The notes beneath the pieces are model-generated. The model saw only the letters and a program-made list of their open reading frames with translations, ran no database searches and was not told the DNA's origin. Below, piece after piece: positions 1 to 64,000 of a stretch of DNA of 64,000 nucleotides. Made by a program: the position numbers and the translations under genes. The number at the start of each line of letters is the position of its first letter. The stretch's first letter is position 1. The DNA comes from Verrucomicrobiota bacterium (GTDB taxonomy: Bacteria > Verrucomicrobiota > Verrucomicrobiia > Opitutales > Opitutaceae), in NCBI GenBank assembly GCA_023443455.1, contig JAEZUE010000103.1, positions 51,885-115,884 of the forward strand. The letters are read 5' to 3'.

Positions 1-2
1 TG

Positions 3-833
3 GACGCCTTCTTCGACGCCCTCGTCCTTCGCGAAGCTGGCGCACTCATCCTCACCGGCCTTCAGGGCAACTTCGACTGGCCGTCCTACGTCGCCCCGAG
101 TGCGTTCGCGCACAAGGCTGAGAACGCCGACGCCGGCGAGGGCTCCCCGTCGTTCTCGGACGTCTCCTTCTCGCCGAAGCGCCTCCCTGGCTTCATCGAC
201 CTGTCGGACCAGCTGCTCATGCAGACCGGTTCCGTCGTCGAGCAGGTCGTTCGTCAAAACCTTATCTCGCAGCTCGCCGCCCAGGCCGAGTACTTCGCGA
301 TCCACGGCACTGGCCTCAACGGCCAGCCGAAGGGCATCCTCGCGACTGTTGGCATCGGTGATGTTGCGATGGGTACGAACGGCGCCATCCCGACGTGGGC
401 GAAGGTCGTCGCGCTCGAGACGAAGATCGCAGTGCAGAATGCCGCCCGCGGCACGCTGCACTACCTCAGCAACGAGAAGATGCGCGGCCAGCTGAAGGTG
501 ACCCCGAAGGTTGCCAGCACCGACTCGCGCATGATTCTCGACGACGCCGCCGGCGGTATGCTCAACGGGCACAAGCCGCTGTTCACGAACTCCGTCGCGT
601 CGAACCTCGTCAAGGGCAGCTCGGGCGCGAAGTGCTCGCCGATCATCTTTGGCCAGTTCTCCGACCTCGTCATGGGCTACTGGTCCGGCATCGAAATCGA
701 CCTCGTCCGCGATGTCGCATACGCGAAGGCCGGAAAGCGCGCGCTCGTGTTCAACTTGTTCCACGACTCCAACGTCGTTCGCCCGACCTCCTTCGCGGCG
801 ATCAAGGACTCGCTCACCACGACCATCGACTGA
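3..833 (+). CDS. Phage major capsid protein, HK97 family (C-terminal part; the ORF is open to the window edge)
   Basis: Frame 3 is open from nt 3. The stretch ...YFAIHGTGLNGQPKGILATVGIGDVAMGTNGAIPTWAKVVALE...ILDDAAGGMLNGHKPLFTNS... is typical of HK97-like capsids. It precedes the connector genes. Confidence 0.85.
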   Translation, partial: DAFFDALVLREAGALILTGLQGNFDWPSYVAPSAFAHKAENADAGEGSPSFSDVSFSPKRLPGFIDLSDQLLMQTGSVVEQVVRQNLISQLAAQAEYFAIHGTGLNGQPKGILATVGIGDVAMGTNGAIPTWAKVVALETKIAVQNAARGTLHYLSNEKMRGQLKVTPKVASTDSRMILDDAAGGMLNGHKPLFTNSVASNLVKGSSGAKCSPIIFGQFSDLVMGYWSGIEIDLVRDVAYAKAGKRALVFNLFHDSNVVRPTSFAAIKDSLTTTID

Positions 834-853
834 ACGTCGACCTGAACCATCAC

Positions 854-887
854 GCGGCCGGAGAGTGAACATCTCCGGCCGCTTCTC
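854..887 (+). terminator. Hairpin, terminator/attenuator-like, downstream of the capsid gene
   Basis: GCGGCCGGAGA-gtgaaca-TCTCCGGCCGC (11-bp stem) followed by TTCTC. The T-tract is weak. Confidence 0.45.
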
Positions 888-892
888 AGAAA

Positions 893-1696
893 ATGCCCCG
901 AACCATAGCAGACTTCGTCGGAATCCACCGCGGCGAGACCGCGTGGATCTTCGGCAAGGGCCCGACGCTCGACCGCTTCGACATGGCGTCGGCCGGCCCG
1001 ATCCGTTGCGCGCTCAATGACGTAGTCCGCTATGTTCCGGAGGTGATGTTTTGTTTCGCGTGCGACGGAATCGGGCCATGGGCGCACCTCTACCGTCCCG
1101 AAAATATTCTCTTCCAGCCGCAGCGCACCGTCGAACGCCACGACATGCGCAACCCGGAGACGTGGCCGTGTGAACTCGTTCCATTCGTCGACATGCCCGG
1201 CGTCGACCTCGCCGGCCGCTCCGTCGCTGACCTCGTCTCCGGCGGACTTGCCATTCGCCGCGGCACGATCGGCAGCGCGATCCAGGTCCTCCACATCATG
1301 GGGATCACGAAGATCGTCTGCGTCGGGATCGATGGCGGCGGAGGGCGCGCGGCGAAGGAGTGGCACACGAACCTTCGGTCCGATCATCACGAAGACTACA
1401 ACGACATCCGCGACGGCTTCATCGCCGCCGCTTCCATTCTCGGAATCGAGCTCGAGTTCTTCGGACTCGACTCCCCCATCGTGAATACGAACGGCACCAT
1501 CACCGTCCGCATTTTGTCCGGTTGCGGCATCGGGTCTGGCTCTGCGGAGGCTGGCGACATTCTCGATCTGCACCCGGCCGATGCGAAGACGCTTCTCCGC
1601 CTACGCCTCGCCGAGCCGTTCGTGCGCCACCCTGCGCACCCTCGCATTCGCGAGACCGCCACACTCGACCGTCCACGGGAGACCCGCTCATGCTGA
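893..1696 (+). CDS. DUF115/MptE-like (Maf/CstII-type glycosyltransferase-like) protein; a non-structural insert in the head module
   Basis: N-terminal WIFGKGPTLD resembles the GNGPSL nucleotide-binding start of DUF115/GT42-type proteins. A later GTIGSAIQVLHIMGITKIVCVGIDGG block matches the second conserved block. The stop overlaps the next start (ATGCTGA). Confidence 0.4.
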   Translation: MPRTIADFVGIHRGETAWIFGKGPTLDRFDMASAGPIRCALNDVVRYVPEVMFCFACDGIGPWAHLYRPENILFQPQRTVERHDMRNPETWPCELVPFVDMPGVDLAGRSVADLVSGGLAIRRGTIGSAIQVLHIMGITKIVCVGIDGGGGRAAKEWHTNLRSDHHEDYNDIRDGFIAAASILGIELEFFGLDSPIVNTNGTITVRILSGCGIGSGSAEAGDILDLHPADAKTLLRLRLAEPFVRHPAHPRIRETATLDRPRETRSC

Positions 1697-2265
1697 TCAC
1701 CGACCGCCTCACCACTCCGCCCGCCGAGGAGCCGATCACCGTATCCGAGCTGAAGGCGCATCTTCGCATCACGAGCGATGAAGAAGACACGGAGCTTGCT
1801 GGCTACATCGCGTCGGCTCGTGAGTACTACGAGGGGCAGACCGGTCGGGCGCTCGTAACGCAGTCGCGCACTGCGGCATTCGACGAGTTCCCGGTCGGGG
1901 GCGGCGCCGTCACATTCGGCCGCGTTCCCCTCACCTCGGTGGCCGCCGTGAAGTACCTCGACGGCGAACTCGTCGAGCGGACGCTCGGAGGGACCGCGTA
2001 CTACGCCGACACGATCGGCGAGCCTGGAAGCATCAGCCTTCGCCCCGGCCAGTCGTGGCCAGCCACGGCTACCGTTTCGAACGCCGTCCGCGTGGAGTAT
2101 ACCTGCGGGACAGAGGCGGCTTCAGTCTCCGCGGTCGCGAGGCAGGCGATCCTGTTCCTTGCCGCCCACTTCTTCGAAAACCGGGTTCCGGTCAACATCA
2201 GCGCCACCGCGAGCGATGTCCCGCTCACGCTTCAGGCGCTGATCTGGTCGGACCGCATCCACTGA
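1690..2265 (+). CDS. Phage gp6-like head-tail connector protein
   Basis: PITVSELKAHLRITSDEEDTELAGYIASAREYYEGQTGRAL matches the gp6-like connector N-terminal signature. It lies directly after the capsid region. Confidence 0.75.
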   Translation: MLITDRLTTPPAEEPITVSELKAHLRITSDEEDTELAGYIASAREYYEGQTGRALVTQSRTAAFDEFPVGGGAVTFGRVPLTSVAAVKYLDGELVERTLGGTAYYADTIGEPGSISLRPGQSWPATATVSNAVRVEYTCGTEAASVSAVARQAILFLAAHFFENRVPVNISATASDVPLTLQALIWSDRIH

Positions 2266-2276
2266 CCCCACCAGCC

Positions 2277-2486
2277 ATGCGCGACCTTCTCCGCGATCTC
2301 ATCACCTTCCTCGTAACGATGGCTACGGCCGCCGGTTCGTACCTTGCGGGCAATTACGACAAGCTCTCGGCCGCTGCGCTCTCCATCGCCGGACTATCCT
2401 TCTTGGTCTGGCGCTGGCGCAAGGCGTCGAAGACGCAGCTCTGCGACAAGACGAACTGCCCGCACCGCCACGACCCGACCTCCTGA
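2277..2486 (+). CDS. Small membrane protein (hypothetical) with a Cys/His-rich tail
   Basis: 69 aa with two hydrophobic segments, ending in CDKTNCPHRHD. The ATG at 2277 is in frame within the longer GTG ORF. Confidence 0.4.
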   Translation: MRDLLRDLITFLVTMATAAGSYLAGNYDKLSAAALSIAGLSFLVWRWRKASKTQLCDKTNCPHRHDPTS

Positions 2487-2489
2487 GTC

Positions 2490-3302
2490 ATGAACCCCGG
2501 CCGTCTCGACAAGTACGTCTCGCTCCGTCGCCTCGATACCTCGCTCGACGCGATCGGTGGAGTCGTGGAGTCGTGGACGCATGTGGCCTGGGTCTGGGCG
2601 CAGAAGCTCCCGGAGAAAGGCCGCGAATTCATCGCTGCGCAGGCTCGCGTTGCCGAGGCCGCCGCGGTGTTCCGCATCCGCTACCGCTCCGACATCGCCG
2701 CGACGTGGCGCATCTTTTCCGAGGGGGTTGGCTACCAGGTGGCGGCTCCGCCGGTCGAAGTTGGCCGGCGGAGCTTTCTCGACCTGATCGTACGCTCTGC
2801 CCCGCCATCCGATCCGCAGTGGCCGCTGTCGAACGTGTTTGAGGTCTCGCTCAAGGCGGGCGAGGCGTTGCGTGCCGTCACCTTCGCCGCCGCCTTCGAG
2901 TCGGCGCCGCGTGGCCTCTACGTGCAGCTCCTCGTCCCGGCCGGTGGCGAGACGTTCGAGGTGTTGATCAACCCGGCAAACATCACGGCCGCCGGCTTCG
3001 TCGCCGAGTTCGGCGCCGCAGTTCCGTCGGGCGGGTACAAGCTCAGCGTCCAGGCGTTTCAGTTCGTGCAGACGTTTACGGTCGAGCTGACGGACGGCGC
3101 CGCGTCGCAGGCCGTCGAGTTCGCCACCGCGTTCCCGTCCGTGCCTCGTGGGCTCAAGGCCACGCTCCTGCCCCCGTCCGACGGCTACGAGTTCACCGCC
3201 GCGCTGGTCGTCAAGTCTCTCACCGCCGCCGGATTCTCTCTCGAGTTCGGCGCCATCGTCCCCGGGCCCGGCTACCGCGCACTCATCCAAGTTTCGCTAT
3301 GA
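2490..3302 (+). CDS. Head-tail adaptor (SPP1 gp16 / head-closure family) fused to two tandem ~78-aa lectin-like repeats
   Basis: Residues 1-105 (LDKYVSLRRL...DAIGGVVESWTHVAWVWAQKLPEKGREFIAAQARVAEAAAVFRIRYRSDI) fit the head-tail joining family. Residues 114-191 and 192-270 are internal repeats. Confidence 0.7.
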   Translation: MNPGRLDKYVSLRRLDTSLDAIGGVVESWTHVAWVWAQKLPEKGREFIAAQARVAEAAAVFRIRYRSDIAATWRIFSEGVGYQVAAPPVEVGRRSFLDLIVRSAPPSDPQWPLSNVFEVSLKAGEALRAVTFAAAFESAPRGLYVQLLVPAGGETFEVLINPANITAAGFVAEFGAAVPSGGYKLSVQAFQFVQTFTVELTDGAASQAVEFATAFPSVPRGLKATLLPPSDGYEFTAALVVKSLTAAGFSLEFGAIVPGPGYRALIQVSL

Positions 3303-5854
3303 GAAAGTCCACCGCCATCCTACTCGCCGCGCTCTGCCTCGCCCCGTACGCGCAGGCCCAGAACACCCTCGCCGGTAACCTGACCGTGCAGCAGACGGTC
3401 AAGCTCACCGGTGCCGCGTCGCCCGCCCAGATCACGTCAAACGTCAACGACTACGCGCCGACCGGGTTCGCCACGGCATCCGTGCTCCGCCTCCAGTCCG
3501 ACGTCCCGCGCACCATCACCGGCCTAGCAGGCGGCGTCGCCGGGCGCATGGTCTGGCTGACCAACGTCGGATCGCAGACGATCACGCTGGCGACGGAGTC
3601 GGCATCTTCGACGGCCGCCAATCGCTTCGCCTTCGGAGCGCTCGGCTTCGATCTCCCGGCCGGCGGGAGCCTCAGTATCTGGTACGACACCACGTCCAGC
3701 CGTTGGCGCGCCGCGACCAATCTCGCCGCGGGTGGTGGTGGCGGAACCATTGACCAGACCGCCCGCGACGCAGCGGCGGCCGCCCAGGCCACCGCCGACG
3801 GCAAACAGGACGCGCTGGCCAACGCGGCCACGCTGGCAAAGGTCAGCGAGTCCGGCGGCCTCCCGCTTTGGGACGGCTCCGCGTGGCCCGGCGGCGGTGG
3901 CGGCGGGACCGGCACCGTGACAGAAGTCTCCGTCGTCACTGCGAACGGCGTATCGGGATCAGTCTCCAACGCGTCGACCACGCCGGCCATCACCATCTCG
4001 CTTGGCTCCATCACTCCGGCGAGCGTCGCGGCGTCCGGCACCGTCACCGGCTCGAATCTCAGCGGCACGAATACCGGTGACCAGACCAACGTCACCGGCA
4101 ACGCCGGCACGGCGACCAAGCTGGCCACGGCCCGCACGATCAATGGCGTCTCCTTCGACGGTACGGCCAACATCACCGTGCCGGCCGCCGCCGGCACACT
4201 CACCGGGTCCACGCTGGCGAGTGGCGTCACTGCGTCGTCCCTGACCAGCGCCGCGGGCGGATCCTTCGGCACCGCAGCCTTTACGGCCGCGACCTCGTAC
4301 GACCCGGCCGGATCCGCCGCCGCGATCACGCTTGCCGGTCTCGGCGGAGTGCCGACGTCGCGCACGGTCAACGGGCACGCGCTCACGGGCAACGTCACGG
4401 TGACGCCGTCCGACCTCTCGCTCGTGATCGGCGCGAACACCCAAGCATGGTCTACGAAACTCGATACCATCGCCGCCCTCGCCGCTGGCTCCGGGTGGCT
4501 GCACAACGACGGAACCGGCGCGCTCGCGTGGTCCATCCCTAGCAAGTCCGACATCGGCCTCGGATCAGTCGAGAACACCGCGCTCTCGACGTGGGCGGGC
4601 TCCGCGAGCATCTCGACGGTCGGTACCATCACCTCGGGCACATGGCAGGGAATGGCTGTCGACGACACCTACGTCGCCAGCGCCGCGGCGTGGAACGCGA
4701 AGGTCTCGTTCCCGGGATTTGGCACGACCGGCTCGACCGCTGCCGTTGGCAACGACTCGCGCTTGAGCGATGCCCGCACCCCGCTTGCGCACAACCAAGC
4801 GTGGAGCACGATCACTACTACCCCAACCACGTTGAGCGGGTACGGCATCACCGATGCGCAGGGGTTGGACTCTGACCTCACTGCGCTGGCTGGTAACAGC
4901 ACCAACGGCCTGTGGGCGCGGACCGGCTCGGGCACTGGCGCAGCTCGCACCATCACCGGCACCGCCAACCAAGTCACCGTGACGAACGGCGACGGCGTGG
5001 CAGGCAACCCGACACTAGCCTTACCCCAGAGTATTGCCACAACGAGCACACCACAGTTCGCCAGAATCGGCATTGGGCAAGCTGCTGACGCAGCAATCGA
5101 GGTGTCGATTGCGGGCAACTTGATGCTACCGGGAGCCGGAAGGCGCATTCTGGGGGACTTCTCAAACTCTACCTTCCCAAATCGGCTAATATTTCAATCA
5201 ACAACTACGAATGGTAATACCAACGTGATGGCAATGCCGAACGGGACGGCGACGCTATCGAGTTGGACGCTACTGAACTCATCGAGTGCGACGGATTGTG
5301 CGAAGCTGCAATTTTATACGACCGGTGCGTCATCCCACCACCTAAACTCGGGGCATGTTGGATCCGGGACAACCCTGTCCGTGGCCTTTTCCATCGATGA
5401 CATTCCCGCGCTAGAGATTTTAACCACCCGAGCAATTAAGTTACCGACCTACGGCGCCGGCACACTCGTCACCGACAGCTCGGGCAACGTCACCGCTTCA
5501 TCGGACGCCAGCCTCAAGACCGTAACGGGCACGTTCACGCGCGGTCTCGCTGACGTTCTCAAGCTCACGCCACGTACATACCACTGGAATGCGCAGTCCG
5601 GCATGAATACGGATGACGAGAACGTCGGCTTCATCGCGCAAGAAGTCCTCGAATCCATCCCCGAAGCGGTGGGGCAATATCGCACCTCCGAAGTCGAGGT
5701 TGACGGGAAGAAGACCAAGAAGCGCGAAAAGGCCGAGCTGCTCACTCTTTCCGACCGCCCGTTGATTGCCGCGCTGGTCAACGCCGTGAAGGAATTGAAG
5801 GCCGAGAACGACGCGCTCAGCGCACGCATCGCGAAACTGGAGGGGAAGAAGTGA
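3299..5854 (+). CDS. Tail fibre/spike-like protein with a C-terminal intramolecular-chaperone (peptidase S74) domain and an N-terminal Sec-type signal peptide
   Basis: N-terminus MRKSTAILLAALCLAPYAQA-Q. A fibre repeat is present (TGNAGTATKLATARTINGVSFDGTANITVPA). The C-terminus LKLTPRTYHWN...NVGFIAQEVLESIPEAV...LIAALVNAVKELKAENDAL is typical of S74 chaperone domains. Confidence 0.75.
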   Translation: MRKSTAILLAALCLAPYAQAQNTLAGNLTVQQTVKLTGAASPAQITSNVNDYAPTGFATASVLRLQSDVPRTITGLAGGVAGRMVWLTNVGSQTITLATESASSTAANRFAFGALGFDLPAGGSLSIWYDTTSSRWRAATNLAAGGGGGTIDQTARDAAAAAQATADGKQDALANAATLAKVSESGGLPLWDGSAWPGGGGGGTGTVTEVSVVTANGVSGSVSNASTTPAITISLGSITPASVAASGTVTGSNLSGTNTGDQTNVTGNAGTATKLATARTINGVSFDGTANITVPAAAGTLTGSTLASGVTASSLTSAAGGSFGTAAFTAATSYDPAGSAAAITLAGLGGVPTSRTVNGHALTGNVTVTPSDLSLVIGANTQAWSTKLDTIAALAAGSGWLHNDGTGALAWSIPSKSDIGLGSVENTALSTWAGSASISTVGTITSGTWQGMAVDDTYVASAAAWNAKVSFPGFGTTGSTAAVGNDSRLSDARTPLAHNQAWSTITTTPTTLSGYGITDAQGLDSDLTALAGNSTNGLWARTGSGTGAARTITGTANQVTVTNGDGVAGNPTLALPQSIATTSTPQFARIGIGQAADAAIEVSIAGNLMLPGAGRRILGDFSNSTFPNRLIFQSTTTNGNTNVMAMPNGTATLSSWTLLNSSSATDCAKLQFYTTGASSHHLNSGHVGSGTTLSVAFSIDDIPALEILTTRAIKLPTYGAGTLVTDSSGNVTASSDASLKTVTGTFTRGLADVLKLTPRTYHWNAQSGMNTDDENVGFIAQEVLESIPEAVGQYRTSEVEVDGKKTKKREKAELLTLSDRPLIAALVNAVKELKAENDALSARIAKLEGKK

Positions 5855-6057
5855 AGCACCGCCCCGATACCCGTGGCCTCCTCTACTTCAGTATCGCCGT
5901 CCTTGGCGTTTGGGCTGGCGAGCTGGCGAACCTTGGCGGGGCCGAGCTCTTCGCCCGCATCTCCGACCGTTGGCCCGCGCTCGCAATCTCCTCTGTGCTC
6001 GCCGGTCTCATCGCCGTGCGCGCCTACATCGATCAGCACATCTCGCGCAACAAGTAA
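5851..6057 (+). CDS. Small two-TM membrane protein (holin-like topology; function unknown)
   Basis: The GTG start overlaps the fibre stop (GTGA). 68 aa with two hydrophobic helices and a basic C-terminus. Confidence 0.4.
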   Translation: MKHRPDTRGLLYFSIAVLGVWAGELANLGGAELFARISDRWPALAISSVLAGLIAVRAYIDQHISRNK

Positions 6058-6063
6058 CCAGTC

Positions 6064-6522
6064 ATGAAATACCTAACCACCCTCATCTTCGCAGCGCTAG
6101 CGCTGCTCTGCCTCCAGGCCTGCACTACCACCACCGGCACCAATCCTGATCGCTCTGCGGCCATCACCAGCGCCGTCCTTGAGCTCGCCGGCACGGCCAT
6201 CGCCCCGGTGCTCACGAACAACCCCGAGTACCGTCCCGTCGCCTCTGGCGTGGCCGAGGCGCTCGGCACTCTCGAGACCGGCACCATCACCGCGGAGACG
6301 GTCCGCAGCTTCATTGCCGCCTTGGCTGAGCGTCAGGGTTGGGCGCCCGACCAGCGCGCCTATGCCGAGCTCATGGCCGCCTCCGCCTGGACGATCTACA
6401 CCGCGCAGACCGGGCAGACATCAGCTCCCGTATCCGACCCGCAGACGCTCGCGTGGATCTCCGCTTTCCGCCGTGGCCTGCAAACCGCCGTCGCACTCAG
6501 CGCCGCGCCCGCTTCGTCCTGA
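6064..6522 (+). CDS. Phage-encoded lipoprotein (hypothetical)
   Basis: Lipobox LLCLQAC after a signal sequence (MKYLTTLIFAALALLCLQAC). The mature part is predicted helical. Confidence 0.55.
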   Translation: MKYLTTLIFAALALLCLQACTTTTGTNPDRSAAITSAVLELAGTAIAPVLTNNPEYRPVASGVAEALGTLETGTITAETVRSFIAALAERQGWAPDQRAYAELMAASAWTIYTAQTGQTSAPVSDPQTLAWISAFRRGLQTAVALSAAPASS

Positions 6523-6524
6523 CC

Positions 6525-6737
6525 ATGGCCCTCGGCGAATCCATCTTCTCGGCCATCGCGAACGTCTTCGGTCTCACCCGGGACCGGAGCGCACTGCGCA
6601 ACTCGCCCGCGATGCAGGCGAGCAAGGCCGCGAAGACGGACGCCACCATCCGAGCCGAGTCCACGGCCGCCGTCGCCGCCGCCAAGACCGGCGACGCCGA
6701 AGCCCTCGAGAAACTCCGCCGACTCACCGCCGAATGA
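6525..6737 (+). CDS. Hypothetical small protein
   Basis: 70 aa. It starts 3 nt after the previous stop, and its stop overlaps the next start (ATGA). Confidence 0.35.
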   Translation: MALGESIFSAIANVFGLTRDRSALRNSPAMQASKAAKTDATIRAESTAAVAAAKTGDAEALEKLRRLTAE

Positions 6738-7090
6738 ACACCCTCCGCTCTCTTCTTTTCGGCCTCGGCCTCGCGCTCGCCGTGACCAGCTGCACAACCG
6801 TCGTCCCGACTCCGGCCGATGTGCCAGCCGCTGCGTCCTTCGACGGGGCCGAGCAGAATAGCGGAATCGTCAGCGTGCAGCCCGACGGGCTATTCGTTGT
6901 CACGTCGCATCTGCGTGCCAGGTACAACGCGCTTGTCGCCGACTACGGCCATGAGTTCGCGCCGGCCATCGTCGCAGACTACGGCCTCGCCCCGATTGCC
7001 GAGACCGATCGCTGGACGATGACGCCGCAGGCTATGGCCGACTTTGCCATCATGATCCAGTGGCGACGCATGGGGAGGACCTCCCGATGA
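6734..7090 (+). CDS. Phage-encoded lipoprotein (hypothetical)
   Basis: MNTLRSLLFGLGLALAVTSC lipobox. ATGA overlaps on both sides. Confidence 0.55.
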   Translation: MNTLRSLLFGLGLALAVTSCTTVVPTPADVPAAASFDGAEQNSGIVSVQPDGLFVVTSHLRARYNALVADYGHEFAPAIVADYGLAPIAETDRWTMTPQAMADFAIMIQWRRMGRTSR

Positions 7091-7479
7091 CCGAGTCTCT
7101 TGCCGCTCTCATCACTTCGACCGCGAAGGCCGCCTCTGCCGTCGCCGCCATCGCGGGCTCTCGCATCTATCCGACCGCGGCACCGCAGGGCGTCGTGGCG
7201 CCGTACAGCGTCTGGACTGAGGTGTCCACGGTCGGCGCCGAGTCGCACGACAACATGCTCGGGCAGGACGAGACGCAGGTGCAGTTCGCGTGCTACGCGA
7301 ACGACACGCGCACCGCGCTCCTCCTCCGCTCCGCCATCCGCTCCGCATTTTGCACCGGCGGCGGCTACCTCAACGGCACCACCGTGACGAGCCCGACGCT
7401 CCGCCTTCTTCCCGCCGACGAGGTCTCGTTGGCCAATGCCATTCTCGAACTCACGTTTATCCACAATCCTACCACGTAA
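7087..7479 (+). CDS. Tail terminator / tail completion protein (DUF3168 family)
   Basis: ...GSRIYPTAAPQGVVAPYSVWTEVS...ETQVQFACYAND... matches the DUF3168 pattern. It lies immediately upstream of the tail tube gene. Confidence 0.65.
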   Translation: MTESLAALITSTAKAASAVAAIAGSRIYPTAAPQGVVAPYSVWTEVSTVGAESHDNMLGQDETQVQFACYANDTRTALLLRSAIRSAFCTGGGYLNGTTVTSPTLRLLPADEVSLANAILELTFIHNPTT

Positions 7480-7484
7480 ACACC

Positions 7485-7910
7485 ATGTCCACCGTCTATC
7501 CCAACAAGGGCAAAAGCATCAAGGCCGGCGCTGCCGCGTCTCCCACCACTGTCGTCCCCGGTCTCCTCGACTTTGACATCAACGAGGGCGGCCGCGAACT
7601 CTTCGACACCACGAACCAGTCGACTACTGGGACTAAGACGTACGCGCCTGAGCCGCTTCGCGAGCCGCGCAACGTTGAGGTGAAGCTGCAGTTCGACCCG
7701 AAGGACACCGAACACGCCCGGCTCTACGCGGCCTATCTCGCCGGGACGCTTGAGTACCAAACCTTCATTCTGGCAAGCGGCTCCACGTTCGCGTTCTCGG
7801 GATACATCACCGACTTCCCGATTCCCGGCGGCGGTCTCACCGGCCAGGCGGAAGCGTCCTATACGTTCCGCGCTGTTGCCGCCGAAACCTTCACCCCGTC
7901 TCCGGCCTAA
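7485..7910 (+). CDS. Major tail (tail tube) protein
   Basis: 141 aa, positioned between the terminator and chaperone genes. Size and beta-rich sequence are consistent with siphovirus tube proteins. Confidence 0.6.
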   Translation: MSTVYPNKGKSIKAGAAASPTTVVPGLLDFDINEGGRELFDTTNQSTTGTKTYAPEPLREPRNVEVKLQFDPKDTEHARLYAAYLAGTLEYQTFILASGSTFAFSGYITDFPIPGGGLTGQAEASYTFRAVAAETFTPSPA

Positions 7911-7919
7911 CCTCTCGCC

Positions 7920-8249
7920 ATGCCAGCCACCCCATCACAAGCAAAGACGGCCAAGGTCATGCTCGATTGCGAGCGATCAATGACCTACGACACCCGCGCC
8001 GAGTTTCGCATGGGCTCGCTTGATCGCCCGTTCGGAGTCGGCGACCTAAGCAACAGGCGCCGCTCTTGGGCGGCTCTCGTTGCGTGGACGTGGGCATGCT
8101 TATGCGATGACGACGCCGCAGAATTTCAGACTCCGGAATCGCTCGCCGCAGTGATGCAGTCACCTGACGCCATCAAGTCGGCCTTCGCGGCGTTCATCGA
8201 GACGTACACCGCAGCGCTGCCACCGAGCGCAAAAAACTCCGACGGCTGA
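7920..8249 (+). CDS. Tail assembly chaperone (gpG analogue)
   Basis: Lies between the tube and tape-measure genes. It ends just after an A AAA AAC heptamer. The next ORF is in the -1 frame. Confidence 0.65.
   Translation: MPATPSQAKTAKVMLDCERSMTYDTRAEFRMGSLDRPFGVGDLSNRRRSWAALVAWTWACLCDDDAAEFQTPESLAAVMQSPDAIKSAFAAFIETYTAALPPSAKNSDG
8231..8237 (+). promoter_or_regulatory. -1 programmed ribosomal frameshift slippery heptamer, A AAA AAC
   Basis: In the zero frame the codons read GCA AAA AAC TCC GAC GGC TGA. After a -1 slip the reading is AAA AAA CTC CGA CGG CTG ATG..., which is open into ORF 8249-8602. Confidence 0.6.
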
Positions 8250-8602
8250 TGCGGCAGTGGGCGTTCGCCCGTATCAGCCTTCGCCTAACAGATTCCGAGT
8301 TCTTCTCTTCGACGCCAGCGCAGATCGAGGCCATGACTGAGGTATGGGCCGAAGATCGGCAGTGGGATCTCGCGAGCCGCACAGCATCAGCACTCAATGC
8401 GAAATGGAGCCACGAAAAAAAGGTAGTCCCATTTTCACCACGCGATTTCATTCCGAAGACCGCGGAGGAGAAACGCGCAGATGCGCGAGCGGAGTCAAAA
8501 GCCAGAGCCGAACGCGACCGGATACTCGAGATGAAGTTTGCATCTGTATCCGCAAGCCTACCGAAGAAGGGAGCGCCTGATGGCACGCAGGAAAAACGGT
8601 AG
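8249..8602 (+). CDS. gpT-like segment, probably expressed as a G-T fusion by a -1 frameshift (also has its own ATG)
   Basis: -1 frame relative to 7920-8249, with a TGATG junction. Lys/Glu/Arg-rich C-terminus. Confidence 0.55.
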   Translation: MRQWAFARISLRLTDSEFFSSTPAQIEAMTEVWAEDRQWDLASRTASALNAKWSHEKKVVPFSPRDFIPKTAEEKRADARAESKARAERDRILEMKFASVSASLPKKGAPDGTQEKR

Positions 8603-9107
8603 AGTTGCCCATCTCGACTTTGACCTCGCCGCCGTTCTTGACCTGCAGAGGACGTTAGCCGGGATCGCAGAGAATGTCCGGTCCGATGTTATCGGCGACA
8701 TGGTCGCCGAAGGCGCCAAGCCGATCGTGCGCGCGATCAAGCCGAAGGTGCCTGTCGACCTCGGAAACCTTCGGGCATCCATCGCTTATGGGGTGCGAAA
8801 GAACAGGCGCCGTGGGACAGCTGTCGCCTACGTCGGGCCCGAGGTAGGCGGAATCTTCCGGGCAGGGAAGCGGCTCAACAAAAAGAAGGACGATCTTCGC
8901 GGGGCGTCAGGACCATCTCGCTACGCACACCTTATCGAGTTCGGTCACGCCGCCCGCGACGGATCAAACGTCGAGGCCAAACCATTCATGCGACCCGGAA
9001 CAAACGAGTCGATCAATCAGGTCCAAGGTGCGCTCGTTGTTGGGTTCCAGAAGGGACTTACGCGCGCCGCGAGAAAGTTTGCCAAACGAATCGCAAAGGG
9101 GAAATAG
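8580..9107 (+). CDS. HK97 gp10-family neck/tail component protein
   Basis: ...KPKVPVDLGNLRASIAY...YAHLIEFGHAARDGSNVEAKPFMRPG matches the gp10 family pattern (vP.dtG.Lr.si ... EfGt ... a.PF.rp). GAAGGGAG lies upstream of the ATG. Confidence 0.7.
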   Translation: MARRKNGRVAHLDFDLAAVLDLQRTLAGIAENVRSDVIGDMVAEGAKPIVRAIKPKVPVDLGNLRASIAYGVRKNRRRGTAVAYVGPEVGGIFRAGKRLNKKKDDLRGASGPSRYAHLIEFGHAARDGSNVEAKPFMRPGTNESINQVQGALVVGFQKGLTRAARKFAKRIAKGK

Positions 9108-9110
9108 CCA

Positions 9111-10319
9111 ATGGGCAAGAACATCACAATCGCTCGACTGAATACGCTTGTGACGGCCAATGCCGCGCAATTCAGCCAGGAACTCGACAGGGCGCAGGCC
9201 ATTGCCAAAACGAAGAGCCGCGGGATCAGCTCGGCTCTCGATGGGCTCGGAAGCAAGCTTGCCGGAGCACTGACCATCGGAGGAGCTGTCGCGTTCGGGA
9301 AGTCGCTCGCTGACTACGGCTCCAACATCGTGCACCTCGCCGAACAAGCGAACCTATCGACGCGGTCGTTTCAGGTGCTCTCAGCTGTTGCGGTGCAGAA
9401 TGGCGTCGAGATGCAGCGCGTTGCCACGGCATCGGAAAAGATGCGAATGGGCCTTCAGCGTGCACGTGAAAACGCCGCAGATCCTCTGCATAAAAGCCTC
9501 CGCGCACTCGGACTCACTGCTACAGGTCTGTCCGGTCTCAATACGGATCAGAAGTGGGAGGCCATTGCGATCGCGATGTCGCATGCGAATAATGAGCAGG
9601 CAGCGTTCAACGCCGCGACGGCGCTGTTCGGCGAGGAGATGGGCCCGAAAATGCGATCAACGCTCCGCGAGTTGGCGGTCGGCTTCGACGCCGCATCCAG
9701 AGGCGTCGATGGGCTGATGCTCGACGATTCGCAACTGAGGTCACTCGAGCAGTTCGGAAGCTACCTCGATCGCATCGGTATCGCAGCGAAGGTTATGGCG
9801 GCCAACCTGTTGGATAGGTCGAAGGGATTCGATGACATGTGGAGATCGGCAAAGACATTTCTCGGGATGGAAGAGAAGATCGGGAAAGGCGACGTGCGCG
9901 CACGCGGTGGATTCGTTTTGCCTGGAAGCAATCTGCCCGCAGCAAAGACGAGAGGGCAGGAGATCGACGACATGATGTTGGAGGCCCAGAAAAAAGAGTG
10001 GGCCCGTGAATGGCAGGAGCATCAAGTCAAGATGAAGCAGATACATCAGCGCAATATTCAGAATTGGTCGTCACCTGAATATCAGATGAAGGTGCGAGAA
10101 TCACTGAACGCGCTCACGGTGGCCCCTAGGAATGTCGGCACACAGGCTCCGACTGATGCGTATTCGCGGATCGGACTTGCAAGCACAGACAGCAGCCCGA
10201 CGGTTACCCCGCAGAAGGAGACAAACGAGCACCTCAAGAAGGTTAATGAAACGCTCAAGCAGATTCGCGACGGACTATCGCATCTGAACAAATACCAAAC
10301 CGCAGCTTTCGGAAACTGA
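9111..10319 (+). CDS. Tape measure protein (short, 402 aa)
   Basis: Lies downstream of the chaperones. Helical, Ala/Leu/Gln-rich N-terminus with a hydrophobic GGAVAFG segment. Confidence 0.6.
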   Translation: MGKNITIARLNTLVTANAAQFSQELDRAQAIAKTKSRGISSALDGLGSKLAGALTIGGAVAFGKSLADYGSNIVHLAEQANLSTRSFQVLSAVAVQNGVEMQRVATASEKMRMGLQRARENAADPLHKSLRALGLTATGLSGLNTDQKWEAIAIAMSHANNEQAAFNAATALFGEEMGPKMRSTLRELAVGFDAASRGVDGLMLDDSQLRSLEQFGSYLDRIGIAAKVMAANLLDRSKGFDDMWRSAKTFLGMEEKIGKGDVRARGGFVLPGSNLPAAKTRGQEIDDMMLEAQKKEWAREWQEHQVKMKQIHQRNIQNWSSPEYQMKVRESLNALTVAPRNVGTQAPTDAYSRIGLASTDSSPTVTPQKETNEHLKKVNETLKQIRDGLSHLNKYQTAAFGN

Positions 10320-10323
10320 CAAC

Positions 10324-11082
10324 ATGGCAGGACTTATTGACTACCTTCGCCCGGACTACCCGCAGCGCGTTCGCGACGCGTCTGGCGTACGCCGGATCTA
10401 CGCGTTCCGCGGTCCGTCGGCCACGATCATTCCAGTTCTTCCGGCGATCGGTTCGACGTGGCTCGACCTATACCCGGTCGACAGGGTGAGCGACAACCAG
10501 ATAGGCGTGTCGGACTACTCGGATGCGTTCGTCGAGACGTACCAGATCGATTCGGAGACGACGACAGAGAAGACCGACGATCAGTATCCGTTCTTCGAGA
10601 TCGATCAGGTGCAGATCGAGAAGGCGCTGAAGCAGCATCCATCGTTCATCTCTTTCGCCGCTGCCGACTGGCAGGCCGTGAACGCGTGGGACGTCGAGAC
10701 CGATCACGTCCTTCGGTCCGCCTATCAGTACTATCTCCGCGACAAGGATGGGCTCGCGGTCGGATCTGTCGCGACGCTTACCGGAACCACGTCGTCAGGT
10801 CAAAAGGCGTACGCTTATCTCCGACTTCGAGGTGTCGAGTCGTTCCTCGATTTCGCGCCAGTCGTCAGGAAGAGTTCGCGATACCTCGGGAGCGCAGCTC
10901 CCGACAGTGTCGACACAGGGCAGAAGACGGATGCGCCGACATACGCGCCGACCGGTTACGAGTGGCTCAAGACCGCAGATCGCGTGTCAAAATCAGGCTC
11001 GCGTGGGATCGAGTGGATACGACAAGAGGAATGGACAGGCGCCCGCAAGGTGCTGCTCGACAAGGATAGCCTCTTCACCTGA
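10324..11082 (+). CDS. Hypothetical tail-tip protein (in the distal-tail position)
   Basis: Position only; no motif recognised. Confidence 0.35.
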   Translation: MAGLIDYLRPDYPQRVRDASGVRRIYAFRGPSATIIPVLPAIGSTWLDLYPVDRVSDNQIGVSDYSDAFVETYQIDSETTTEKTDDQYPFFEIDQVQIEKALKQHPSFISFAAADWQAVNAWDVETDHVLRSAYQYYLRDKDGLAVGSVATLTGTTSSGQKAYAYLRLRGVESFLDFAPVVRKSSRYLGSAAPDSVDTGQKTDAPTYAPTGYEWLKTADRVSKSGSRGIEWIRQEEWTGARKVLLDKDSLFT

Positions 11083-11087
11083 TCACG

Positions 11088-11666
11088 ATGAAACTTCCGT
11101 CACCAGTCTCGCCCGGGCAGCCGCTGAGCGCGAAGGCGTTCAACGATCTTCTCGCATTTGTCCGCTCGCTTGATGTTCGCAGCGGACCCGGAATACGGGT
11201 TGTGCGTAGTGCCGTAGGAACAACAATCACGGCAACAGTAGGCGGCGTAACACAAAGAGCGTCTTCCGCGCTGACGCATCCATTCCAAGTCACCGATTCA
11301 AGCTCCGGAGTTAATGCTTCCGTCACTGTAAAAACCGGGAGTGTTAACGACTCGATCCCAACCGGGATCGACCCAACTTCTCACTCGCTCACGTCGGCCG
11401 GGACATGGCGGATTTATCTCGACTGCACGCTCAGCGCCGATGCTGCCGGATCGATCACAGCGGTTGCTGTTGCAGTTGTAAACGGGGCCCAGCCTGCCGA
11501 CACGCGAACGCACGCATACATCACGCTCGCCACTGCAACCGTCGTTGCGATCACTGGCGGGTTCAGCGTATCGGAAATCAACCAGCTTGCGACGCACTCG
11601 TTGCGGTTCCACGCATGCGGTCGTGACGACTCGGTGGACGGTTCATACAACTTCTGGGGATTCTGA
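11088..11666 (+). CDS. Hypothetical tail-tip protein
   Basis: Position only. Ser/Thr/Ala-rich, beta-like sequence. Confidence 0.35.
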   Translation: MKLPSPVSPGQPLSAKAFNDLLAFVRSLDVRSGPGIRVVRSAVGTTITATVGGVTQRASSALTHPFQVTDSSSGVNASVTVKTGSVNDSIPTGIDPTSHSLTSAGTWRIYLDCTLSADAAGSITAVAVAVVNGAQPADTRTHAYITLATATVVAITGGFSVSEINQLATHSLRFHACGRDDSVDGSYNFWGF

Positions 11667-11668
11667 CG

Positions 11669-12568
11669 ATGGAGTGGCCACCGCAAGACACTGGCCGTTT
11701 CGCCGTTCCGTTCTGCGTGCAATGCTGCACGTTTGAACCCGTCGATAAATACGAGATATCTGGATCTGCAAACACCGGATACATGATGGTCGGCACACCA
11801 AATCCAGACGGCAGCGGGACAAGCCTGTTTCGCACTGTTACGTGGTCTGGCGGATTCTCGATCCAGTATTCGAACGAAGAGGACTGCTCGATAGTGGAGC
11901 TGACATCGACTGCATCATACAGCGGAGCGAGCACGAATGGCTTCGACATGTCTATCTCTGGATCCGTTGTGCTCTACCAAGACAGCGCTCTTATCGCAGA
12001 GACAAACATCGACGCTCCGAGCCTAGTAGCTCCAAACGGCATGCCAGACGACACCGCGGGAGGAACGACTGGAAGCACCGAATATCTCGACGGAACTGGC
12101 GAGTGTTACGTCGTGAGCGGTGGCAGCATCTATCCGCTTGGGAGGGCAACAGGGCAGGCAGTTGCGACGTTCTCAAACATATGCACGGAGGAGGATTCGA
12201 TTGCGTGGTACGATGCCGAATATCCCGGTTGGGATTCTTGGAGCAATGCCTTCATGGATTCTCTTTGGGACTACGTATGGACATCTGGCTATCAGCCAGC
12301 TCCACCGGCTACCGTTGGATGGTACCGACACGGAAGGATGAGGTTTCGCCGGACAAAGAGCGGATACACGCCAGGCGCACGATACATTTGCCAGATGCAA
12401 GTCGAGCGCACCGCATATGGCGAAGGGGCGTGGGCGCTGTACGCCACGATTGAGACGACTCTTGATGCCGATGCGAGCGGCACATTGACGTGGGAGGGCG
12501 AGACTCCATTTGCCCGCGGATACGAGACATGGGTAAAGGCGCGGTCGTTTACCGCGGTCCCGGCATGA
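11669..12568 (+). CDS. Hypothetical tail-tip / receptor-binding candidate
   Basis: Position only. Trp/Tyr-rich C-terminal half. Confidence 0.35.
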   Translation: MEWPPQDTGRFAVPFCVQCCTFEPVDKYEISGSANTGYMMVGTPNPDGSGTSLFRTVTWSGGFSIQYSNEEDCSIVELTSTASYSGASTNGFDMSISGSVVLYQDSALIAETNIDAPSLVAPNGMPDDTAGGTTGSTEYLDGTGECYVVSGGSIYPLGRATGQAVATFSNICTEEDSIAWYDAEYPGWDSWSNAFMDSLWDYVWTSGYQPAPPATVGWYRHGRMRFRRTKSGYTPGARYICQMQVERTAYGEGAWALYATIETTLDADASGTLTWEGETPFARGYETWVKARSFTAVPA

Positions 12569-12879
12569 GGCTGATCGTCCACCGGCCAGATCTCCATGAT
12601 CCTGTCGCTACGCCGGCGGCGACCGCCGCAACGCCATCCGCGGTCAAGATCGGCAACCTGCGGCGGGCCCTGCGGCGGTGGCAGCAGTCCGGGTTCAAGC
12701 TGACGCCCAGCAGCGAGCGCAAGACGAGGTCCTCCATCTGCGCCGCGTGCCCGCACTGGGACGACGCTGGTAACCTCGGCCTCGGTGAGTGCCGTGCGCC
12801 CGGGTGCGGGTGTACCCGGGCGAAGGTCTGGCTGGCGACAGAGAGGTGCCCGCTGGGTAAGTGGGCGAAGTCCAGCTGA
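12565..12879 (+). CDS. Small Cys-rich (zinc-ribbon-like) protein
   Basis: ATGA overlap with the previous gene. Motif CAACPHW-x13-CRAPGCGC-x12-CPLGKW. Confidence 0.4.
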   Translation: MRLIVHRPDLHDPVATPAATAATPSAVKIGNLRRALRRWQQSGFKLTPSSERKTRSSICAACPHWDDAGNLGLGECRAPGCGCTRAKVWLATERCPLGKWAKSS

Positions 12880-12889
12880 CTGGTCGCGG

Positions 12890-14002
12890 TCACCCACCGA
12901 TTCGAGCAACGACAGCATCCAACACCCGCCAGCATTTCGCGGCCTCCGATCGGGAGACCAGCCGGTTGATGTAGTGGCTGCGGAGAACTACCACCGAGTT
13001 GCCCATGTCGGCAGACAGGTCGTGCTCTGCGGTTCCGAGCGCGTAGAGAGTTGAAGCGTAGGTGTGCCGCCCGATGTCGACCGCCCACCCGTCGCCCTCG
13101 CCGCACCCTGCCCTCGCGCGGATCCGGCGGAACATCCGCCGCGACCAGTACCCCGGAACCTCTCCGCGCTCGGCCAGTACCTTGAGCACGCGAGCGAGCC
13201 GCGGATCAAGCCGGCTATGGCGCACGCGCGACACCTTGGTCGCAGCCTCGTCGAGCACGACCTCGCCTCGATCCCACCCGAACTGCTTCCAGCTCAACTT
13301 CTGGATTTCCTCCGGTCGCACGCCGGAGAAGAAAAGCAAGAGGATGTGAGCGAGCATCGGGCCCGGCTCAGTCCGCGACCCAGCATCGCGCCACGCCGCT
13401 GCAACGAGGCGCGAGAGGTGATAGGCCGACAACACGGCCGGCAGCTGGCGCTCGGCGCTGGGCAGCTCCACGCGCTCCATCGGAGATCGGTCGCAGTGAC
13501 CGGAGCGCACGCACCAACGGAAGAAGTTGCGCCATGCGATCGCATAGTTGATCCGGCTCCTGGCCGACAGCGGGGCCGAATCGAGCCATCGCTGCAGTTT
13601 GGCCGCATTGACCTGCCGCGGCGGAACGTCGCCACAGATCTTCGTGAGCTGCCCCACCCGGAACGTGAGGTTGACGGTCGTTCGCTCGCGACGGCCGGCC
13701 GCTTCCTTTGCCGCGACAAATTCGCCGACGAGCGCCAGCAACCCGCCGCGCAGTGCCCCAACGCTGGTGGACGCTGCCCCAACGCGTGCCTTGTCGCCCC
13801 AGACCAAGGCGCAGACCCCATCCATGCCGCTGCGGGCGGCTACCGCGAGCATCTCGCGCCGACGGGCCTCCGCCTCCTCTTTGCTTGCGAACCCCTCTCG
13901 GTATCGCTTCGGTGTGCGCTCGTGAGACCATCGCAGGCCAACGCTCAGGCGCCAACGCTGCACCCCATCATGCCTAAACTCTGGCGCGATTGTTATTCGC
14001 AT
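12890..14002 (-). CDS. int: Tyrosine-type site-specific recombinase (phage integrase)
   Basis: 370 aa from the ATG at 14002. C-terminal catalytic-domain pattern ...LLLFFSGVRPEEI..., ...IGRHTYAS..., ...LRSHY. The longer 503-aa ORF reads through the two tRNA genes and is rejected. Confidence 0.8.
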   Translation of the reverse strand: MRITIAPEFRHDGVQRWRLSVGLRWSHERTPKRYREGFASKEEAEARRREMLAVAARSGMDGVCALVWGDKARVGAASTSVGALRGGLLALVGEFVAAKEAAGRRERTTVNLTFRVGQLTKICGDVPPRQVNAAKLQRWLDSAPLSARSRINYAIAWRNFFRWCVRSGHCDRSPMERVELPSAERQLPAVLSAYHLSRLVAAAWRDAGSRTEPGPMLAHILLLFFSGVRPEEIQKLSWKQFGWDRGEVVLDEAATKVSRVRHSRLDPRLARVLKVLAERGEVPGYWSRRMFRRIRARAGCGEGDGWAVDIGRHTYASTLYALGTAEHDLSADMGNSVVVLRSHYINRLVSRSEAAKCWRVLDAVVARIGG

Positions 14003-14008
14003 ACGCTG

Positions 14009-14032
14009 GAAATTGGGGCAGAAATTGGGGCA
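14009..14032. repeat. Perfect tandem duplication of a 12-mer (GAAATTGGGGCA x2), 7 nt upstream of the integrase start
   Basis: Read directly from the sequence: gaaattggggca gaaattggggca. Confidence 0.9.
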
Positions 14033-14080
14033 GTTCAAGCGGCCTTTTGCGGACTCCAGCGGACGGTTCTCCTCTCTGAC

Positions 14081-14155
14081 GCCGGCATAGCACAGTGGTA
14101 GTGCAACGGTTTTGTAAACCGTAGGTCGTCGGTTCGAATCCGACTGCCGGCTCCA
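14081..14155 (+). tRNA. tRNA-Thr (anticodon TGT), CCA encoded
   Basis: Folded manually. Acceptor GCCGGCA/TGCCGGC, D arm GCAC-AGTGGTA-GTGC, anticodon arm ACGGT-TTTGTAA-ACCGT, T arm GTCGG-TTCGAAT-CCGAC, then TCCA. Confidence 0.9.
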
Positions 14156-14242
14156 GCTTTTTGCGGCGCGAAAAACTTCAAAAAATCCGCTTGTGCCGCG
14201 TGATCGGCCTCCTAGCGTCGCCCCTCTCGTTTCGGCGAGCAC

Positions 14243-14316
14243 TGCCCGATGGTGTAATGGTAGCACAGCAGATTCTGAATCTGTTTGTCTAGGTTCGATC
14301 CCTAGTCGGGCAGCCA
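14243..14316 (+). tRNA. tRNA-Gln (anticodon CTG), CCA encoded
   Basis: Folded manually. Acceptor TGCCCGA/TCGGGCA, anticodon arm GCAGA-TTCTGAA-TCTGT, T arm CTAGG-TTCGATC-CCTAG, then GCCA. Confidence 0.9.
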
Positions 14317-14692
14317 CTTTCTCCCTCCGCGGAGAGGCCTGGTGGAGCCAAGATGCCCGTCGACATGGCAAAGCAAACACGGGGACCGCGCGAGTCTGCA
14401 TCCGTCGCGATCACGGCTTCACAACTCGGCGCGGAACCACCCTATTGGGGCGCCCCGGACAGCGACGGCGGAACACTCGGCGCGAGGGGCGACCGGAGAG
14501 AAGAGGCGATTCCGTTCCCGCGCTGGAACCAATGCACCATGCCGAATTGGCAGGCCCATCAGCCCCCGGTCGCACAGGGGCCCCAAGAACGGCCGCGCCC
14601 GTAACTGCCTGCGCCCCAGTTTAGCCTTAAACGCTCCACTATTGCCTCCGCCTCGGCCAAACCGTAGCGGTTTTCAATCACGCCCCACGCCG

Positions 14693-15832
14693 ATGACCAT
14701 TCGCTCCCTCCGAGACACCCTCCCCTCACTTGCGACCCCACCACGCCGAAAGAAGGGCATGCTCGCACTGCTCACCTTGCTCTGGGCCAACGCCGTCTTG
14801 GCCCAGGGAACCGGACGGGCGGGCCCGCCCCATCTCCACCCGTGGGCGCCCAACCTCGGAGCGGCGGGCCTGTTGGCTGAATTCGGCAGCTACGACACCT
14901 ACGGCACCGTCCAGGAACGACTCGGCCAGTCGCGGGCCCAGATCGCTTGGGCCGCCATTCCCGGCAACCCCACCTCCGGCTACGAGGACGCCGCCGATGT
15001 GCTCGTGGTGCCGGTCGATCTGGCCGTCCCCCTCGGCTCCGAGCATTCGTTCCTGCGTGTCGGCGGCGTCGCGATGTACAACCGCGGCCGGGAAAACATC
15101 ACCTGGGTCGACATCGACACCAGGCGCGCCGAGCTGCAGTACCTCTACATCCCCACGCCCGACACCATCCTTGCGATCGGAGGCACGGTGGAAAACGCCG
15201 ACATCGCGATGGGCCACAGCCCCGGCCACATCGCCAGCGACGGGCTCGGCCTGCGCGCCGACATCGTGCACAAGTTCAGTCCGCGCTGGGGCATCGCGGT
15301 GCGCGGCGAACTCATCGCCGCCGAAGCCGAAACCCGCCTGACCCTGCGCAACGCCCTGCGCTACGGCTACGACCAGGACTATCGGCGCCTCTACCTCCAG
15401 ACCTGCCTCGTCGGCACCTTCACCCACGATTCGCTGCGCTGGGTCCCGCAGGGCTGGGTCTTTCGTCCGAACTTCACCGCCCTCTTCGAGCGCAACTCCT
15501 TCGCCGACGCCCTCGACACGTTCGGCCGCACCGTACGCGGTACCGTGGGTTCCAGCGACAGCTACGCCACCCTCTCCGCCTGCGGCCGCCTCGAACGAGC
15601 GAGCTTCCGGCCCTGGCATCCGGCCCCCTTCCTCGAGGTCGGGCTCGAACACGAGATCCGCAACGATCTCGACGCCCTGCTCGACGAACCGACGATTCTG
15701 CGCACCGCCATCGGCGCCTCGCTCAACCTCACCCACGGGGCCCGCATCGACGTCGAGTACTCGCGCCACGACGGACTCGAAGGCCTGCGGCGCGACCAGT
15801 CGCTGACCGTGCACCTCGGCTTCCTGTTCTGA
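14693..15832 (+). CDS. Outer-membrane beta-barrel protein (hypothetical)
   Basis: Signal-like RRKKGMLALLTLLWANAVLAQG, alternating beta-strand pattern, and a C-terminal ...LTVHLGFLF ending in Phe. The start could instead be 14759. Confidence 0.55.
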   Translation: MTIRSLRDTLPSLATPPRRKKGMLALLTLLWANAVLAQGTGRAGPPHLHPWAPNLGAAGLLAEFGSYDTYGTVQERLGQSRAQIAWAAIPGNPTSGYEDAADVLVVPVDLAVPLGSEHSFLRVGGVAMYNRGRENITWVDIDTRRAELQYLYIPTPDTILAIGGTVENADIAMGHSPGHIASDGLGLRADIVHKFSPRWGIAVRGELIAAEAETRLTLRNALRYGYDQDYRRLYLQTCLVGTFTHDSLRWVPQGWVFRPNFTALFERNSFADALDTFGRTVRGTVGSSDSYATLSACGRLERASFRPWHPAPFLEVGLEHEIRNDLDALLDEPTILRTAIGASLNLTHGARIDVEYSRHDGLEGLRRDQSLTVHLGFLF

Positions 15833-15838
15833 GCGTTG

Positions 15839-15977
15839 AGCCTTCGGTCGAGTGACGAGTGAGCAGCGTCGAGGGGCCGATCACAGAGGAGATCGAGCGA
15901 AGCGCTCGGGTTGGAAGCTCGCCACCGATGGTTTGGCGCTGGTCCCTCGACGCTCGCCTCCCGACCGCATCATCACG
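15839..15977 (+). repeat. MITE-like structured repeat, copy A (139 bp class)
   Basis: Aligns with the copies at 20392, 55549 (inverted) and 60874. Flanked by CTGAGCGT at 15829-15836 and 15979-15986. Confidence 0.85.
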
Positions 15978-16051
15978 GCTGAGCGTATCCGGAAAAGTGG
16001 CGCGCACTGCGCGCGCCGTCGCCGGCACGGGGAACTAGGCCGCCGGCCCAT

Positions 16052-19000
16052 GTGCCCCGCCGCGCCGCTTCCCGGGCCACGGCGCGCCACGCCACGCAAT
16101 CTCTGCTCCACTCGCCCCGCGGTGCGGCCGATGAGCATCCCAAAGCCGCCCGCGTGCAGTTCGCCCGAACCCACTTTCCCAACCTTCGCACGATCGCCGC
16201 CACCGCAGCGATCGCGGCCGCGGCGTTTGCCGGGGCCCAACCCGCGTCTGTCGCGCCCGAAAAGCTCCCGCCCCCGCTCGCCATCCATCCGCTCACCCGC
16301 AGCGCAGACGTGCGCGCTCCCGATGGCGCGGCCGAGAGCGCGAACCGCCTCGTCGAGCTCCGGGGCACCGTCACCTTCGTGCACCCCGACGGCACCTTCT
16401 ATCTCCAGGAGCCGACCGGAGCCATGGCGGCCCGACCCGAGTCCCAGACCCAGCCCCGGCCGGCCGTGGGCGACATCGTGAGGGTCTCCGGCCGCACCGA
16501 GCCCGGGGCACGGTTGCCGTTCGTGCGCGCGAACCGCATCGCGATCGAAGGCCATGGCGCCCTCCCGGCCCCCGCGGCGATCACCCCTGCGGAGGCACTC
16601 GGCGAGAGCCGGGAGTACCAGTGGGTCGAGCTCGAGGGGGACCTTCTCGAAAACGAATCGCTGGGCGACTGGCAACGGTTGCGCGTGGGCACCGCCGACG
16701 GCGAGTTCTCCGTCAGCATCCCCTCCGCCGAGCCCGTGCCGGCGGCCGAAGGCGCCCGCCTGCGCATCCGAGGCGTGTGCAATGTATGGCAACAGAGCGG
16801 CACGGCCGCCCTCGGCGGGTTCTTCCTCTTCACGCCCACCCCCGGCGACGTGCAGGAGATTGCCGACGACGACGAGGCGGCGCCCCCACCGATCACCGAT
16901 ATCCGGAGCCTGCACACACGGAAGCCCCGTCCCGGGCAACCGGTGGACCTGCGGGGCGTGGTCACCTTCGCCCACCCGGACCAGCGTCTCTTCTACCTCG
17001 ACGACGACACCGGCGGCGTGCTGGTCTGGCCCTCCACCCCCGCCCTGCCCCTGCCCGCCGTGGGGGCCCGCCTGCGCCTGCACGGGGTCGCCACCATCGG
17101 CCCGGGCGCCACCACCGTGCGCGCCGACCGTATCGAAACATCCGGCATCGGCCCGCTGCCCGCAGCCCACCCCATCGGCATCGGGCAGGCCGCCGCCGGC
17201 GGCGAAGATGCGCAATGGGTCGAGATGCGCGGCCACCTGCGCCAGGTCGAGACCGGCGGCGGCTGGCTGCAGCTCTTTCTCACCACCGCAGCCGGCGAGA
17301 TCACCGTGAGCATCCCCCACGCCTCCTCGATCGCGGCGAAGGTCGGCTCCTTCCTCGCCGTGCGCGGCGTCTGCCAGTCCTGGACCGACGAACACGGCCG
17401 GATCGCCGGCTTCTTCCTCTATTCGCCCTCCACCGCCGAGCTGACGGAGTGCGCCCCCGCCCCCGCGGACCCCTTCGCCGTGCCGGAGGAGTCCATCGCC
17501 AATCTCGCGCGCTACCGTACCCGAACCTTGGAGATGCAGCAGGTCCGGCTGCGGGGAACCGTCCTCCACCACATCCCGGGACGCTCGTTGATCCTCCGGA
17601 ACGGGGACGACACCGTGCGCGTCTTCAGCAACGACACGGCGTCGCTCGTGCCGGGCGACGTCGTCGAAGTCGCCGGCGTGCCCGGGCGACGCGGCCACCA
17701 CTCCGTGTTGCGGGGCGCCACCTACCGGCGTCTGCAGGCCGGCCCCGCCCCCGAGCCCCGCGCCTTGACGCAGGTCGCCACCGTCGCGCCCGAACTCGAC
17801 GGCCACCTCGTCTCGCTGCAGGGAGTTCTCAACAGCATCGCCCTCCGCCCCACCGACACCCGGATGCTTCTCGATGTCGGCGGCACCATGGTCGAGGCCA
17901 TCCACTCCGGTCCGCTGCCCGCCGGAGAAGGGACCGGCTGGAAACCGGGCAGCCGGCTCGCACTCACCGGACTCTACAACGTGGAAGGCCGCGAGGACGA
18001 GGAGGTCAGCCACTTCATTCTCCAGATCCGCCACCCGGCCGAAGTCGTCGTGTTGTCCTCCCCGCCCTGGTGGACGGCCGGGCGCGCCCGGACCGCGCTC
18101 GGTGCGATCGCCGCCGTACTCCTGGCGGGCCTCGGTTGGGTGGCCGTCCTGCGCCGCCAAATCAGACGCCAGACCACGGTCATCCGCCGGCAGCTCGCGA
18201 AGGAGGCGGCCCTCGAGGTGCGCCACGGCGTGATCATCGAGCACGCCAGCGACGCCATCTTCACCACCGACCTCGAGGGGCGCTTCCTCACCTTCAATCC
18301 CGCCGCGGAGTCGATGACCGGATACAGCGAGGCGGAGATGCTCCGGCGCCGACTCGCCGACCTGCTCCCGCCCGACTCCCCGGAGCCGCTCGCCGGCTTC
18401 CTCGCCCAGGCCCGCCACCCCGACCCGGCCGCCGCGCACTTCGAGGCGCAGTTCCAAACCCGCGCCGGGGAGCGCCTGTGGGTCGAGATCAGCGCCCGTG
18501 CGATCCGTGAAGACGGCGCCGCGACCGGTCTGCTCGGCATCGCCCGCGACATCACCGCGCGCCGGCAGATGGAGAAACTCGACCGCCAGATCCAGAAGGC
18601 CGAAAGCTTGGGCCGGATGGCGGCGGCCATCGCCCACAATTTCAACAACCAGATTCAGGCCGTGTCGATGGGGCTCGAAATGTTGCGCTTCGAACTGCCC
18701 AAGGATCCCGCCATCGGCGAGATCCTCGGGGCCGCGGAACGTTCGGCCCGGCAGGCCTCCCAAGTCGGAAAACTGATGCTGACCTACCTCGGGCAGTCCC
18801 CGGGCACGCGCAAATCCATCGACCTCGCCGCGCTCGCCCGCGAGGCGATCGCCCGTTGGCGCAAGGCTCTGCCGTCCGGGATGGCACTGGACACCGAGAT
18901 CCCCGAATCCTTGGCACGGGTACGAGCCGATCCCGAGCAGATCATCCAGGCGATCACCTGCCTGCTGGCGAACGCCCAGGAGGCGGCCGAGGGCACCGGC

Positions 19001-19321
19001 GGCACGATCCGCCTCGCCGTCGGCACCGCCGATCCGGCCTCCATCCCGAACAACTACCGACGCCCGATCGACTTCCAGGCACTCGGCGAGACCTACGCCT
19101 GCATCACGATTTCGGACACCGGGGGCGGCATCGCGGCAAAGGACCTCGAGAAGATCTTCGACCCGTACTTCACCACCAGATTCCACGGCCGCGGCATGGG
19201 GCTGGCGGTCGCGCTCGGCATCGTGCGCTCGTACGACGGCGCGGTGGCGGTGGAGAACCGCCCCGGCCAGGGTGCCACCTTCAGTCTGTTGCTCCCCTTC
19301 GAGGCGAGCGAAGGCCGTTAG
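16052..19321 (+). CDS. Sensor histidine kinase with a large repeated periplasmic domain, TM, PAS, HisKA and HATPase
   Basis: PAS (ASDAIFTTDLEGRFLTFNPAAESMTGY), H-box (AAAIAHNFNNQIQAV) and G-boxes (DTGGGI...GRGMGLAV). The start is uncertain; the GTG at 16154 gives a better signal peptide. Confidence 0.8.
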   Translation: MPRRAASRATARHATQSLLHSPRGAADEHPKAARVQFARTHFPNLRTIAATAAIAAAAFAGAQPASVAPEKLPPPLAIHPLTRSADVRAPDGAAESANRLVELRGTVTFVHPDGTFYLQEPTGAMAARPESQTQPRPAVGDIVRVSGRTEPGARLPFVRANRIAIEGHGALPAPAAITPAEALGESREYQWVELEGDLLENESLGDWQRLRVGTADGEFSVSIPSAEPVPAAEGARLRIRGVCNVWQQSGTAALGGFFLFTPTPGDVQEIADDDEAAPPPITDIRSLHTRKPRPGQPVDLRGVVTFAHPDQRLFYLDDDTGGVLVWPSTPALPLPAVGARLRLHGVATIGPGATTVRADRIETSGIGPLPAAHPIGIGQAAAGGEDAQWVEMRGHLRQVETGGGWLQLFLTTAAGEITVSIPHASSIAAKVGSFLAVRGVCQSWTDEHGRIAGFFLYSPSTAELTECAPAPADPFAVPEESIANLARYRTRTLEMQQVRLRGTVLHHIPGRSLILRNGDDTVRVFSNDTASLVPGDVVEVAGVPGRRGHHSVLRGATYRRLQAGPAPEPRALTQVATVAPELDGHLVSLQGVLNSIALRPTDTRMLLDVGGTMVEAIHSGPLPAGEGTGWKPGSRLALTGLYNVEGREDEEVSHFILQIRHPAEVVVLSSPPWWTAGRARTALGAIAAVLLAGLGWVAVLRRQIRRQTTVIRRQLAKEAALEVRHGVIIEHASDAIFTTDLEGRFLTFNPAAESMTGYSEAEMLRRRLADLLPPDSPEPLAGFLAQARHPDPAAAHFEAQFQTRAGERLWVEISARAIREDGAATGLLGIARDITARRQMEKLDRQIQKAESLGRMAAAIAHNFNNQIQAVSMGLEMLRFELPKDPAIGEILGAAERSARQASQVGKLMLTYLGQSPGTRKSIDLAALAREAIARWRKALPSGMALDTEIPESLARVRADPEQIIQAITCLLANAQEAAEGTGGTIRLAVGTADPASIPNNYRRPIDFQALGETYACITISDTGGGIAAKDLEKIFDPYFTTRFHGRGMGLAVALGIVRSYDGAVAVENRPGQGATFSLLLPFEASEGR

Positions 19322-20025
19322 CGCGTATCTACTGTGCCGTCACCCCGCGGGCGCCGCAGCGCCAAATAGATCAGCGGCCAGGTGGCCAACGGGAGTCCGA
19401 CGCTCAGGCCGACCGCCCAGCCCCGCTCCTGCAACGCGCTCGCGCCGATCGCCGCATACGCGAAACCGGTCGGCACGCACCCCGCCACCAGCGCCGGGAA
19501 ATACAGCCGCGCCGGCATCCGCACCACGCCGGCCAGGCACGACGAAGCCTCCTGCAGGATCGGCACCGAACGGGTCGCGAGAATCAGCCACGGACCATGG
19601 CGCGCCATCGCGGTTTCGACCCGCGCCATCCCCCGCTCCCCGCAGAGACGACGCGCCATCGGCAAGCCCCACCGCCGGCAAACCCCGTAGGCGAGCGCGC
19701 CCGAGAGAGACAGCCCGAGCGAAGCCGCCAAGCCGCCGAGCAGCACTCCCGCCGCGTACCCGAGCGCACTCATCACCAAAGTCGAGGGCACCGGCAGAAA
19801 ACTGTCGCCCGCCAACAACAGCAGGCCGACCACCGCCACGATCCCGCGCGCGCCGCCCTGCCCGTCCACGGCAAAGAAGCCGGCGGCCCACGGTTCGAGC
19901 CAGGGCCCGAGCAACAGCCACGGCAGGATCGGCACCAACAGGACACCGAGAAACAGGAACCAGATGCGTTGGCGCGGCGACACGTTCACGCCCCGAGGTT
20001 CGGTTGCGTGGGACGCCGAGGTCAA
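19318..20025 (-). CDS. DedA/VTT-domain family membrane protein
   Basis: Multi-pass membrane protein with ...LLAGDSFLPVPSTLVMSALGYA... and ...GPWLILATRSVPIL..., typical of SNARE-associated/DedA proteins. Confidence 0.65.
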   Translation of the reverse strand: MTSASHATEPRGVNVSPRQRIWFLFLGVLLVPILPWLLLGPWLEPWAAGFFAVDGQGGARGIVAVVGLLLLAGDSFLPVPSTLVMSALGYAAGVLLGGLAASLGLSLSGALAYGVCRRWGLPMARRLCGERGMARVETAMARHGPWLILATRSVPILQEASSCLAGVVRMPARLYFPALVAGCVPTGFAYAAIGASALQERGWAVGLSVGLPLATWPLIYLALRRPRGDGTVDTR

Positions 20026-20106
20026 GCGCCCCGCCCCAGCGGAAACTAATTCTGCACGCCGCCGCGCCTTCGCCGGCTTCTACCCGCCCAAACCGGTTTC
20101 CACGGT

Positions 20107-20388
20107 TTGCCTCGAGGCGATTCCCCAACATCCCTCCACCTCATGTCCGAGCCCGTTACCCGCAAGAGCTCCCCGCTCAACCTCGCCATCGACGCCGCGC
20201 TCTGCGCGACCGCCTTCGTTTTGTTCTACTGGGTTTCCGAGACCCACGTGCCCTCCGAAAACCCGACCCAGATCACGCTCTGGTCCGCCTACAGCGCTGC
20301 CTGCATGACCGGCGTGTTCTGGCTCGCGTGGCAGATGCTCAAGGCCGTCTATCGCCACCAGCGCGGGGTGCCGGTCGTGCACGACTGA
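20107..20388 (+). CDS. Small membrane protein (hypothetical)
   Basis: Two hydrophobic helices. The start may be the internal ATG at 20143. Confidence 0.4.
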   Translation: MPRGDSPTSLHLMSEPVTRKSSPLNLAIDAALCATAFVLFYWVSETHVPSENPTQITLWSAYSAACMTGVFWLAWQMLKAVYRHQRGVPVVHD

Positions 20389-20391
20389 GCC

Positions 20392-20523
20392 AGCATTCGG
20401 TCGAGTGAGGAGCGTCGAGGAGCCGATCACAGAGGAGATCGAGCGAAGCACTCGTGACGGAAGCTCGCCACCGATGCTTTGGCGTTCATCCCTCGACGCT
20501 TGCCTCTCGACGGCATCATCACG
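20392..20523 (+). repeat. MITE-like structured repeat, copy B (132 bp class)
   Basis: Flanked by perfect CACGACTGAGCC at 20380-20391 and 20520-20531. Confidence 0.85.
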
Positions 20524-20605
20524 ACTGAGCCGTCGCCACTCGCGCTCCGCGGCACCGGAAACCGGGCCGCGGATTTTTCCTGCCCTCACGCAGGCGCCCT
20601 CTCGC

Positions 20606-21454
20606 CTACTCGCCGTAGGTCTCGCGCCAGTTTGCGGCGTCGGCCTTGGCCTTGCGGCGCTCCATGGCGGCGGCGACCAGCAGCGACACCTCGAACAGCA
20701 GCCACAACGGCGCGGCCACGAGACATTGCGTGATCGGATCGGGTGTCGGCGTGATGATCGCGGCAACCACGAAGCACAACAGCACCACCAGCCGGCGCGA
20801 CTTCCGGAACGTCGCCACCTCGACGATGCCCAGATACGAGAGCGAGAGCACGATCAGCGGAAACTCGAAGACCACGCCCATGCCGACCACCAGCCACGTC
20901 ATGAGGCTGTAGTACGAACCGACGGTCCAGATCATCTGGTAGCCCATCCACTCGTTCGCATCGATCGCCACGCGCACCGAGGCGGGCACGAGCAACAGGA
21001 AGCTGAAGGCCGCCCCACCCACGAAGAGCGCCATGCCCGTGAGCACCGCCGGCGCGACCAGCCGCTTCTCCTTGGCGGTGAGCGCCGGGCCGATGAACTG
21101 CCCGACGAAAAACAGCAGAAACGGCATCGAGGCGACCAGCGCGGGCGTCACGCAGATCTGCACCATCACCCCGTAGATCTCCATCGGCGTGTCCGTGCGC
21201 AGCTGCAGCTCGAGATCCGGATACTTCGCCAACGCCGTGTACCACGGCCACTCGAGGAACCCGCGCACGTGCGTGAGGAACACACCCGACAACACCGCGA
21301 ACGACACGACCACGATCGCGCATTTCACCAGCGTCCACCGCAACTCCTCGAGATGGTCGAAGAACCCCATCACCTTCTCGCGGGGATGTTCGTCCAACTC
21401 GTCGGTTTCCGCGTCGTGGTTCGCGGGTGGCTGCGGTTCGATGGGCACGGTCAA
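20606..21454 (-). CDS. tatC: Twin-arginine translocase subunit TatC
   Basis: MGFFDHLEELRWTLVKC... and a six-TM pattern typical of TatC. Confidence 0.85.
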   Translation of the reverse strand: MTVPIEPQPPANHDAETDELDEHPREKVMGFFDHLEELRWTLVKCAIVVVSFAVLSGVFLTHVRGFLEWPWYTALAKYPDLELQLRTDTPMEIYGVMVQICVTPALVASMPFLLFFVGQFIGPALTAKEKRLVAPAVLTGMALFVGGAAFSFLLLVPASVRVAIDANEWMGYQMIWTVGSYYSLMTWLVVGMGVVFEFPLIVLSLSYLGIVEVATFRKSRRLVVLLCFVVAAIITPTPDPITQCLVAAPLWLLFEVSLLVAAAMERRKAKADAANWRETYGE

Positions 21455-21480
21455 AGCTCAGTCTCCGACGAGGGTGAACG

Positions 21481-21927
21481 TCAAGCCGTCGAGTCGGAAG
21501 GTCGGCCGGCCAGCGCGTCCTCCAGCGCATGCCATGCCAAGGTCGCGCATTTCACCCGCTGCGGAAACCGCGACGCCCCCTGCAGCGCCGCCAGGTCGCC
21601 CAGCGCCGCGAGCCGCTCCGCGGGTTGCGCCGCCCCCGACACCAGTGCCAGCACCTGGCCCACGAGTTCCGGCATCGCGGCGACCGGCCGGCCGCGCACC
21701 GTCGTGGTCAACAACGACGCCGACGCCTGGCTGAGCGCGCACCCCTGCCCGGTGAACGTCGCCTCCGCCACCACGCCGTCGGCCACCCGCAGGTGGAGCA
21801 CCACCTCGTCACCACAATTCGGATTCTCCGCCCGCGCACGGTGCGTCTCGCCGGTGCACGCGCCGTGGTGGCGCGGGTGCCGCGAGTGGTCGAGGATGAT
21901 GTCCTGGTAGAGCGCGTGCAGGTCCAC
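21481..21927 (-). CDS. sufU: SUF-type Fe-S cluster assembly scaffold (SufU/NifU-like)
   Basis: [37 protein letters not shown] and RVKCATLAW motifs. A GTG start at 21927 is inferred, because the upstream part of the ORF is antisense to ppdK. Confidence 0.7.
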
Positions 21928-22058
21928 GCCGCGGAGGTTGCCCCGCCCCCCGGGAGGAATCAACCCCGAGCCCGCCCCACGATCGCTGATCCTGCGCCCC
22001 GCGCACGCAAACCCGGCTTCTTCCCGTCCGCCCCGCCCGCCTCCCCGAGTCGGTGACG

Positions 22059-22087
22059 TTGACACCTCCGGACTGTCCGGAATTATA
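22059..22087 (+). promoter_or_regulatory. Sigma-70-like promoter candidate for ppdK, with a TCCGGA-N3-TCCGGA repeat in the spacer
   Basis: TTGACA (22059-22064), a 17-nt spacer, then ATTATA (22082-22087). This is an AT-rich island in GC-rich DNA, about 80 nt upstream of the ATG. Confidence 0.45.
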
Positions 22088-22165
22088 CGCGGCGATCCCT
22101 CAGGCCCGACCCCGGTTACCCCGACCGCCCCGGTCGTCGCCACCCTAAAACCCTCATCCACTGCG

Positions 22166-25057
<2,892 letters not shown>

Positions 25058-25096
25058 GCCAGCTCTGCTGTACAGCAGAGCTCGCGCCCTTCCCGA

Positions 25097-25125
25097 GCCC
25101 CGCGCCCAACGGCGCGGGGCTTTTT
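25097..25125 (+). terminator. Rho-independent terminator of ppdK
   Basis: GCCCCGCGCC-caac-GGCGCGGGGC followed by TTTTT. It is preceded by a 22-nt perfect palindrome at 25060-25081. Confidence 0.8.
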
Positions 25126-25170
25126 GCTGGGTGGGGTTGAGCGGAGCCCGGGGCTGCGGCGGGGCGCACT

Positions 25171-25622
25171 ATGGACCATATGGTCCAGGCCGCGCGCAGC
25201 GGTGTGCAGAACATCGGTGAGGGCAGCGAGGCGAGCGGCACCTCGAAGAAAACGGAGATCAAGCTCACGAAAGTCGCCCGCGCCAGCCTCGAGGAACTGC
25301 GCCTCGACTACGAGGACTTCCTCCGCCAGCGCGGCCCGAGATCTGGCCCATCGACGATCCACGACGCGAAGCGCTCGTCGCTCGACGCTGCCGCAACGCC
25401 GACGAAGTCGCCGCGTGGATCGTCACCCAGCGCGCCACCGGCTCGTATCCCGAACTCTCCGCCAACGCCGCGCTCGTGCTCATCGGAGTCGCCTGCTCGT
25501 TGCTCGATCGCCAGATCGCCTCGCTCGCCAAAGCGTTCACCGAAGAAGGCGGTTTCACCGAGCGTCTCTACCGCACCCGCCGCGCCGCCCGAGACAAGCG
25601 TCAGCGTCCATCCGGTCCATAG
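25171..25622 (+). pseudogene. Four-helix-bundle (23S rRNA IVS-type) protein gene remnant: N-terminally truncated and frameshifted
   Basis: Frame 1 gives ...QAARSGVQNIGEGSEASGTSKKTEIKLTKVARASLEELRLDYEDFLRQRG. From about 25338 the family continues in another frame (EIWPIDDPRREAL...ANAALVLIGVACSLLDRQIASLAKAFTEEGGFTERLYRTRRAARD, TAG at 25620). Confidence 0.65.
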
Positions 25623-25641
25623 GGTCCATAAGGTCCATTTC
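25606..25641. repeat. Four tandem 9-mers, GTCCATNNN
   Basis: GTCCATCCG GTCCATAGG GTCCATAAG GTCCATTTC. The inverted motif also occurs within the 16-nt palindrome TGGACCATATGGTCCA at 25172-25187. Confidence 0.85.
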
Positions 25642-25748
25642 CCCTAAGAAACCGCGGCTCCGCACGTAATCACTTCGTGCACCCCACCTTCACGAGCTCG
25701 CCCCAACTTGCGCCTTCCGTCTCCGCCGATCCATGCCACGCTCCCCGC

Positions 25749-27938
25749 ATGGTCGTGAGCTCCGCCCTCCCCCGCCGTTACCTGCTCCCGCTGCTCCTCG
25801 CCCCGGCCCTGCTCCTCGCCGAGCCAGCCGCGGACACCTCGGGCATCCCGACCGAGCCGCCCCGCCCGAATCTCCGCGGCCTCTCGCCGGAGCAGCAGCG
25901 CCAAGTCTCCAAATCGTATCGAACCGCGAGACGTGAATGGGAGAAGACACTGCCAGCCTCGGAAAAGGCGAAGCTGGTTTCCCTGAATACAGATCATGAT
26001 ATGGAGCTCGCGCTGCGCGTCTCGGTCTTCCACGAGGAGGGCCTTGAGGAGGCACTCCTCACACAGACGCTCTCGATGCCGTGGCGGGAATCCGCCGTCC
26101 GCGCCGGCCTCTCCCCAGCGGAGATCGAGCGCCTCGCCCGGGAAAAGGTTCTCATCGAAGACCGTCAGGTACCGCAGAGTTTCTCGCCCTACATCGATCC
26201 CGAGCGCGCAGTCTTCGTTACCACCGACTCGCTGCTCAACGGCTTTCATGTGCTTCTGCAGGATTCCATCTGCGAACTGGAACGCCACCGTGCCATCCAA
26301 CTTCGGCAGCAACTCGAGTCGTTGATCCCGCATGTGAAGAGCGACTGCGAGTCCCTCAAAAGCTATGTCACCGATTTGAATGGAGCCGAAGCAATCCGCA
26401 CAGCGGAGATGATCATCGGCCCGGCGATTGGTCTGCTCGGTGGCTCGCTCGAAACCATCGCCCCGGAAAATCGAGCGGAAGTCATGCGTCAGACAGAGCT
26501 GATCCGCCTCGCGAACTCACAAGAAACCCCGGCGTGGTTCGAGTCTCCCGGCATCCAAACCAAACCAATCGACTACCGGCAATGCCTGCCAACCGGATAC
26601 TACAAATCCGATGCGACGCTCGCCGACTACTTCCGAGCGTTTCGCTGGCTACAACTCGTCCCATTCCGGGCCTGCCTAGACCATGAACTGCTCGCCGCCG
26701 CCCTCCTGGATCGGTGCCGCGATTCGGCATTCTTCGACGATCTTTCGGCCCAGACCGGAACCACGGACATCGATACGTTCGAGCCATTTTGCACAATACC
26801 CTACAGCCTGCCCCAACCATTCATCGACAAGATGACGGCGGTCGAGTTCTTCGCGAGAGCCCGGCGAACGTTGAACAACGGCAACGGCCCGCTCTACTTT
26901 TCGCTGACCGAGAACGGAGACACCACCGACACCGACTCCGCGAATCTCCTCCAGTTCGCCTCATCACGCTTTCTGGATCCCGCGACCGCATTCGGGCGAA
27001 GGGAAGTCGAGAGAATCGGCCCACCGCCCGATAGCCTAACCATCGCCGCGGCAATCAACTCGGCGTTCGCACGCAGCAAGCTCCCCCAACCGGTTCCGCC
27101 CCGCGAAGACCTGATCAACCTTCCGGAACTGTTTGCCCCCGGGACGTCTCTGGACTTCCACGTCGCCTACCTGAACACCTTGTCGAGCGTTACCGTGCCG
27201 ACTGACGATGCCGCGCCGGCCTTCATGAAAAGTGAAGCATGGGCAGCAAAAAGCTGCCTCACCGTTCTCGCGGGCTGGACACAGAGCCAGCACCTCCCGA
27301 CCCGGCAATATCGCAGCTCGGGTTTCTGCGACTGCGATACCTTCACCTTGCCCGGATTCGTCGAACCGACGCCCGAGTTTTTCTTTCAAATGGCCGACCT
27401 CGCAGCCGGAACCGCCGAGTACTTCTCAAGCCGAGGTGCGTTTTCTGACGAGCGCCCCCTCCCGGTGAAGCAATTTGAGAACGAGGAACCAGCCGAACGA
27501 GCGCCCGACCGGCAGCTCTCCGAACGTTGGTTGCGCCTCATCCGCCTCGCCAATCAATTGGCGCAAGCCAGCAACACGGAGCTCCAAGGAAAACCCGTCG
27601 ATCAGAGCGTGATCACGAACTACGGCCACATACTCGGATTCGTAATGGGCTACGCCGAGTCATCATGGATGATTCCCCGCGACGACGCCCCGCGCTGGGC
27701 CGAGGTCCATCGCCAGCCGACCGCCGACCGCACGTTCGCCATCGGCACCGGACGGCCGCGCCTGATCCATGTGCTCTATCCGTACGAAGGCCGCGAGGTC
27801 CTCTGCACCGGTTCGGTCATGAGCTACTACGAGTACTGGGAAAACGGCCACCTCACCGACGAGGAGTGGAAGGCCAAGCTCGACTCGCCCGCCGCCCCAC
27901 CGCCACCCGATTGGCTCACACCGTTCATGGCGCGCTAA
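25749..27938 (+). CDS. Secreted DUF3160-like protein
   Basis: Signal peptide MVVSSALPRRYLLPLLLAPALLLAEP. ...VFVTTDSLLNGFHVLLQDSICELE... resembles the DUF3160 N-terminal signature. About 730 aa. Confidence 0.5.
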   Translation: MVVSSALPRRYLLPLLLAPALLLAEPAADTSGIPTEPPRPNLRGLSPEQQRQVSKSYRTARREWEKTLPASEKAKLVSLNTDHDMELALRVSVFHEEGLEEALLTQTLSMPWRESAVRAGLSPAEIERLAREKVLIEDRQVPQSFSPYIDPERAVFVTTDSLLNGFHVLLQDSICELERHRAIQLRQQLESLIPHVKSDCESLKSYVTDLNGAEAIRTAEMIIGPAIGLLGGSLETIAPENRAEVMRQTELIRLANSQETPAWFESPGIQTKPIDYRQCLPTGYYKSDATLADYFRAFRWLQLVPFRACLDHELLAAALLDRCRDSAFFDDLSAQTGTTDIDTFEPFCTIPYSLPQPFIDKMTAVEFFARARRTLNNGNGPLYFSLTENGDTTDTDSANLLQFASSRFLDPATAFGRREVERIGPPPDSLTIAAAINSAFARSKLPQPVPPREDLINLPELFAPGTSLDFHVAYLNTLSSVTVPTDDAAPAFMKSEAWAAKSCLTVLAGWTQSQHLPTRQYRSSGFCDCDTFTLPGFVEPTPEFFFQMADLAAGTAEYFSSRGAFSDERPLPVKQFENEEPAERAPDRQLSERWLRLIRLANQLAQASNTELQGKPVDQSVITNYGHILGFVMGYAESSWMIPRDDAPRWAEVHRQPTADRTFAIGTGRPRLIHVLYPYEGREVLCTGSVMSYYEYWENGHLTDEEWKAKLDSPAAPPPPDWLTPFMAR

Positions 27939-28057
27939 CAACTTCGTACCTGATGTCCTTCGACGCATGCCCGATCCACGAGCATTCGCCGGAATTTCAA
28001 CTACAGATGTGTTTGCCGCTTGAGACCCGTCTTTCCGCCGGCTCTAACAACCCATTG

Positions 28058-28954
28058 ATGAAACGTGCCGCCCTGTTCCTCCTTTTCTGTGCGATCGTCG
28101 GGCGACTTCTCGGCGTGGCCGTCGGCGACAGCCGCGACGCCTTGATCAAGGAGCTGGGCGAGCCGGCCAACCATATGGCCGCCGGCAACGGAGAGATTCT
28201 GCAATATCCGGCCTTCGGCCGCATCACACTGCGGAACGGAGTGGTGACCCAGATCGATCGAACCGCTCCCACCCGGGCCGTCGTTCCCTCGACAAGCCCG
28301 AAGCCCGCCGACGGCATTGCCGACGAAGCCCATGCCCTTATCGAGGAATCCCTCGCGGGCGGGCCGCCAAAGGACTTCCACAAGAAGGTGGAGAAGAGTT
28401 CCATCGACAATCACAACTACGTGAAAATGCAGCAGGGAAAGCCGGTCGAGCTGAAGTACAGCAACCAGTGGGACGCCGCTGCCGATGCACGGCGAAAGGA
28501 GCTGGAGCTGAAGCTCGAACCGATCGACTTCATCGCGCTGGATGTGATTCCCGGCAAAGTCGTGTTTTTCGTCGGGGCAGTCCACAGCATCGCGTGCATG
28601 CTCTTTGCCGCGTTGTCGCTCTTGCTCGCCTTCAGGGTGTTCGGAGTCATCGCCCACCCGAACAACGTGGTCGCGATCGCCGCGACGCATGGCGTGGCAT
28701 TCTTCGCCGTTTTTTCGGCAATACTGTATTTCAGCGGCACACCGATCGAGAAGACACCGATTAGCCAGTACATCTTCACCGCCATTGCCGCCACCAGCCC
28801 GGTTCTCGTCCTCATGATCAATCGGGCCAGCGAGGTATGCGATTGGTCCGGATCAATCCGGGCAGCGCTGGCGACCGGCGCATGCCTCGGCGGAATGCTC
28901 TACGCAGTCGACAAGCTTCTTCCCGCGGCACGAGTTGCCGCCTGGATTCTCTGA
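28058..28954 (+). CDS. Membrane protein (hypothetical): signal/periplasmic N-domain plus four or more TM helices
   Basis: MKRAALFLLFCAIVG start and a hydrophobic C-terminal half. No motif recognised. Confidence 0.45.
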   Translation: MKRAALFLLFCAIVGRLLGVAVGDSRDALIKELGEPANHMAAGNGEILQYPAFGRITLRNGVVTQIDRTAPTRAVVPSTSPKPADGIADEAHALIEESLAGGPPKDFHKKVEKSSIDNHNYVKMQQGKPVELKYSNQWDAAADARRKELELKLEPIDFIALDVIPGKVVFFVGAVHSIACMLFAALSLLLAFRVFGVIAHPNNVVAIAATHGVAFFAVFSAILYFSGTPIEKTPISQYIFTAIAATSPVLVLMINRASEVCDWSGSIRAALATGACLGGMLYAVDKLLPAARVAAWIL

Positions 28955-29086
28955 GCGGCAGAGCGCAGGAGCCCGGGTGACGATCGGTGCGGGGCTCATC
29001 CATCGTCTTGCCGTTCATGGCGCGGTAGCGCCGGCCGTCTCGTTCCGCCTTGTTGCCCCGGCCCGCGCCCGCCACGCTGCGCGGCC

Positions 29087-29992
29087 ATGCTTCCCTCCCC
29101 CTCGGGCGCTCTCCGCCTCTTCCGCTTCGCGGGCATCACCGTCTTCCTGCACTGGTCGTGGTTCCTGATCGCGCTCTACCAGTTCACGTCGCGAGACGGC
29201 GGCTACAGCTCGCAGGCCTGGAACGCCGCCGAGTACCTCTCGCTTTTCGCCATCGTGCTGCTCCACGAGTTCGGCCACTCGCTGGCCTGCCGCTCCGTCG
29301 GCGGCCAGTCCGACCAGATCATCCTCTGGCCGCTCGGGGGCGTCGCCTTCGTGCGCCCGCCCCATCGACCCGGGGCGGAGCTGTGGAGCATCGCCGCCGG
29401 GCCGCTGGTCAACGTCGTGTTGCTGCTCGTGCTCCAGGTGCTCGACGCGGTCTCCCGCACCCAGGGCTGGCATTGGTCGGCCCCGGATCTCGCGCGCCTG
29501 ATCAATGCCGTCTGGTGGATCAACACCGGCCTGCTCGTCTTCAACCTGCTGCCGGTGTATCCGCTCGATGGTGGCCAGATCCTGCGCTCCCTGCTCTGGT
29601 TCCTCGTCGGCCCGGCGCGCAGCCTGCTCGTCGCCACCTCGCTGGGCTTCGTCGGCGTGATCGGCCTGGTCGCCCTCGCCCTGACCCGGTTCTCCGGCAA
29701 CACCCTGTGGACACTCCTCATCGCCGCCTTCCTGCTCGCCAACTGCTGGCGGGGGTTCAAACAGGCCCGGGCCATGCTCCCGGTGGAAAAGGCGCCGCGC
29801 CGCCCCGGCCACGCCTGCCCGGGCTGTCGCCAATCTCCACCGACGGGCCCGGTCTGGCTGTGCCAGCAGTGCCGCCGCCCCTTCGACGCCTTCGCCACCG
29901 ACGGCCTTTGCCCGCATTGCAGCGCACACTCCGACAACGTCGCCTGCCCGAGCTGCGGCGAGATGCACCCGATTCCGCGTTGGCGGGAGTAG
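29087..29992 (+). CDS. Site-2 protease family (M50) metalloprotease with a C-terminal four-CxxC zinc-ribbon region
   Basis: HEFGH (LLHEFGHSLA), NLLPVYPLDGG, and a tail CPGC...CQQC...CPHC...CPSC. Confidence 0.75.
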   Translation: MLPSPSGALRLFRFAGITVFLHWSWFLIALYQFTSRDGGYSSQAWNAAEYLSLFAIVLLHEFGHSLACRSVGGQSDQIILWPLGGVAFVRPPHRPGAELWSIAAGPLVNVVLLLVLQVLDAVSRTQGWHWSAPDLARLINAVWWINTGLLVFNLLPVYPLDGGQILRSLLWFLVGPARSLLVATSLGFVGVIGLVALALTRFSGNTLWTLLIAAFLLANCWRGFKQARAMLPVEKAPRRPGHACPGCRQSPPTGPVWLCQQCRRPFDAFATDGLCPHCSAHSDNVACPSCGEMHPIPRWRE

Positions 29993-30147
29993 GATCCACG
30001 GCGGCGCCCTCCCCCCTCGTAAAACATTTCCGAAACCGGAACACGCGGCACGCGGGGCCTTTCATACATCTTTGAACACAATCGGCTCTCGCTTCGGCCG
30101 ATCTGCGACTATCCTGCCAGTGCCTCCTCTCCCAGCCATAACCGCCC

Positions 30148-31272
30148 ATGACCAAGATCCTAGTCATCGATGACGAAGTCATGCTCCGTGAAGCGATCGT
30201 GCTCGGCCTGCGCGCCGAGAACTTCGAGGTGTTCGAAGCGGAGGACGGCATCACCGGCATGCAGCTCGCCCGCTCCGTCCACCCCGACCTGATCGTGAGC
30301 GACATCAACATGAAGGGGATGGACGGTTACGACACCCTCTCCGCGCTCCGCACCGACAAGGCCACCGCGAGCATCCCCTTCGTGCTCATGACCGGCCGGG
30401 CCGACCTCAAGGGCATGCGCCACGGCATGTCGCTCGGCGCCGACGACTACCTGCCCAAACCCTTCCGCCTGCACGAGCTGGTCGACGTCGTGCGCACGCG
30501 CCTCCACAAGCAGCAGGCCATCCGCGAGGAGGCCGAGAAACGCCTCTCCGAGCTGCGCAGCAACATCTCGATGATGCTGCCGCACGAGCTGCTCACCCCG
30601 CTCACCGGCATCATCGGCATGGCCGAGATGATCGTGAACGAGTCGGGGGCGCTCTCCGCCACCGAGCTGCGGGAGTTCGGCAACGACATCAAGCTCTCCG
30701 GCGTGCGCCTGCACCGCCTCATCATGAACTTTCTGGTCTACGCCCAGATCGAGATGATGACCGTGCAACCCGAACGGATACGATCCCTGCGCGAAGTCGC
30801 CCCCCTGCCCGTCGCCGCCACGGTCGAGAACTGCGCCCGACGCAAGACGCAGGACGCCGGCCGCGCCACCGACCTGCAGCTCGACCTGCAACCCGGGCAG
30901 GTGGCCATGTCGGAATCCAACCTGGCCAAGATCGTCGAGGAACTCGTCGACAACGCCTGCAAATTTTCGACCGTGGGCAAGCCGATCCAGGTGCGCACGC
31001 TCACCGACGGCACGTGGACGGAGATCAACGTCTCCGACCAGGGTCGCGGCATGAAGGAGGAACACGTCGCGAACATCGGGGCGTACGTGCAGTTCGAACG
31101 CCGTATCCACGAACAACAGGGTTCCGGCCTCGGGTTGGCGATCGTCTCCCGCCTCGCCGAGCTCCACGGCGGCCAGATCACGATCACCAGCCAGCCCGAC
31201 ATGGGCACGACGGTCACCGTCCACCTGCCCGCGCAGCCCGTGCCCACCCCCGGCAACACCGGCCCGAACTGA
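30148..31272 (+). CDS. Response-regulator receiver / histidine kinase hybrid (REC-HisKA-HATPase, no sensor domain)
   Basis: REC (ILVIDDE...DLIVSDINMKGMDGY...KPF), H-box MLPHELLTPLTGI, and ATPase boxes (DQGRGM, GSGLGLAIV). Confidence 0.8.
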   Translation: MTKILVIDDEVMLREAIVLGLRAENFEVFEAEDGITGMQLARSVHPDLIVSDINMKGMDGYDTLSALRTDKATASIPFVLMTGRADLKGMRHGMSLGADDYLPKPFRLHELVDVVRTRLHKQQAIREEAEKRLSELRSNISMMLPHELLTPLTGIIGMAEMIVNESGALSATELREFGNDIKLSGVRLHRLIMNFLVYAQIEMMTVQPERIRSLREVAPLPVAATVENCARRKTQDAGRATDLQLDLQPGQVAMSESNLAKIVEELVDNACKFSTVGKPIQVRTLTDGTWTEINVSDQGRGMKEEHVANIGAYVQFERRIHEQQGSGLGLAIVSRLAELHGGQITITSQPDMGTTVTVHLPAQPVPTPGNTGPN

Positions 31273-31306
31273 ACACGGAGGCGGCGGGGGGCGGCCCCAG
31301 CGGCCC

Positions 31307-31969
31307 CTATGCGCCCTTCCCCTGTTGCCCCGAAATTCTCGCGACGGCGCGTTCCCAGCTGGCGACGTCGGTCACGCGCTCGAGCGGATCGCCGAGCTTG
31401 TACTTCAGCCCTAGCTCCTCGCAGCGACGCGTGATGCCGAAGAGCACCTGATTGGTCTCCCAATTCACCTCGTGGAAGAGTCCCTCGGGCCAGCGCCGCA
31501 CACCGAGCAGGTAGAAATCGCCGCCGGTGGAGGGGCCGATCACCACGTCGTGGTCGAGCAGGGCCTTTGCGGCCTCGACGATCTCGTTGACGCCGCAGTA
31601 CGGGCAGTCGCTGCGCAGCAGCAGCACCATGTCGAAATGCCGCAAGGTCGCCTCGGCCGCCACCTGCGCGATCCGCTCGCCCCACGGCGCCGCCACCTGC
31701 GCGTGCACGGTGATCTCGCGCGAGCCGAGCCACTGGCGCACGTCCTTCGTGCGCTCGCCCGGCGCGACATGGATCTCCGTCGGCCAGTTCTGCGGGGCAT
31801 TGGCCAACTGGAGTTCGGCGAGCAGCCGCACGATGCGCGCGGAAAACTCGTCGCCCAGCTCCGCCCGCAGGTTGGCGGGCAACCATTCCCCTTCGGGATA
31901 ATCGAGCAGTAGGACCAGTGCGGGCGACTCCATGCGGCCAACGTGGGTCGCCCAACCACTCTTGGCCAT
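31307..31969 (-). CDS. DUF2064 / TIGR04282-family glycosyltransferase-like protein
   Basis: ...MVLLLRSDCPYCGVNEIVEAAKALLDHDVVIGPSTGGDFYLLGVRRWPEGLFHEVNWETNQV... matches the DUF2064 core. The start may be 31933. Confidence 0.6.
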   Translation of the reverse strand: MAKSGWATHVGRMESPALVLLLDYPEGEWLPANLRAELGDEFSARIVRLLAELQLANAPQNWPTEIHVAPGERTKDVRQWLGSREITVHAQVAAPWGERIAQVAAEATLRHFDMVLLLRSDCPYCGVNEIVEAAKALLDHDVVIGPSTGGDFYLLGVRRWPEGLFHEVNWETNQVLFGITRRCEELGLKYKLGDPLERVTDVASWERAVARISGQQGKGA

Positions 31970-32002
31970 CCCGATCTCGCTGGGATGACGCAGCGGGCCG
32001 GC

Positions 32003-32701
32003 CTACGGCTTCGGCGGCTCGTTCGCCGACTCCTTCTTCGCACCACGATCCTCCCACATGCGCTCGACGGCCCGGCGCGAGCCGAGTCCGAAAGCGAGCA
32101 CCGCAGCCAACGCAAGAGCACCGAAGAAGAGCAAAAACGCGCCGTTCACGATCACCGGGGCGACCTGCAACTGGGCCAACGCAATGCCGCCGGCGATCGC
32201 CACCAGCCCCGCATAGACGGCGCGCCCGGCGAGCCGCGCCCGGGAAAACCCCTCCTGATGCAATGCCCGCTGGACCGCACGCGACACCCCGAGCGCCACC
32301 CCCCACCCGATCAACAACACCACGCCCGCGATCAACAGACGCGGCGCGATGTCGACCAGGCGGCCGATCATCGACGAGAGCACCGTCAGTCGCCAGATCA
32401 CCACGGCGTTCTCGAGGAAGCCGAGGAAAACGATCGTGCCGAGCACCATGCCGACCATGGCGAAGAGCGAATGGCGCACGTCGCCTTTTTCGAGCGCGCG
32501 CGACCAGCCGAGCCGCACGATCACCCGGTCGACCCGGGAGAGGATCAGCAGCCGCACCATCACCTTCGAGCAGACCCAGGCGACGAAGAGTCCGACGACC
32601 ACCACCACCAGACCGCCAAGCAGGTTGGGCAGGTAGTCCTGGATTTCGGTGAGCACGTCACCGACGGTGACCGAGAGCTGGGCGGGAGAGGTCGTGTCCA
32701 T
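32003..32701 (-). CDS. Multi-pass membrane protein (conserved-TM-helix-repeat type; function unknown)
   Basis: Repeated hydrophobic helices with short basic linkers. Confidence 0.4.
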   Translation of the reverse strand: MDTTSPAQLSVTVGDVLTEIQDYLPNLLGGLVVVVVGLFVAWVCSKVMVRLLILSRVDRVIVRLGWSRALEKGDVRHSLFAMVGMVLGTIVFLGFLENAVVIWRLTVLSSMIGRLVDIAPRLLIAGVVLLIGWGVALGVSRAVQRALHQEGFSRARLAGRAVYAGLVAIAGGIALAQLQVAPVIVNGAFLLFFGALALAAVLAFGLGSRRAVERMWEDRGAKKESANEPPKP

Positions 32702-32714
32702 GGGAAAGCGGGTT

Positions 32715-34946
32715 CTAGCGAATCCAACGTTTGGGGTCGGAGGCCATCTCGTAGACGGTGACGACCGCCTTGCGGGTGCGGTCGGCGAGCTCGAGTGGCA
32801 GGGCGAAACTGAAGAGTTGTTCGAGGAAGCCGGCCTCGGAACCGCCGACGACGATCAGGTCGGCGTCGCGCGACTCGCGCAGCACGCCGGAGAGGATGTC
32901 GGCCGCACGCACCACCGCCTGTTGGCCGTCGGGGAAGCGCCCGTCGAGCGCCTTCGCCATCTCGTCCGCGGCCGCCCCGGCCTGCGCCTCGGTCGCCGCC
33001 ACCGGCAACACATGCACGGCCCGCACCGCCGCCCGGTTCACCTGCGCGACCGCTCCGACCAGATCGGTCGCGAGCGACGAATGCGGACCGCTCTCGAAGG
33101 GGAACAGGATCTTGCCGATGCGCTGCGGCCAAGTCTCCGCGCTCACGACCATCACCTGCGCCGGCGCCGAGCGCACCACCCGGTCCACCAACGTCGCGGC
33201 GAAACGGTCGAGCCAGCCCACCCGCCGGGCGCGCCCCATGACGATCAGGTTGCACTGCTCCTCGAGCGCGGTCTCGGCGATGCCGTAGGAGATGCGATGC
33301 GACACCTTGACCACCGTCTTCACCGGGAGCCCGTCGAGGCGGAGGCCGGCAAAAGCCGCCTGCAGCTTCGCGCGGGCGGCCTCGGCGTGGTCGAGACCAC
33401 GGGCGAGGATCTCGCGTTCGTCGACCTCGACCACGCTCAGCGCGATCAACTCGCCCTCGAAATGGCGGGCGACGTTGGCGGCGGCGTTGAGGATGGTCGC
33501 GGCCCGGTCCGGATTTCCGATACAGGCGAGGATGCGGTAGTCACGCCGTTCGGCGGCCTCGCGCACGGCGACGAGCTGGGTGTAGGCGCGGTCGCGTTTG
33601 CGCGAGTAGGCGTAGAACACGCCCAGCCCCAGGGCGATCCAGACCGCGGCGCTCAGCCACGCCATCGGGCTGTAGAAGAAGAGGAAGCCGGCCAGCCCGA
33701 GCTGGAACAGGATGCCCACGAGCGGGATGAACGGCACCAACGGCACCCGGAAACCGCGCCGCAGATCGGGGCGTTTCTTGCGCAGCGCGATCAGCGCCGC
33801 CTGCACCTGGATGAACAGGAGCAGGAACATGATGTTGGCCGCGCTGGCCACCGTCTCGATCGGCAACGTCACCGCCATGAACACGCTGAGCAGGCCCGAG
33901 ACGACGATCGACCAGTGCGGGGTCTTGCGGGCGGGATGGATACGGCCGAACCAGGCCGGGAGATTGCGGTCGCGGCCCATCGCGAAGGAGACGCGCGACG
34001 ACGAGTAGATCGTGGCGTTGAGCGCGCTCATCGTGGAGAACAGGCCGCCGATGAGGATGAGCACGTCGCCGCCGCGGAAGAACGAGCGGGCGACATTGAC
34101 CAGCGCGGTCTCCTTGTGTTCGCCGAGGTATTGCCAGCTCGTCATGCCCTCGGGCTGCACCGATCCGAGCGCGGCGAAGGCGACCAGCAGGTAGATCGGA
34201 ATGACGATCGCCAGCGACAGGAAGATCGCGCGCGGCACGTTGCGCTCCGGATCACGCACCTCCTCGCTGCACTGCGCGATGATCTCGTAGCCCTCGAAGG
34301 CGATGAACGTGAGACCCATCGCGATGAAGATGCTGCCCATGCCGTTGGGCAGCGGATTCTCGGTGAAGGTCAGATGCCAGTCGGGCCGGGCCACCGTGAT
34401 CCACACGCCGAAACCGACGAAGACGGCCAGCAGCAGAATCTTGCCACCGGTCACGAAATTGCCCGCCCCTCCCGCCTCGGAGGCGCCGCGGTAGTTGATC
34501 ACGCAGAAGAGCGCGACCACGACCACCGCCATCCACTTCTCCATCGAGAGCAACGGCAGCGTGAAATCCGCCAGCCCAAGCAGCGGCAGGCACTCCTTCA
34601 TGTACGCGCCGAAACCCAGCCCGTACAACGCGCAGGCCACGACATAGGCGAACCACGACATCCACCCGCTCATGAAGCCCTGCGGGTCCTTGAGTCCGGT
34701 CTTCACATACAGGTAGCCGCCGCCCGCGCTGTGAAAGGAGGAACCCAGCTCGGCATACGCCGCCGCCGCGAACATCGTCACCAGCCCGTTGAGGGCGAAG
34801 GCGAGGATCAGCCCCGGGCCGGCCACTCCCGCGGCGATGCCCGTGAGCACGAAGATGCCGGCACCGATCATCGCGCCCACGCCGATCATCGTGATATCCA
34901 GCAGGCGCATCTCCCGGCTCAGGCGGACTTCAGGGTTGGAAGCCAT
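32715..34946 (-). CDS. APC-family amino-acid permease fused to tandem universal-stress-protein (USP) domains
   Basis: N-terminal LLDITMIGVGAMIGAGIFVLTG... with 12 TM helices. The C-terminal ~280 aa contains two USP-like halves (ILACIGNPDRA..., KILFPFESGPHS...LIVVGG). Confidence 0.75.
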   Translation of the reverse strand: MASNPEVRLSREMRLLDITMIGVGAMIGAGIFVLTGIAAGVAGPGLILAFALNGLVTMFAAAAYAELGSSFHSAGGGYLYVKTGLKDPQGFMSGWMSWFAYVVACALYGLGFGAYMKECLPLLGLADFTLPLLSMEKWMAVVVVALFCVINYRGASEAGGAGNFVTGGKILLLAVFVGFGVWITVARPDWHLTFTENPLPNGMGSIFIAMGLTFIAFEGYEIIAQCSEEVRDPERNVPRAIFLSLAIVIPIYLLVAFAALGSVQPEGMTSWQYLGEHKETALVNVARSFFRGGDVLILIGGLFSTMSALNATIYSSSRVSFAMGRDRNLPAWFGRIHPARKTPHWSIVVSGLLSVFMAVTLPIETVASAANIMFLLLFIQVQAALIALRKKRPDLRRGFRVPLVPFIPLVGILFQLGLAGFLFFYSPMAWLSAAVWIALGLGVFYAYSRKRDRAYTQLVAVREAAERRDYRILACIGNPDRAATILNAAANVARHFEGELIALSVVEVDEREILARGLDHAEAARAKLQAAFAGLRLDGLPVKTVVKVSHRISYGIAETALEEQCNLIVMGRARRVGWLDRFAATLVDRVVRSAPAQVMVVSAETWPQRIGKILFPFESGPHSSLATDLVGAVAQVNRAAVRAVHVLPVAATEAQAGAAADEMAKALDGRFPDGQQAVVRAADILSGVLRESRDADLIVVGGSEAGFLEQLFSFALPLELADRTRKAVVTVYEMASDPKRWIR

Positions 34947-35047
34947 GGTGTGGCGCCGATGACAGGGCCGGACCGGAGAGGCCTCAATTCAAAACGACCG
35001 GGGACCGAAACCTCCCCGCATCGACCGCGCGCCCCAGATGCGCCCCT

Positions 35048-35120
35048 GTAGGAGCCTGCTTGCAGGCGATCTGTGCGCCGCCGCCAACGAATCCGGAATC
35101 GCCTGCAAGCAGGCTCCTAC
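35048..35120. repeat. REP doublet: two inverted GTAG-headed REP hairpins, left flank of the RAYT
   Basis: GTAGGAGCCTGCTTGCAGGCGAT ... ATCGCCTGCAAGCAGGCTCCTAC. Confidence 0.85.
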
Positions 35121-35227
35121 ATCCCGATACATTCGGATTTGCGGCGTGTCCTCGGATCCGCCTTGATGCGGACGCCCGTTCCGCCGACACCCCGCAGCCG
35201 GCATATTCCCTCCAATCGGGGACCATC

Positions 35228-35746
35228 ATGGCTGCATTCAATCCCTCCAGAGGCCACGCCGCCCTTCGGCGAGGTCGCAACTCCGCAAACGGCGCCACTT
35301 ACTTTCTGACGCTATGCACCGCTGCGAAGCAACCCGGCCTCTGCATCCCGGGAATAGCAGCGGTTATCGTGGAACAAATCGCGGCGATGGACGCCGACAG
35401 ATCGTGGTTGGCGCGCTGCCATGTTATCATGCCCGACCACCTGCACCTGCTTGTCGTCCTCGGAGACCGGCTCCCGCTCGGCCGGGCGGTCCAACGCCTG
35501 AAAGCCAAAACATCATCGGCGCTGCATGCCGCCGGAATCGCGTGGGAGCGCAACTTCTTCGATCACAAACCGCGCGCCACGGAGCCAGCAGATCCAGTCC
35601 TCCGGTACATCTACCTCAACCCGTATCGCGCCAACTTGGTGCAACCACATGAACGCTGGCCACACTACCACTGCAGTGCGGTGGATTGGCAGTGGTTCGG
35701 TAGGCAGCTCGACCGGGAACTGCCGATCCCGGAATGGCTCGGTTGA
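35228..35746 (+). CDS. REP-associated tyrosine transposase (RAYT; IS200/IS605-like Y1 HUH transposase)
   Basis: HUH motif MPDHLHLLV and catalytic Tyr region YIYLNPYRA. About 172 aa, bracketed by REP doublets. Confidence 0.8.
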   Translation: MAAFNPSRGHAALRRGRNSANGATYFLTLCTAAKQPGLCIPGIAAVIVEQIAAMDADRSWLARCHVIMPDHLHLLVVLGDRLPLGRAVQRLKAKTSSALHAAGIAWERNFFDHKPRATEPADPVLRYIYLNPYRANLVQPHERWPHYHCSAVDWQWFGRQLDRELPIPEWLG

Positions 35747-35749
35747 ACC

Positions 35750-35823
35750 GTAGGAGCCTGCTTGCAGGCGATCTGTGCGCCGCCCGCCAACGGATTCGGA
35801 ATCGCCTGCAAGCAGGCTCCTAC
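35750..35823. repeat. REP doublet, right flank of the RAYT
   Basis: Near-identical to 35048-35120: GTAGGAGCCTGCTTGCAGGCGAT ... ATCGCCTGCAAGCAGGCTCCTAC. Confidence 0.85.
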
Positions 35824-35842
35824 ATTCGGTTTCCCACGCGGA

Positions 35843-35886
35843 ACCGAAAAACGAAACAGCCGCGACACCGAAAGGGGCCGCGGCTG
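35843..35886 (-). terminator. Rho-independent terminator downstream of ahcY
   Basis: On the minus strand: CAGCCGCG-loop-CGCGGCTG followed by TTTCGTTTTTCGG. Confidence 0.6.
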
Positions 35887-35928
35887 CGAGAATCACGAAC
35901 GGGCGGGTAAACTCCCGCCGTTCCCCCC

Positions 35929-37335
35929 TCAGTACCGATAGTGCTCGGGCTTGTAGGGGCCGTCCACGGACACGCCGAGGTAGGCGGCCTGCTTCTCGGT
36001 GAGCTTGGTGAGCTTCACGCCGATCTGCTCGAGGTGCAGGCGGGCGACCTCCTCGTCGAGGGCCTTCGAGAGGCGGTAGACGCCGACCTTGTAGGTGTCG
36101 CGATTCTTCCAGAGATCGATCTGCGCGAGCGTCTGGTTGGTGAAGCTGTTCGACATCACGAACGACGGGTGGCCCTTGGCGCAACCGAGGTTCACAAGGC
36201 GGCCTTCGGCGAGCACGAGGATCGAGCGGCCGTGCGGGAACGTGTAGCGGTCGAGCTGCGGCTTGATGTTGTCGCGCACGACGCCGGGCGCCGTATTCAG
36301 GCGGGCGATCTGGATCTCGTTGTCGAAGTGGCCGATGTTGCAGACGATCGCGTTGTCCTTCATCGCCGAGAGGTGCTCGTAGGTGAGCACGTCGCAGTTG
36401 CCGGTGGTGGTCACATAGATGTCGCCGGTGCCGAGGGTGTCCTCGACCGTCTTCACCTCGAAACCTTCCATCGCGGCCTGCAGGGCGTTGATCGGGTCGA
36501 TCTCCGTAACGATGACGCGGGCACCGAAGCCGCGCAGCGAGTGCGCGGAGCCCTTGCCGACGTCGCCGTAGCCGCAGACCACCGCGACCTTGCCGGCGAT
36601 CATCACGTCGGTGGCGCGCTTGATGCCGTCGGCCAGCGACTCGCGGCAGCCGTAGAGATTGTCGAACTTCGACTTGGTGACCGAGTCGTTGACGTTGATC
36701 GCGGGCACGAGGAGCTTTCCGACTTCGTGCAGCTGATACAGGCGGTGCACGCCGGTGGTCGTCTCCTCGGAGACGCCGCGCCACTCCTTGACGAGGGCGG
36801 TGAAGATCCCCGGCTGCGCGACCTTGATCTTCTTGAGGAGGTCCTTGATGACCTGCTCCTCGTGCGAGCCGGAGGCGGAGCTCACCCAGTCGGAGCCCTG
36901 CTCCATCTCGTAGCCCTTGTGGAGGAGGAGGGTCACATCGCCGCCGTCGTCGACGACGAGCTGCGGGCCCTTGCCGTCGGGGCCGACGATGGCGTGCCAG
37001 GTCATGTCCCAGTATTCCTCGAGCGTCTCGCCCTTCCAGGCAAAGACGGGGATGCCGGCCTGGGCGATGGCGGCGGCGGCGCTGTCGACGGTGGAGAAGA
37101 TGTTGCAGGAGGCCCAGCGCACGGTGGCGCCGAGAGCGACGAGCGTCTCGATGAGCACGGCCGTCTGGTTGGTCATGTGCAACGAGCCGGTGATGCGGAC
37201 GCCGGCCAGCGGCTTGGTCTGCGAATACTTGGCGCGGACGGACATGAGGCCGGGCATCTCGGCCTCGGCCATGGCGATCTCCTTGCGGCCGAGTTCAGCG
37301 AGGGAGAGATCACGGACTTTGAAATCTTGGGACAT
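35929..37335 (-). CDS. ahcY: Adenosylhomocysteinase
   Basis: [31 protein letters not shown]..., an NAD-binding GYGDVGKG motif, and the C-terminal ...PEHYRY. Confidence 0.95.
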
Positions 37336-37366
37336 GGGCGGAAGAGGGGATGAGGGATGAAGGAGT

Positions 37367-37411
37367 GAGGGAGTGAGGGTGCCGATGTCGCGGCTGGAGC
37401 CCTCCTCCCTC
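37367..37411 (-). promoter_or_regulatory. Strong stem-loop in the metK-ahcY spacer / ahcY leader
   Basis: In the mRNA sense, GAGGGAGGAGGG pairs with CCCUCACUCCCUC (12 bp, one bulged A). The helix encloses a GCCG-CGACAU-CGGC mini-hairpin and is followed by a CU-rich tract up to the AUG. Confidence 0.4.
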
Positions 37412-37428
37412 GCGGAAGCGAGCCGTGC

Positions 37429-38601
<1,173 letters not shown>

Positions 38602-38780
38602 GGAGAGTTCGAGTTGGAGGCGGCCACCGTGGCCGGAAGCGAGGCTAAAGCAAGGCGATTATCAACGTATCTCTATTCCTTGATGCGAACTACTGAGACA
38701 ATTGCGTGCTCTTCGCGCGGGCACCGGTATTGCCTTTCGGTTCACGACTCCGCATGGTCGGCCGAGCGAAGCGGCCCCGT

Positions 38781-39944
38781 ATGTCTTCCCCCAACGAAAA
38801 CCCACCGGCTTCGGCGCGGCTCGACCTGAGCGGTCGACGCATTCTCGTCGTCGAAGACGACCGCATGAATGCCCGGATCCTCAACTCGATCCTGCAACCC
38901 GAAGGTCTCGTGCTCGCGGAGGCCGACTCGGGAGAGGCCGCGCTGAGCCTCTTTCCCGAATTCAAACCGGATCTGGTCCTGCTCGATGTGGTGATGGGCG
39001 GCATCAGCGGTTTCGAAACCTGCCGCCGCCTCAAGCAGAACCCCGCCGGCGCGAGTGTTCCGATCGTTTTCATCACCGCCAAGAATCAGCCCGACGACGT
39101 CCTGGCCGGATTCGAAGCCGGCGGGGTGGACTACGTGCTGAAGCCGTTCCAGCCCAAGGAAATCATCGCACGAATTCGCACCCATCTGCAGATCCGCGCG
39201 CTGCTCGAGCACCAGAACCTGCTCATCGACGACCTCAAGAAGGCCAACGCCGCAAAAAACCACTTCCTCGGCATCGCCGCGCACGACCTGCGCAACCCCC
39301 TCACCTCGGTGCGTGGCCTGTCCGAGTTCATGCTCGAAGGCTCCTCTGGTGAACTCTCCGAGGACCAACGCGCCATGGTCCGCAGCGTGCACAACGCAAC
39401 CCTGGCCATGCTCGATCTCCTCAACGAGCTGCTCGACATCTCCATCATCGAAAGCGGCGAGATGCGGCTTGAGCTCACCCCCACCAACTTCGCCGACATC
39501 GTGCACGACGCGGTCTTCCTCAACGGCCTGACCGCCGCGCGCAAACAGATGAAGATCACTTGCCGCCCGTTCAAACCCGCCCGCGCCCTCCTTATCGACG
39601 CGCGTAAAATCCGCCAGGTCGTCGACAATCTCCTCAGCAACGCGATCAAGTTTTCCCCACCCGGTACGACTATAACGGTGGAAATCACCGAAGATGCGGA
39701 CCATCAGACTGTTTCAATCCAAGATCAGGGCCCCGGAATCCCCCCCGACGAGATGAACATGCTCTTCACCAGCTTCGGCCGCACCTCGGTCCGCCCAACC
39801 GCCGGCGAGAAGAGTACCGGTTTGGGCTTGGCCATCTGCCGCAAGATCGTCGAGGCCCACCGCGGTACCATCACCGCCGGCAACCGCGATACCGGCGGTG
39901 CCGACTTCCGCTTCACCATCCCCGTGCCGGACCATGGAGTTTAA
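38781..39944 (+). CDS. REC-HisKA-HATPase hybrid kinase (no sensor domain)
   Basis: RILVVEDDRMN...DLVLLDVVMGGISGF...KPF, H-box AAHDLRNPLTSV, and ATPase DQGPGI...STGLGLAICR. Confidence 0.8.
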   Translation: MSSPNENPPASARLDLSGRRILVVEDDRMNARILNSILQPEGLVLAEADSGEAALSLFPEFKPDLVLLDVVMGGISGFETCRRLKQNPAGASVPIVFITAKNQPDDVLAGFEAGGVDYVLKPFQPKEIIARIRTHLQIRALLEHQNLLIDDLKKANAAKNHFLGIAAHDLRNPLTSVRGLSEFMLEGSSGELSEDQRAMVRSVHNATLAMLDLLNELLDISIIESGEMRLELTPTNFADIVHDAVFLNGLTAARKQMKITCRPFKPARALLIDARKIRQVVDNLLSNAIKFSPPGTTITVEITEDADHQTVSIQDQGPGIPPDEMNMLFTSFGRTSVRPTAGEKSTGLGLAICRKIVEAHRGTITAGNRDTGGADFRFTIPVPDHGV

Positions 39945-40320
39945 CGGAACAGTCCTCATCGTCGACGACGAGCCCCACATCCGCCGCTACATCGGCCTGA
40001 TCCTCCAGAAGATGGGATCGCCCACCCTCATCGAGGCCGGCAACGGCCAGGAAGCCATAGCCCTGTTTGCCCAGCACCGCCCCGACATGGTGCTGATGGA
40101 TGTGAACATGCCGATCATGGACGGCCTCGAGGCCCTCGAGCAGATCAACGCCCAAGACCCCGACGCCCTCGTCGTCATGCTCACCTCCCTCGCCACCCGC
40201 CATGTCGTGGAACGCTGCCTCGAATTGGGAGCGGCAAACTTCGTCCGCAAAGACACCCCGAAGGACGTCATGGCCCAAGTCCTCACCCAGACGATCGCGG
40301 ACAATTTCGGCGAAGAGTAA
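39934..40320 (+). CDS. Single-domain CheY-like response regulator
   Basis: VLIVDDEPHIR...DMVLMDVNMPIMDG...VVMLTS...FVRKD. Overlaps the kinase stop by 11 nt. Confidence 0.8.
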   Translation: MEFNGTVLIVDDEPHIRRYIGLILQKMGSPTLIEAGNGQEAIALFAQHRPDMVLMDVNMPIMDGLEALEQINAQDPDALVVMLTSLATRHVVERCLELGAANFVRKDTPKDVMAQVLTQTIADNFGEE

Positions 40321-40328
40321 ACCCACCC

Positions 40329-40535
40329 ATGGCCGCCCCCGACGAGCCCACCCCTGCGGACGAGCCCGAGTTCGAACTCGCGGTGAAGGAAGTGCGGTAC
40401 TCGCTCCCGCAACTGCTCCGCGAACTCCGCCTTGAGCGCACCGGTTCGCTCTTCGCCAAGGAGATCCTCGACCAGATGGAGATCAGCCAGATCTTCACCG
40501 TCCGCCGCAAGAAACATGGAAAACGTCGGCAATAG
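40329..40535 (+). CDS. Small hypothetical protein (68 aa; acidic N-terminus, basic C-terminus)
   Basis: Lies 8 nt after the RR gene and overlaps the ATPase start by 20 nt. No motif recognised. Confidence 0.35.
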   Translation: MAAPDEPTPADEPEFELAVKEVRYSLPQLLRELRLERTGSLFAKEILDQMEISQIFTVRRKKHGKRRQ

Positions 40536-42228
40536 CCGCTTCCTCCAGCTCCTCGCCGAGGGCATTCCCCCGCTCGTTGCACCGGAGGTCATCCAGCAGG
40601 CCGGCGCCGTGCACGGGGCCGGCACCTTGGCCATGCTCCAGTACCTCATCGCCGAGAAGCACATCCCCAAGGATCAGGCCTGCACCCTCTGGGGCAACTC
40701 GATCGGCAAAGCCTACGTCGATCCCCTCGCCTCGCTCATCTCCGACGAGGCCCTCGAAAAGATGCCTCCCGAGATCGCAGCGAAAACCCGCTCGATCCCG
40801 ATCTACATGCTCGACGGCGTCGTCACCGTCGCGATGGCCGAACCGGAAAACGCCGAGCTCGTGCGCCGCATCGGCCTGATCGTCAAATGCCCGGTCAGCC
40901 CCGTCTTCTCGATGCCCTGCGAGATCGCCGATGCGATCGCCGTGCACTACTCGACCGAGAAAGGCATCGAGGACAGCCTCAAGGAATTCGCCAAAAGCCA
41001 CTCCCTCTCGGCCGCCACCCTCGCCCCCGACGCGCTCCAGAGCCTCGGCGAATCCACCGGTGTCATCCAGATCGTGGATGCGATGATCCACTTCGCCCTG
41101 CGCGAACGCGCGACCGACATCCATATCGAGCCCCAGGAGGAGCAGACCCGGATCCGCTTCCGTATCGACGGTTTCATGCGCGAGGTCCTCACCTTCGCCC
41201 CCGTCCTGCACAACGCCATCATCACCCGCATCAAGATCCTCGCCGACCTCGACATCTCGGAAAACCGCCTGCCCCAGGACGGCCGCATCACCCTGCCGCT
41301 CGGCACCAACAAGGCCAACTTCCGCATCTCGACCATCCCCTCCCAATACGGCGAGAAGATCGTCGTGCGCGTCCTCAACATCACCGGCAAGAAGGACGCG
41401 CTCACCCTCGACAAGATCCTGATGTCGCAGACGATGCTGCGCCCCTTCCGCCGGCTCATCCAAAGCCCCAACGGCATCATCTTCGTCACCGGCCCCACCG
41501 GCTCCGGCAAGACGACCACCCTCTACGCCGTCCTGCAGGAACTCAACAGCGCCGGCGTCAACATCTCCACCATCGAGGACCCCATCGAGATCCAGCTCGC
41601 CGGCGTCAACCAGACCCAGGTCAAGTCCGAGATCGGCCTCGACTTCGCCTCGATGCTGCGCGCCCTCCTGCGGCAGGACCCCGACATCATCCTCCTCGGC
41701 GAGATCCGCGATGCGGAGACGGCGAAGATCGCCACCGAGGCCGCCCTCACCGGCCATCTCGTCTTGGCCACCCTGCACACCAACTCCGCCCCGCAGGCCG
41801 TGCTCCGCCTCATGGAAATGGGCGTGGCCCCCTTCATGGTCGCCCCCTCCGTCGTCGGCGTGCTCGCCCAGCGCCTCGCCGCCCGCATCTGCGACAAGTG
41901 CAAGGAAGCCTATTTTCCCCCGCGCGACGTCCTGCTCCGCTACTTCGACGACGAAGGCCTGGCCGACGTGCCGTTCTACCGCGGGCGCGGCTGCCCCTAT
42001 TGCCGCGGCACCGGCTTCCGCGGCCGTGTCGCCTTCCACGAACTCGTGCTCGTGACCGAGGAAATCCGCAGCCACATCGCCAAAGGCGCGAGCGTCTCCG
42101 ACATCGTGCGCGCCGCCCGCAAAGTCGGCTACCAGCCACTCCGCTACGACGGCCTGAAAAAAGTCCTGCTGGGCCTCACCACCATCGAGCAGATCGAGGA
42201 AAACTCCTCGTTCGAATGGCAGAGCTGA
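40516..42228 (+). CDS. GspE/PilB-family secretion ATPase (T2SS/T4P type)
   Basis: T2SSE N-domain; Walker A GPTGSGKTTT; Asp box; Walker B IILLGEIRD; His box ATLHTN; tetracysteine CDKC...CPYC. Confidence 0.85.
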   Translation: MENVGNSRFLQLLAEGIPPLVAPEVIQQAGAVHGAGTLAMLQYLIAEKHIPKDQACTLWGNSIGKAYVDPLASLISDEALEKMPPEIAAKTRSIPIYMLDGVVTVAMAEPENAELVRRIGLIVKCPVSPVFSMPCEIADAIAVHYSTEKGIEDSLKEFAKSHSLSAATLAPDALQSLGESTGVIQIVDAMIHFALRERATDIHIEPQEEQTRIRFRIDGFMREVLTFAPVLHNAIITRIKILADLDISENRLPQDGRITLPLGTNKANFRISTIPSQYGEKIVVRVLNITGKKDALTLDKILMSQTMLRPFRRLIQSPNGIIFVTGPTGSGKTTTLYAVLQELNSAGVNISTIEDPIEIQLAGVNQTQVKSEIGLDFASMLRALLRQDPDIILLGEIRDAETAKIATEAALTGHLVLATLHTNSAPQAVLRLMEMGVAPFMVAPSVVGVLAQRLAARICDKCKEAYFPPRDVLLRYFDDEGLADVPFYRGRGCPYCRGTGFRGRVAFHELVLVTEEIRSHIAKGASVSDIVRAARKVGYQPLRYDGLKKVLLGLTTIEQIEENSSFEWQS

Positions 42229-42330
42229 GGTCCGCCGCCCGATCCCCGGATTGCCGTTTCATTCGCGACGCAACGGGCCGATTAGTAGCCGACATCCCCC
42301 GTTGCACCGAAACCCCGGTCCTCGCGCGCC

Positions 42331-42699
42331 ATGCCAGAATCAACGCCCCCTCCGCCCATCGAGCAGGCTGCCCTCGTGAACCTCCGCACCATCGGCGGCG
42401 GCGACAACGAATTCGTCGCCGAAATCGTGCAGATGTTTCGCGAAGACACTCCACCCAATCTCGACGAACTCGACCAGGCCGCCACCAGCCTCGACCCCGT
42501 CCGCCTCGGCAAAGTCGCCCACGGACTCAAGGGGAGCGCCGGAAACTTCGGTGCCAAACATTTCCGCACGCTCACCGAACGCATCGAGGAGATCGCCCGC
42601 AGCGGCGACCTCGCCCCGGCCGCCGCCGCCATCGCGGATCTGCGGGCCGAATACGAACGCGTCATCGCCGCGCTCGACGCCGCCCTGCCCACCCTCTAG
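42331..42699 (+). CDS. Hpt (histidine phosphotransfer) domain protein
   Basis: ...VAHGLKGSAGNFGAKHF... is the canonical HxxKG Hpt motif. Confidence 0.8.
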   Translation: MPESTPPPPIEQAALVNLRTIGGGDNEFVAEIVQMFREDTPPNLDELDQAATSLDPVRLGKVAHGLKGSAGNFGAKHFRTLTERIEEIARSGDLAPAAAAIADLRAEYERVIAALDAALPTL

Positions 42700-42835
42700 G
42701 GCCCGGCGTTTCACACTTCGAACAACGGAAGCGACCCAGCGATCGAGCGGAACTCGCCAGAGTTGCGCCCTCCCACGCTCGGTCGGCGCCCGCCCCCACG
42801 AAGTGAAAGATGTGCGCTGAACCGGCGCCCGCCCC

Positions 42836-42887
42836 CCGCCCCGGGAAAAATAGCGTGACGGTCGTCACGCTATTTTTCCCGGGGCGG
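42836..42887. repeat. Hairpin palindrome, copy 1 (24-bp stem, GGTC loop)
   Basis: CCGCCCCGGGAAAAATAGCGTGAC-GGTC-GTCACGCTATTTTTCCCGGGGCGG. Confidence 0.9.
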
Positions 42888-43027
42888 AGCCGGCGGGTGT
42901 CGCCGTTCGCAGCGGGGAATGGCCCGCAGACGGGTGACAACGGGAAGATCTCCGCTTCGACCTTCGGCCGTCGCACCGCCTCCTTCCGCGCTCGCCGCGC
43001 GACGCCCGCCCGCCCAACCTCCTGCGC

Positions 43028-43705
43028 GTGCAAGCCGCCGAACTCTTCGCCCTTCCTCCTTCGCTCGCCGCGTTCGCCCCGTTTTTCGCCGCTACCGCCC
43101 ACCCCTGGGAATGGCTCGAGCAGATCGGCGCCGCACTCGCCGCCCAGGATTTCTCCGGCGGGCAAGCCCTGCCGCCCGGTATCCACGCCGAGGGCCCAGT
43201 CTACATCCATCCGACCGCCCAGCTACCTTCCTACGCGACCCTCGTCGGCCCGATCTGGGTCGGCCCCGAGACCAAGCTCCTCCCCGGCTGCTACCTGCGC
43301 GGCAACGTCATCGTCGGCGCGAAGTGCACCGTCGGCCACAACGCCGAGATCAAAAATTCCCTGCTCATGGACGGCGTGCAGATCCCGCACCGCCCCTATG
43401 TCGGCGACTCGATCCTCGGCAACGGCGCCCACCTCGGCGCCGGCGCCGTTCTCTCCAACCTCCGCCTCGACCAGAAGGCGATCACGGTGCGCGTGCCCGC
43501 GGGCAGCTTCGACACCGGTCTGCGCAAATTCGGCGCCCTGCTCGGCGACAGGGCCGAGGTCGGCTGCAACGCCGTGCTCCAGCCCGGCACCATCCTCGGC
43601 CCGCGCGCGCTCGTCATGCCCACCATGGCCTTCGCCGGCTTCCTGCCCGCCGGCCACATCGCCCGCGTGCGCGAACAGGTGTCAACTTTCCCGCGACGGG
43701 ATTGA
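43028..43705 (+). CDS. Left-handed beta-helix (hexapeptide-repeat) acyl/nucleotidyl-transferase-like protein
   Basis: Repeated [LIV]G-x4 hexapeptides (VIVGAKCTVGHNAEIKNSLLMDGVQI...VGDSILGNGAHLGAGAVL...). Confidence 0.65.
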   Translation: MQAAELFALPPSLAAFAPFFAATAHPWEWLEQIGAALAAQDFSGGQALPPGIHAEGPVYIHPTAQLPSYATLVGPIWVGPETKLLPGCYLRGNVIVGAKCTVGHNAEIKNSLLMDGVQIPHRPYVGDSILGNGAHLGAGAVLSNLRLDQKAITVRVPAGSFDTGLRKFGALLGDRAEVGCNAVLQPGTILGPRALVMPTMAFAGFLPAGHIARVREQVSTFPRRD

Positions 43706-43725
43706 CCCCCGCCCGCCGGTCGGGA

Positions 43726-44277
43726 TCAGGCCGCACCGGCCCAATCGCCGCGGCGCATCGCATACACGATGTGGTCCACAAAATGGTCGTAGAGCCATTC
43801 GGCGTTTCCGATCACACACTCGGCCGTGAAACCGAGGCGCTCGGGAATCGCCCGGCTGCGCGCGTTCCCGACCGCCACCCGGATCACCACTTGCCGCAAC
43901 CCGAGGCCGGCGAAGGCATGCTCGACCAATGCACGGCAGCTCCGGGTCATGAGCCCCCGTCCGACGGCATCACGGCTGAGCCAATACCCGATTTCAACCG
44001 AGCGGTCGGCCCACCGGATCGGTTTATAGCCCACGGTTCCCACCACCCTGCCCTCGAAAACCACGGTACAGCAGCTGCCCAACCCCTGCTCCTCCTGTGC
44101 GAGCACCGATCGGACAAAGTCCCGGGTCTGCGCGATCGTGGTGTTGGCATCCAGCCAAGGCAGCCACTCGCGCAGGTGTTCACGGTTCCGTTCGACCAGC
44201 GCGAACAGCGCTTCGGTGTCGGCTTCGCCGATCGCGCGAAGCTCCAGATCCCGGTCGAGTTGCAGTGGCAGAACCAT
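43726..44277 (-). CDS. GNAT N-acetyltransferase (RimJ/RimL-like)
   Basis: ...LRAIGEADTEALFALV...EIGYWLSRDAVGRGLMTRSCRALVEHAF...NARSRAIPERLGF... Confidence 0.75.
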   Translation of the reverse strand: MVLPLQLDRDLELRAIGEADTEALFALVERNREHLREWLPWLDANTTIAQTRDFVRSVLAQEEQGLGSCCTVVFEGRVVGTVGYKPIRWADRSVEIGYWLSRDAVGRGLMTRSCRALVEHAFAGLGLRQVVIRVAVGNARSRAIPERLGFTAECVIGNAEWLYDHFVDHIVYAMRRGDWAGAA

Positions 44278-44366
44278 GGTCCGAACGAGTCCCCGGTTTC
44301 ATGCCCCGAGTGGGCGCGAAGCGTATCCTCCCGGAAAAAACACCCCGCACCAACGCCCGGCCGCGT

Positions 44367-44744
44367 TCACCGCTTCTCCGCCCAGGTTCCGTTCTCGTCC
44401 TGGACGAGAACCCCACGGGCACTGGCGGCGGCGATCTGTTTCGCACGGGCCTTGCCCACCGTCTCCGGTGTCGTCTCGCTGCGTTGCGCGATCGCCCGGT
44501 AGACCGCGGCACGGTCCGAATTCTCCGCGGCGACCAGCGCCTGCTCATCGGGCGTGGCTGGGCCGCGCACCTCGAGCAGTCCGGTATTCGTCTCGCCCAC
44601 GACCTGCCGTCGCCGCAGATCGTCGACCGCCGGCAGGCGTTGTTCGAGCCGCTGCTTCAAACCGGGCTCCTGCGCCGATGCCGCAGGGGCGGCGGCGCCA
44701 TACAAGGCGATCGCGAGAAGGGAAATCAGAATACGGGTCTTCAT
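44367..44744 (-). CDS. ydbL: YdbL-like periplasmic protein (DUF1318)
   Basis: Signal peptide, then ...RRRQVVGETNTGLLEVR...ALVAAENSDRAAVYRAIAQ...GTWAEK, which parallels E. coli YdbL. ATGA overlap with ynbE. Confidence 0.7.
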   Translation of the reverse strand: MKTRILISLLAIALYGAAAPAASAQEPGLKQRLEQRLPAVDDLRRRQVVGETNTGLLEVRGPATPDEQALVAAENSDRAAVYRAIAQRSETTPETVGKARAKQIAAASARGVLVQDENGTWAEKR

Positions 44745-44938
44745 GGCTGGGCGGTCGGGGTTTCGAGGGTCGTGGACTTGCTGTCGAGGTCGCCGAAGAA
44801 ATCCTCCAGCGCCTTCTCGACGCGCACGTTGACGTCGACGGTGATGTGGATCGGCTTCACCTCGACCGTCGTGTACACGCAGCCGGCGAAGCCGACGGAG
44901 CCGAGGACGAGGAGCGCCAGGGCGAGGGGTTTGTTCAT
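44741..44938 (-). CDS. ynbE: YnbE-like lipoprotein
   Basis: 65 aa. Lipobox GFAGC, then ...VEVKPIHITVDVNVRVEKALEDFF, as in YnbE. Confidence 0.7.
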   Translation of the reverse strand: MNKPLALALLVLGSVGFAGCVYTTVEVKPIHITVDVNVRVEKALEDFFGDLDSKSTTLETPTAQP

Positions 44939-44988
44939 GGTCGCGAGGTTGGTTGGTCGATGCGGACAGGACAACGGCGGATTCGGGT

Positions 44989-47829
44989 TCAACGTTTCCC
45001 GCCGAGGCCAAGGTTGAGAAAATGTTCGAGCGGCGCGTTCACGTTCACGTCGATGCTCACCGGCACGGCGAACTCGCCCCCGGCCGGCGCGCCGACCAGC
45101 CGCACCCGCATCGATTGGCCGACCGCATCCTCCGGATACAGATCGATCTGCAGGCGGTTGAAGACAAGGTGCTGGATCGACTGCTCCACTTGCAGCAGCG
45201 AGGCGTACTCGGGAGACCCGGGCCGGCGGTCGCGGGTCAGCAGGTGCAGTTCGCGGGTGAAATGCACCCGCCCGATCTCGCCCGGGCTGAGCCGCAGGAA
45301 GCCCGTGCCGAAACCCACCTTGCCGTCCTTCCACGTCAACGGCACCAGCCCGTCCACCACACCGCTGGCTTCGGCCGGCACGTCGTCGAAGAGCCGCAGC
45401 AGTTCCTCCAGTTTCGCTCCGCTGATACCCAGCTTCGTGGCGATCGCCGGCGCCGCCGGATCGAGCACGAAGGGCCCGCAGGCCAACCGCCCCCCGAAGC
45501 CGAGACCTTCGAGCGCGGAAACCGCCAGACCCCCAGCCTGCGAATACGAGAAGACTGCCTGCAGGTTCGAGAACGGCATTCCACCCAGCACTCCGCTCTC
45601 GCACGTTAGCCGCTGACCGGTCGCCGTCGCCACGGGACCGAGCGAATCGAAGACGATCCGCCCCTTGATGCCGTCGACTGCCACCGTTCCGCCGGTGGTG
45701 CGCGCGCCAAAATCCTGGAGCAGCAGATCGGCCCCCAACGCCCACCTGCCGTCCGCGAACCGGCTGCGGCCGCTCACCGCCACACCGCCGGAGAGCTCCC
45801 ATCCGGCCAACTGCGGCCACCAACGCGCCCAGGGTTCGCGGCCGGCGAAGACCACGGGATCGAAGCCCCACGTGCCCTCGGCCGAAAAGCCCTCGCCCCA
45901 GTGCAGCGTCTGCTCGATCGTCGGCCGGATGGGCAGGTCCGCAACCGCGCAGGCCCCGCGCAAAGTGCCGCCCTCCAGTCCCGCGACGAGCTCGAGCCGC
46001 AGGTCGGACGTCTTCACCCCGGACGACTCGAACACGGCCGCCGTCAACCCCACATCGATGCCTCCCGTCTCGTAGATTTCCGCCCCCCGCGAGCCCCACT
46101 TGAACTCGACCCCGCTGGCGGACCAACCGGAACCGCCGCGCACCACCGCCTCCCGCAACGCAACCTCGTAATCGCCGCTCCACAACAGATCCCGGCCCAT
46201 GCGCGCGCTCGGCAGCGTCCCCCAGCGCGCCACCGCGCGGTTCCAAAGCCGTGGCCAGCGGATCACCGCGACCGCCGCGGGCGCGATCAGCGAGGTGTCT
46301 CCATGGCGCGCGATCACCTCGCGCGCGTCGAGCGAAGCCCGCCCGGAAATGTATTCACGATCAAGATCCAGCAGGATCTCGCCCCCCAGCACGGCCTCGA
46401 CCCGCGTGCCCGCCGAAAACGCGGTGCGCCGCTGGCTCGGGATCGACACCTCGGCCCGCACCCCTTCGGCCCCGGCGTCGAGCACGGCCTGCAGCGCCAC
46501 CTTGCCCGCGACCTGCCCGGGAGCCACCCGCCAGTCCGAATGCTCCGCCGCGAGACAGGCGTTCAGGTCGAATCCCACCTGCGCGGTCGCCACCAGTCGC
46601 GGGTGACCGCCGACGAATCCGCCCGCCGTCGCCTCGAACGAGACCAGGCTCAGCCGACCCGCTCCGCCCAACTCCAAGGCCGGGGCGGCTAACGTGAGTT
46701 CGGCGCCGTTCCACCGCAGATGCACCTCGGCCGGGGCCGCCAACGTCCACCCGTGGGCGCCCGCTTCGACAAGTCGCAGCGTCGCCTCGCCGGTGGGCGC
46801 CCCTCCCCCGACCGGCCGCCGCAGCGACACCTCTCCAGCCCCCGCCAGCTCCAGGCCCGCCGCGGCGAAGCGGCCCTCGGAAAACTGCATCCGCCATGAG
46901 TCCGGGTCGCCACCAATAACCGGTGACAGAACCGCGGCGTTCCGGTCCCCCGATTCCCAACGGGCCGAGTCGAACTTGCCCTCGACCCGCCACGCCTCGG
47001 CCGTCTCCGCCCCCACCATCAACCGGCCCGCGCCCACCGACACCGCGACGCCGTCGGCGCGCCAGGCGCACGCCGGAAACTCGGACTCCAGCCGGACCTT
47101 GCCCCATCGGCCTTCGGCGAACACCGCCCCACCGGAAAGAACCAGCTTCGCCGCATCGGCGAAGCGCACCGCCGCCACGGCCTCCGGCGCCACCCCCTCG
47201 AGCACCGCCGACCATTCGCGCGGCGCCGCCTCGACGCGGCGCACATCGACCTCGACGGCATCGCCGACCAGGTCGCCCCGCACCGACACCCGCCCCGCCA
47301 AAGCCGTGCCGGTAACCACAAGTTCGGCACGCAGCTCCTCCACCCTCGAGTCGATGAAGCCCGAGAACGGCAGCTCGAGGCTGCGCCCGCCGTTGCGCAG
47401 CACCACCCTCGACCGCTCGATCTCGAGGCGACCGTACGGAAAACCGCCGCTGGAGGGCCGGAGCGCCTCGCGCAGCGCCGGCAGACGCTGCAGATCGGCC
47501 CCGAGTTCCAGTCCCTCGAGGACCACGCGCGGCGAACCACGCCGCGCCAGGACTTCCCAGCCCAGTTCCGCCCGCGCCTGCTCGGCGTTGAGGGTCAGGC
47601 CCGGCAGTTCCAGCTTCACCGGTCCGACCACGGCCCGCTTCCACGTGAGTTCGCGCAGGTGGGTGGCATCGGTCTCGACCCCGAGCACCCGCAACTCCGC
47701 CAGCAACCGTCGCTCGACCCAATGGTTGAACGGAGGCAGCCAGCCCCCGGCCGCGAGGCCGCCGAGCCCGGCGGCCAGCAGCACGAGCAGCCCCAGGAGG
47801 CGCAGAAATGTTCGCCGTGTCTTTCTCAT
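44989..47829 (-). CDS. ydbH: YdbH-like AsmA-family (intermembrane lipid-transfer type) protein
   Basis: 946 aa with an N-terminal anchor. The C-terminal ...GFLRLSPGEIGRVHFTRE...VFNRLQIDLYPED...VSIDVNVNAPLEHFLN matches the DctA-YdbH domain. It lies upstream of ynbE-ydbL. Confidence 0.7.
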   Translation of the reverse strand: MRKTRRTFLRLLGLLVLLAAGLGGLAAGGWLPPFNHWVERRLLAELRVLGVETDATHLRELTWKRAVVGPVKLELPGLTLNAEQARAELGWEVLARRGSPRVVLEGLELGADLQRLPALREALRPSSGGFPYGRLEIERSRVVLRNGGRSLELPFSGFIDSRVEELRAELVVTGTALAGRVSVRGDLVGDAVEVDVRRVEAAPREWSAVLEGVAPEAVAAVRFADAAKLVLSGGAVFAEGRWGKVRLESEFPACAWRADGVAVSVGAGRLMVGAETAEAWRVEGKFDSARWESGDRNAAVLSPVIGGDPDSWRMQFSEGRFAAAGLELAGAGEVSLRRPVGGGAPTGEATLRLVEAGAHGWTLAAPAEVHLRWNGAELTLAAPALELGGAGRLSLVSFEATAGGFVGGHPRLVATAQVGFDLNACLAAEHSDWRVAPGQVAGKVALQAVLDAGAEGVRAEVSIPSQRRTAFSAGTRVEAVLGGEILLDLDREYISGRASLDAREVIARHGDTSLIAPAAVAVIRWPRLWNRAVARWGTLPSARMGRDLLWSGDYEVALREAVVRGGSGWSASGVEFKWGSRGAEIYETGGIDVGLTAAVFESSGVKTSDLRLELVAGLEGGTLRGACAVADLPIRPTIEQTLHWGEGFSAEGTWGFDPVVFAGREPWARWWPQLAGWELSGGVAVSGRSRFADGRWALGADLLLQDFGARTTGGTVAVDGIKGRIVFDSLGPVATATGQRLTCESGVLGGMPFSNLQAVFSYSQAGGLAVSALEGLGFGGRLACGPFVLDPAAPAIATKLGISGAKLEELLRLFDDVPAEASGVVDGLVPLTWKDGKVGFGTGFLRLSPGEIGRVHFTRELHLLTRDRRPGSPEYASLLQVEQSIQHLVFNRLQIDLYPEDAVGQSMRVRLVGAPAGGEFAVPVSIDVNVNAPLEHFLNLGLGGKR

Positions 47830-48004
47830 CCGCAGTCGGGCGGATCGAACCGACCTCCCCCGCCCGATGCGAGTGCAAAGACCGGCGGAAAACGCCCCCG
47901 GCGACTCTTACGATTCCTTTGCGCGCGCCCCTCATCTCTCCCCGAGGCGAGCGCTCGCAACCAAACCGCCAGCCCCTACCACGACCCGCCGCCCGATCCC
48001 CCTC

Positions 48005-48092
<88 letters not shown>

Positions 48093-48148
48093 CCCGGCCC
48101 TGCCTCGGGCCGGCCGATGCGAGGGCGGAAGATTCCGGAAATCGTGCT

Positions 48149-51016
48149 TCAACGTGCGGTCCGGCGCAGCAGCACGGCAAGCCCGAGGGCGACCAGGAAG
48201 CCGCCACCGAATGCGCCACCACCGCCCGAGCCGCCACCGGTGCTGCCGCCGGTCGAACCACCGCCGGTGCTGCCGCCGCCCGTCGTGCCGGTGCCGAGCG
48301 TGACGACCACCGGTGCACTGACCACGAGTTCACCGGACGAGAGCGTCGCTTCGACCGTGTACGTGCCGGCCTCGGCCGAAGCCATGGTCGCCGCATAGGT
48401 CGACGAGGTCGCACCCGCGAGCGGAACACCACCACGGCGCCATTGGTGCGCGGTCGCGGTGCCGCCGGAGACGGAGGCCCTCAGGGAGAGCGCCGCCCCG
48501 GCATTGACGGCCGCGGCGGGTCCGGCGATCGAAGCCGTCGGAACGGTCGTATCGGAGTATGCGACACCGGAGAGGTTGCCCGCGCCGGTGTTCACCGCGG
48601 CTTTGACCTCGGCCGCGGTGCGCAGGCCATAGCCGTAGGGCGGGATGAACACCTTGTCCGCGCCGCCAGCGGGCGCGGCCCCGGTGCAGGCGTCGTACTC
48701 GGCGCCGATGGTCAGAACAAGACCGGCGGCACGGGCCGCATCGCTTTGTCTCGTCACGAGCGGGTCGCGCATGCCGGTGAAGACGTTGCGCTCGTTGAGC
48801 AGCTGGGTCTGGTTGTCCGCCACCACCCCGCCGGTGTTGCCGGTGGCGGCGAGAACGTTGTTGTAGAAATGCAGATACGCATGCTCCGCGAGCGGCATGT
48901 CGCGGTCGACCGGGCCGTGCCAGCGGTTGTGGTGCATCGTCACCTGCAGGGCCTTCGTCTCCGAGCCGGCCTTGCCGATGAGCACGCTGCGGCGGTTGGC
49001 CGCGCCGGCCGAGGCGAAGGTGAACTCGCACCACGACACGGTCACCTGGTCGGCACCGTTGGTGATCGAGAGCTGATGCCCGGCGCTGTCGAGGAAGGTG
49101 CAACGGGTCACGAGAACCTTGTTGCCCCCGGCGACGACGAGCGCATCGCCCGCCGGACTGGAGAGATTGAGTCCCCGCACCACGACATTGCTGACACCCG
49201 AACCGATCCGGAGCGTGCCGAGCAGAGTCGCGTCGGCATCGGCCCCTTGGATGGTCTTCTGACTGGCGACATCCACCGTGCCGATGTCGAGCGAGCCGGC
49301 GACGGTGATCACCTTCGCCTCAGCGGAGGCGACCGCCGCCTTGAACGCCGCCACGGTGGTCACCGTGAAATGGGCGCTCGTCGCCGTGCCACCACCGGTG
49401 GCGGAGGCGCCGAAGCCGTCCGCCTTGACAGTGGCGACCTGCGCCGGACCGACATTCACGAACACCGCCGGACTGGTCGTGGCGCCATGGGAATTGGACG
49501 CGACAACGCGGTAGTGGCCGGTGTGCGCATAGGCGGCCTGCGCGACCGCATAGGTCGCCGCGTTGGCGCCGGCGATCGCCGCGAAGTTGCTGCCGTCGGT
49601 GCTGAACTGCCACTGGTAGGTCGTCGGATCGGCCGAGCCGAGGGTCGTGGCCGCGGCGGTGAGCGACAGGGCCGAGCCCAGCGTGACGGACGCCGCCGAA
49701 GGCTGCGTGGTGAAGGCGGGCTGCTTGCCCGCCACGAGGGTGACCGCAACCGGCACACTGTGGCCGATCCCGTCACCAACTTTCACCGTCACCGTGTAGC
49801 TGGCGTTGGCGTTGAAATCGAGCTTCGACACATCCGCGAGGCGCAGCGCACCGGTGGTCGCGTCGATCGCCACGGCCGGGGCGCCGGTGCCGCCGGTGAC
49901 CGACCAGTCCTGGAGGGTGGCGCCGGCATCGGCATCGGTCGCCTGCACCATGCCGAGCAGCGTCTGGTTGGTCGCGCCGGAGGCGACGGTGAAGCTCTGC
50001 CCGGCCGCGAGCACGGGAAGGTTGTTCGGCACGTATTGTTTCAACCAGGTCATCGCGGGCTTCTCGGTGCCGTCGGCCTCGACCAGCGTGGCGCCGGTGC
50101 TGTCGCGCCACATGCCGGGGCGGTAGCCCCAGAGGGTGATGCCGACGACGGAGGGGTGCTCCCAGAAGAGCGGGAAGATGCGCTGGTAGTCGGCGAGCTG
50201 CGGCTTGGCCGTGGTGTCGTCGATGTCCATCTCCGTGATCATGATCGGCAGATTCGTCGCCGCGAGGGTGGCGAGGTTGGCCGAGAGCGTCTGGGTCGTC
50301 TGGTCCTTGGTCTCGAAGGAGTGCGCCTGCACGGCAACGACGTCCACGAGGTTCTCGGCCTTGAGCAGATTGACGATCTGCACGTAGCGGCCCATGGCAT
50401 TGGCGTCGCCAAGCACCCCATACTCGTTGAGCACGAGCTTCTTCCCCGGGAAGTACTGGCGGGCGAGGCGGAAGGACTCGAGGATCCAGTCCCAGCCGGA
50501 GGTGCCGGCGCCGCCGAGGGCGTCGGCATAGTTCGCGGCCTTGTTGGTGGAGAAGGCGATGGTCTCGCCGTTGGGCGGGGCGTGCAGGGGCTCGTTGACC
50601 ACCTCGATGTAGTCGAGGTCCGGATAACGCGCGGCGACGGCGGCGTACCACTCCTTGATCTCCGCGAGCTTCTCGGCGGTGGAGAGCGAGTCGATCCACG
50701 CGGGCTGCTGGCTGCCCCAGACCAGGATGTGGAAGCGGAACTTGAAGCCGTTGGAGCGGGCGAAGTTGTAGGCCGTGTCGAGCTCGGTCCAGTTCATGGT
50801 GTCGCGAGTGGCCTCGACGCTGCCCCATTTGCCGGCGTTCTCCGGCGTGACCTGGTTGAAGTAGGTGGCGAAGCCGGTCGCCTGGGGCGTGCTGTAGGCA
50901 CAACCGAGAAACTTGGTCTTGCCCGCGGCCAGCGGGGTGGCGGCGGCGCGCTGGCCGAGCAGGCCGGCCGCGGCGAGAAGCGTGAGCAGCAACAGGGGAC
51001 GTTTGGGGGATTTCAT
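48149..51016 (-). CDS. Secreted multidomain CAZyme: GH10 xylanase, cadherin-like and Ig-like domains, pectate-lyase-type beta-helix, Ig-like domain, Gly-rich linker and a C-terminal TM/basic anchor
   Basis: GH10: ...VTPENAGKWGSVE...HILVWGSQQPAW...VVNEPLH...ITEMDID. The lyase-like part includes ...VTVSWCEF...RRSVLIG...MHHNRWHGPVDRDMPLAEHAYLHFYNNV. The tail is GGGAFGGGFLVALGLAVLLRRTAR. Confidence 0.7.
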   Translation of the reverse strand: MKSPKRPLLLLTLLAAAGLLGQRAAATPLAAGKTKFLGCAYSTPQATGFATYFNQVTPENAGKWGSVEATRDTMNWTELDTAYNFARSNGFKFRFHILVWGSQQPAWIDSLSTAEKLAEIKEWYAAVAARYPDLDYIEVVNEPLHAPPNGETIAFSTNKAANYADALGGAGTSGWDWILESFRLARQYFPGKKLVLNEYGVLGDANAMGRYVQIVNLLKAENLVDVVAVQAHSFETKDQTTQTLSANLATLAATNLPIMITEMDIDDTTAKPQLADYQRIFPLFWEHPSVVGITLWGYRPGMWRDSTGATLVEADGTEKPAMTWLKQYVPNNLPVLAAGQSFTVASGATNQTLLGMVQATDADAGATLQDWSVTGGTGAPAVAIDATTGALRLADVSKLDFNANASYTVTVKVGDGIGHSVPVAVTLVAGKQPAFTTQPSAASVTLGSALSLTAAATTLGSADPTTYQWQFSTDGSNFAAIAGANAATYAVAQAAYAHTGHYRVVASNSHGATTSPAVFVNVGPAQVATVKADGFGASATGGGTATSAHFTVTTVAAFKAAVASAEAKVITVAGSLDIGTVDVASQKTIQGADADATLLGTLRIGSGVSNVVVRGLNLSSPAGDALVVAGGNKVLVTRCTFLDSAGHQLSITNGADQVTVSWCEFTFASAGAANRRSVLIGKAGSETKALQVTMHHNRWHGPVDRDMPLAEHAYLHFYNNVLAATGNTGGVVADNQTQLLNERNVFTGMRDPLVTRQSDAARAAGLVLTIGAEYDACTGAAPAGGADKVFIPPYGYGLRTAAEVKAAVNTGAGNLSGVAYSDTTVPTASIAGPAAAVNAGAALSLRASVSGGTATAHQWRRGGVPLAGATSSTYAATMASAEAGTYTVEATLSSGELVVSAPVVVTLGTGTTGGGSTGGGSTGGSTGGGSGGGGAFGGGFLVALGLAVLLRRTAR

Positions 51017-51276
51017 GGCGGTGGGGAGTCGGGTTTGGGGGAGACGGCGGCCGGGCGGGCCGGAGTCTGTGTTCGATCATCAAGCACAGGGGACTCGCCG
51101 GCCGTCCGGTTCGGGGAACCGGTCGCGACAAGGGCATCCAATTTCCGTCCCGCGGGTCAGTTGCCCGAAGATGCTAACAATCGCACAACGCCCAATTTAT
51201 CGCCCAATGGCCCGAAAAACCTTTCTTGGTTTTTCCCCCGGCCCACCGTTTCATCGCGCCGCACTCTCCCTCCGGC

Positions 51277-52278
51277 ATGCTCCGCTTCGTCCTCCGCCGC
51301 CTGCTCGAATCGATCCCCGTGATGCTCATCATCGTCACGGCGACGTTCTTCATGGTCCGCTTCGTGCCGGGCGGGCCGTTCCTCGGCGAGAAGGCGCTGC
51401 CGCCGGAGGTGCTGCGCAACCTCGAGGCGCACTACGGCCTCGACCAGCCGCTCTGGCGCCAATACGTCGACTACCTCGGCAAGCTCTGCCCGACGCGCCT
51501 GATGCCGCAGCGCCTCTTCGCCGACACCGACCGCGACGGCCGTTTCGACTTCGATCTCGACGCGGCCTTCGGCATCGATTTCGGCCCGTCGCTCAAGTAC
51601 GCGAACCGCTCCGTCAACGAGGTCGTCGCCGGTGCGCTGCCCTACTCGCTCGAGCTCGGCGCTTGGTCGTTGCTCGTGGCGCTCGCGCTCGGCATCCCGC
51701 TCGGCGTGTTGGCCGCGGTGCGACGCAACACCTGGCTCGACTACGTGGGCAGCGGCGTGTCGCTGCTGGGCATCTGCGTGCCCACCTTCATCCTCGGGCC
51801 GATCCTCGTGCTCGTATTCGCGATCCACTTCCAGCGTTTCAACGCCTCGGGCTGGGAGGAGCCGCTCGACCGCGTGCTGCCCGCCTTCACGCTCGGGCTG
51901 GTCTACGCCGCCTACGTGGCGCGCCTCACCCGCGGCGGCATGCTCGAGGTGCTCGGGCAGGACTACATCCGCACCGCGCGCGCGAAGGGCGCCTCGGAGC
52001 TGCGCATCGTGCTGCGCCACGCGTTGAAGGGCGGATTGCTGCCGGTGGTGTCGTTTCTCGGGCCGGCGGCCGCCGGCATCCTCACCGGCTCGTTCGTGAT
52101 CGAGCGCATCTTCCAGATCCCCGGCCTCGGGCGGGAGTTCGTCACGTCCGCCTTCAACCGCGACTACACCTTGGTCGTCGGCACCGTCGTGCTCTACGCG
52201 GGCGCGATCGTGGTCTTCAACCTCGCCGTCGATGTCGTGCAGGTGTGGCTCAACCCCAAGCTGCGTTTCGAGGACTAG
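51277..52278 (+). CDS. ABC transporter permease, Opp/Dpp family (OppB-like)
   Basis: MLRFVLRRLLESIPVMLIIVTATFFMVRFVPGGPF... and the EAA-loop region ...DYIRTARAKGASE... Confidence 0.8.
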   Translation: MLRFVLRRLLESIPVMLIIVTATFFMVRFVPGGPFLGEKALPPEVLRNLEAHYGLDQPLWRQYVDYLGKLCPTRLMPQRLFADTDRDGRFDFDLDAAFGIDFGPSLKYANRSVNEVVAGALPYSLELGAWSLLVALALGIPLGVLAAVRRNTWLDYVGSGVSLLGICVPTFILGPILVLVFAIHFQRFNASGWEEPLDRVLPAFTLGLVYAAYVARLTRGGMLEVLGQDYIRTARAKGASELRIVLRHALKGGLLPVVSFLGPAAAGILTGSFVIERIFQIPGLGREFVTSAFNRDYTLVVGTVVLYAGAIVVFNLAVDVVQVWLNPKLRFED

Positions 52279-52329
52279 CCCATGCCGACATTCACGCAAA
52301 ACCTGATCACACCGATGGCGCGCTTGCAC

Positions 52330-52403
52330 GTAGGGGCGTCGCTTGCGACGCCCTCCGTACTGCGTGCAACCGCACAGCCAGGCGTCGCAAGCGGCGCCCC
52401 TAC
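52330..52403. repeat. Variant REP doublet in the oppB-oppC spacer
   Basis: GTAGGGGCGTCGCTTGCGACGCC ... GGCGTCGCAAGCGGCGCCCCTAC. It has the same GTAG head and GCTTGC loop architecture as the RAYT-flanking REPs. Confidence 0.75.
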
Positions 52404-52444
52404 GAGTCGGCAATCCCCTCGCACCAATTGCTGAGCAATTCGCG

Positions 52445-53389
52445 ATGCTTCGCCTTTCGCCCTCACCCGACCGCCTCCCCTCGCCCGCGCCGCTCGACGC
52501 CGCGGAGAGCGGCAGCTCGCTCGGGCGCGATGCCTGGCGAAGGCTAAGGAAGAACCGTGTCGCCGTGTTTTCGGGACTGTTTCTCGTGCTGCTCGCGCTG
52601 GCCTGCGCGGTGTTGCCGGCCGTGCTCGGGTTGTCCTACTCGGATCAGGATCTGCTCAACGCCTACGCCGCACCCGGCCCGGGCCACTGGCTCGGCACGG
52701 ATCGGCTCGGGCACGACATGCTCGCGCGCGTGCTCTTCGGCTGCCGGATTTCGCTCGCCGTCGGGTTGGCGGCCACGGCCGTTTCCCTGACCATCGGGGT
52801 CATCTGGGGCTCGGTCGCCGGCTACGCGGGCGGCAAGGTCGACACCGTGATGATGCGCATCGTCGACATCGTCTACGCGTTGCCGTTCACCGTCTTCGTG
52901 ATCCTGCTGATGGTGTTCAGCGACGCCTTGGCCAAGCGCCTGCAACTCGGTCCGCTCTGGAACATCCTCGTGCTGTTCTGCGCGATCGGCGCGGTCGAGT
53001 GGCTGACGATGGCGCGCATCGTGCGCGGCCAGATGCTGTCGCTGAAGCGCATGGAGTTTGTGGAGGCGGCGCGCACGCTCGGGCTCGGCCATGCGCGGAT
53101 CATCTTCAGGCACCTGCTGCCGAACCTGCTCGGGCCGGTGATCGTGTACACGACACTCACGATCCCCGGAGTGATGTTGCTCGAGGCGTTCCTGAGTTTC
53201 CTCGGGCTCGGCGTGCAGGCGCCGATGAGTTCGCTCGGCACTTTGATCTACGACGGGCAACTCGAGATGGAGACTCACCTGTGGCTGCTGCTCGGGCCAG
53301 GCCTGGTGTTCTCGCTCACGTTGTTGGCCCTCAATTTCCTGGGAGACGGCTTGCGCGACGCCTTGGATGTGAAAGCCTCCGCCGACTAG
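52445..53389 (+). CDS. ABC transporter permease, Opp/Dpp family (OppC-like)
   Basis: ...HWLGTDRLGHDMLARVLFGCRISL... and ...EFVEAARTLGLGHARIIFRHLLPN... Confidence 0.8.
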   Translation: MLRLSPSPDRLPSPAPLDAAESGSSLGRDAWRRLRKNRVAVFSGLFLVLLALACAVLPAVLGLSYSDQDLLNAYAAPGPGHWLGTDRLGHDMLARVLFGCRISLAVGLAATAVSLTIGVIWGSVAGYAGGKVDTVMMRIVDIVYALPFTVFVILLMVFSDALAKRLQLGPLWNILVLFCAIGAVEWLTMARIVRGQMLSLKRMEFVEAARTLGLGHARIIFRHLLPNLLGPVIVYTTLTIPGVMLLEAFLSFLGLGVQAPMSSLGTLIYDGQLEMETHLWLLLGPGLVFSLTLLALNFLGDGLRDALDVKASAD

Positions 53390-53399
53390 CCGCCCACCG

Positions 53400-55154
53400 A
53401 TGTTCTTCCGCTTCCGCCCCTACTATCGATACCTGCGCCCGGTGCGGGGAAAATTCATCGCCGGCATTCTGTTCGGCGTGATCAGCGGCGGCGCGAGCGG
53501 CGGTGGTGTGCCGGTGATCATCGACAAGGCGCTCAAACCGCTCTTCGAGGCCACCGGCGCCGCCCGCCAGAGCGTGTGGGAGATCGCACTGGTTTTGGCG
53601 CTCATCCCGTTGCTCATCGGGATCCGCTGCGCCGGACAGGCACTGAACACCTACCTCATCACCTACTCCGGCACCGTGGTGCTGGAAGGGCTGCGGTTGG
53701 ACCTCTTCAAGAAGTTCCAACGCCTGCATTTGGCCTTCTTCCAACGTGCCCGTAGTGGCGACCTGCTCGCCCGCGGCATCTCCGACACGCAGCAGGTCCA
53801 GCTCACGCTCACCACTTCGGCCAACGATCTGGTCGTGCTCCCGGTCACGTTCCTGAGTGCGTTGGGTTATATCGTCTGGGCCGCCTTCAACCGCCCGGGC
53901 GCGGCGATCTTCCTGCTCGGCCTCGCGGTGATTCCGGTGTGCGTGCTGCCGTTGAAAATCATCGGCAAGAATCTCTACCGGCGCGCCAAGCAGGCTTTCA
54001 ATGCCGGCGGCGACGTCTCCGAACAGCTCCGCGAGAATCTCTCCGCCACGCGCGAGGTGCGCGCCTTCGGCCTGCAGGAACACGAGATCGGCCGCTTCCA
54101 CGCCGGCATCCACAAGCTCTTCGGCCTCCAGATGAAGGTGACGAAGTACACGGCGATCCTGTCTCCGTTGATTGAATTCATCGCGGTGTTCGGCATCGCC
54201 GGTTCCCTGCTGCTCTCCTACCGCGCGCAGACCCCGTTCAACACCGTGCTGGCCATGGTCACGGCGCTCTACATGGCCTACGACCCGCTGCGCAAAATGG
54301 GCAAGCTGCAGGGCGAGTTCACCCGCGGTGCCGCCGCGCTCGACCGCATCGAGCAGGTCATGAACGAGCCCGAACCCATCGCCGACCCCGCCACGCCGAA
54401 AACCCTCGGCCGCGCGCGCGGCGAGATTGAGTTCCGCAACGTCGCTTTCTCCTACGGCTCCGGCACCGAGGAGAGCGTGCTCCGCGACATCTCCGTCACC
54501 ATCCCGGCCGGCACGACCGTCGCCCTCGTCGGCCCCAGCGGCGCCGGCAAGAGCACCTTCGCCAACCTCGTGCCGCGCTTCTACGACGTGACCTCGGGCG
54601 CCGTGCTCGTCGACGGCATCGACCTCCGCGAACTCCGCCAGGCCGAGCTGCGGGCGAACATCGCGGTCGTCAGCCAGGACTCGTTTCTCTTCAACGACAC
54701 CATCTACAACAACCTCCTGCTCGGCCGCCCCGGCGCCACCCGCGAGGAAGTCGAGCAGGCGGCGCGCGACGCCTACGCCCACGACTTCATCGTCACCTCG
54801 TTGCCACAGGGCTACGACACCCTCGTCGGCGAACGCGGCGCCTCGCTCTCCGGCGGCCAACGCCAACGCATCGCCCTCGCCCGCGCCTTTCTGCGCCACG
54901 CCCCGATCCTCATCCTCGACGAAGCCACCTCCGCCCTCGACAGCGAGAGCGAGGCCGCGATCCAGAAAGCCCTGCAGAAGCTCGTCGTCGGCCGCACCGT
55001 GCTGATGATCGCCCACCGCTTCAGCACCCTGCGCGACGCCAACCTCGTGCTCGTCTTCGACCGCGGCCAGATCGTCGCCCGCGGCCCGCACGCCGAAGTC
55101 TACCGCACCAACCCGCTCTACCGCGGCCTCTACGACCAGCAGCAGATCGGCTGA
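53400..55154 (+). CDS. ABC exporter, fused permease-ATPase (MsbA/lipid-export-like)
   Basis: Six-TM N-domain, Walker A GPSGAGKST, signature LSGGQRQR and Walker B ILILDEATSALD. Confidence 0.8.
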   Translation: MFFRFRPYYRYLRPVRGKFIAGILFGVISGGASGGGVPVIIDKALKPLFEATGAARQSVWEIALVLALIPLLIGIRCAGQALNTYLITYSGTVVLEGLRLDLFKKFQRLHLAFFQRARSGDLLARGISDTQQVQLTLTTSANDLVVLPVTFLSALGYIVWAAFNRPGAAIFLLGLAVIPVCVLPLKIIGKNLYRRAKQAFNAGGDVSEQLRENLSATREVRAFGLQEHEIGRFHAGIHKLFGLQMKVTKYTAILSPLIEFIAVFGIAGSLLLSYRAQTPFNTVLAMVTALYMAYDPLRKMGKLQGEFTRGAAALDRIEQVMNEPEPIADPATPKTLGRARGEIEFRNVAFSYGSGTEESVLRDISVTIPAGTTVALVGPSGAGKSTFANLVPRFYDVTSGAVLVDGIDLRELRQAELRANIAVVSQDSFLFNDTIYNNLLLGRPGATREEVEQAARDAYAHDFIVTSLPQGYDTLVGERGASLSGGQRQRIALARAFLRHAPILILDEATSALDSESEAAIQKALQKLVVGRTVLMIAHRFSTLRDANLVLVFDRGQIVARGPHAEVYRTNPLYRGLYDQQQIG

Positions 55155-55165
55155 CCCGAGTCCCC

Positions 55166-55546
55166 ATGCCCGAAGCCCACGAGTTCTCCCGCGACATCGA
55201 GAACCTGATCGCTTCATTGCGAGGGTTGCCCACCGACGACTCGCGGTCGAAGCGCCGCAAGGAACAGCCCATCGGCCTGTCGATCGACAAGATCCTCCGC
55301 CAATACCACATCGGCGAAGAGGCTCCCGACCACACCATCCGGCAGCACTGGGCCGACGTCGTCGGCTCCGCCAACGCCGCCTACAGCCACCCGGTCAAGA
55401 TCGACAAGAAAGGCAAACTGCTCGTGCTCGTCTCCCACGCCGTCGTGCGCGACGAACTCCGCCTGCTCGAGACGATCATGCTCCAGCGCATCCGCCGCCT
55501 GCACGGCTGCGAAAACGTCACCGGCCTCACGCTGCGCGCCGGCTGA
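55166..55546 (+). CDS. DUF721 (DciA-like) protein
   Basis: ...IRQHWADVVGSANAAYSHPVKIDKKGKLLVLVSHAVVRDELRLLETIMLQRI... fits the DUF721 pattern. Confidence 0.6.
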   Translation: MPEAHEFSRDIENLIASLRGLPTDDSRSKRRKEQPIGLSIDKILRQYHIGEEAPDHTIRQHWADVVGSANAAYSHPVKIDKKGKLLVLVSHAVVRDELRLLETIMLQRIRRLHGCENVTGLTLRAG

Positions 55547-55548
55547 GG

Positions 55549-55687
55549 CGTGATGATGCTGTCGAGAGGCGAGCGTCGAGGGACTAGCGTCAAACCGTCG
55601 GTGGCGAGCTTTCATCACGATTGCTTCGCTCGATCTCCTCCGGGATCGGCCCCTCGACGCTCGTCCATCGTCACTCGACCGCATGCT
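55549..55687 (-). repeat. MITE-like structured repeat, copy C (139 bp class, inverted)
   Basis: The reverse complement aligns with copies A, B and D. Flanked by perfect CGGCTGAGGC at 55540-55549 and 55690-55699. Confidence 0.85.
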
Positions 55688-55967
55688 TACGGCTGAGGCC
55701 AGCCGCGACTCGCCGCACCGCCGCGCTCCGGCGGGCCGGTCCCAAAGCGGGAAGCGACGCACCCCGAAAAAACCGCTTGCGAACTCGCAAAGCGCTCGGG
55801 ATAAACGCCCCTCGCGTTAGTGACTGTCCATCGGTTTGGACAGCCACCTCGACTGGTTCCGAAGCCCTCCCGGCCGAGGAACTAGAACGGTGCGACCGGC
55901 CTTCCACAGCGGGTTGCACGGGCCTCCCCGGAGGTTCCACTCAGTCGTGGATCAAGCAACAACCAAC

Positions 55968-56234
55968 ATGTCAGAAGTCACCACCAAGCAAGAAGTCATC
56001 ACCAAGTTCCGGACCCACGAAAAGGATACCGGATCCCCCGAGGTGCAGATCGCGATCCTCTCGCAGCGCATCGCCCACCTCACGGAACACCTTCGCGACC
56101 ATCGCAAGGATTTCCACAGCCGCCGCGGTCTGCTCGCGATGGCCAGCCGCCGCCGCAAGCTCCTCGACTACCTGAAGAGCGAAAGCGTCGAACGCTACAC
56201 CAACGTGTTGCAGGCACTCGGCCTGCGCCGCTAA
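55968..56234 (+). CDS. rpsO: 30S ribosomal protein S15
   Basis: ...[56 protein letters not shown]... Confidence 0.95.
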
Positions 56235-56248
56235 AAGAACCTTTGACC

Positions 56249-56291
56249 CGTCGGCGGCGAATCCCGGAAAGATCGCCGCCGACGCCTTTTC
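56249..56291 (+). terminator. rpsO terminator / pnp leader hairpin
   Basis: CGTCGGCGGCGA-atcccggaaaga-TCGCCGCCGACG followed by CCTTTTC. Confidence 0.65.
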
Positions 56292-56444
56292 AGGGACCGA
56301 ACCAAGACTGGGACATTTCCGCCCGCCTTTCGCCCACAGCGCCAACCCCGCGCCGGAGGGCGGACGGAAATCTCTCAGGTTCTGGTCCGGCAGGTCCGAG
56401 CCCCCGGAAGCTCGCAAACCCAGAATTTCCGAACCATCCGAACC

Positions 56445-58682
56445 ATGAATCAGAAGCACTCCGTCACCATTGCCGAACTCGGGATGACCATCTCGACCGG
56501 CACCCTCGCCCAGCTCGCTTCGGGCGCCGTCACCGTCTCCATCGGCGAGACCACCGTCTTCGTCTCCGCCCAGGTCGCCGCGAACATCAAGCCCGGCCAG
56601 GACTTCTTCCCGCTCACCGTCGACTACCGCGAAAAGTTCTCCGCGGCCGGTCGTTTCCCCGGCGGCTACTTCAAGCGCGAAGGCCGCCCCTCCGAGAAGG
56701 AGATCCTCACCTCCCGCCTGTGCGACCGCCCCTGCCGCCCGCTCTTCCCCGAGGGTTTCCTCAATGAAGTGCAGGTCATCGGCATGCTGCTTTCCACCGA
56801 CCTGCAGAACGAGCCCGATATCTGCATGGTCAACGGCGCCTCCGCCGCCCTCTCCATCTCCGACATCCCGTGGGCCGGCCCGATCGCCTGCGTGCGCGTC
56901 GGCCTGATCGACGGTGAATTCGTCGCCAACCCGACCATCGACCAGATGGGCGGCTCCGCGCTCGACCTGATCTACGTCGGCAACGAGAAGGACATGCTCA
57001 TGATCGAGGGCAGCGCCGATCAGCTCCCCGAAGAGGAGTTCATCAAGGCCCTCGAGTTCGCCCAGAACGCCATCCAGCCGATCATCAAGGCCATCAAGGA
57101 ACTCGTCTCCTTGTGCGGCAAACCGAAGGTCTCCCCGACCCTCGTCATCGCCAAGCCCGAGGCCGTCGCCATCATCAAGCGCGTCGTCGGCGAGAAGGTG
57201 CAACCCGCCATCTTCGGCAAGGAGAAGGCCGAACGCACCGCCAACATCAAGGCCCTCAAGGAAGAGGCCAAGGTCGCCCTGCTCGCCGAACTCGGCGAAG
57301 GCAAGTTCACCGACGCCGACATCTCCATCGTCTTCGAAGAACTCCAGGCCCACGCCTACCGCGCCACCGTGCTCGCCCAGGGCAAGCGCGCCGACGGCCG
57401 CGACTCCCTGAGCCTGCGCCAGATCTCCTGCGACGTCGGCGTGCTCCCGCGCGTGCACGGCTCCGCCGTGTTCAAGCGTGGCGACACCCAGGGCCTCGTC
57501 ATCACCACCCTCGCCCCCTCCGGCGATGCGCAGGATCTCGACGGGCTCACCGGCGGCGCGAAGACCAAGAGCTTCATCCTCCACTACAACTTCCCGCCCT
57601 TCTCCGTCGGCGAGACCGGCCGCACCGGCTCGCCCGGCCGCCGCGAGATCGGTCACGGCGCCCTCGCCGAGCGCTCGCTCCTCCCGGTCGTCCCCACGGA
57701 AGACGCGTTCCCGTACGCCATCCGCCTCTCCTCCGAGATCATGGCCTCCAACGGCTCGACCTCCATGGCCTCGATCTGCGGCGGCTGCTTGGCCCTCATG
57801 GACGCCGGCGTGCCGATCGTCGCCCCCGTCGCCGGCATCTCCTGCGGTCTCATCACCGAGATGGACGAAGCCGGTACCATCACCCGCAGCGAAGTCATCA
57901 CCGACATCCTCGGCGAGGAAGACCACTTCGGCGACATGGACTTCAAGGTCGCCGGCACCACCACCGGCATCACCGGCTTCCAGCTCGACCTGAAGATCAA
58001 GGGCCTGCCCTTCGAGATCGCCAAGAAGGCCATCCTGCAGGCCCGCGACGCCCGCCTCCAGATCCTCAGCACGATGCTCGCCTCCCTGCCGGCCCCGCGC
58101 AAGGACCTCAGCCCCTTCGCCCCGCGCATCCAGACCATCCAGATCAACCCCGAGAAGATCGGCCTGCTCATCGGCCCCGGAGGCAAGACCATCCGTCGCA
58201 TCGTCGAGACCACCGGCGCGCAGATCGACATCTCCGACGACGACTCCGGCAAGGTCCTCATCTACTCGAACAACGCCGACTCGCTCAACCGCGCGATCCA
58301 AGAGATCGATGTGCTCTGCGGCGGCGGCGCCCAGATCGAGATGGGCAAGATCTACAACGGCCGCGTTTCCGGCATCAAGGACTTCGGCTGCTTCGTCGAG
58401 TGCCTGCCGGGCAAGGAAGGTCTCTGCCACATCTCCGAGCTCGCCGACTTCCGCGTGCGCCGCACCGAAGACGTCGTCAAGATGGGCGACCAGATCTGGG
58501 TGAAGTGCGTCGGCATCGACGAGCGCAGCGGCAAGGTCCGCCTCAGCCGCCGCGCCGCCATGCAGGAACGCGAAGCCGCCGCGCAGCCCAAGACCGAAGC
58601 GGCCCCCGCCGCCGAAGCCCCGGCCACCGAGGCCAGCCCCGCCGAGCAGGCTCCCGCCACCGAGGAGAAGCCGCAGGAATAA
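56445..58682 (+). CDS. pnp: Polyribonucleotide nucleotidyltransferase (PNPase)
   Basis: Two RNase PH domains ([29 protein letters not shown]; [14 protein letters not shown]), plus KH and S1 domains and a C-terminal Ala/Pro/Glu tail. Confidence 0.95.
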
Positions 58683-58731
58683 CCCTGCACCCACCGTCGG
58701 GTGCGAGTTCGCTCGCACCGCTTCGACTTTC

Positions 58732-58770
58732 GCCCCGCGGTCTCACCACCGCGGGGCTTTTCTTTTCTTT
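58732..58770 (+). terminator. Rho-independent terminator of pnp
   Basis: GCCCCGCGG-tctcacca-CCGCGGGGC followed by TTTTCTTTTCTTT. Confidence 0.8.
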
Positions 58771-58867
58771 ACCGGCACCAACGGATATGGGCCGACCTCC
58801 GGTCCCGCATGCCGAATTCCCAAAACAAGCACGCCCCCACCATCGGCGGAGCGGGCCCGGCCCCACG

Positions 58868-59149
58868 TCACTCGCGGAAACGGAACACCGTCTCGTCCTG
58901 CTTGGCGTAGCCGAGTTTGCGGCGGATCATCCCCTCGACGTACTGCGGATCGCTGCGCAGATGGGCGAGCGCCCGCTGCTGCTCGCGCAGCTCCTGTTCG
59001 GCCACCTGCAACCGCTGGCGCGTCTCCGCCGCCTGGGTCCGCACGGTCGAAAGCTCCTGATACGTCTGCATGAACGAGATCCCGGAGAATGCGCTGAGCA
59101 CCAGGAACACGACCGCGTACAACGAAGCTAGAAAACGACCAAGAGTCAT
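58868..59149 (-). CDS. ftsB: Septum formation initiator (FtsB/DivIC family)
   Basis: N-terminal TM, a coiled coil, then ...LRSDPQYVEGMIRRKLGYAKQDETVFRF, typical of FtsB. The start is taken at the ATG at 59149. Confidence 0.7.
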   Translation of the reverse strand: MTLGRFLASLYAVVFLVLSAFSGISFMQTYQELSTVRTQAAETRQRLQVAEQELREQQRALAHLRSDPQYVEGMIRRKLGYAKQDETVFRFRE

Positions 59150-59294
59150 CGGGGGAGGGATTGCAGTGGCGGTAAGAAAAGGGTTTGAGTGGCCGCTGCC
59201 TTCTTGCGTGCCGCTTTTAGAGTCCATAATCGGCCGCGGTTCAATATTTTTCCCGGACGCCACTGCGCCCGACGATCCCAACCCAGCCCGCCCG

Positions 59295-60110
59295 ATGTAC
59301 CAAAGTTTCTACGGCTTCGAGGAGATGCCCTTCAACATCACCCCGGACCCGAAGTTTCTCTACCTCAGCCCCTCGCACGTGGATGCGCTCCAGCATCTCA
59401 AATACGGCATCGAGGAGCGCAAGGGGTTCATCGTGCTCATCGGCGAGGTCGGCTGCGGCAAGACCACCCTCTGCCGCCGGCTGCTCAACGAGCTCGACGC
59501 CGAACGCTTCGAGACCGCGCTGGTGCTCAACCCCCGCGTGACCGAGACGGAGATGCTCGAGACCATCCTGCTCGAGCTAGGCGAGACCATCGAGCAGCAT
59601 ACCCAGAACGCCCTCGTCGCCCAGGTCAACCGCGTGCTGATCGAACGGATTCACGCCGGCAAGGACATCGTGCTGATCATCGACGAGTGCCAGAACCTCT
59701 CCTTCGAGGTGCTCGAACAGGTGCGGCTGCTCTCCAACCTCGAGACCGACAAGCAGAAGCTGCTCCAGATCGTCCTGATGGGGCAGCCCGAGTTCAAGGA
59801 GAAGCTCCGGCAAGACCGCCTCCGCCAGCTACGCCAACGCATCCTCGTCCACTACGAGCTCAACCCGCTCACCCAGGCCGAGGCCACGCACTACATCTTC
59901 CACCGCCTCACCCTCGCCGGCGCCAACGGCCGGCCGCGCTTCACCAAATGGGCGCTGCGCTCGATCTACCGCCACAGCCGCGGCACCCCCCGCATCATCA
60001 ACAACCTCTGCGACAAGGCCATGCTCGCCGCCTTCGTGCGCGACTCCGACGAGGTCACCTGGTGGGATGTGCGCCGCGCCCTCAAGGAGGTCGCCCACCT
60101 GACCGATTGA
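59295..60110 (+). CDS. ExeA/GspA-like AAA+ ATPase
   Basis: MYQSFYGFEEMPFNITPDPKFLY..., Walker A GEVGCGKTTL, Walker B LIIDECQNL, and ...RGTPRIINNLCDKA... Confidence 0.8.
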   Translation: MYQSFYGFEEMPFNITPDPKFLYLSPSHVDALQHLKYGIEERKGFIVLIGEVGCGKTTLCRRLLNELDAERFETALVLNPRVTETEMLETILLELGETIEQHTQNALVAQVNRVLIERIHAGKDIVLIIDECQNLSFEVLEQVRLLSNLETDKQKLLQIVLMGQPEFKEKLRQDRLRQLRQRILVHYELNPLTQAEATHYIFHRLTLAGANGRPRFTKWALRSIYRHSRGTPRIINNLCDKAMLAAFVRDSDEVTWWDVRRALKEVAHLTD

Positions 60111-60167
60111 GCCGCCGCCAGCGGCCCCGTTTTCCGTCACCATTTCCCCGATCCATTCACCGCCGCC

Positions 60168-60869
60168 ATGAGCCTCATCAACGACGCCCTCAAAAAAGCG
60201 CAACGCGAACGCGCCCACCCGGCGGACCGGGCCCCGAGCACCACGCCGCCCGCCGGCACGCCACCGCCCGCACACCCCGCCGGCCCCCGCCAGGAGCTTC
60301 GCTCCAAGGGCAACCCGTGGCTGCTCATCCTGGTGGCCGTCGGAGTGATCGGCGGCGGCACTGCCGTCTGGTTTCTCAAGCCCGGTGCCGCCCCGGCCCC
60401 GGCCCAAACCGCTGCCGCCCCGGCTGCGCCCTCCCCGGTCCCCGCACCGGCGACGCCCGCAACCGAGCCGGAGATGCCCCAGCTCACGATCAACCTCGCC
60501 GGCACCACGCCGCCACAGCCCGTCCCGGCACCCACGCCCAGCCCGCTCCCCGTCGCCCCCCCGGCCACGACTCCCCCCACGGCACCCGTCGCGAAAACCT
60601 CGATGCCCGAGGCACCGCCCGCCGCCGCCCCGGCGCCGTTGCAGATTACCCTTCAGCTCGAGGATCCCCGCGTCCTCGCCTTCCTCGATGCCGCCAAGAT
60701 CAACGGCATCCGCGCCGCGGCCGACGACGCCAAGCTGCTCATGAACAACAAGGTCTTCCGGGTCGGCGGCGTGGTCGACCGCGAGCTCGGGTTGAAGCTC
60801 GTGCAGATCCTCCCGACCGAACTCGTCTTCGAGGACGCCCGCGGTATCCAATACCACAAGATTCTCTGA
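60168..60869 (+). CDS. Pro/Ala-rich bitopic membrane protein, GspB/ExeB-like partner of ExeA
   Basis: MSLINDALKKAQRER start, one TM, a long Pro-rich linker, and a C-terminal ...INGIRAAADDAKLLMNNKVFRVGGVVD...LVQILPTELVFED... Confidence 0.5.
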   Translation: MSLINDALKKAQRERAHPADRAPSTTPPAGTPPPAHPAGPRQELRSKGNPWLLILVAVGVIGGGTAVWFLKPGAAPAPAQTAAAPAAPSPVPAPATPATEPEMPQLTINLAGTTPPQPVPAPTPSPLPVAPPATTPPTAPVAKTSMPEAPPAAAPAPLQITLQLEDPRVLAFLDAAKINGIRAAADDAKLLMNNKVFRVGGVVDRELGLKLVQILPTELVFEDARGIQYHKIL

Positions 60870-60873
60870 GCCG

Positions 60874-61005
60874 AGCATTCGGTCGAGTGACGAACGTCGA
60901 GGGGCCGATCACGGAGGAGATCGGGCGAAGCACTCGTGCAGGAAGCTCGCCTCCGATGGTTTGGCGCTCGTCCCTCGACGCTCGCCTCTCGACCGCATCA
61001 TCACG
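60874..61005 (+). repeat. MITE-like structured repeat, copy D (132 bp class)
   Basis: Upstream flank CTGAGCCG (60866-60873). The downstream flank is the degenerate GCTTCGGCCG (61006-61015). Confidence 0.8.
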
Positions 61006-61174
61006 GCTTCGGCCGACGGTTCGACCGCCTCCGCCACCGGCCGAAGCGCCTGTGCCAAAGCAACCCGTATTCGGAATTCGGTGACTCGCTCCAGGCACAC
61101 TGGCCGACGCGGCCGTTGCATCGTCGGCCGAACGCCTCGACGCCGCCCGCGCAGAAAAGCCGCTGGACCGCACC

Positions 61175-62704
61175 ATGTCCGTTTCGCTTAATTTTCCGGT
61201 GCCCAAGAGCCCACCGCCCCCGCGCAAGGATTCAGGCGACCCACGCGTCGCGCGGTTTCGGCCGCACCAACGACGCCCCGAGCTTCACCCGCAGGAACGC
61301 TGGGTCCTCTTCTGGGTCGCCCTGCACCTCTGCTTCCTTCCGTGGGCGCTGGGCGCGATGCCGCTCTGGAGCCAATGCGTCAGCCTCGGGCTCGCCCTGG
61401 TCGGCTTCGGTTTCGCCTCACGCCCCCGTGAATACACCCCGGCCCAAACCGGAGGTGAATCGCTCCGCGTCCGCCCGCTGCAGCGGCTCTGGCGCCTGCC
61501 TCTCTTCTGGATCGGGCTGGCTCTGCTCCTCTACATCGCGGTGCAGGGGCTCAACCCCGCCTGGATCTACCATGCCAATTCCTCCTATTGGTGGATCGAG
61601 CCCGCCAACCCCGTCCGGTGGCTGCCCAGCGGCATGCGTGTGCCCTTCGTCACGGCCGGACCATGGCGCGCACTGATCGTCTTCGCCTCGCTGTGGCTGA
61701 CTCTTTGCTCCGTCTGGATCGGCTTCATGCGTCGCCAGACCTTCCGGCTCCTGTTCACCGTTCTGGTCGGCAACGGCGTGCTGCTGGCTCTCTTCGGGCT
61801 GGCCCAGCAACTGACCCAGGCGAAGGGGATCTTCTGGGTGGTGAAATCGAGCAGCAGCTCCTTCGTCGCCTCGTTCATCTATCGCAACCACGCGGGGGCT
61901 TATCTGAACATCCTCGTCGCACTCGCCGTCGGCCTCGCCTGGTGGCACTTCGCCAGGGCCAACCGCCGCCTCGAGAAATCGAGCCCGGCCGGAGTCTTCA
62001 CCTTCGGCGCCGTCCTCATCGGGGTGATGGCGCTCTTCACTCTTTCGCGCGGCACCGCCGCCATCCTGCTCACGTTCTCCGCGATCACTGGAGCGGCCTT
62101 CTTCTGGCACCAACTCCGCCAGCCCGCCCAGCAGCGCAGCCGTGCGGTCCTGCTCGGTCTGCTCGTCCTGCTCGGCGGCTTTCTCGCCGTGGGCATGTAC
62201 TCGCTGAAGGCCGAGAACCTCTGGAAACGTTTCAGCACCCTGCTCGTCGACCCGGTCGCCTCGGCCAAGGAACGAACCCTGGCGCACTCCGCCGCAGCGG
62301 AGATGTTCAAGGCCCGACCGGTTTTCGGCTGGGGGGCCGGCTGCTTCCGTTTCGGCTTCCCCGAGTACGTCCGCAAGCATCCGGAAATCTACTACTCCGG
62401 CCGCATCACCCGCACCCAGCGCAAGCTCTGGGAGCATGCCCACAACGACCTGCTCGAGTTTCCGATCGAGTTCGGCATGGTCGGCAGCCTCTTGTTCCTC
62501 TCCGGCGCGAGCTGGCTGGCCTGGCGGCAGGTTCGCACCCGGGTGTGGAGCAACCCGCTGGCGTTCCCCACCGTCTTCGGGCTCGGATTGACGGTCGTGC
62601 ACGCCTGGGGCGACTTCGTCTTCCAGAACCCGGCCATCCTGCTGACCTGGGCGGTTCTCTCGCTCGCCTCGATCCGCTGGGCCGAAGTCGACACCGGCTC
62701 CTGA
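61175..62704 (+). CDS. O-antigen ligase-like (Wzy_C domain) polytopic membrane protein
   Basis: Ten or more TM helices with ...LWEHAHNDLLEFPIEFGMVGSLLF..., resembling the O-antigen ligase/Wzy_C loop. Confidence 0.65.
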   Translation: MSVSLNFPVPKSPPPPRKDSGDPRVARFRPHQRRPELHPQERWVLFWVALHLCFLPWALGAMPLWSQCVSLGLALVGFGFASRPREYTPAQTGGESLRVRPLQRLWRLPLFWIGLALLLYIAVQGLNPAWIYHANSSYWWIEPANPVRWLPSGMRVPFVTAGPWRALIVFASLWLTLCSVWIGFMRRQTFRLLFTVLVGNGVLLALFGLAQQLTQAKGIFWVVKSSSSSFVASFIYRNHAGAYLNILVALAVGLAWWHFARANRRLEKSSPAGVFTFGAVLIGVMALFTLSRGTAAILLTFSAITGAAFFWHQLRQPAQQRSRAVLLGLLVLLGGFLAVGMYSLKAENLWKRFSTLLVDPVASAKERTLAHSAAAEMFKARPVFGWGAGCFRFGFPEYVRKHPEIYYSGRITRTQRKLWEHAHNDLLEFPIEFGMVGSLLFLSGASWLAWRQVRTRVWSNPLAFPTVFGLGLTVVHAWGDFVFQNPAILLTWAVLSLASIRWAEVDTGS

Positions 62705-62771
62705 TCGCCGCAGCCGTAGCCCGCCGCTCCGCAAACCCACCGGAAGCACCCAGTTCCCCCCCCGGCCGCTC

Positions 62772-62804
62772 GGGGAAAAATAACGTGACGGTCGTCACGT
62801 TATT
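62772..62804. repeat. Hairpin palindrome, copy 3 (right arm truncated, compensatory G>A / C>T pair)
   Basis: GGGGAAAAATAACGTGAC-GGTC-GTCACGTTATT. Both arms carry the matching substitution relative to copies 1 and 2. Confidence 0.8.
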
Positions 62805-62907
62805 CGGTTATCTGAATACAAGCGGCGCGGGCGGGGCCTTTCGATTCCGAGGATTCACCGGCCGGCGACCGCACCGGGATCCGCCCGGGCGCACTCCGGA
62901 AACGGCT

Positions 62908-63342
62908 TCAGCGCACCTGCAGGCGGATCTTGTTCAGGCCATTCTTGCGGCAGAGATCCATCACCTTCGTCACGTGCTTGAGCGCCGCATCCTCGTCGGA
63001 ACGGATCAGCACCGTGATGTCCTTGTCGACCTTGGACAGCTCGCCGGCGAGACTCTCGAGCTCGGCGACCGACGCCTCGCGCTTGTCGAGCACAAGCTCG
63101 CCGTTGTTGCCGAGAATGGTCACGCGCACCTGCTCGTCCTTGTCGACCGCGATCACGACCTTGCTCTGGAAGACATTCTTCCCCGCGGTCTCGACCTTCG
63201 GCAGCGTGAGGTTGAGCGTGCCGCCGGTGGCCTCGCGGAACTGCATCGTCGCAAAGGTGAAAAAGACCAGCATCACCAGCACGTCGATCAACGGCACGAG
63301 CGGCAACTCGGGCCTGCGATAGCGGTCGCTGCGGAGGCTCAT
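62908..63342 (-). CDS. ExbD/TolR-family biopolymer transport protein
   Basis: ...PELPLVPLIDVLVMLVFFT... TM followed by a periplasmic domain. Confidence 0.8.
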   Translation of the reverse strand: MSLRSDRYRRPELPLVPLIDVLVMLVFFTFATMQFREATGGTLNLTLPKVETAGKNVFQSKVVIAVDKDEQVRVTILGNNGELVLDKREASVAELESLAGELSKVDKDITVLIRSDEDAALKHVTKVMDLCRKNGLNKIRLQVR

Positions 63343-63962
63343 GAACGGTTCTCCACCGCCACTTCCGCCGCACCCGCCTTCGAGCGGACGCGCGCGATGA
63401 TGCGCTCGAGCAACACATCGAGCTGCGCCGTGTGGTGGTCGATCCGCCGCTGGATGTAGCCGTTGCCCGCCAAGGCGACCAACGCCACCGCCAGGCCGAG
63501 CAGCGTCGCCGAGAGGGCATAGCCGACACTCTGGGAGAACTTCGCCGGATCGGGCAACCCCGTCACCTGATCGCGGGTACTCGCGAAGGCGCCGAGCAGG
63601 CCCGAAACCGTGCCGATCAGACCGAGCAACGGTGCCCCGGTGTAGATGGTGTCGAGGTAGCGCACGCCACGCTCCATCTTCATGACCTCGAGGCGGGCAT
63701 AGGCCTTCGTCGCGTCGGGATCGCTTGCGTGGCGCTCGGCGAATTCGAGCACCCGGCCGAGCACGGAAAAGCGCCCGCCGGTCGTGGCCTTGTTCAACAG
63801 CACCGCCTCGGCCAATTCGGGCGGCAACACCGCCGTGGTGCGAAGCGCAAACGCGCGTTCACAGATGATGAACACCACAGCCAGAGAGCAGACAGCCAGC
63901 GGATACGCCAGCATGCCGGCCTCATTGAAGACACGAACCCAATCGACGACGGCGAAGAACAT
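63339..63962 (-). CDS. MotA/TolQ/ExbB-family proton channel protein
   Basis: ...GAPLLGLIGTVSGLLGAF... conserved channel motif. The upstream GTG/ATG at 63995 is an alternative start. ATGA-type overlap with exbD. Confidence 0.8.
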   Translation of the reverse strand: MFFAVVDWVRVFNEAGMLAYPLAVCSLAVVFIICERAFALRTTAVLPPELAEAVLLNKATTGGRFSVLGRVLEFAERHASDPDATKAYARLEVMKMERGVRYLDTIYTGAPLLGLIGTVSGLLGAFASTRDQVTGLPDPAKFSQSVGYALSATLLGLAVALVALAGNGYIQRRIDHHTAQLDVLLERIIARVRSKAGAAEVAVENRS

Positions 63963-64000
63963 AGACGGTGCCGTTAGACGTGCGGCAGCGCCCAATGTTT

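Follow-up and report, generated by a model that had tools for sequence, protein, structure and literature searches.

A leader-bearing S74 fibre and putative lysis genes form a conserved late-operon block in a temperate siphovirus family of Opitutaceae

The window, i.e. the whole stretch of 64,000 nucleotides analysed here, carries a prophage of ~35 kb in which five genes (3299-7090) separate the head-closure gene from the tail terminator gene; all features described below are encoded on the plus strand. In order, the block comprises an S74-type fibre of 851 aa (3299-5854), a 68-aa protein with two transmembrane (TM) segments (s1, 5851-6057), a 152-aa lipoprotein (s2, 6064-6522), a 70-aa protein (s3, 6525-6737) and a 118-aa lipoprotein (s4, 6734-7090). 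It is bounded upstream by the 270-aa head-closure protein Hc1 (2490-3302; PF05521 over residues 1-102, 73.6 bits; phrog_25) and downstream by the tail terminator (7087-7479; PF11367, phrog_347 and phrog_78). The successive junctions are ATGA (3299-3302), GTGA (5851-5854), a 6-nt gap, a 2-nt gap, ATGA and ATGA, and no promoter or terminator signal above chance was detected inside the block. An earlier note on this DNA had described an envelope-targeted block with an S74 fibre, a two-TM protein and two lipoproteins, and the open reading frames, family assignments and lipoboxes bear out this description. Two inserts that it reported in the head module, 893-1696 and 2277-2486, exist as open reading frames, the former being an accessory gene present in some relatives only. 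The latter, located between the connector and Hc1 genes, encodes a further small protein with two TM segments (69 aa, its C-terminus charged) that matched no family in the searches performed; the same slot is filled by called genes of 77 and 84 aa in the related contigs L004 and L007, and the product may be a holin or antiholin partner.

The fibre starts with MRKSTAILLAALCLAPYAQA followed by QNT, as described earlier, and its residues 1-20 (3299-3358) have the statistics of a Sec-type signal peptide with a predicted signal peptidase I site AQA/Q. The 23 cluster representatives of the family contain 18 distinct leaders, 19-23 aa long and with a charge of +1 or +2, in which the mean Kyte-Doolittle hydrophobicity of the h-region is 2.4-2.9, position -1 is occupied by A (20 representatives), G (2) or S (1), and position -3 by L (11), A (9), S (2) or V (1). 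The leaders are 15-35% identical to one another, yet the stretch Q21-Q31 (QNTLAGNLTVQ) just downstream is invariant, and length, charge, hydrophobicity and the -3/-1 rule are kept in 18/18 leader variants. A leader that is free in sequence but constant in properties, placed before an invariant mature N-terminus, points to a generic targeting signal rather than to a protein-protein contact. These statistics fit a cleavable Sec signal, and the leader, proposed as a textbook signal peptide in the earlier note, is conserved as a family trait. Furthermore, in L044/45/48 an unrelated second leader-bearing fibre-like protein is encoded directly upstream of the same TM-lipoprotein pair.

The mature fibre opens with a β-rich N-terminal domain (residues 21-137; 3359-3709), the alignment of which has 37 invariant columns and which gives a weak Pfam match to the Phage_depo_C β-sandwich (E 0.015). 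It is a movable module rather than a dedicated virion anchor, since other phages have it in tail fibres that lack a leader, either at an internal position or as tandem copies. The shaft (residues ~138-589; 3710-5065) consists of a Gly-rich linker, a helical segment and repeated fibre modules, matches several PHROG tail-fibre families (phrog_1980, 5668, 11011, 1833 and others) and is 44-68% identical between related phages. It is followed by a hypervariable distal region, the tip (residues ~590-733; 5066-5497), with a column identity of 2-18% among four phages in which all other structural proteins are conserved; tips have been swapped, and phages with 45-96% identity in their other structural proteins carry unrelated ones. 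The tip overlaps a low-GC patch (0.55 at 5001-5500 vs 0.67-0.71 in the remainder of the fibre gene), and the rest of the cassette shows no such deviation. No paralogue of the tip was found in the prophage or the genome, and the tail-tip proteins t1-t4 have no variable region. The fibre tip is the sole hypervariable part of the structural module, and the fibre is the sole protein of fibre size in each phage genome examined. The C-terminus (residues 734-851 plus the stop codon; 5498-5854) is a predicted S74 intramolecular chaperone and self-cleaving domain (PF13884 at residues 735-791, E 1.6e-10, 41.6 bits vs the cutoff of 22) with the motif SDASLK read from the sequence.

The position of the fibre gene in the neck module is, as previously remarked, atypical for siphoviruses. 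Hc1 consists of a normal N-terminal domain and a 168-aa extension modelled by AF2 as two H-type-lectin-like β-sandwich repeats; the C-terminal part (pLDDT 70-94) gives local Foldseek matches (probability ~1, E ~0.1) to tailspike C-terminal domains, R-pyocin fibre tips and Helix pomatia agglutinin, and the last ~60 residues are the best conserved stretch of the protein (80-88%). In every lineage the Hc1 gene immediately precedes the fibre gene, and the Hc1 stop overlaps the fibre start. Lectin-like repeats were noted in the block-bearing phages only; the other 76 Hc1-related IMG/VR loci were compared by the length of Hc1, which is 103-125 aa in most of them and greater in some. Where readable, the open reading frame after Hc1 in these 76 loci has no export leader and typically starts like Ne1 of the gp10 family. 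In canonical relatives the head-closure and terminator genes are not adjacent, contrary to what had been assumed, since a Ne1-like frame typically follows Hc1; in the lineage of the window, Ne1 (HK97 gp10 family; phrog_5, E 2.7e-14) is displaced to 8583-9107, and PF04883 is entered for it in the gene tables of all relatives.

The four small genes differ in their distribution. The product of s1, read from its sequence as a holin-like inner-membrane protein with a basic N-terminus and a short polar C-terminus carrying both basic and acidic residues, is 72-88% conserved within the lineage and matched no family, holin families included. In other phages, unrelated small TM proteins precede the lipoprotein at the position of s1, and one of them, in L049, is the Pfam holin PF23987 (Phage_holin_10). 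The lipoprotein s2 (lipobox LQA/C, with an invariant Cys) belongs to a large, phage-borne, uncharacterised family of 228 clusters at 50% identity; ~17% of the listed representatives have an N-terminal TM extension, which in the sampled ones is a fusion to a two-TM part. Its mature part is modelled as a five-helix bundle (AF2, pLDDT 84) with no fold match in the PDB, the best BFVD match being annotated "Lipoprotein [uncultured Caudovirales phage]", and the protein occurs as two alleles, ~30% identical and unlinked to the backbone, that are common to phages with unrelated fibre tips. The last two genes are limited to the lineage of the window: s3, predicted to be soluble or amphipathic and without a match in the family search, is 30-90% conserved in L002, L004, L007, L021, L023 and L046 and absent from L005 and L006, and s4 (lipobox VTS/C) forms a narrow family of 24 clusters. 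All copies of s4 have (A/G/S)C followed by TTV, and its divergence follows that of the backbone, with r values of 0.88-0.97 against Hc1 and Tc.

The same gene order was found in ~10 related phage contigs. Extended Hc1, fibre, two-TM protein, lipoprotein, in some cases s3 and s4, and terminator follow one another in L002/3, L004, L007, L014, L021, L023 and L046, and the order is also present in L005/L006, a lineage with a different capsid and protease; in L025, a one-repeat Hc1 precedes a fibre with a diverged N-terminal strand. The idea of an inserted accessory cassette, raised in the earlier note together with the synteny comparison now performed, is rejected, as the block is kept in every relative found, including L005 and L006. 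That note had held that a gene order common to all related phages, combined with demonstrated structural roles for the small proteins, would speak against its reading; of these, the common gene order was found. The fibre is absent from 400 other genomes of the same phylum. The block is a conserved part of the late operon in a temperate siphovirus family of Opitutaceae, and this prophage family resides in soil and water bacteria of that group.

With a probability of roughly 40%, the block can be explained as an exported host-recognition fibre combined with a lysis cassette, the fibre joining the neck of the virion at lysis. The observations directly behind it are the block's conservation, the leader features, tip swapping, and the occurrence of s2 homologues with holins and Rz-like proteins. 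The fibre would be produced late and leave the cytoplasm via Sec; signal peptidase I would cut it before Gln21, and the S74 chaperone would trimerise it and then cleave itself off. The processed fibre would wait in the periplasm and, only once the neighbouring holin opens the inner membrane, its invariant N-terminus would dock on a lectin-like collar formed by the extended Hc1 at the neck, so that maturation of the particle would be completed at lysis. The products of s1 and s2 would be a holin-like two-TM protein and a helical lipoprotein from a large lysis-associated family, with s3 and s4 as lineage-specific accessories of the cassette. The addition of an exported protein to the particle is not known from any tailed phage, and the last assembly step would therefore be without precedent. 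The proposed docking is weakened by the fact that divergence of the N-domain does not track Hc1 (between the window and L004, Hc1 is 95% and the N-domain 56% identical), the invariant N-terminal strand apart.

The assignment of s1-s4 to lysis relies on genomic context. Homologues of s2 adjoin or are fused to holin-like and Rz-like proteins in four other genomic contexts. In L049 the neighbours are the PF23987 holin and Rz-like TM/coiled-coil proteins, and in L044/45/48 they are TM proteins and Rz-like ones; in G267 the homologue has an Rz-like neighbour and occupies a pre-terminase lysis slot, immediately ahead of the terminase. No member of endolysin, holin or spanin families was found in the ~35-kb prophage by family searches of the window genes and inspection of the early-region frames by eye, and no Rz-like partner was found in the lineage of the window; since s2 has neither an invariant acidic residue nor a lysozyme-like fold, the endolysin is still missing. 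A lysis cassette likewise sits between head-completion and tail-completion genes in phage P2, where Y, K, lysA, lysB and lysC lie between gene L and genes R and S (PMC3091744). In both phages, membrane and lipoprotein genes of lysis type are embedded in the late operon, with no break between the last lipoprotein gene and the first tail gene. However, an endolysin can be recognised in P2, as can a spanin pair of the canonical Rz/Rz1 type, and neither is found in the window; the P2 lipoproteins are small and proline-rich, whereas those of the window are larger and helical, and the P2 block contains no fibre gene. The secreted or SAR endolysins that operate with pinholins (phage 21, P1 Lyz and fOg44 Lys44) resemble the proposed scheme in that a late phage protein passes through Sec before lysis and becomes effective once a small two-TM holin-type protein acts, but the exported protein of the window is a fibre without a muralytic domain.

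The closest functional analogue of the fibre is provided by the mosaic adhesive trimer (MAT) fibres of Bdellovibrio bacteriovorus, which combine a signal peptide, a conserved β-rich domain of ~130 aa, a trimeric fibre, a mosaic tip and an S74 domain, with an SDxxxK motif in the C-terminal chaperone of 13/21 MATs (PMC10769870, Caulton et al. 2024). By architecture, both have a C-terminal S74 chaperone with SDxxxK and one conserved and one diversified end. The MATs, however, are a multi-copy chromosomal family displayed by a predatory bacterium on its own surface, whereas the fibre of the window is single-copy and phage-borne and lies inside a virion operon beside lysis-type genes. This likeness underlies the strongest alternative, less probable than the preferred reading though a serious possibility: the fibre is exported but never enters the particle, its N-domain being held on an envelope element, possibly a neighbouring lipoprotein, while the variable tip attaches to a glycan of the host surface and, late in infection, masks or clears receptors to spare progeny from debris, excludes superinfection, or aids release through capsule or EPS. 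Such a fibre would need no unprecedented assembly route, all neighbouring products are envelope proteins, the N-domain and Hc1 do not co-vary, and the L044 lineage carries both a leaderless and a leader-bearing fibre-like protein (the latter, in L044/45/48, beside the TM-lipoprotein pair), which fits a non-virion role for the leader-bearing one. On the other hand, no other protein of the structural module has receptor-binding-type variability, and the tip domain occurs in no virion protein, so that a masking protein would have nothing to mimic. Nor does the tip co-vary with s2; the gene is coupled to virion genes, the extended Hc1 would be left unexplained, the fibre is unlike the MATs in copy number, carriage and its absence from the 400 genomes, and export mere minutes ahead of lysis would limit its use as a surface adhesin.

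Superinfection exclusion, suggested in the earlier note, survives as a rather unlikely reading of s1-s4, which would then be receptor-blocking or exclusion factors of the T4 Imm/Sp, T5 Llp, phi80 Cor or TP-J34 Ltp type rather than lysis proteins. The llp and cor genes adjoin a receptor-binding gene, and a two-TM inner-membrane protein with periplasmic lipoproteins next to a fibre gene reproduces the classical layout of Imm/Sp and Llp/Cor, the small inner-membrane or lipoprotein genes of T5, phi80/N15, T4 and TP-J34 likewise adjoining a host-recognition gene. The two unlinked s2 alleles would be expected under host-linked selection, s1 lacks a holin family match, and there is no endolysin nearby. 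However, s1-s4 have no sequence or fold similarity to these factors, no co-variation with the tip and no sign of independent expression, such as a promoter signal for expression in the lysogen; PADLOC returned no match, and comparison of the s2 model with solved structures gave no meaningful match in fold. A holin takes the place of s1 in L049; homologues of s2 are frequently fused to a two-TM part and, in three other contexts, among them the pre-terminase slot of G267, have Rz-like TM/coiled-coil proteins as neighbours; and under this reading the phage would have no lysis genes. The small genes are thus best read, on their genomic associations, as the lysis cassette of the phage.

It is improbable that the leader is not used for export, with the fibre folding in the cytoplasm and joining the neck or tail in the ordinary way and its hydrophobic N-terminus buried inside the particle or cut by another protease. 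All known fibres of tailed phages assemble in the cytoplasm, among them the S74 fibres T5 pb1 (the L-shaped fibre), K1F endosialidase and the GA-1 neck appendage. Like the fibre of the window, these carry PF13884 at the C-terminus, have trimeric fibre modules and place a variable receptor-binding part ahead of the chaperone, and Bacillus phage GA-1 offers a precedent for a receptor-binding appendage attached to the neck; the gene position and the coupling to Hc1 also fit an ordinary virion component. These fibres, however, have no secretion signal, and siphovirus S74 fibre genes lie with the tail genes rather than between the head-closure and tail-terminator genes. Moreover, all 18 leader variants keep their properties before the invariant mature N-terminus, and the Sec machinery of any bacterium would act on an N-terminus of this kind. 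Lysogenic conversion, with the block expressed from the prophage as a moron cassette altering the host surface or adhesion, is very improbable: the products are envelope-targeted, the tip has a foreign base composition, and morons such as lambda lom and HK97 gene 15 lie inside structural operons, but all relatives have the block, deeply diverged ones included, stop and start codons overlap at most junctions (the two short gaps being 6 and 2 nt), it is coupled to virion genes with no promoter or terminator signal above chance, and the GC deviation is in the tip, not in the cassette.

Taken together, the sequence comparisons make the fibre the probable only hypervariable host-surface-recognition protein of the phage and a candidate determinant of its host range. 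The conserved leader and the likely lysis neighbours suggest that maturation of this fibre takes place outside the cytoplasm, the compartment in which tailed phages build their particles. The exported fibre may remain in the cell envelope, or it may be added to the lectin-collared neck once the membrane has opened. A periplasmic assembly step would be its single most likely fate.

The late half of the prophage occupies the first 13 kb of the window (C6:51885-115884), while the prophage as a whole covers about 31.4-66 kb of contig C6 of the source genome (G000:C6 ~31400-66000) and ends with an integrase adjoining tRNA-Thr. On the forward strand, the C-terminus of the capsid protein (3-833) is followed by a 267-aa ORF (893-1696), a gp6-like connector (1690-2265), a 69-aa protein with two transmembrane (TM) segments (2277-2486) and the head-closure protein Hc1 (2490-3302), in which a PF05521 domain on residues 1-102 precedes a 168-aa extension. 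Then come, also on the forward strand, an 851-aa fibre (3299-5854), four small genes designated s1 (5851-6057; 68 aa, two TM segments), s2 (6064-6522; 152 aa, lipobox), s3 (6525-6737; 70 aa) and s4 (6734-7090; 118 aa, lipobox), and the tail terminator (7087-7479; PF11367). The junctions of this block are, in order, ATGA, GTGA, 6 nt, 2 nt, ATGA and ATGA. Downstream of the terminator lie a tube protein, chaperones, a gp10-family neck protein (Ne1, 8583-9107), a 402-aa tape measure and four tail-tip proteins. ORF order, junctions and domains were re-read, and the sequence description in the earlier note proved correct. Nucleotide searches matched no cultured phage, and Pfam, PHROGs, NCBIfam and PADLOC yielded no match for s1-s4, the tail-tip proteins or the 267-aa ORF, for the latter even with Pfam E-values up to 5.

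The capsid-connector slot taken by the 267-aa ORF holds a gene of the same length in the related phage L004, a 276-aa gene in L046 and a 67-71-aa replacement in L002 and L007; the resemblance of this ORF to DUF115/MptE suggested earlier was not confirmed in a profile search. Like s1, the 69-aa protein in the connector-Hc1 gap is small, with two TM segments and a charged C-terminus, and might be the partner of s1 as holin or antiholin; the same gap holds 77- and 84-aa genes in L004 and L007. Upstream of the window, the same prophage encodes a 916-aa large terminase (L008 1317-4067) with a LAGLIDADG-type insert that is an intein or homing endonuclease, compared with 527-594 aa for the terminases of relatives. 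The small Cys-rich protein that closes the tail module (12529-12879 of the window; 4629-4985 of L044) has 38-41% identity to its counterpart in the otherwise unrelated L044/45 phage and matches phrog_13558, a family of unknown function.

Relatives of the prophage were collected by a protein search for fibre homologues, followed by reading of the respective contigs, and additional loci were recovered by pattern scans. Among 23 cluster representatives of the fibre, 18 distinct leaders were found, with a length of 19-23 aa, a net charge of +1/+2 in the first eight residues and a strongly hydrophobic h-region (Kyte-Doolittle mean 2.4-2.9); all 23 have A, G or S at -1 and A, L, S or V at -3. Judged by a basic n-region, a hydrophobic h-region of 10-15 residues and small neutral residues at -1 and -3, the leader qualifies as a real Sec signal peptide on all the sequence criteria applied. 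Residues 1-20 share 15-35% identity in most pairs of lineages, whereas residues Q21-Q31 (QNTLAGNLTVQ), directly after the cleavage site, are invariant. Because the leader varies while the mature N-terminus does not, it has the pattern expected of a generic targeting signal for cleavage by signal peptidase I rather than of a segment with specific protein contacts. An internal start downstream of the leader was ruled out, given this invariance and the lack of a start with an evident ribosome-binding signal. The leader thus fits a fibre that is exported through Sec and processed by signal peptidase I.

The leader is followed directly by a beta-rich N-terminal domain of ~117 aa with a weak match to the Phage_depo_C sandwich, then by a shaft built from common fibre modules, a ~140-aa tip and an S74 chaperone domain. 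Leaderless tail fibres of a Bradyrhizobium phage and an uncultured podovirus also contain the N-domain module internally, and other metagenomic proteins have it in tandem. At the C-terminus, PF13884 (Peptidase_S74) matches residues 735-791 of 851 with 41.6 bits (cutoff 22), and the Ser-Lys catalytic motif SDxxxK, defined at the cleavage site (PMC10769870), is present as SDASLK at the start of the domain, which fits a predicted self-cleavage on trimerisation. Phages with 45-96% identity in their other structural proteins have unrelated tips; the tip coincides with a low-GC patch of the fibre gene and is the only part of the block that deviates in GC. The tail-tip proteins have no variable region, with 90-100% conservation at the C-terminus of the last large one. 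The fibre has a single copy in the genome, inside the prophage, and no paralogue of the tip was found in the prophage or the genome. A search of 400 other genomes of the phylum gave no match to the N-domain, so that the fibre gene belongs to the phage and not to a cellular family. On these features the fibre looks like the host-range protein of the phage; a sequence search of the PDB with the fibre gave nothing.

By design, the closest system is the family of mosaic adhesive trimer (MAT) fibres of Bdellovibrio bacteriovorus, the likeness being one of architecture, compared by description (PMC10769870). Both have a signal peptide followed at once by a conserved beta-rich domain (~130 aa in MATs), a trimeric fibre and a mosaic tip; in MATs, the S74 domain is present in 13 of 21 members, the fibres are displayed on the surface of the producer, and the N-terminal domain is not in the PDB (PMC10769870). 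However, MATs form a multi-copy chromosomal family, whereas the window fibre is single-copy and resides in a prophage. In our literature search, neither leader-bearing tail fibres nor phage fibres from Verrucomicrobia/Opitutaceae were found described; P8625, the one cultured phage of subdivision 4 Verrucomicrobia that it recovered, was reported to lack signal peptides altogether.

A possible site of attachment for the fibre is Hc1, which matches PF05521 (SPP1 gp16 type; 73.6 bits, cutoff 25) and phrog_25 and is encoded 3' of the gp6-like connector. Its 168-aa lectin-like extension falls outside the PF05521 family. In the AF2 model (all structure predictions here are single-chain), the N-terminal domain is poor and the extension good (pLDDT 70-94); Foldseek matches of the extension are short, of high probability and weak E-value, and comprise tailspike C-terminal domains, R-pyocin fibre tips and H-type lectins, in line with a separate earlier note on lectin-like repeats. 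Conservation within Hc1 is highest in the second of the two repeats. In the related locus L025, Hc1 has one repeat instead of two, and the mature N-terminus of the next fibre is QTQLIGNAVIQQ. A conserved lectin-like collar is thus produced along with a fibre that, once mature, starts with invariant residues, and the two are suggested to form a docking pair. No co-variation between Hc1 and the fibre N-domain was seen in six phages, so that the link between them is drawn from co-occurrence in one syntenic block. The 246-aa neck protein of the L044 phage, considered as a further lectin-extended Hc1, is not one.

The small genes downstream of the fibre are read as a putative lysis cassette, because no recognised endolysin, holin or spanin family was found in the prophage by family searches of the window genes and visual reading of the early-region ORFs. 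Such families were not recognised in the related phages L002, L004, L005 and L044/47 either, and the group may use an undescribed muralytic enzyme. The s1 product has a charged C-terminus and a holin-type topology, with no holin family match and no adjoining endolysin. No Rz-type protein was found among the window genes, and s3 lacks a TM segment, but in L044/45, L049 and the genome G267 an Rz-like protein comes after the s2 homologue. Despite their lipoboxes, the s2 and s4 products, of 132 and 98 aa when mature, do not correspond to a small proline-rich outer-membrane lipoprotein. A precedent for the position of the block is provided by P2 and its relatives, in which lysis genes lie between the head-completion and tail-completion genes (PMC3091744).

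The gene contexts of the s2 family, which comprises 228 clusters at 50% identity, bear on the same reading. In L049, a 71-aa Pfam holin (PF23987, Phage_holin_10) precedes the s2 homologue, in the slot of s1, and next comes a 101-aa Rz-like protein that combines a single TM segment with a coiled coil, the whole set lying just 5' of an Hc1 of normal size. In G267, a genome of the same order as the window's host, an s2 homologue and an Rz-like protein are encoded directly 5' of the terminase, which is the usual lysis slot in lambdoid and Mu-like phages. L044/45/48 represent a phage with a lambda-like head and have, in order, a leaderless fibre-like gene, an unrelated leader-bearing fibre-like gene, a small TM gene, an s2 homologue, an Rz-like gene and the integrase. 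The leader-bearing product in this phage (L044 6785-8431, L045 7010-8653, L048 7931-9469) has 512-548 aa and a Sec-type leader (MKTLFLLAAVLTLTPLAALA preceding QSQNV); its gene comes after that of the leaderless 589-aa fibre-like protein and directly 5' of those of the small TM protein and s2-family lipoprotein. About one in six listed representatives of the s2 family has an N-terminal extension of at least 60 residues, and in the extended forms read, a two-TM part is fused ahead of the lipobox (holin-like in the long forms P0150, P0156, P0158, P0202 and P0232), so that the helical domain of these fusions would be anchored in the inner membrane by TM segments and not by lipid. The model of the window s2 is a confident five-helix bundle, for which Foldseek found no meaningful fold match in the PDB, leaving a lysozyme-like or transglycosylase-like fold unsupported; together with the lack of an invariant acidic residue, this gives s2 no obvious enzymatic character. 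The best match among viral proteins is to an unnamed lipoprotein of a phage; a PDB sequence search with the s2 profile gave nothing, and scans recovered no s2 relatives in IMG/VR and two in JGI metagenomes.

Combined, these features point to a composite explanation, with a probability of about 0.4, which ends with the fibre docking at the virion neck after holin action. The receptor-binding fibre would pass through Sec, be processed and trimerise in the periplasm, and would join the lectin-like collar of particles built in the cytoplasm no sooner than the breach of the inner membrane by the neighbouring holin, the virion thereby becoming infectious at the moment of lysis. A virion fate is favoured by the fact that the fibre is the only variable protein and the only one of fibre size, by the coupling of its gene to that of the collar-bearing Hc1 and by its expression, judging from position, as part of the virion operon; the adjoining holin-like gene would give the fibre access to particles. 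Against it, we know of no route by which an exported protein is added to a tailed-phage particle, the N-domain is a movable module, and the L044 lineage has a leaderless fibre-like protein of its own. The competing possibility, that the fibre is exported and never becomes part of the particle, is considered somewhat unlikely. Two-compartment assembly of a tailed phage, with a periplasmic fibre joined to the lectin-like collar after the holin breach, is itself judged unlikely. Such a route may nevertheless be widespread and overlooked, given that leader-bearing fibre-like genes lie beside holin-like genes in the unrelated L044/45/48. Leader-bearing fibre-like genes may also be common in uncultured phages; L031 (6372-10800) and L035 (6069-10206), one of which is a contig of 42% GC, contain runs of fibre-like or virion-structural-like ORFs, all with signal-peptide-like leaders.

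As an alternative to lysis, s1-s4 may be superinfection-exclusion factors of the Imm/Sp or Llp/Cor type. The Llp/Cor type is at odds with the distribution of s2 alleles, which are common to phages with unrelated tips and differ where the N-domains are identical (15 pairs); in six phages (with the tip segments of L002 and L023 mis-split), s2 did not co-vary with the fibre N-domain, the tip or the backbone genes.

The earlier note had regarded the block as an inserted cassette, a view that did not survive comparison with the relatives, all of which carry it. An extended Hc1, a leader-bearing fibre, a small TM protein, a lipoprotein, in some cases s3 and s4, the terminator and the tube protein follow one another in L002/3, L004, L007, L014, L021, L023 and L046; L005 and L006 keep the order but have a different capsid and a ClpP/SDH-type protease, with only a TM protein and a lipoprotein after the fibre. 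An identical prophage protein is present on 14 contigs of public assemblies. In the canonical comparison set, the other 76 Hc1-related IMG/VR loci, Hc1 mostly has 103-125 aa, and the ORF 3' of it, where readable, typically has a gp10-family-like start and never a leader. In the window, Ne1 lies directly 5' of the tape-measure gene, a displacement common to all phages with the fibre block. Compared with canonical siphoviruses, the lineage thus has a rearrangement, old and fixed, in which the fibre and small genes stand where the neck gene, now displaced, would be. In L014, from an Opitutaceae MAG, Hc1 and the start of the fibre form a single continuous frame (7371-8426), and the fibre is broken further downstream; this may be a real fusion by frameshift, but an indel error is the simplest explanation, the contig name suggesting a long-read assembly. 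A moron or lysogenic-conversion cassette, as formerly proposed, is argued against by this fixed arrangement, by a distribution that is not sporadic, by the absence of promoter or terminator signals above chance inside the block and by GC deviation confined to the fibre tip.

To our knowledge, textbook schemes of tailed-phage assembly locate every virion protein in the cytoplasm. Throughout this phage family, the only host-range-type fibre carries a conserved secretion signal of the cleavable type and is encoded beside putative lysis genes. Further results are a large uncharacterised family of lipoproteins (228 clusters) associated with holins and Rz-like proteins, a group of phages in which no endolysin is recognisable, and a putative lysis cassette embedded in a siphovirus neck module. 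Whether the fibre joins the particle or not, the fate of exported phage fibres is directly testable by fractionation and reporters: if it does, particles would be completed by a new route, with the fibre added once the membrane opens; if it does not, the phages would encode adhesins of a new class, exported late and similar in design to the MATs.

What the first reader, a model, noticed from the sequence alone, without database searches (positions are those of the whole stretch)
20380..20531. MITE-like 132-139 bp structured repeat inserted exactly at stop codons, with CTGAG-centred flanking direct repeats (four copies in 64 kb)
Four copies align at roughly 85-90% identity by eye: A 15839-15977 (+), B 20392-20523 (+), C 55549-55687 (inverted) and D 60874-61005 (+). 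There are two length classes, differing by a 7-nt indel after GGTCGAGTGACG. Every copy contains nested long-range helices. The outer one pairs GGTCGAG with CTCGAC(C), and the inner one pairs CGTCGAGGG with CCCTCGACG. These enclose smaller hairpins, CGAGCG-AAG-CGCTCG and CGCCA...TGGCG. The ends carry subterminal inverted CGGTCGAG cores. Each copy is bracketed by short direct repeats: A has CTGAGCGT (15829-36 / 15979-86); B has CACGACTGAGCC (20380-91 / 20520-31); C has CGGCTGAGGC (55540-49 / 55690-99); D has CTGAGCCG against a degenerate GCTTCGGCCG. In all four cases the TGA inside the left-hand repeat is the stop codon of the adjacent gene (15830, 20386, 55544, 60867), including the inverted copy. 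This looks like a non-autonomous transposable element with an 8-10 bp target duplication and a preference for CTSAG sites that coincide with stop codons. Alternatively, selection may tolerate insertions only immediately after a stop codon. I do not recognise it as a described repeat family.
Basis: seen in the sequence. Interest (0 to 1): 0.8.

Follow-up and report, generated by a model that had tools for sequence, protein, structure and literature searches.

The report
New MITE landing on stop codons
A 130-141 bp non-coding, hairpin-forming mobile DNA repeat from an uncultured soil or water bacterium (Opitutaceae) sits four times exactly on gene stop codons, most likely because its preferred insertion sequence (GCTGAGC, the classic Tn10/IS10 target) itself contains TGA; this makes it a new member of a known class, not a new mechanism.

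Summary
Four copies of a 130-141 nt repeat, 86-90% identical, lie at the stated coordinates. Each starts 3 nt after the TGA stop of a + strand gene, and one copy is inverted.

Each copy has a 24-nt subterminal inverted repeat. The flanking 9-mers carry the stop codon at positions 4-6:
- B: GACTGAGCC on both sides (9/9).
- C: GGCTGAGGC on both sides (9/9).
- A: 7/9 in that register, with an exact 8-mer one base off.
- D: degenerate.

These are real target duplications. The inverted copy keeps CTGAG in the gene's orientation on both sides. A 9-bp duplication with the consensus N-GCTNAGC-N is the published IS10/Tn10 target.

Outside coding sequence, six of the eight or nine GCTNAGC-like sites in the chromosomal part of the window overlap stop codons, and four of those six are occupied. 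Target preference plus selection therefore largely explains the stop-codon pattern.

The orthologous sites of C and D are empty in related genomes. Two diverged relatives of the element, in other Opitutaceae, also abut stop codons. One of them has inverted rather than direct flanks, which I cannot explain.

Rfam, protein, plasmid, phage and JGI metagenome searches all found nothing.

Verdict: a new MITE family, probably mobilised by an IS4/IS10-like transposase. No partner element was found. Only four good copies could be reached.

The parts
15827..15835 (+). Copy A, left 9-mer TTCTGAGCG. It contains the TGA stop (15830-15832) of the upstream 368-496 aa hypothetical gene.
15836..15976 (+). Copy A, element body. 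141 nt, long class. Starts TTGAGCCTTCGGTCGAG and ends CCGACCGCATCATCAC.
15977..15985 (+). Copy A, right 9-mer GGCTGAGCG. It matches the left 9-mer at 7/9. The exact direct repeat CTGAGCGT is at 15829-36 and 15979-86. A PAS sensor histidine kinase gene follows, with its ORF starting at 16052.
20383..20391 (+). Copy B, left 9-mer GACTGAGCC. It contains the TGA stop (20386-20388) of a small membrane-protein gene of about 81-93 aa.
20392..20522 (+). Copy B, element body. 131 nt, short class. The left terminus is 3 nt shorter than in A and C.
20523..20531 (+). Copy B, right 9-mer GACTGAGCC, a 9/9 direct repeat of the left one. By eye, a hairpin plus a T5 run follows at about 20549-20579. The convergent tatC gene ends at 20606.
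55541..55549 (+). Copy C, 9-mer GGCTGAGGC. It contains the TGA stop (55544-55546) of dciA.
55550..55690 (-). Copy C, element body. 141 nt, long class, inverted relative to A, B and D.
55691..55699 (+). Copy C, second 9-mer GGCTGAGGC, a 9/9 direct repeat in the gene's orientation even though the element is inverted. The rpsO leader and gene follow.
60864..60872 (+). Copy D, left 9-mer CTCTGAGCC. It contains the TGA stop (60867-60869) of a 233-aa proline-rich protein.
60873..61004 (+). Copy D, element body. 132 nt, short class.
61005..61014 (+). Copy D, right flank GGCTTCGGCC. This is a degenerate counterpart of the left 9-mer, about 4-5 of 9 matching. A Wzy_C-family gene follows at 61175.

Best explanation
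[quoted passage not shown] They are short, non-coding deletion derivatives of an insertion sequence, moved in trans by a DDE transposase encoded elsewhere in the genome of an uncultured Opitutaceae bacterium.

Proposed mechanism:
1. The transposase binds the two ends. Each end has a terminus of about 9 nt, 5'-GTRAKSATG, followed by the 24-nt inverted repeat CGGTCGAG-WGRCGA-GCGTCGAGGG.
2. It makes a 9-bp staggered cut in a target with the symmetric consensus N-GCTNAGC-N.
3. Repair duplicates the 9 bp on either side of the element.

Because the centre of that target is T-N-A, every such site carries TGA or TAA on one strand. Inside genes, an insertion destroys the gene and is lost. At a stop codon in the context GC-TGA-GC, the left copy of the duplication rebuilds the last codon and the stop, so the gene stays intact. 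In this compact, 66% G+C genome most target-like sites outside coding sequence are stop codons, so surviving copies pile up there, in either orientation.

Status of each step:
- Shown here: the repeat family, the inverted repeats, the direct duplications, the fit to the target consensus, the position on stop codons, and absence from orthologous sites in relatives.
- Inferred: transposition in trans, an IS4/IS10-like transposase, and purifying selection as the filter.
- Possible but untested: once inserted, the element becomes a long 3'-UTR hairpin that could affect mRNA decay.
For: Repeat family:
- Four copies, 86-90% identical, and no others in the window.
- No coding capacity. All frames were checked, and a six-frame peptide profile has no homologue among 5.8 billion protein clusters.

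Inverted repeats:
- A 24-nt subterminal inverted repeat with 2-3 mismatches, plus partly matching 9-nt termini.

Target duplications:
- 9/9 in B, 9/9 in C, 7/9 in A. Flank comparisons between different copies give 3-7 of 9, and inverted comparisons give 4-7 of 9.
- The inverted copy keeps CTGAG in the gene's orientation on both sides.
- The flanking 9-mers match GCTNAGC at 5-6 of the 6 fixed positions, except D's degenerate right flank (4/6).

Literature:
- IS10 has the consensus 5'-NGCTNAGCN-3' and makes a 9-bp duplication (PMC4574204).
- The IS10 subgroup of the IS4 family gives 9-bp direct repeats, and its ends begin 5'-NT (PMC2266710).
- All four right ends begin 5'-GT (as the reverse complement). 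The left ends of C and A begin GT and TT.

Site census in the chromosomal part of the window (14.3-64 kb):
- 21 GCTNAGC-like sites in coding sequence, 6 on stop codons (4 occupied), 2-3 elsewhere.
- 8 of 22 TGA stops are in the context CTGAG, and all four insertions are among those 8 (P about 0.01).

Mobility and orientation:
- Site C is empty in three related genomes, and site D is empty in one that keeps the stop context CTCTGAG.
- Orientation relative to the upstream gene is 3:1 in the window and 3:3 when the two diverged relatives are included. This argues against a strand-specific RNA role.
- Short-read contigs of the same population break inside copies C and D, as expected for a multi-copy repeat.
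Against: - Only four good copies could be reached, so the duplication length (8-10 bp) and the exact termini are not fixed. A's exact repeat is offset by one base from the 9-bp register. D has no clean duplication. B and D have left termini 2-3 nt shorter than A and C.
- No autonomous element or transposase with matching ends was found. No transposase gene was noticed in the window, but its ORFs were not screened systematically.
- The ends show no significant similarity to E. coli IS10 ends: 8/20, essentially only TGATGA at positions 2-7.
- The empty sites in relatives are not precise. The intergenic DNA there is too diverged to align base by base.
- A diverged short form of the element in a related genome (L130:13124-13200) is flanked by GGCTGAGGC and GCCTCAGCG. 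These are inverted, not direct.
- A second diverged copy (L129:382-525) abuts a TAA stop in the 9-mer CCGTAAATC. That site fits the consensus only at T-A-A.
- The statistical case that target preference plus selection is sufficient rests on n = 4. The probability that all four land on stops, given the available non-coding sites, is about 0.1.
Confidence: 0.7

Rival explanations
1. The element actively targets gene ends or stop codons. It would do so through some feature other than the GCTNAGC sequence, for example DNA structure at the boundary between coding and non-coding DNA, a terminator, or a host factor. The CTGAG context would then be secondary.
For: All six family members seen abut a stop codon, with the stop triplet at positions 4-6 of the 9-mer next to a terminus. 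These are the four in the window plus the diverged copies at L129:382-525 and L130:13124-13200. One of them sits in a poor consensus site, CCGTAAATC. Four of the six stop-codon target-like sites in the window are occupied, while none of the 2-3 other non-coding sites are.
Against: - All four window insertions are in the CTGAG subset of TGA stops (P about 0.01), which points to sequence recognition.
- The two free non-coding sites lie in a divergent promoter region, where selection would also remove insertions.
- The register of the L129 copy rests on a weak alignment: 53% identity, E = 0.002-0.008.
- To my knowledge, no DNA transposase is known to sense stop codons.
Confidence: 0.12
2. The repeat is mainly a functional structured RNA module of 3' untranslated regions, such as an mRNA stabiliser, an RNase III site, a terminator or an sRNA. 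Selection would keep it at gene ends, and mobility would be incidental.
For: All copies lie directly downstream of stop codons and would be co-transcribed. They are predicted to fold into a long G+C-rich stem with internal hairpins, with z-scores down to -5.0. Other bacterial MITEs, such as Correia/NEMIS, are reported to act at the RNA level (PMC2229807).
Against: - No Rfam match, even at E = 1.
- None of the 37 predicted pairs shows a compensatory change.
- Folding z-scores are unremarkable for A and B.
- Orientation relative to the upstream gene is mixed, 3:1 in the window and 3:3 overall, so the transcribed strand differs between copies.
- No U-tract follows the stem, and none of the terminator-like sites the scan found near the copies coincides with the element's stem.
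- Absent from the orthologous sites in relatives.
Confidence: 0.1
3. The element is a REP/REPIN-type or IS200/IS605-type element, moved as single-stranded DNA by an HUH tyrosine (Y1) transposase such as a RAYT. The flanking repeats would then be recognition or cleavage sequences rather than duplications.
For: The element is a long imperfect palindrome whose inner stem begins CGTC. The window encodes a RAYT-like protein with HUH and Y motifs. The short diverged copy in L130 has inverted rather than direct flanks.
Against: - The RAYT-like gene is flanked by its own, unrelated REP doublets with the sequence GTAGGAGCCTGCTTGCAGGCGAT.
- The two arms of the element are not themselves hairpins.
- HUH elements make no target duplication, whereas B and C have perfect 9-bp direct repeats with copy-private bases. 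The inverted copy keeps the flank orientation of the gene.
Confidence: 0.04

Closest known systems
IS10 / Tn10 (IS4 family, IS10 subgroup)
   Same: It makes a 9-bp target duplication at the symmetric hot-spot consensus 5'-NGCTNAGCN-3' (PMC4574204). Its ends begin 5'-NT (PMC2266710). The flanks of copies A-D fit this consensus at 5-6 of the 6 fixed positions, except D's degenerate right flank (4/6).
   Different: The element has no transposase gene and is 130-141 nt, against 1,329 bp for IS10. Its ends are not recognisably homologous to IS10 ends (8/20 identical). The host is a verrucomicrobium rather than an enterobacterium. IS10 is not known for accumulating on stop codons.
Bacterial MITEs (Correia/NEMIS, RUP, ERIC, YPAL/RU-2, MITEAba12)
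   Same: They are small (under 200 bp), non-coding and dispersed. They have terminal or subterminal inverted repeats and target duplications. They are often co-transcribed with the upstream gene as a stem-loop (PMC2229807). Like YPAL, this element is not A+T-rich, and its best inverted repeat is internal to the ends.
   Different: Most described families duplicate TA or A+T-rich targets. This one has a G+C-rich 9-bp target centred on TGA. There is no sequence similarity to anything in Rfam, plasmid, phage or JGI metagenome collections.
REP / REPIN elements with RAYT transposases
   Same: They are intergenic, palindromic and G+C-rich repeats, usually found downstream of genes.
   Different: REPINs are pairs of short hairpins with a GTAG or CGTC head and no target duplication. 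A separate REPIN-like pair with a RAYT-like gene lies in this window (35048-35825), and its sequence is unrelated.
Mycobacterial interspersed repetitive units (MIRUs). Cited from my own knowledge, not checked here.
   Same: They are intergenic repeats whose ends overlap the stop and start codons of the flanking genes.
   Different: MIRUs are tandem direct repeats of 40-100 bp in a fixed orientation within operons. They are not single inverted-repeat elements with target duplications.

Membership tests
Bacterial MITE (non-autonomous DDE transposon derivative) | Small and non-coding | tested here: met
   The element is 130-141 nt. No reading frame is open in all four copies. A six-frame peptide profile finds no protein among 5.8 billion clusters.
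Bacterial MITE (non-autonomous DDE transposon derivative) | Terminal or subterminal inverted repeats | tested here: met
   There is a 24-nt inverted repeat, CGGTCGAG..GCGTCGAGGG, with 2-3 mismatches. The outer 9 nt match only in part.
Bacterial MITE (non-autonomous DDE transposon derivative) | Target-site duplication that differs from copy to copy | tested here: met
   B is 9/9 and C is 9/9. A is 7/9, with an exact 8-mer. D is degenerate. Comparisons between different copies give at most 7/9.
Bacterial MITE (non-autonomous DDE transposon derivative) | Several dispersed copies in one genome | tested here: met
   There are four copies in 64 kb, next to unrelated genes. Short-read contigs break inside copies.
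Bacterial MITE (non-autonomous DDE transposon derivative) | Filled versus empty orthologous sites | tested here: inconclusive
   The element is absent at site C in L114, L115 and L128, and at site D in L129. These genomes are only about 90% identical in PNPase protein, so no base-precise empty site could be read. Sites A and B are not syntenic in the relatives fetched.
Bacterial MITE (non-autonomous DDE transposon derivative) | Autonomous element with the same ends | not testable with these tools
   Only about 83 kb of this genome could be reached.
IS4 family, IS10 subgroup (as the source of the transposase) | 9-bp direct repeats | tested here: inconclusive
   B and C fit exactly. A fits at 7/9, or as an 8-mer one base out of register. 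D does not fit. The subgroup value of 9 bp is from PMC2266710, Table 1.
IS4 family, IS10 subgroup (as the source of the transposase) | Target consensus NGCTNAGCN | tested here: met
   5-6 of the 6 fixed positions match in seven of the eight flanking 9-mers (D's right flank 4/6). The consensus is from PMC4574204. It is documented for IS10 itself, not for the whole subgroup.
IS4 family, IS10 subgroup (as the source of the transposase) | Ends beginning 5'-CT / 5'-NT | tested here: inconclusive
   The right end begins GT (as the reverse complement) in all four copies. The left end begins GT in C and TT in A, but GA in D and AG in B.
IS4 family, IS10 subgroup (as the source of the transposase) | End sequences homologous to IS10 | tested here: not met
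   IS10 was fetched from plasmid R27. The best ungapped identity of the first 20 nt is 8/20. A distant subgroup member need not share ends with IS10.
IS4 family, IS10 subgroup (as the source of the transposase) | DDE transposase with the YREK motif in the same genome | not testable with these tools
REP/REPIN mobilised by a RAYT | Short hairpin units with a GTAG or CGTC head, no target duplication, and cognate REPs flanking the RAYT gene | tested here: not met
   The arms of the element are not hairpins, and duplications are present. The RAYT-like gene in the window is flanked by a different REP.
Any described RNA family (Rfam 15) | Match to a covariance model | tested here: not met
   There was no match at gathering thresholds over the whole window, and none at E up to 1 on copy B.

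The most novel reading that the evidence does not exclude
The family may be specialised for stop codons as such. Insertions, including those at poor-consensus sites such as CCGTAAATC in a related genome, would be directed to or retained only at the exact stop triplet. The element would then serve as a portable 3'-UTR hairpin module that the host tolerates or exploits. That would make it a transposon lineage whose niche is the last codon of genes.
Probability: 0.12. Interest if true: 0.65.

Novelty: new member of a known kind. Interest (0 to 1): 0.35.

Why it matters
- **A worked example of a striking pattern with a simple cause.** A repeat "always exactly on the stop codon" can arise from a palindromic transposase target that happens to contain a stop triplet, combined with purifying selection in a gene-dense, G+C-rich genome. 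Anyone annotating repeats near gene ends should test this before proposing a function.
- **A new family in a poorly surveyed phylum.** I found no record of mobile repeats of this kind in Verrucomicrobiota, in the searches I could run. It also suggests that IS10-like target preference exists far outside the enterobacteria.
- **A possible effect on expression.** Each insertion adds a stem of about 25 bp to a 3'-UTR, which could alter mRNA stability.
- **A practical effect on assemblies.** Short-read metagenome contigs of this organism break at the copies.

Tried and rejected
**Database searches for more copies**
1. The genome-collection scan used an 18-nt core. This lost the best route to more copies.
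2. The JGI metagenome scan with a 25-nt core gave one hit, a chance match inside a sigma-factor gene. The viral contig scan gave none.
3. A six-frame peptide profile of the element was searched against the protein collection, hoping for miscalled ORFs over other copies. It found none.
4. Rfam, at gathering thresholds and at E = 1, gave nothing.
5. Searches of the plasmid and phage collections at low stringency gave nothing.

**Extending the window**
6. Contigs of the same population were used to extend the window. The 9 kb upstream is prophage and the 9 kb downstream holds no copy. One look-up was wasted on wrong coordinates.
7. Identical-protein look-ups for DciA, S15 and the 233-aa protein reached only the same population, and every contig read there carries the element.

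**Testing sites A and B**
8. Loci in relatives were anchored on the histidine kinase gene to test sites A and B. Synteny was not conserved.

**Models considered and rejected**
9. A 3-bp TNA duplication with inverted repeats reaching the very ends was rejected for the window copies. The bases next to TGA match the opposite flank directly in A, B and C (3/3 each), and only 2/3 in the inverted sense.
10. Homology of the ends to E. coli IS10 was not supported.
11. A REPIN/RAYT reading was rejected.
12. An intrinsic-terminator function was rejected. None of the terminator-like sites that the scan found near the copies coincides with the element's stem, and no T-run follows the stem.

Full report
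**1. The observation**

The four copies are at the coordinates given. Over the core they are 86-90% identical pairwise. A profile built from them recovers exactly these four in the 64-kb window, at E = 1e-46 to 1e-49, plus weak hits to their own reverse strands caused by their dyad symmetry. Two conserved cores occur four times each, against 0-0.2 expected.

A and C are 141 nt. B and D are 131-132 nt. The difference is a diverged tandem copy of the heptamer GTGACGA, plus 2-3 nt at the left terminus.

None of the 37 pairs shows a compensatory change. Single-sequence z-scores range from -0.5 to -5.0.

Third-position G+C profiles and a crude gene call show that each copy begins 3 nt after the TGA of a + strand gene. 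The gene neighbours are:
- A: a hypothetical protein upstream, a PAS histidine kinase downstream.
- B: a small membrane protein upstream, convergent tatC downstream.
- C: dciA upstream, rpsO downstream.
- D: a proline-rich 233-aa protein upstream, a Wzy_C-family gene downstream.

**2. The organism and its relatives**

PNPase homologues place the window in an uncultured Opitutaceae bacterium (Verrucomicrobiota). The nearest public relatives are about 90% identical in PNPase. The same population was assembled from several ENA and Logan samples, and every contig read there carries the copies.

**3. Anatomy of the ends**

Each left end was aligned with the reverse complement of the right end. This gives a 24-nt inverted repeat, CGGTCGAG-WGRCGA-GCGTCGAGGG, with 2-3 mismatches. 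About 9 partly matching terminal nucleotides precede it: GTAAGCATG or TTGAGCCTT on the left, and GTGATGATG on the right.

All four copies end ...CATCATCAC. The 9-mers directly outside the termini are as follows.

| Copy | Left 9-mer | Right 9-mer | Match |
|---|---|---|---|
| A | TTCTGAGCG | GGCTGAGCG | 7/9 |
| B | GACTGAGCC | GACTGAGCC | 9/9 |
| C (+ strand) | GGCTGAGGC | GGCTGAGGC | 9/9 |
| D | CTCTGAGCC | GGCTTCGGC(C) | 4/9 |

The stop codon always occupies positions 4-6 of the gene-proximal 9-mer (the left one in window coordinates).

**4. Are the flanking repeats target duplications?**

Within-copy direct identity is 7, 9, 9 and 4 of 9. Comparisons between different copies give 3-7 of 9, and inverted comparisons give 4-7 of 9.

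Three points show that the repeats come from the target rather than from the element:
- B and C are perfect, and each carries private bases on both sides.
- A has the private tetramer GCGT on both sides.
- The inverted copy C has CTGAG, not CTCAG, on both sides in the gene's orientation.

A model with a 3-bp TNA duplication and inverted repeats running to the very ends fits the window copies less well. The three bases next to TGA match the opposite flank directly at 3/3 in A, B and C, but only at 2/3 in the inverted sense.

**5. What the target looks like**

The flanks fit N-GCTNAGC-N at 5-6 of the 6 fixed positions, except D's degenerate right flank, which fits at 4/6. This is the published hot-spot consensus of IS10/Tn10, which makes a 9-bp duplication (PMC4574204). 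In the IS4-family survey the IS10 subgroup is characterised by 9-bp direct repeats and ends beginning 5'-NT (PMC2266710).

I fetched IS10 from plasmid R27. Its ends share only TGATGA at positions 2-7 with the right end of the element, 8/20 overall. The link to IS10 therefore rests on the target and the duplication length, not on homology of the ends.

**6. Why stop codons?**

Any CTNAG carries TGA or TAA on one strand. In the chromosomal part of the window (14.3-64 kb) the GCTNAGC-like sites divide as follows:
- 21 are inside coding sequence.
- 6 overlap stop codons, and 4 of these are occupied.
- 6 more fell outside my gene calls. Three of these are simply the right-hand duplications.
- That leaves 2-3 genuinely free sites. 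Two lie in a divergent promoter region, and one lies in a stretch where my gene caller failed.

Given those available sites, four out of four landing on stop codons has a probability of about 0.1. Conversely, only 8 of 22 TGA stops have the CTGAG context, and all four insertions are among those 8 (P about 0.01).

So sequence preference explains the choice of sites. The scarcity of other harmless sites explains the stop-codon pattern. An insertion there is harmless because the left copy of the duplication rebuilds the last codon and the stop.

**7. Mobility**

- Site C (dciA-rpsO) lacks the element in three relatives, L114, L115 and L128. The rpsO leader downstream aligns well.
- Site D lacks it in L129. 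There the orthologous gene still ends ...CTCTGAG, and the spacer is 64 bp instead of 305 bp.
- These relatives are too distant for a base-precise empty site.
- Sites A and B could not be tested, because the loci anchored on the histidine kinase are not syntenic.

**8. Diverged relatives of the element**

About 128 kb from related Opitutaceae yielded two diverged copies.

- **L129:382-525.** It is about 53% identical overall, with a 27-nt stretch matching at 24/27 (E = 0.008 with the four-copy profile). It forms a hairpin and starts right after a TAA stop, in the 9-mer CCGTAAATC. No direct repeat is visible.
- **L130/L131:13124-13200.** This is a 77-nt short form. Its right half is 74-76% identical to the window copies (E = 7e-9). 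Its right terminus abuts the TGA of a minus-strand amine-oxidase gene. Its flanks, GGCTGAGGC and GCCTCAGCG, are inverted rather than direct.

I cannot explain the inverted flanks. Recombination between inverted copies, or insertion into a pre-existing palindrome, are both possible.

When these two are counted, orientation relative to the upstream gene is 3:3. All six family members abut a stop codon.

**9. Alternatives**

- **A described RNA family.** There is no Rfam match.
- **A strand-specific RNA function.** There is no covariation, orientation is mixed, and the element is absent from orthologous sites.
- **An intrinsic terminator.** None of the terminator-like sites the scan found near the copies coincides with the element's stem, and no T-run follows the stem.
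- **REPIN/RAYT.** This is rejected. The window does contain a RAYT-like gene, with a Y1_Tnp match of 21.2 bits, below the cut-off of 23. It is flanked by its own, unrelated GTAG-headed REP doublets. HUH transposases also make no duplications.

**10. Verdict**

This is a new family of bacterial MITE, most likely moved by an IS4/IS10-like transposase with a Tn10-type target. The stop-codon pattern is largely a by-product of that target plus selection.

Confidence is about 0.7 for the MITE reading and about 0.4 for the IS10-subgroup assignment.

The main limitations are the small sample of four copies, the lack of a partner element, and the lack of a precise empty site.

Noticed in passing
window 35048-35825: A 172-aa ORF, ending at 35746, has an HUH motif (DHLHLL) and a Y motif (RYIYLNP). 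Its Pfam Y1_Tnp match is weak (21.2 bits, cut-off 23). On each side it is flanked by an inverted doublet of the exact 23-mer GTAGGAGCCTGCTTGCAGGCGAT (35048+/35098- and 35750+/35801-). This looks like a RAYT gene bracketed by REPIN-like pairs. The 23-mer occurs nowhere else in the window.
   Followed up: partly
window 1-14000, and L116: The first 14 kb or so is a prophage structural module: terminase with a LAGLIDADG insert, portal, S78 protease, HK97-type capsid and tail genes. It continues at least 9 kb upstream (Prim-Pol, HNH). It ends next to tRNA-Thr (14081-14155) and tRNA-Gln (14243-14316), which makes one of these a likely integration site.
   Followed up: partly
window 42842-42881, 48006-48045, 62772-62811: A 40-nt perfect palindrome, CGGGAAAAATAGCGTGACGGTCGTCACGCTATTTTTCCCG, occurs twice identically and once in diverged form. 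An A5/T5-flanked G+C stem looks like a repeated bidirectional terminator or operator.
   Followed up: no
L130:13105-13215 (same in L131; GCA_030154545.1): A 77-nt short form of the element in a related Opitutaceae. Its flanks, GGCTGAGGC and GCCTCAGCG, are inverted rather than direct. The proximal one holds the TGA stop of a minus-strand amine-oxidase gene. This does not fit a simple 9-bp duplication.
   Followed up: partly
L129:382-525 (GCA_035299125.1): A hairpin-forming sequence of about 140 nt, roughly 53% identical to the element (24/27 in one stretch). It is inverted and starts directly after the TAA stop of a YkuD-domain gene. No direct repeat is visible.
   Followed up: partly
L109 end, L120 start, L124 end: Short-read (Logan) contigs of the same population stop or start inside copies C and D. 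This is consistent with the element being a multi-copy repeat that breaks assemblies.
   Followed up: partly
whole window: CTSAG occurs 59 times, against about 130 expected from base composition alone. That is roughly a two-fold depletion. I did not test it against a higher-order model. The cause could be codon usage, avoidance of a restriction site, or avoidance of a transposon target.
   Followed up: no
L133:1-2325 and L114:6145-6787: Related Opitutaceae loci carry an MmeI-family type IIL restriction-modification gene (L133), and an RHH/PIN toxin-antitoxin pair inserted between the oppC-like and ABC transporter genes (L114). Both are absent from the window.
   Followed up: no
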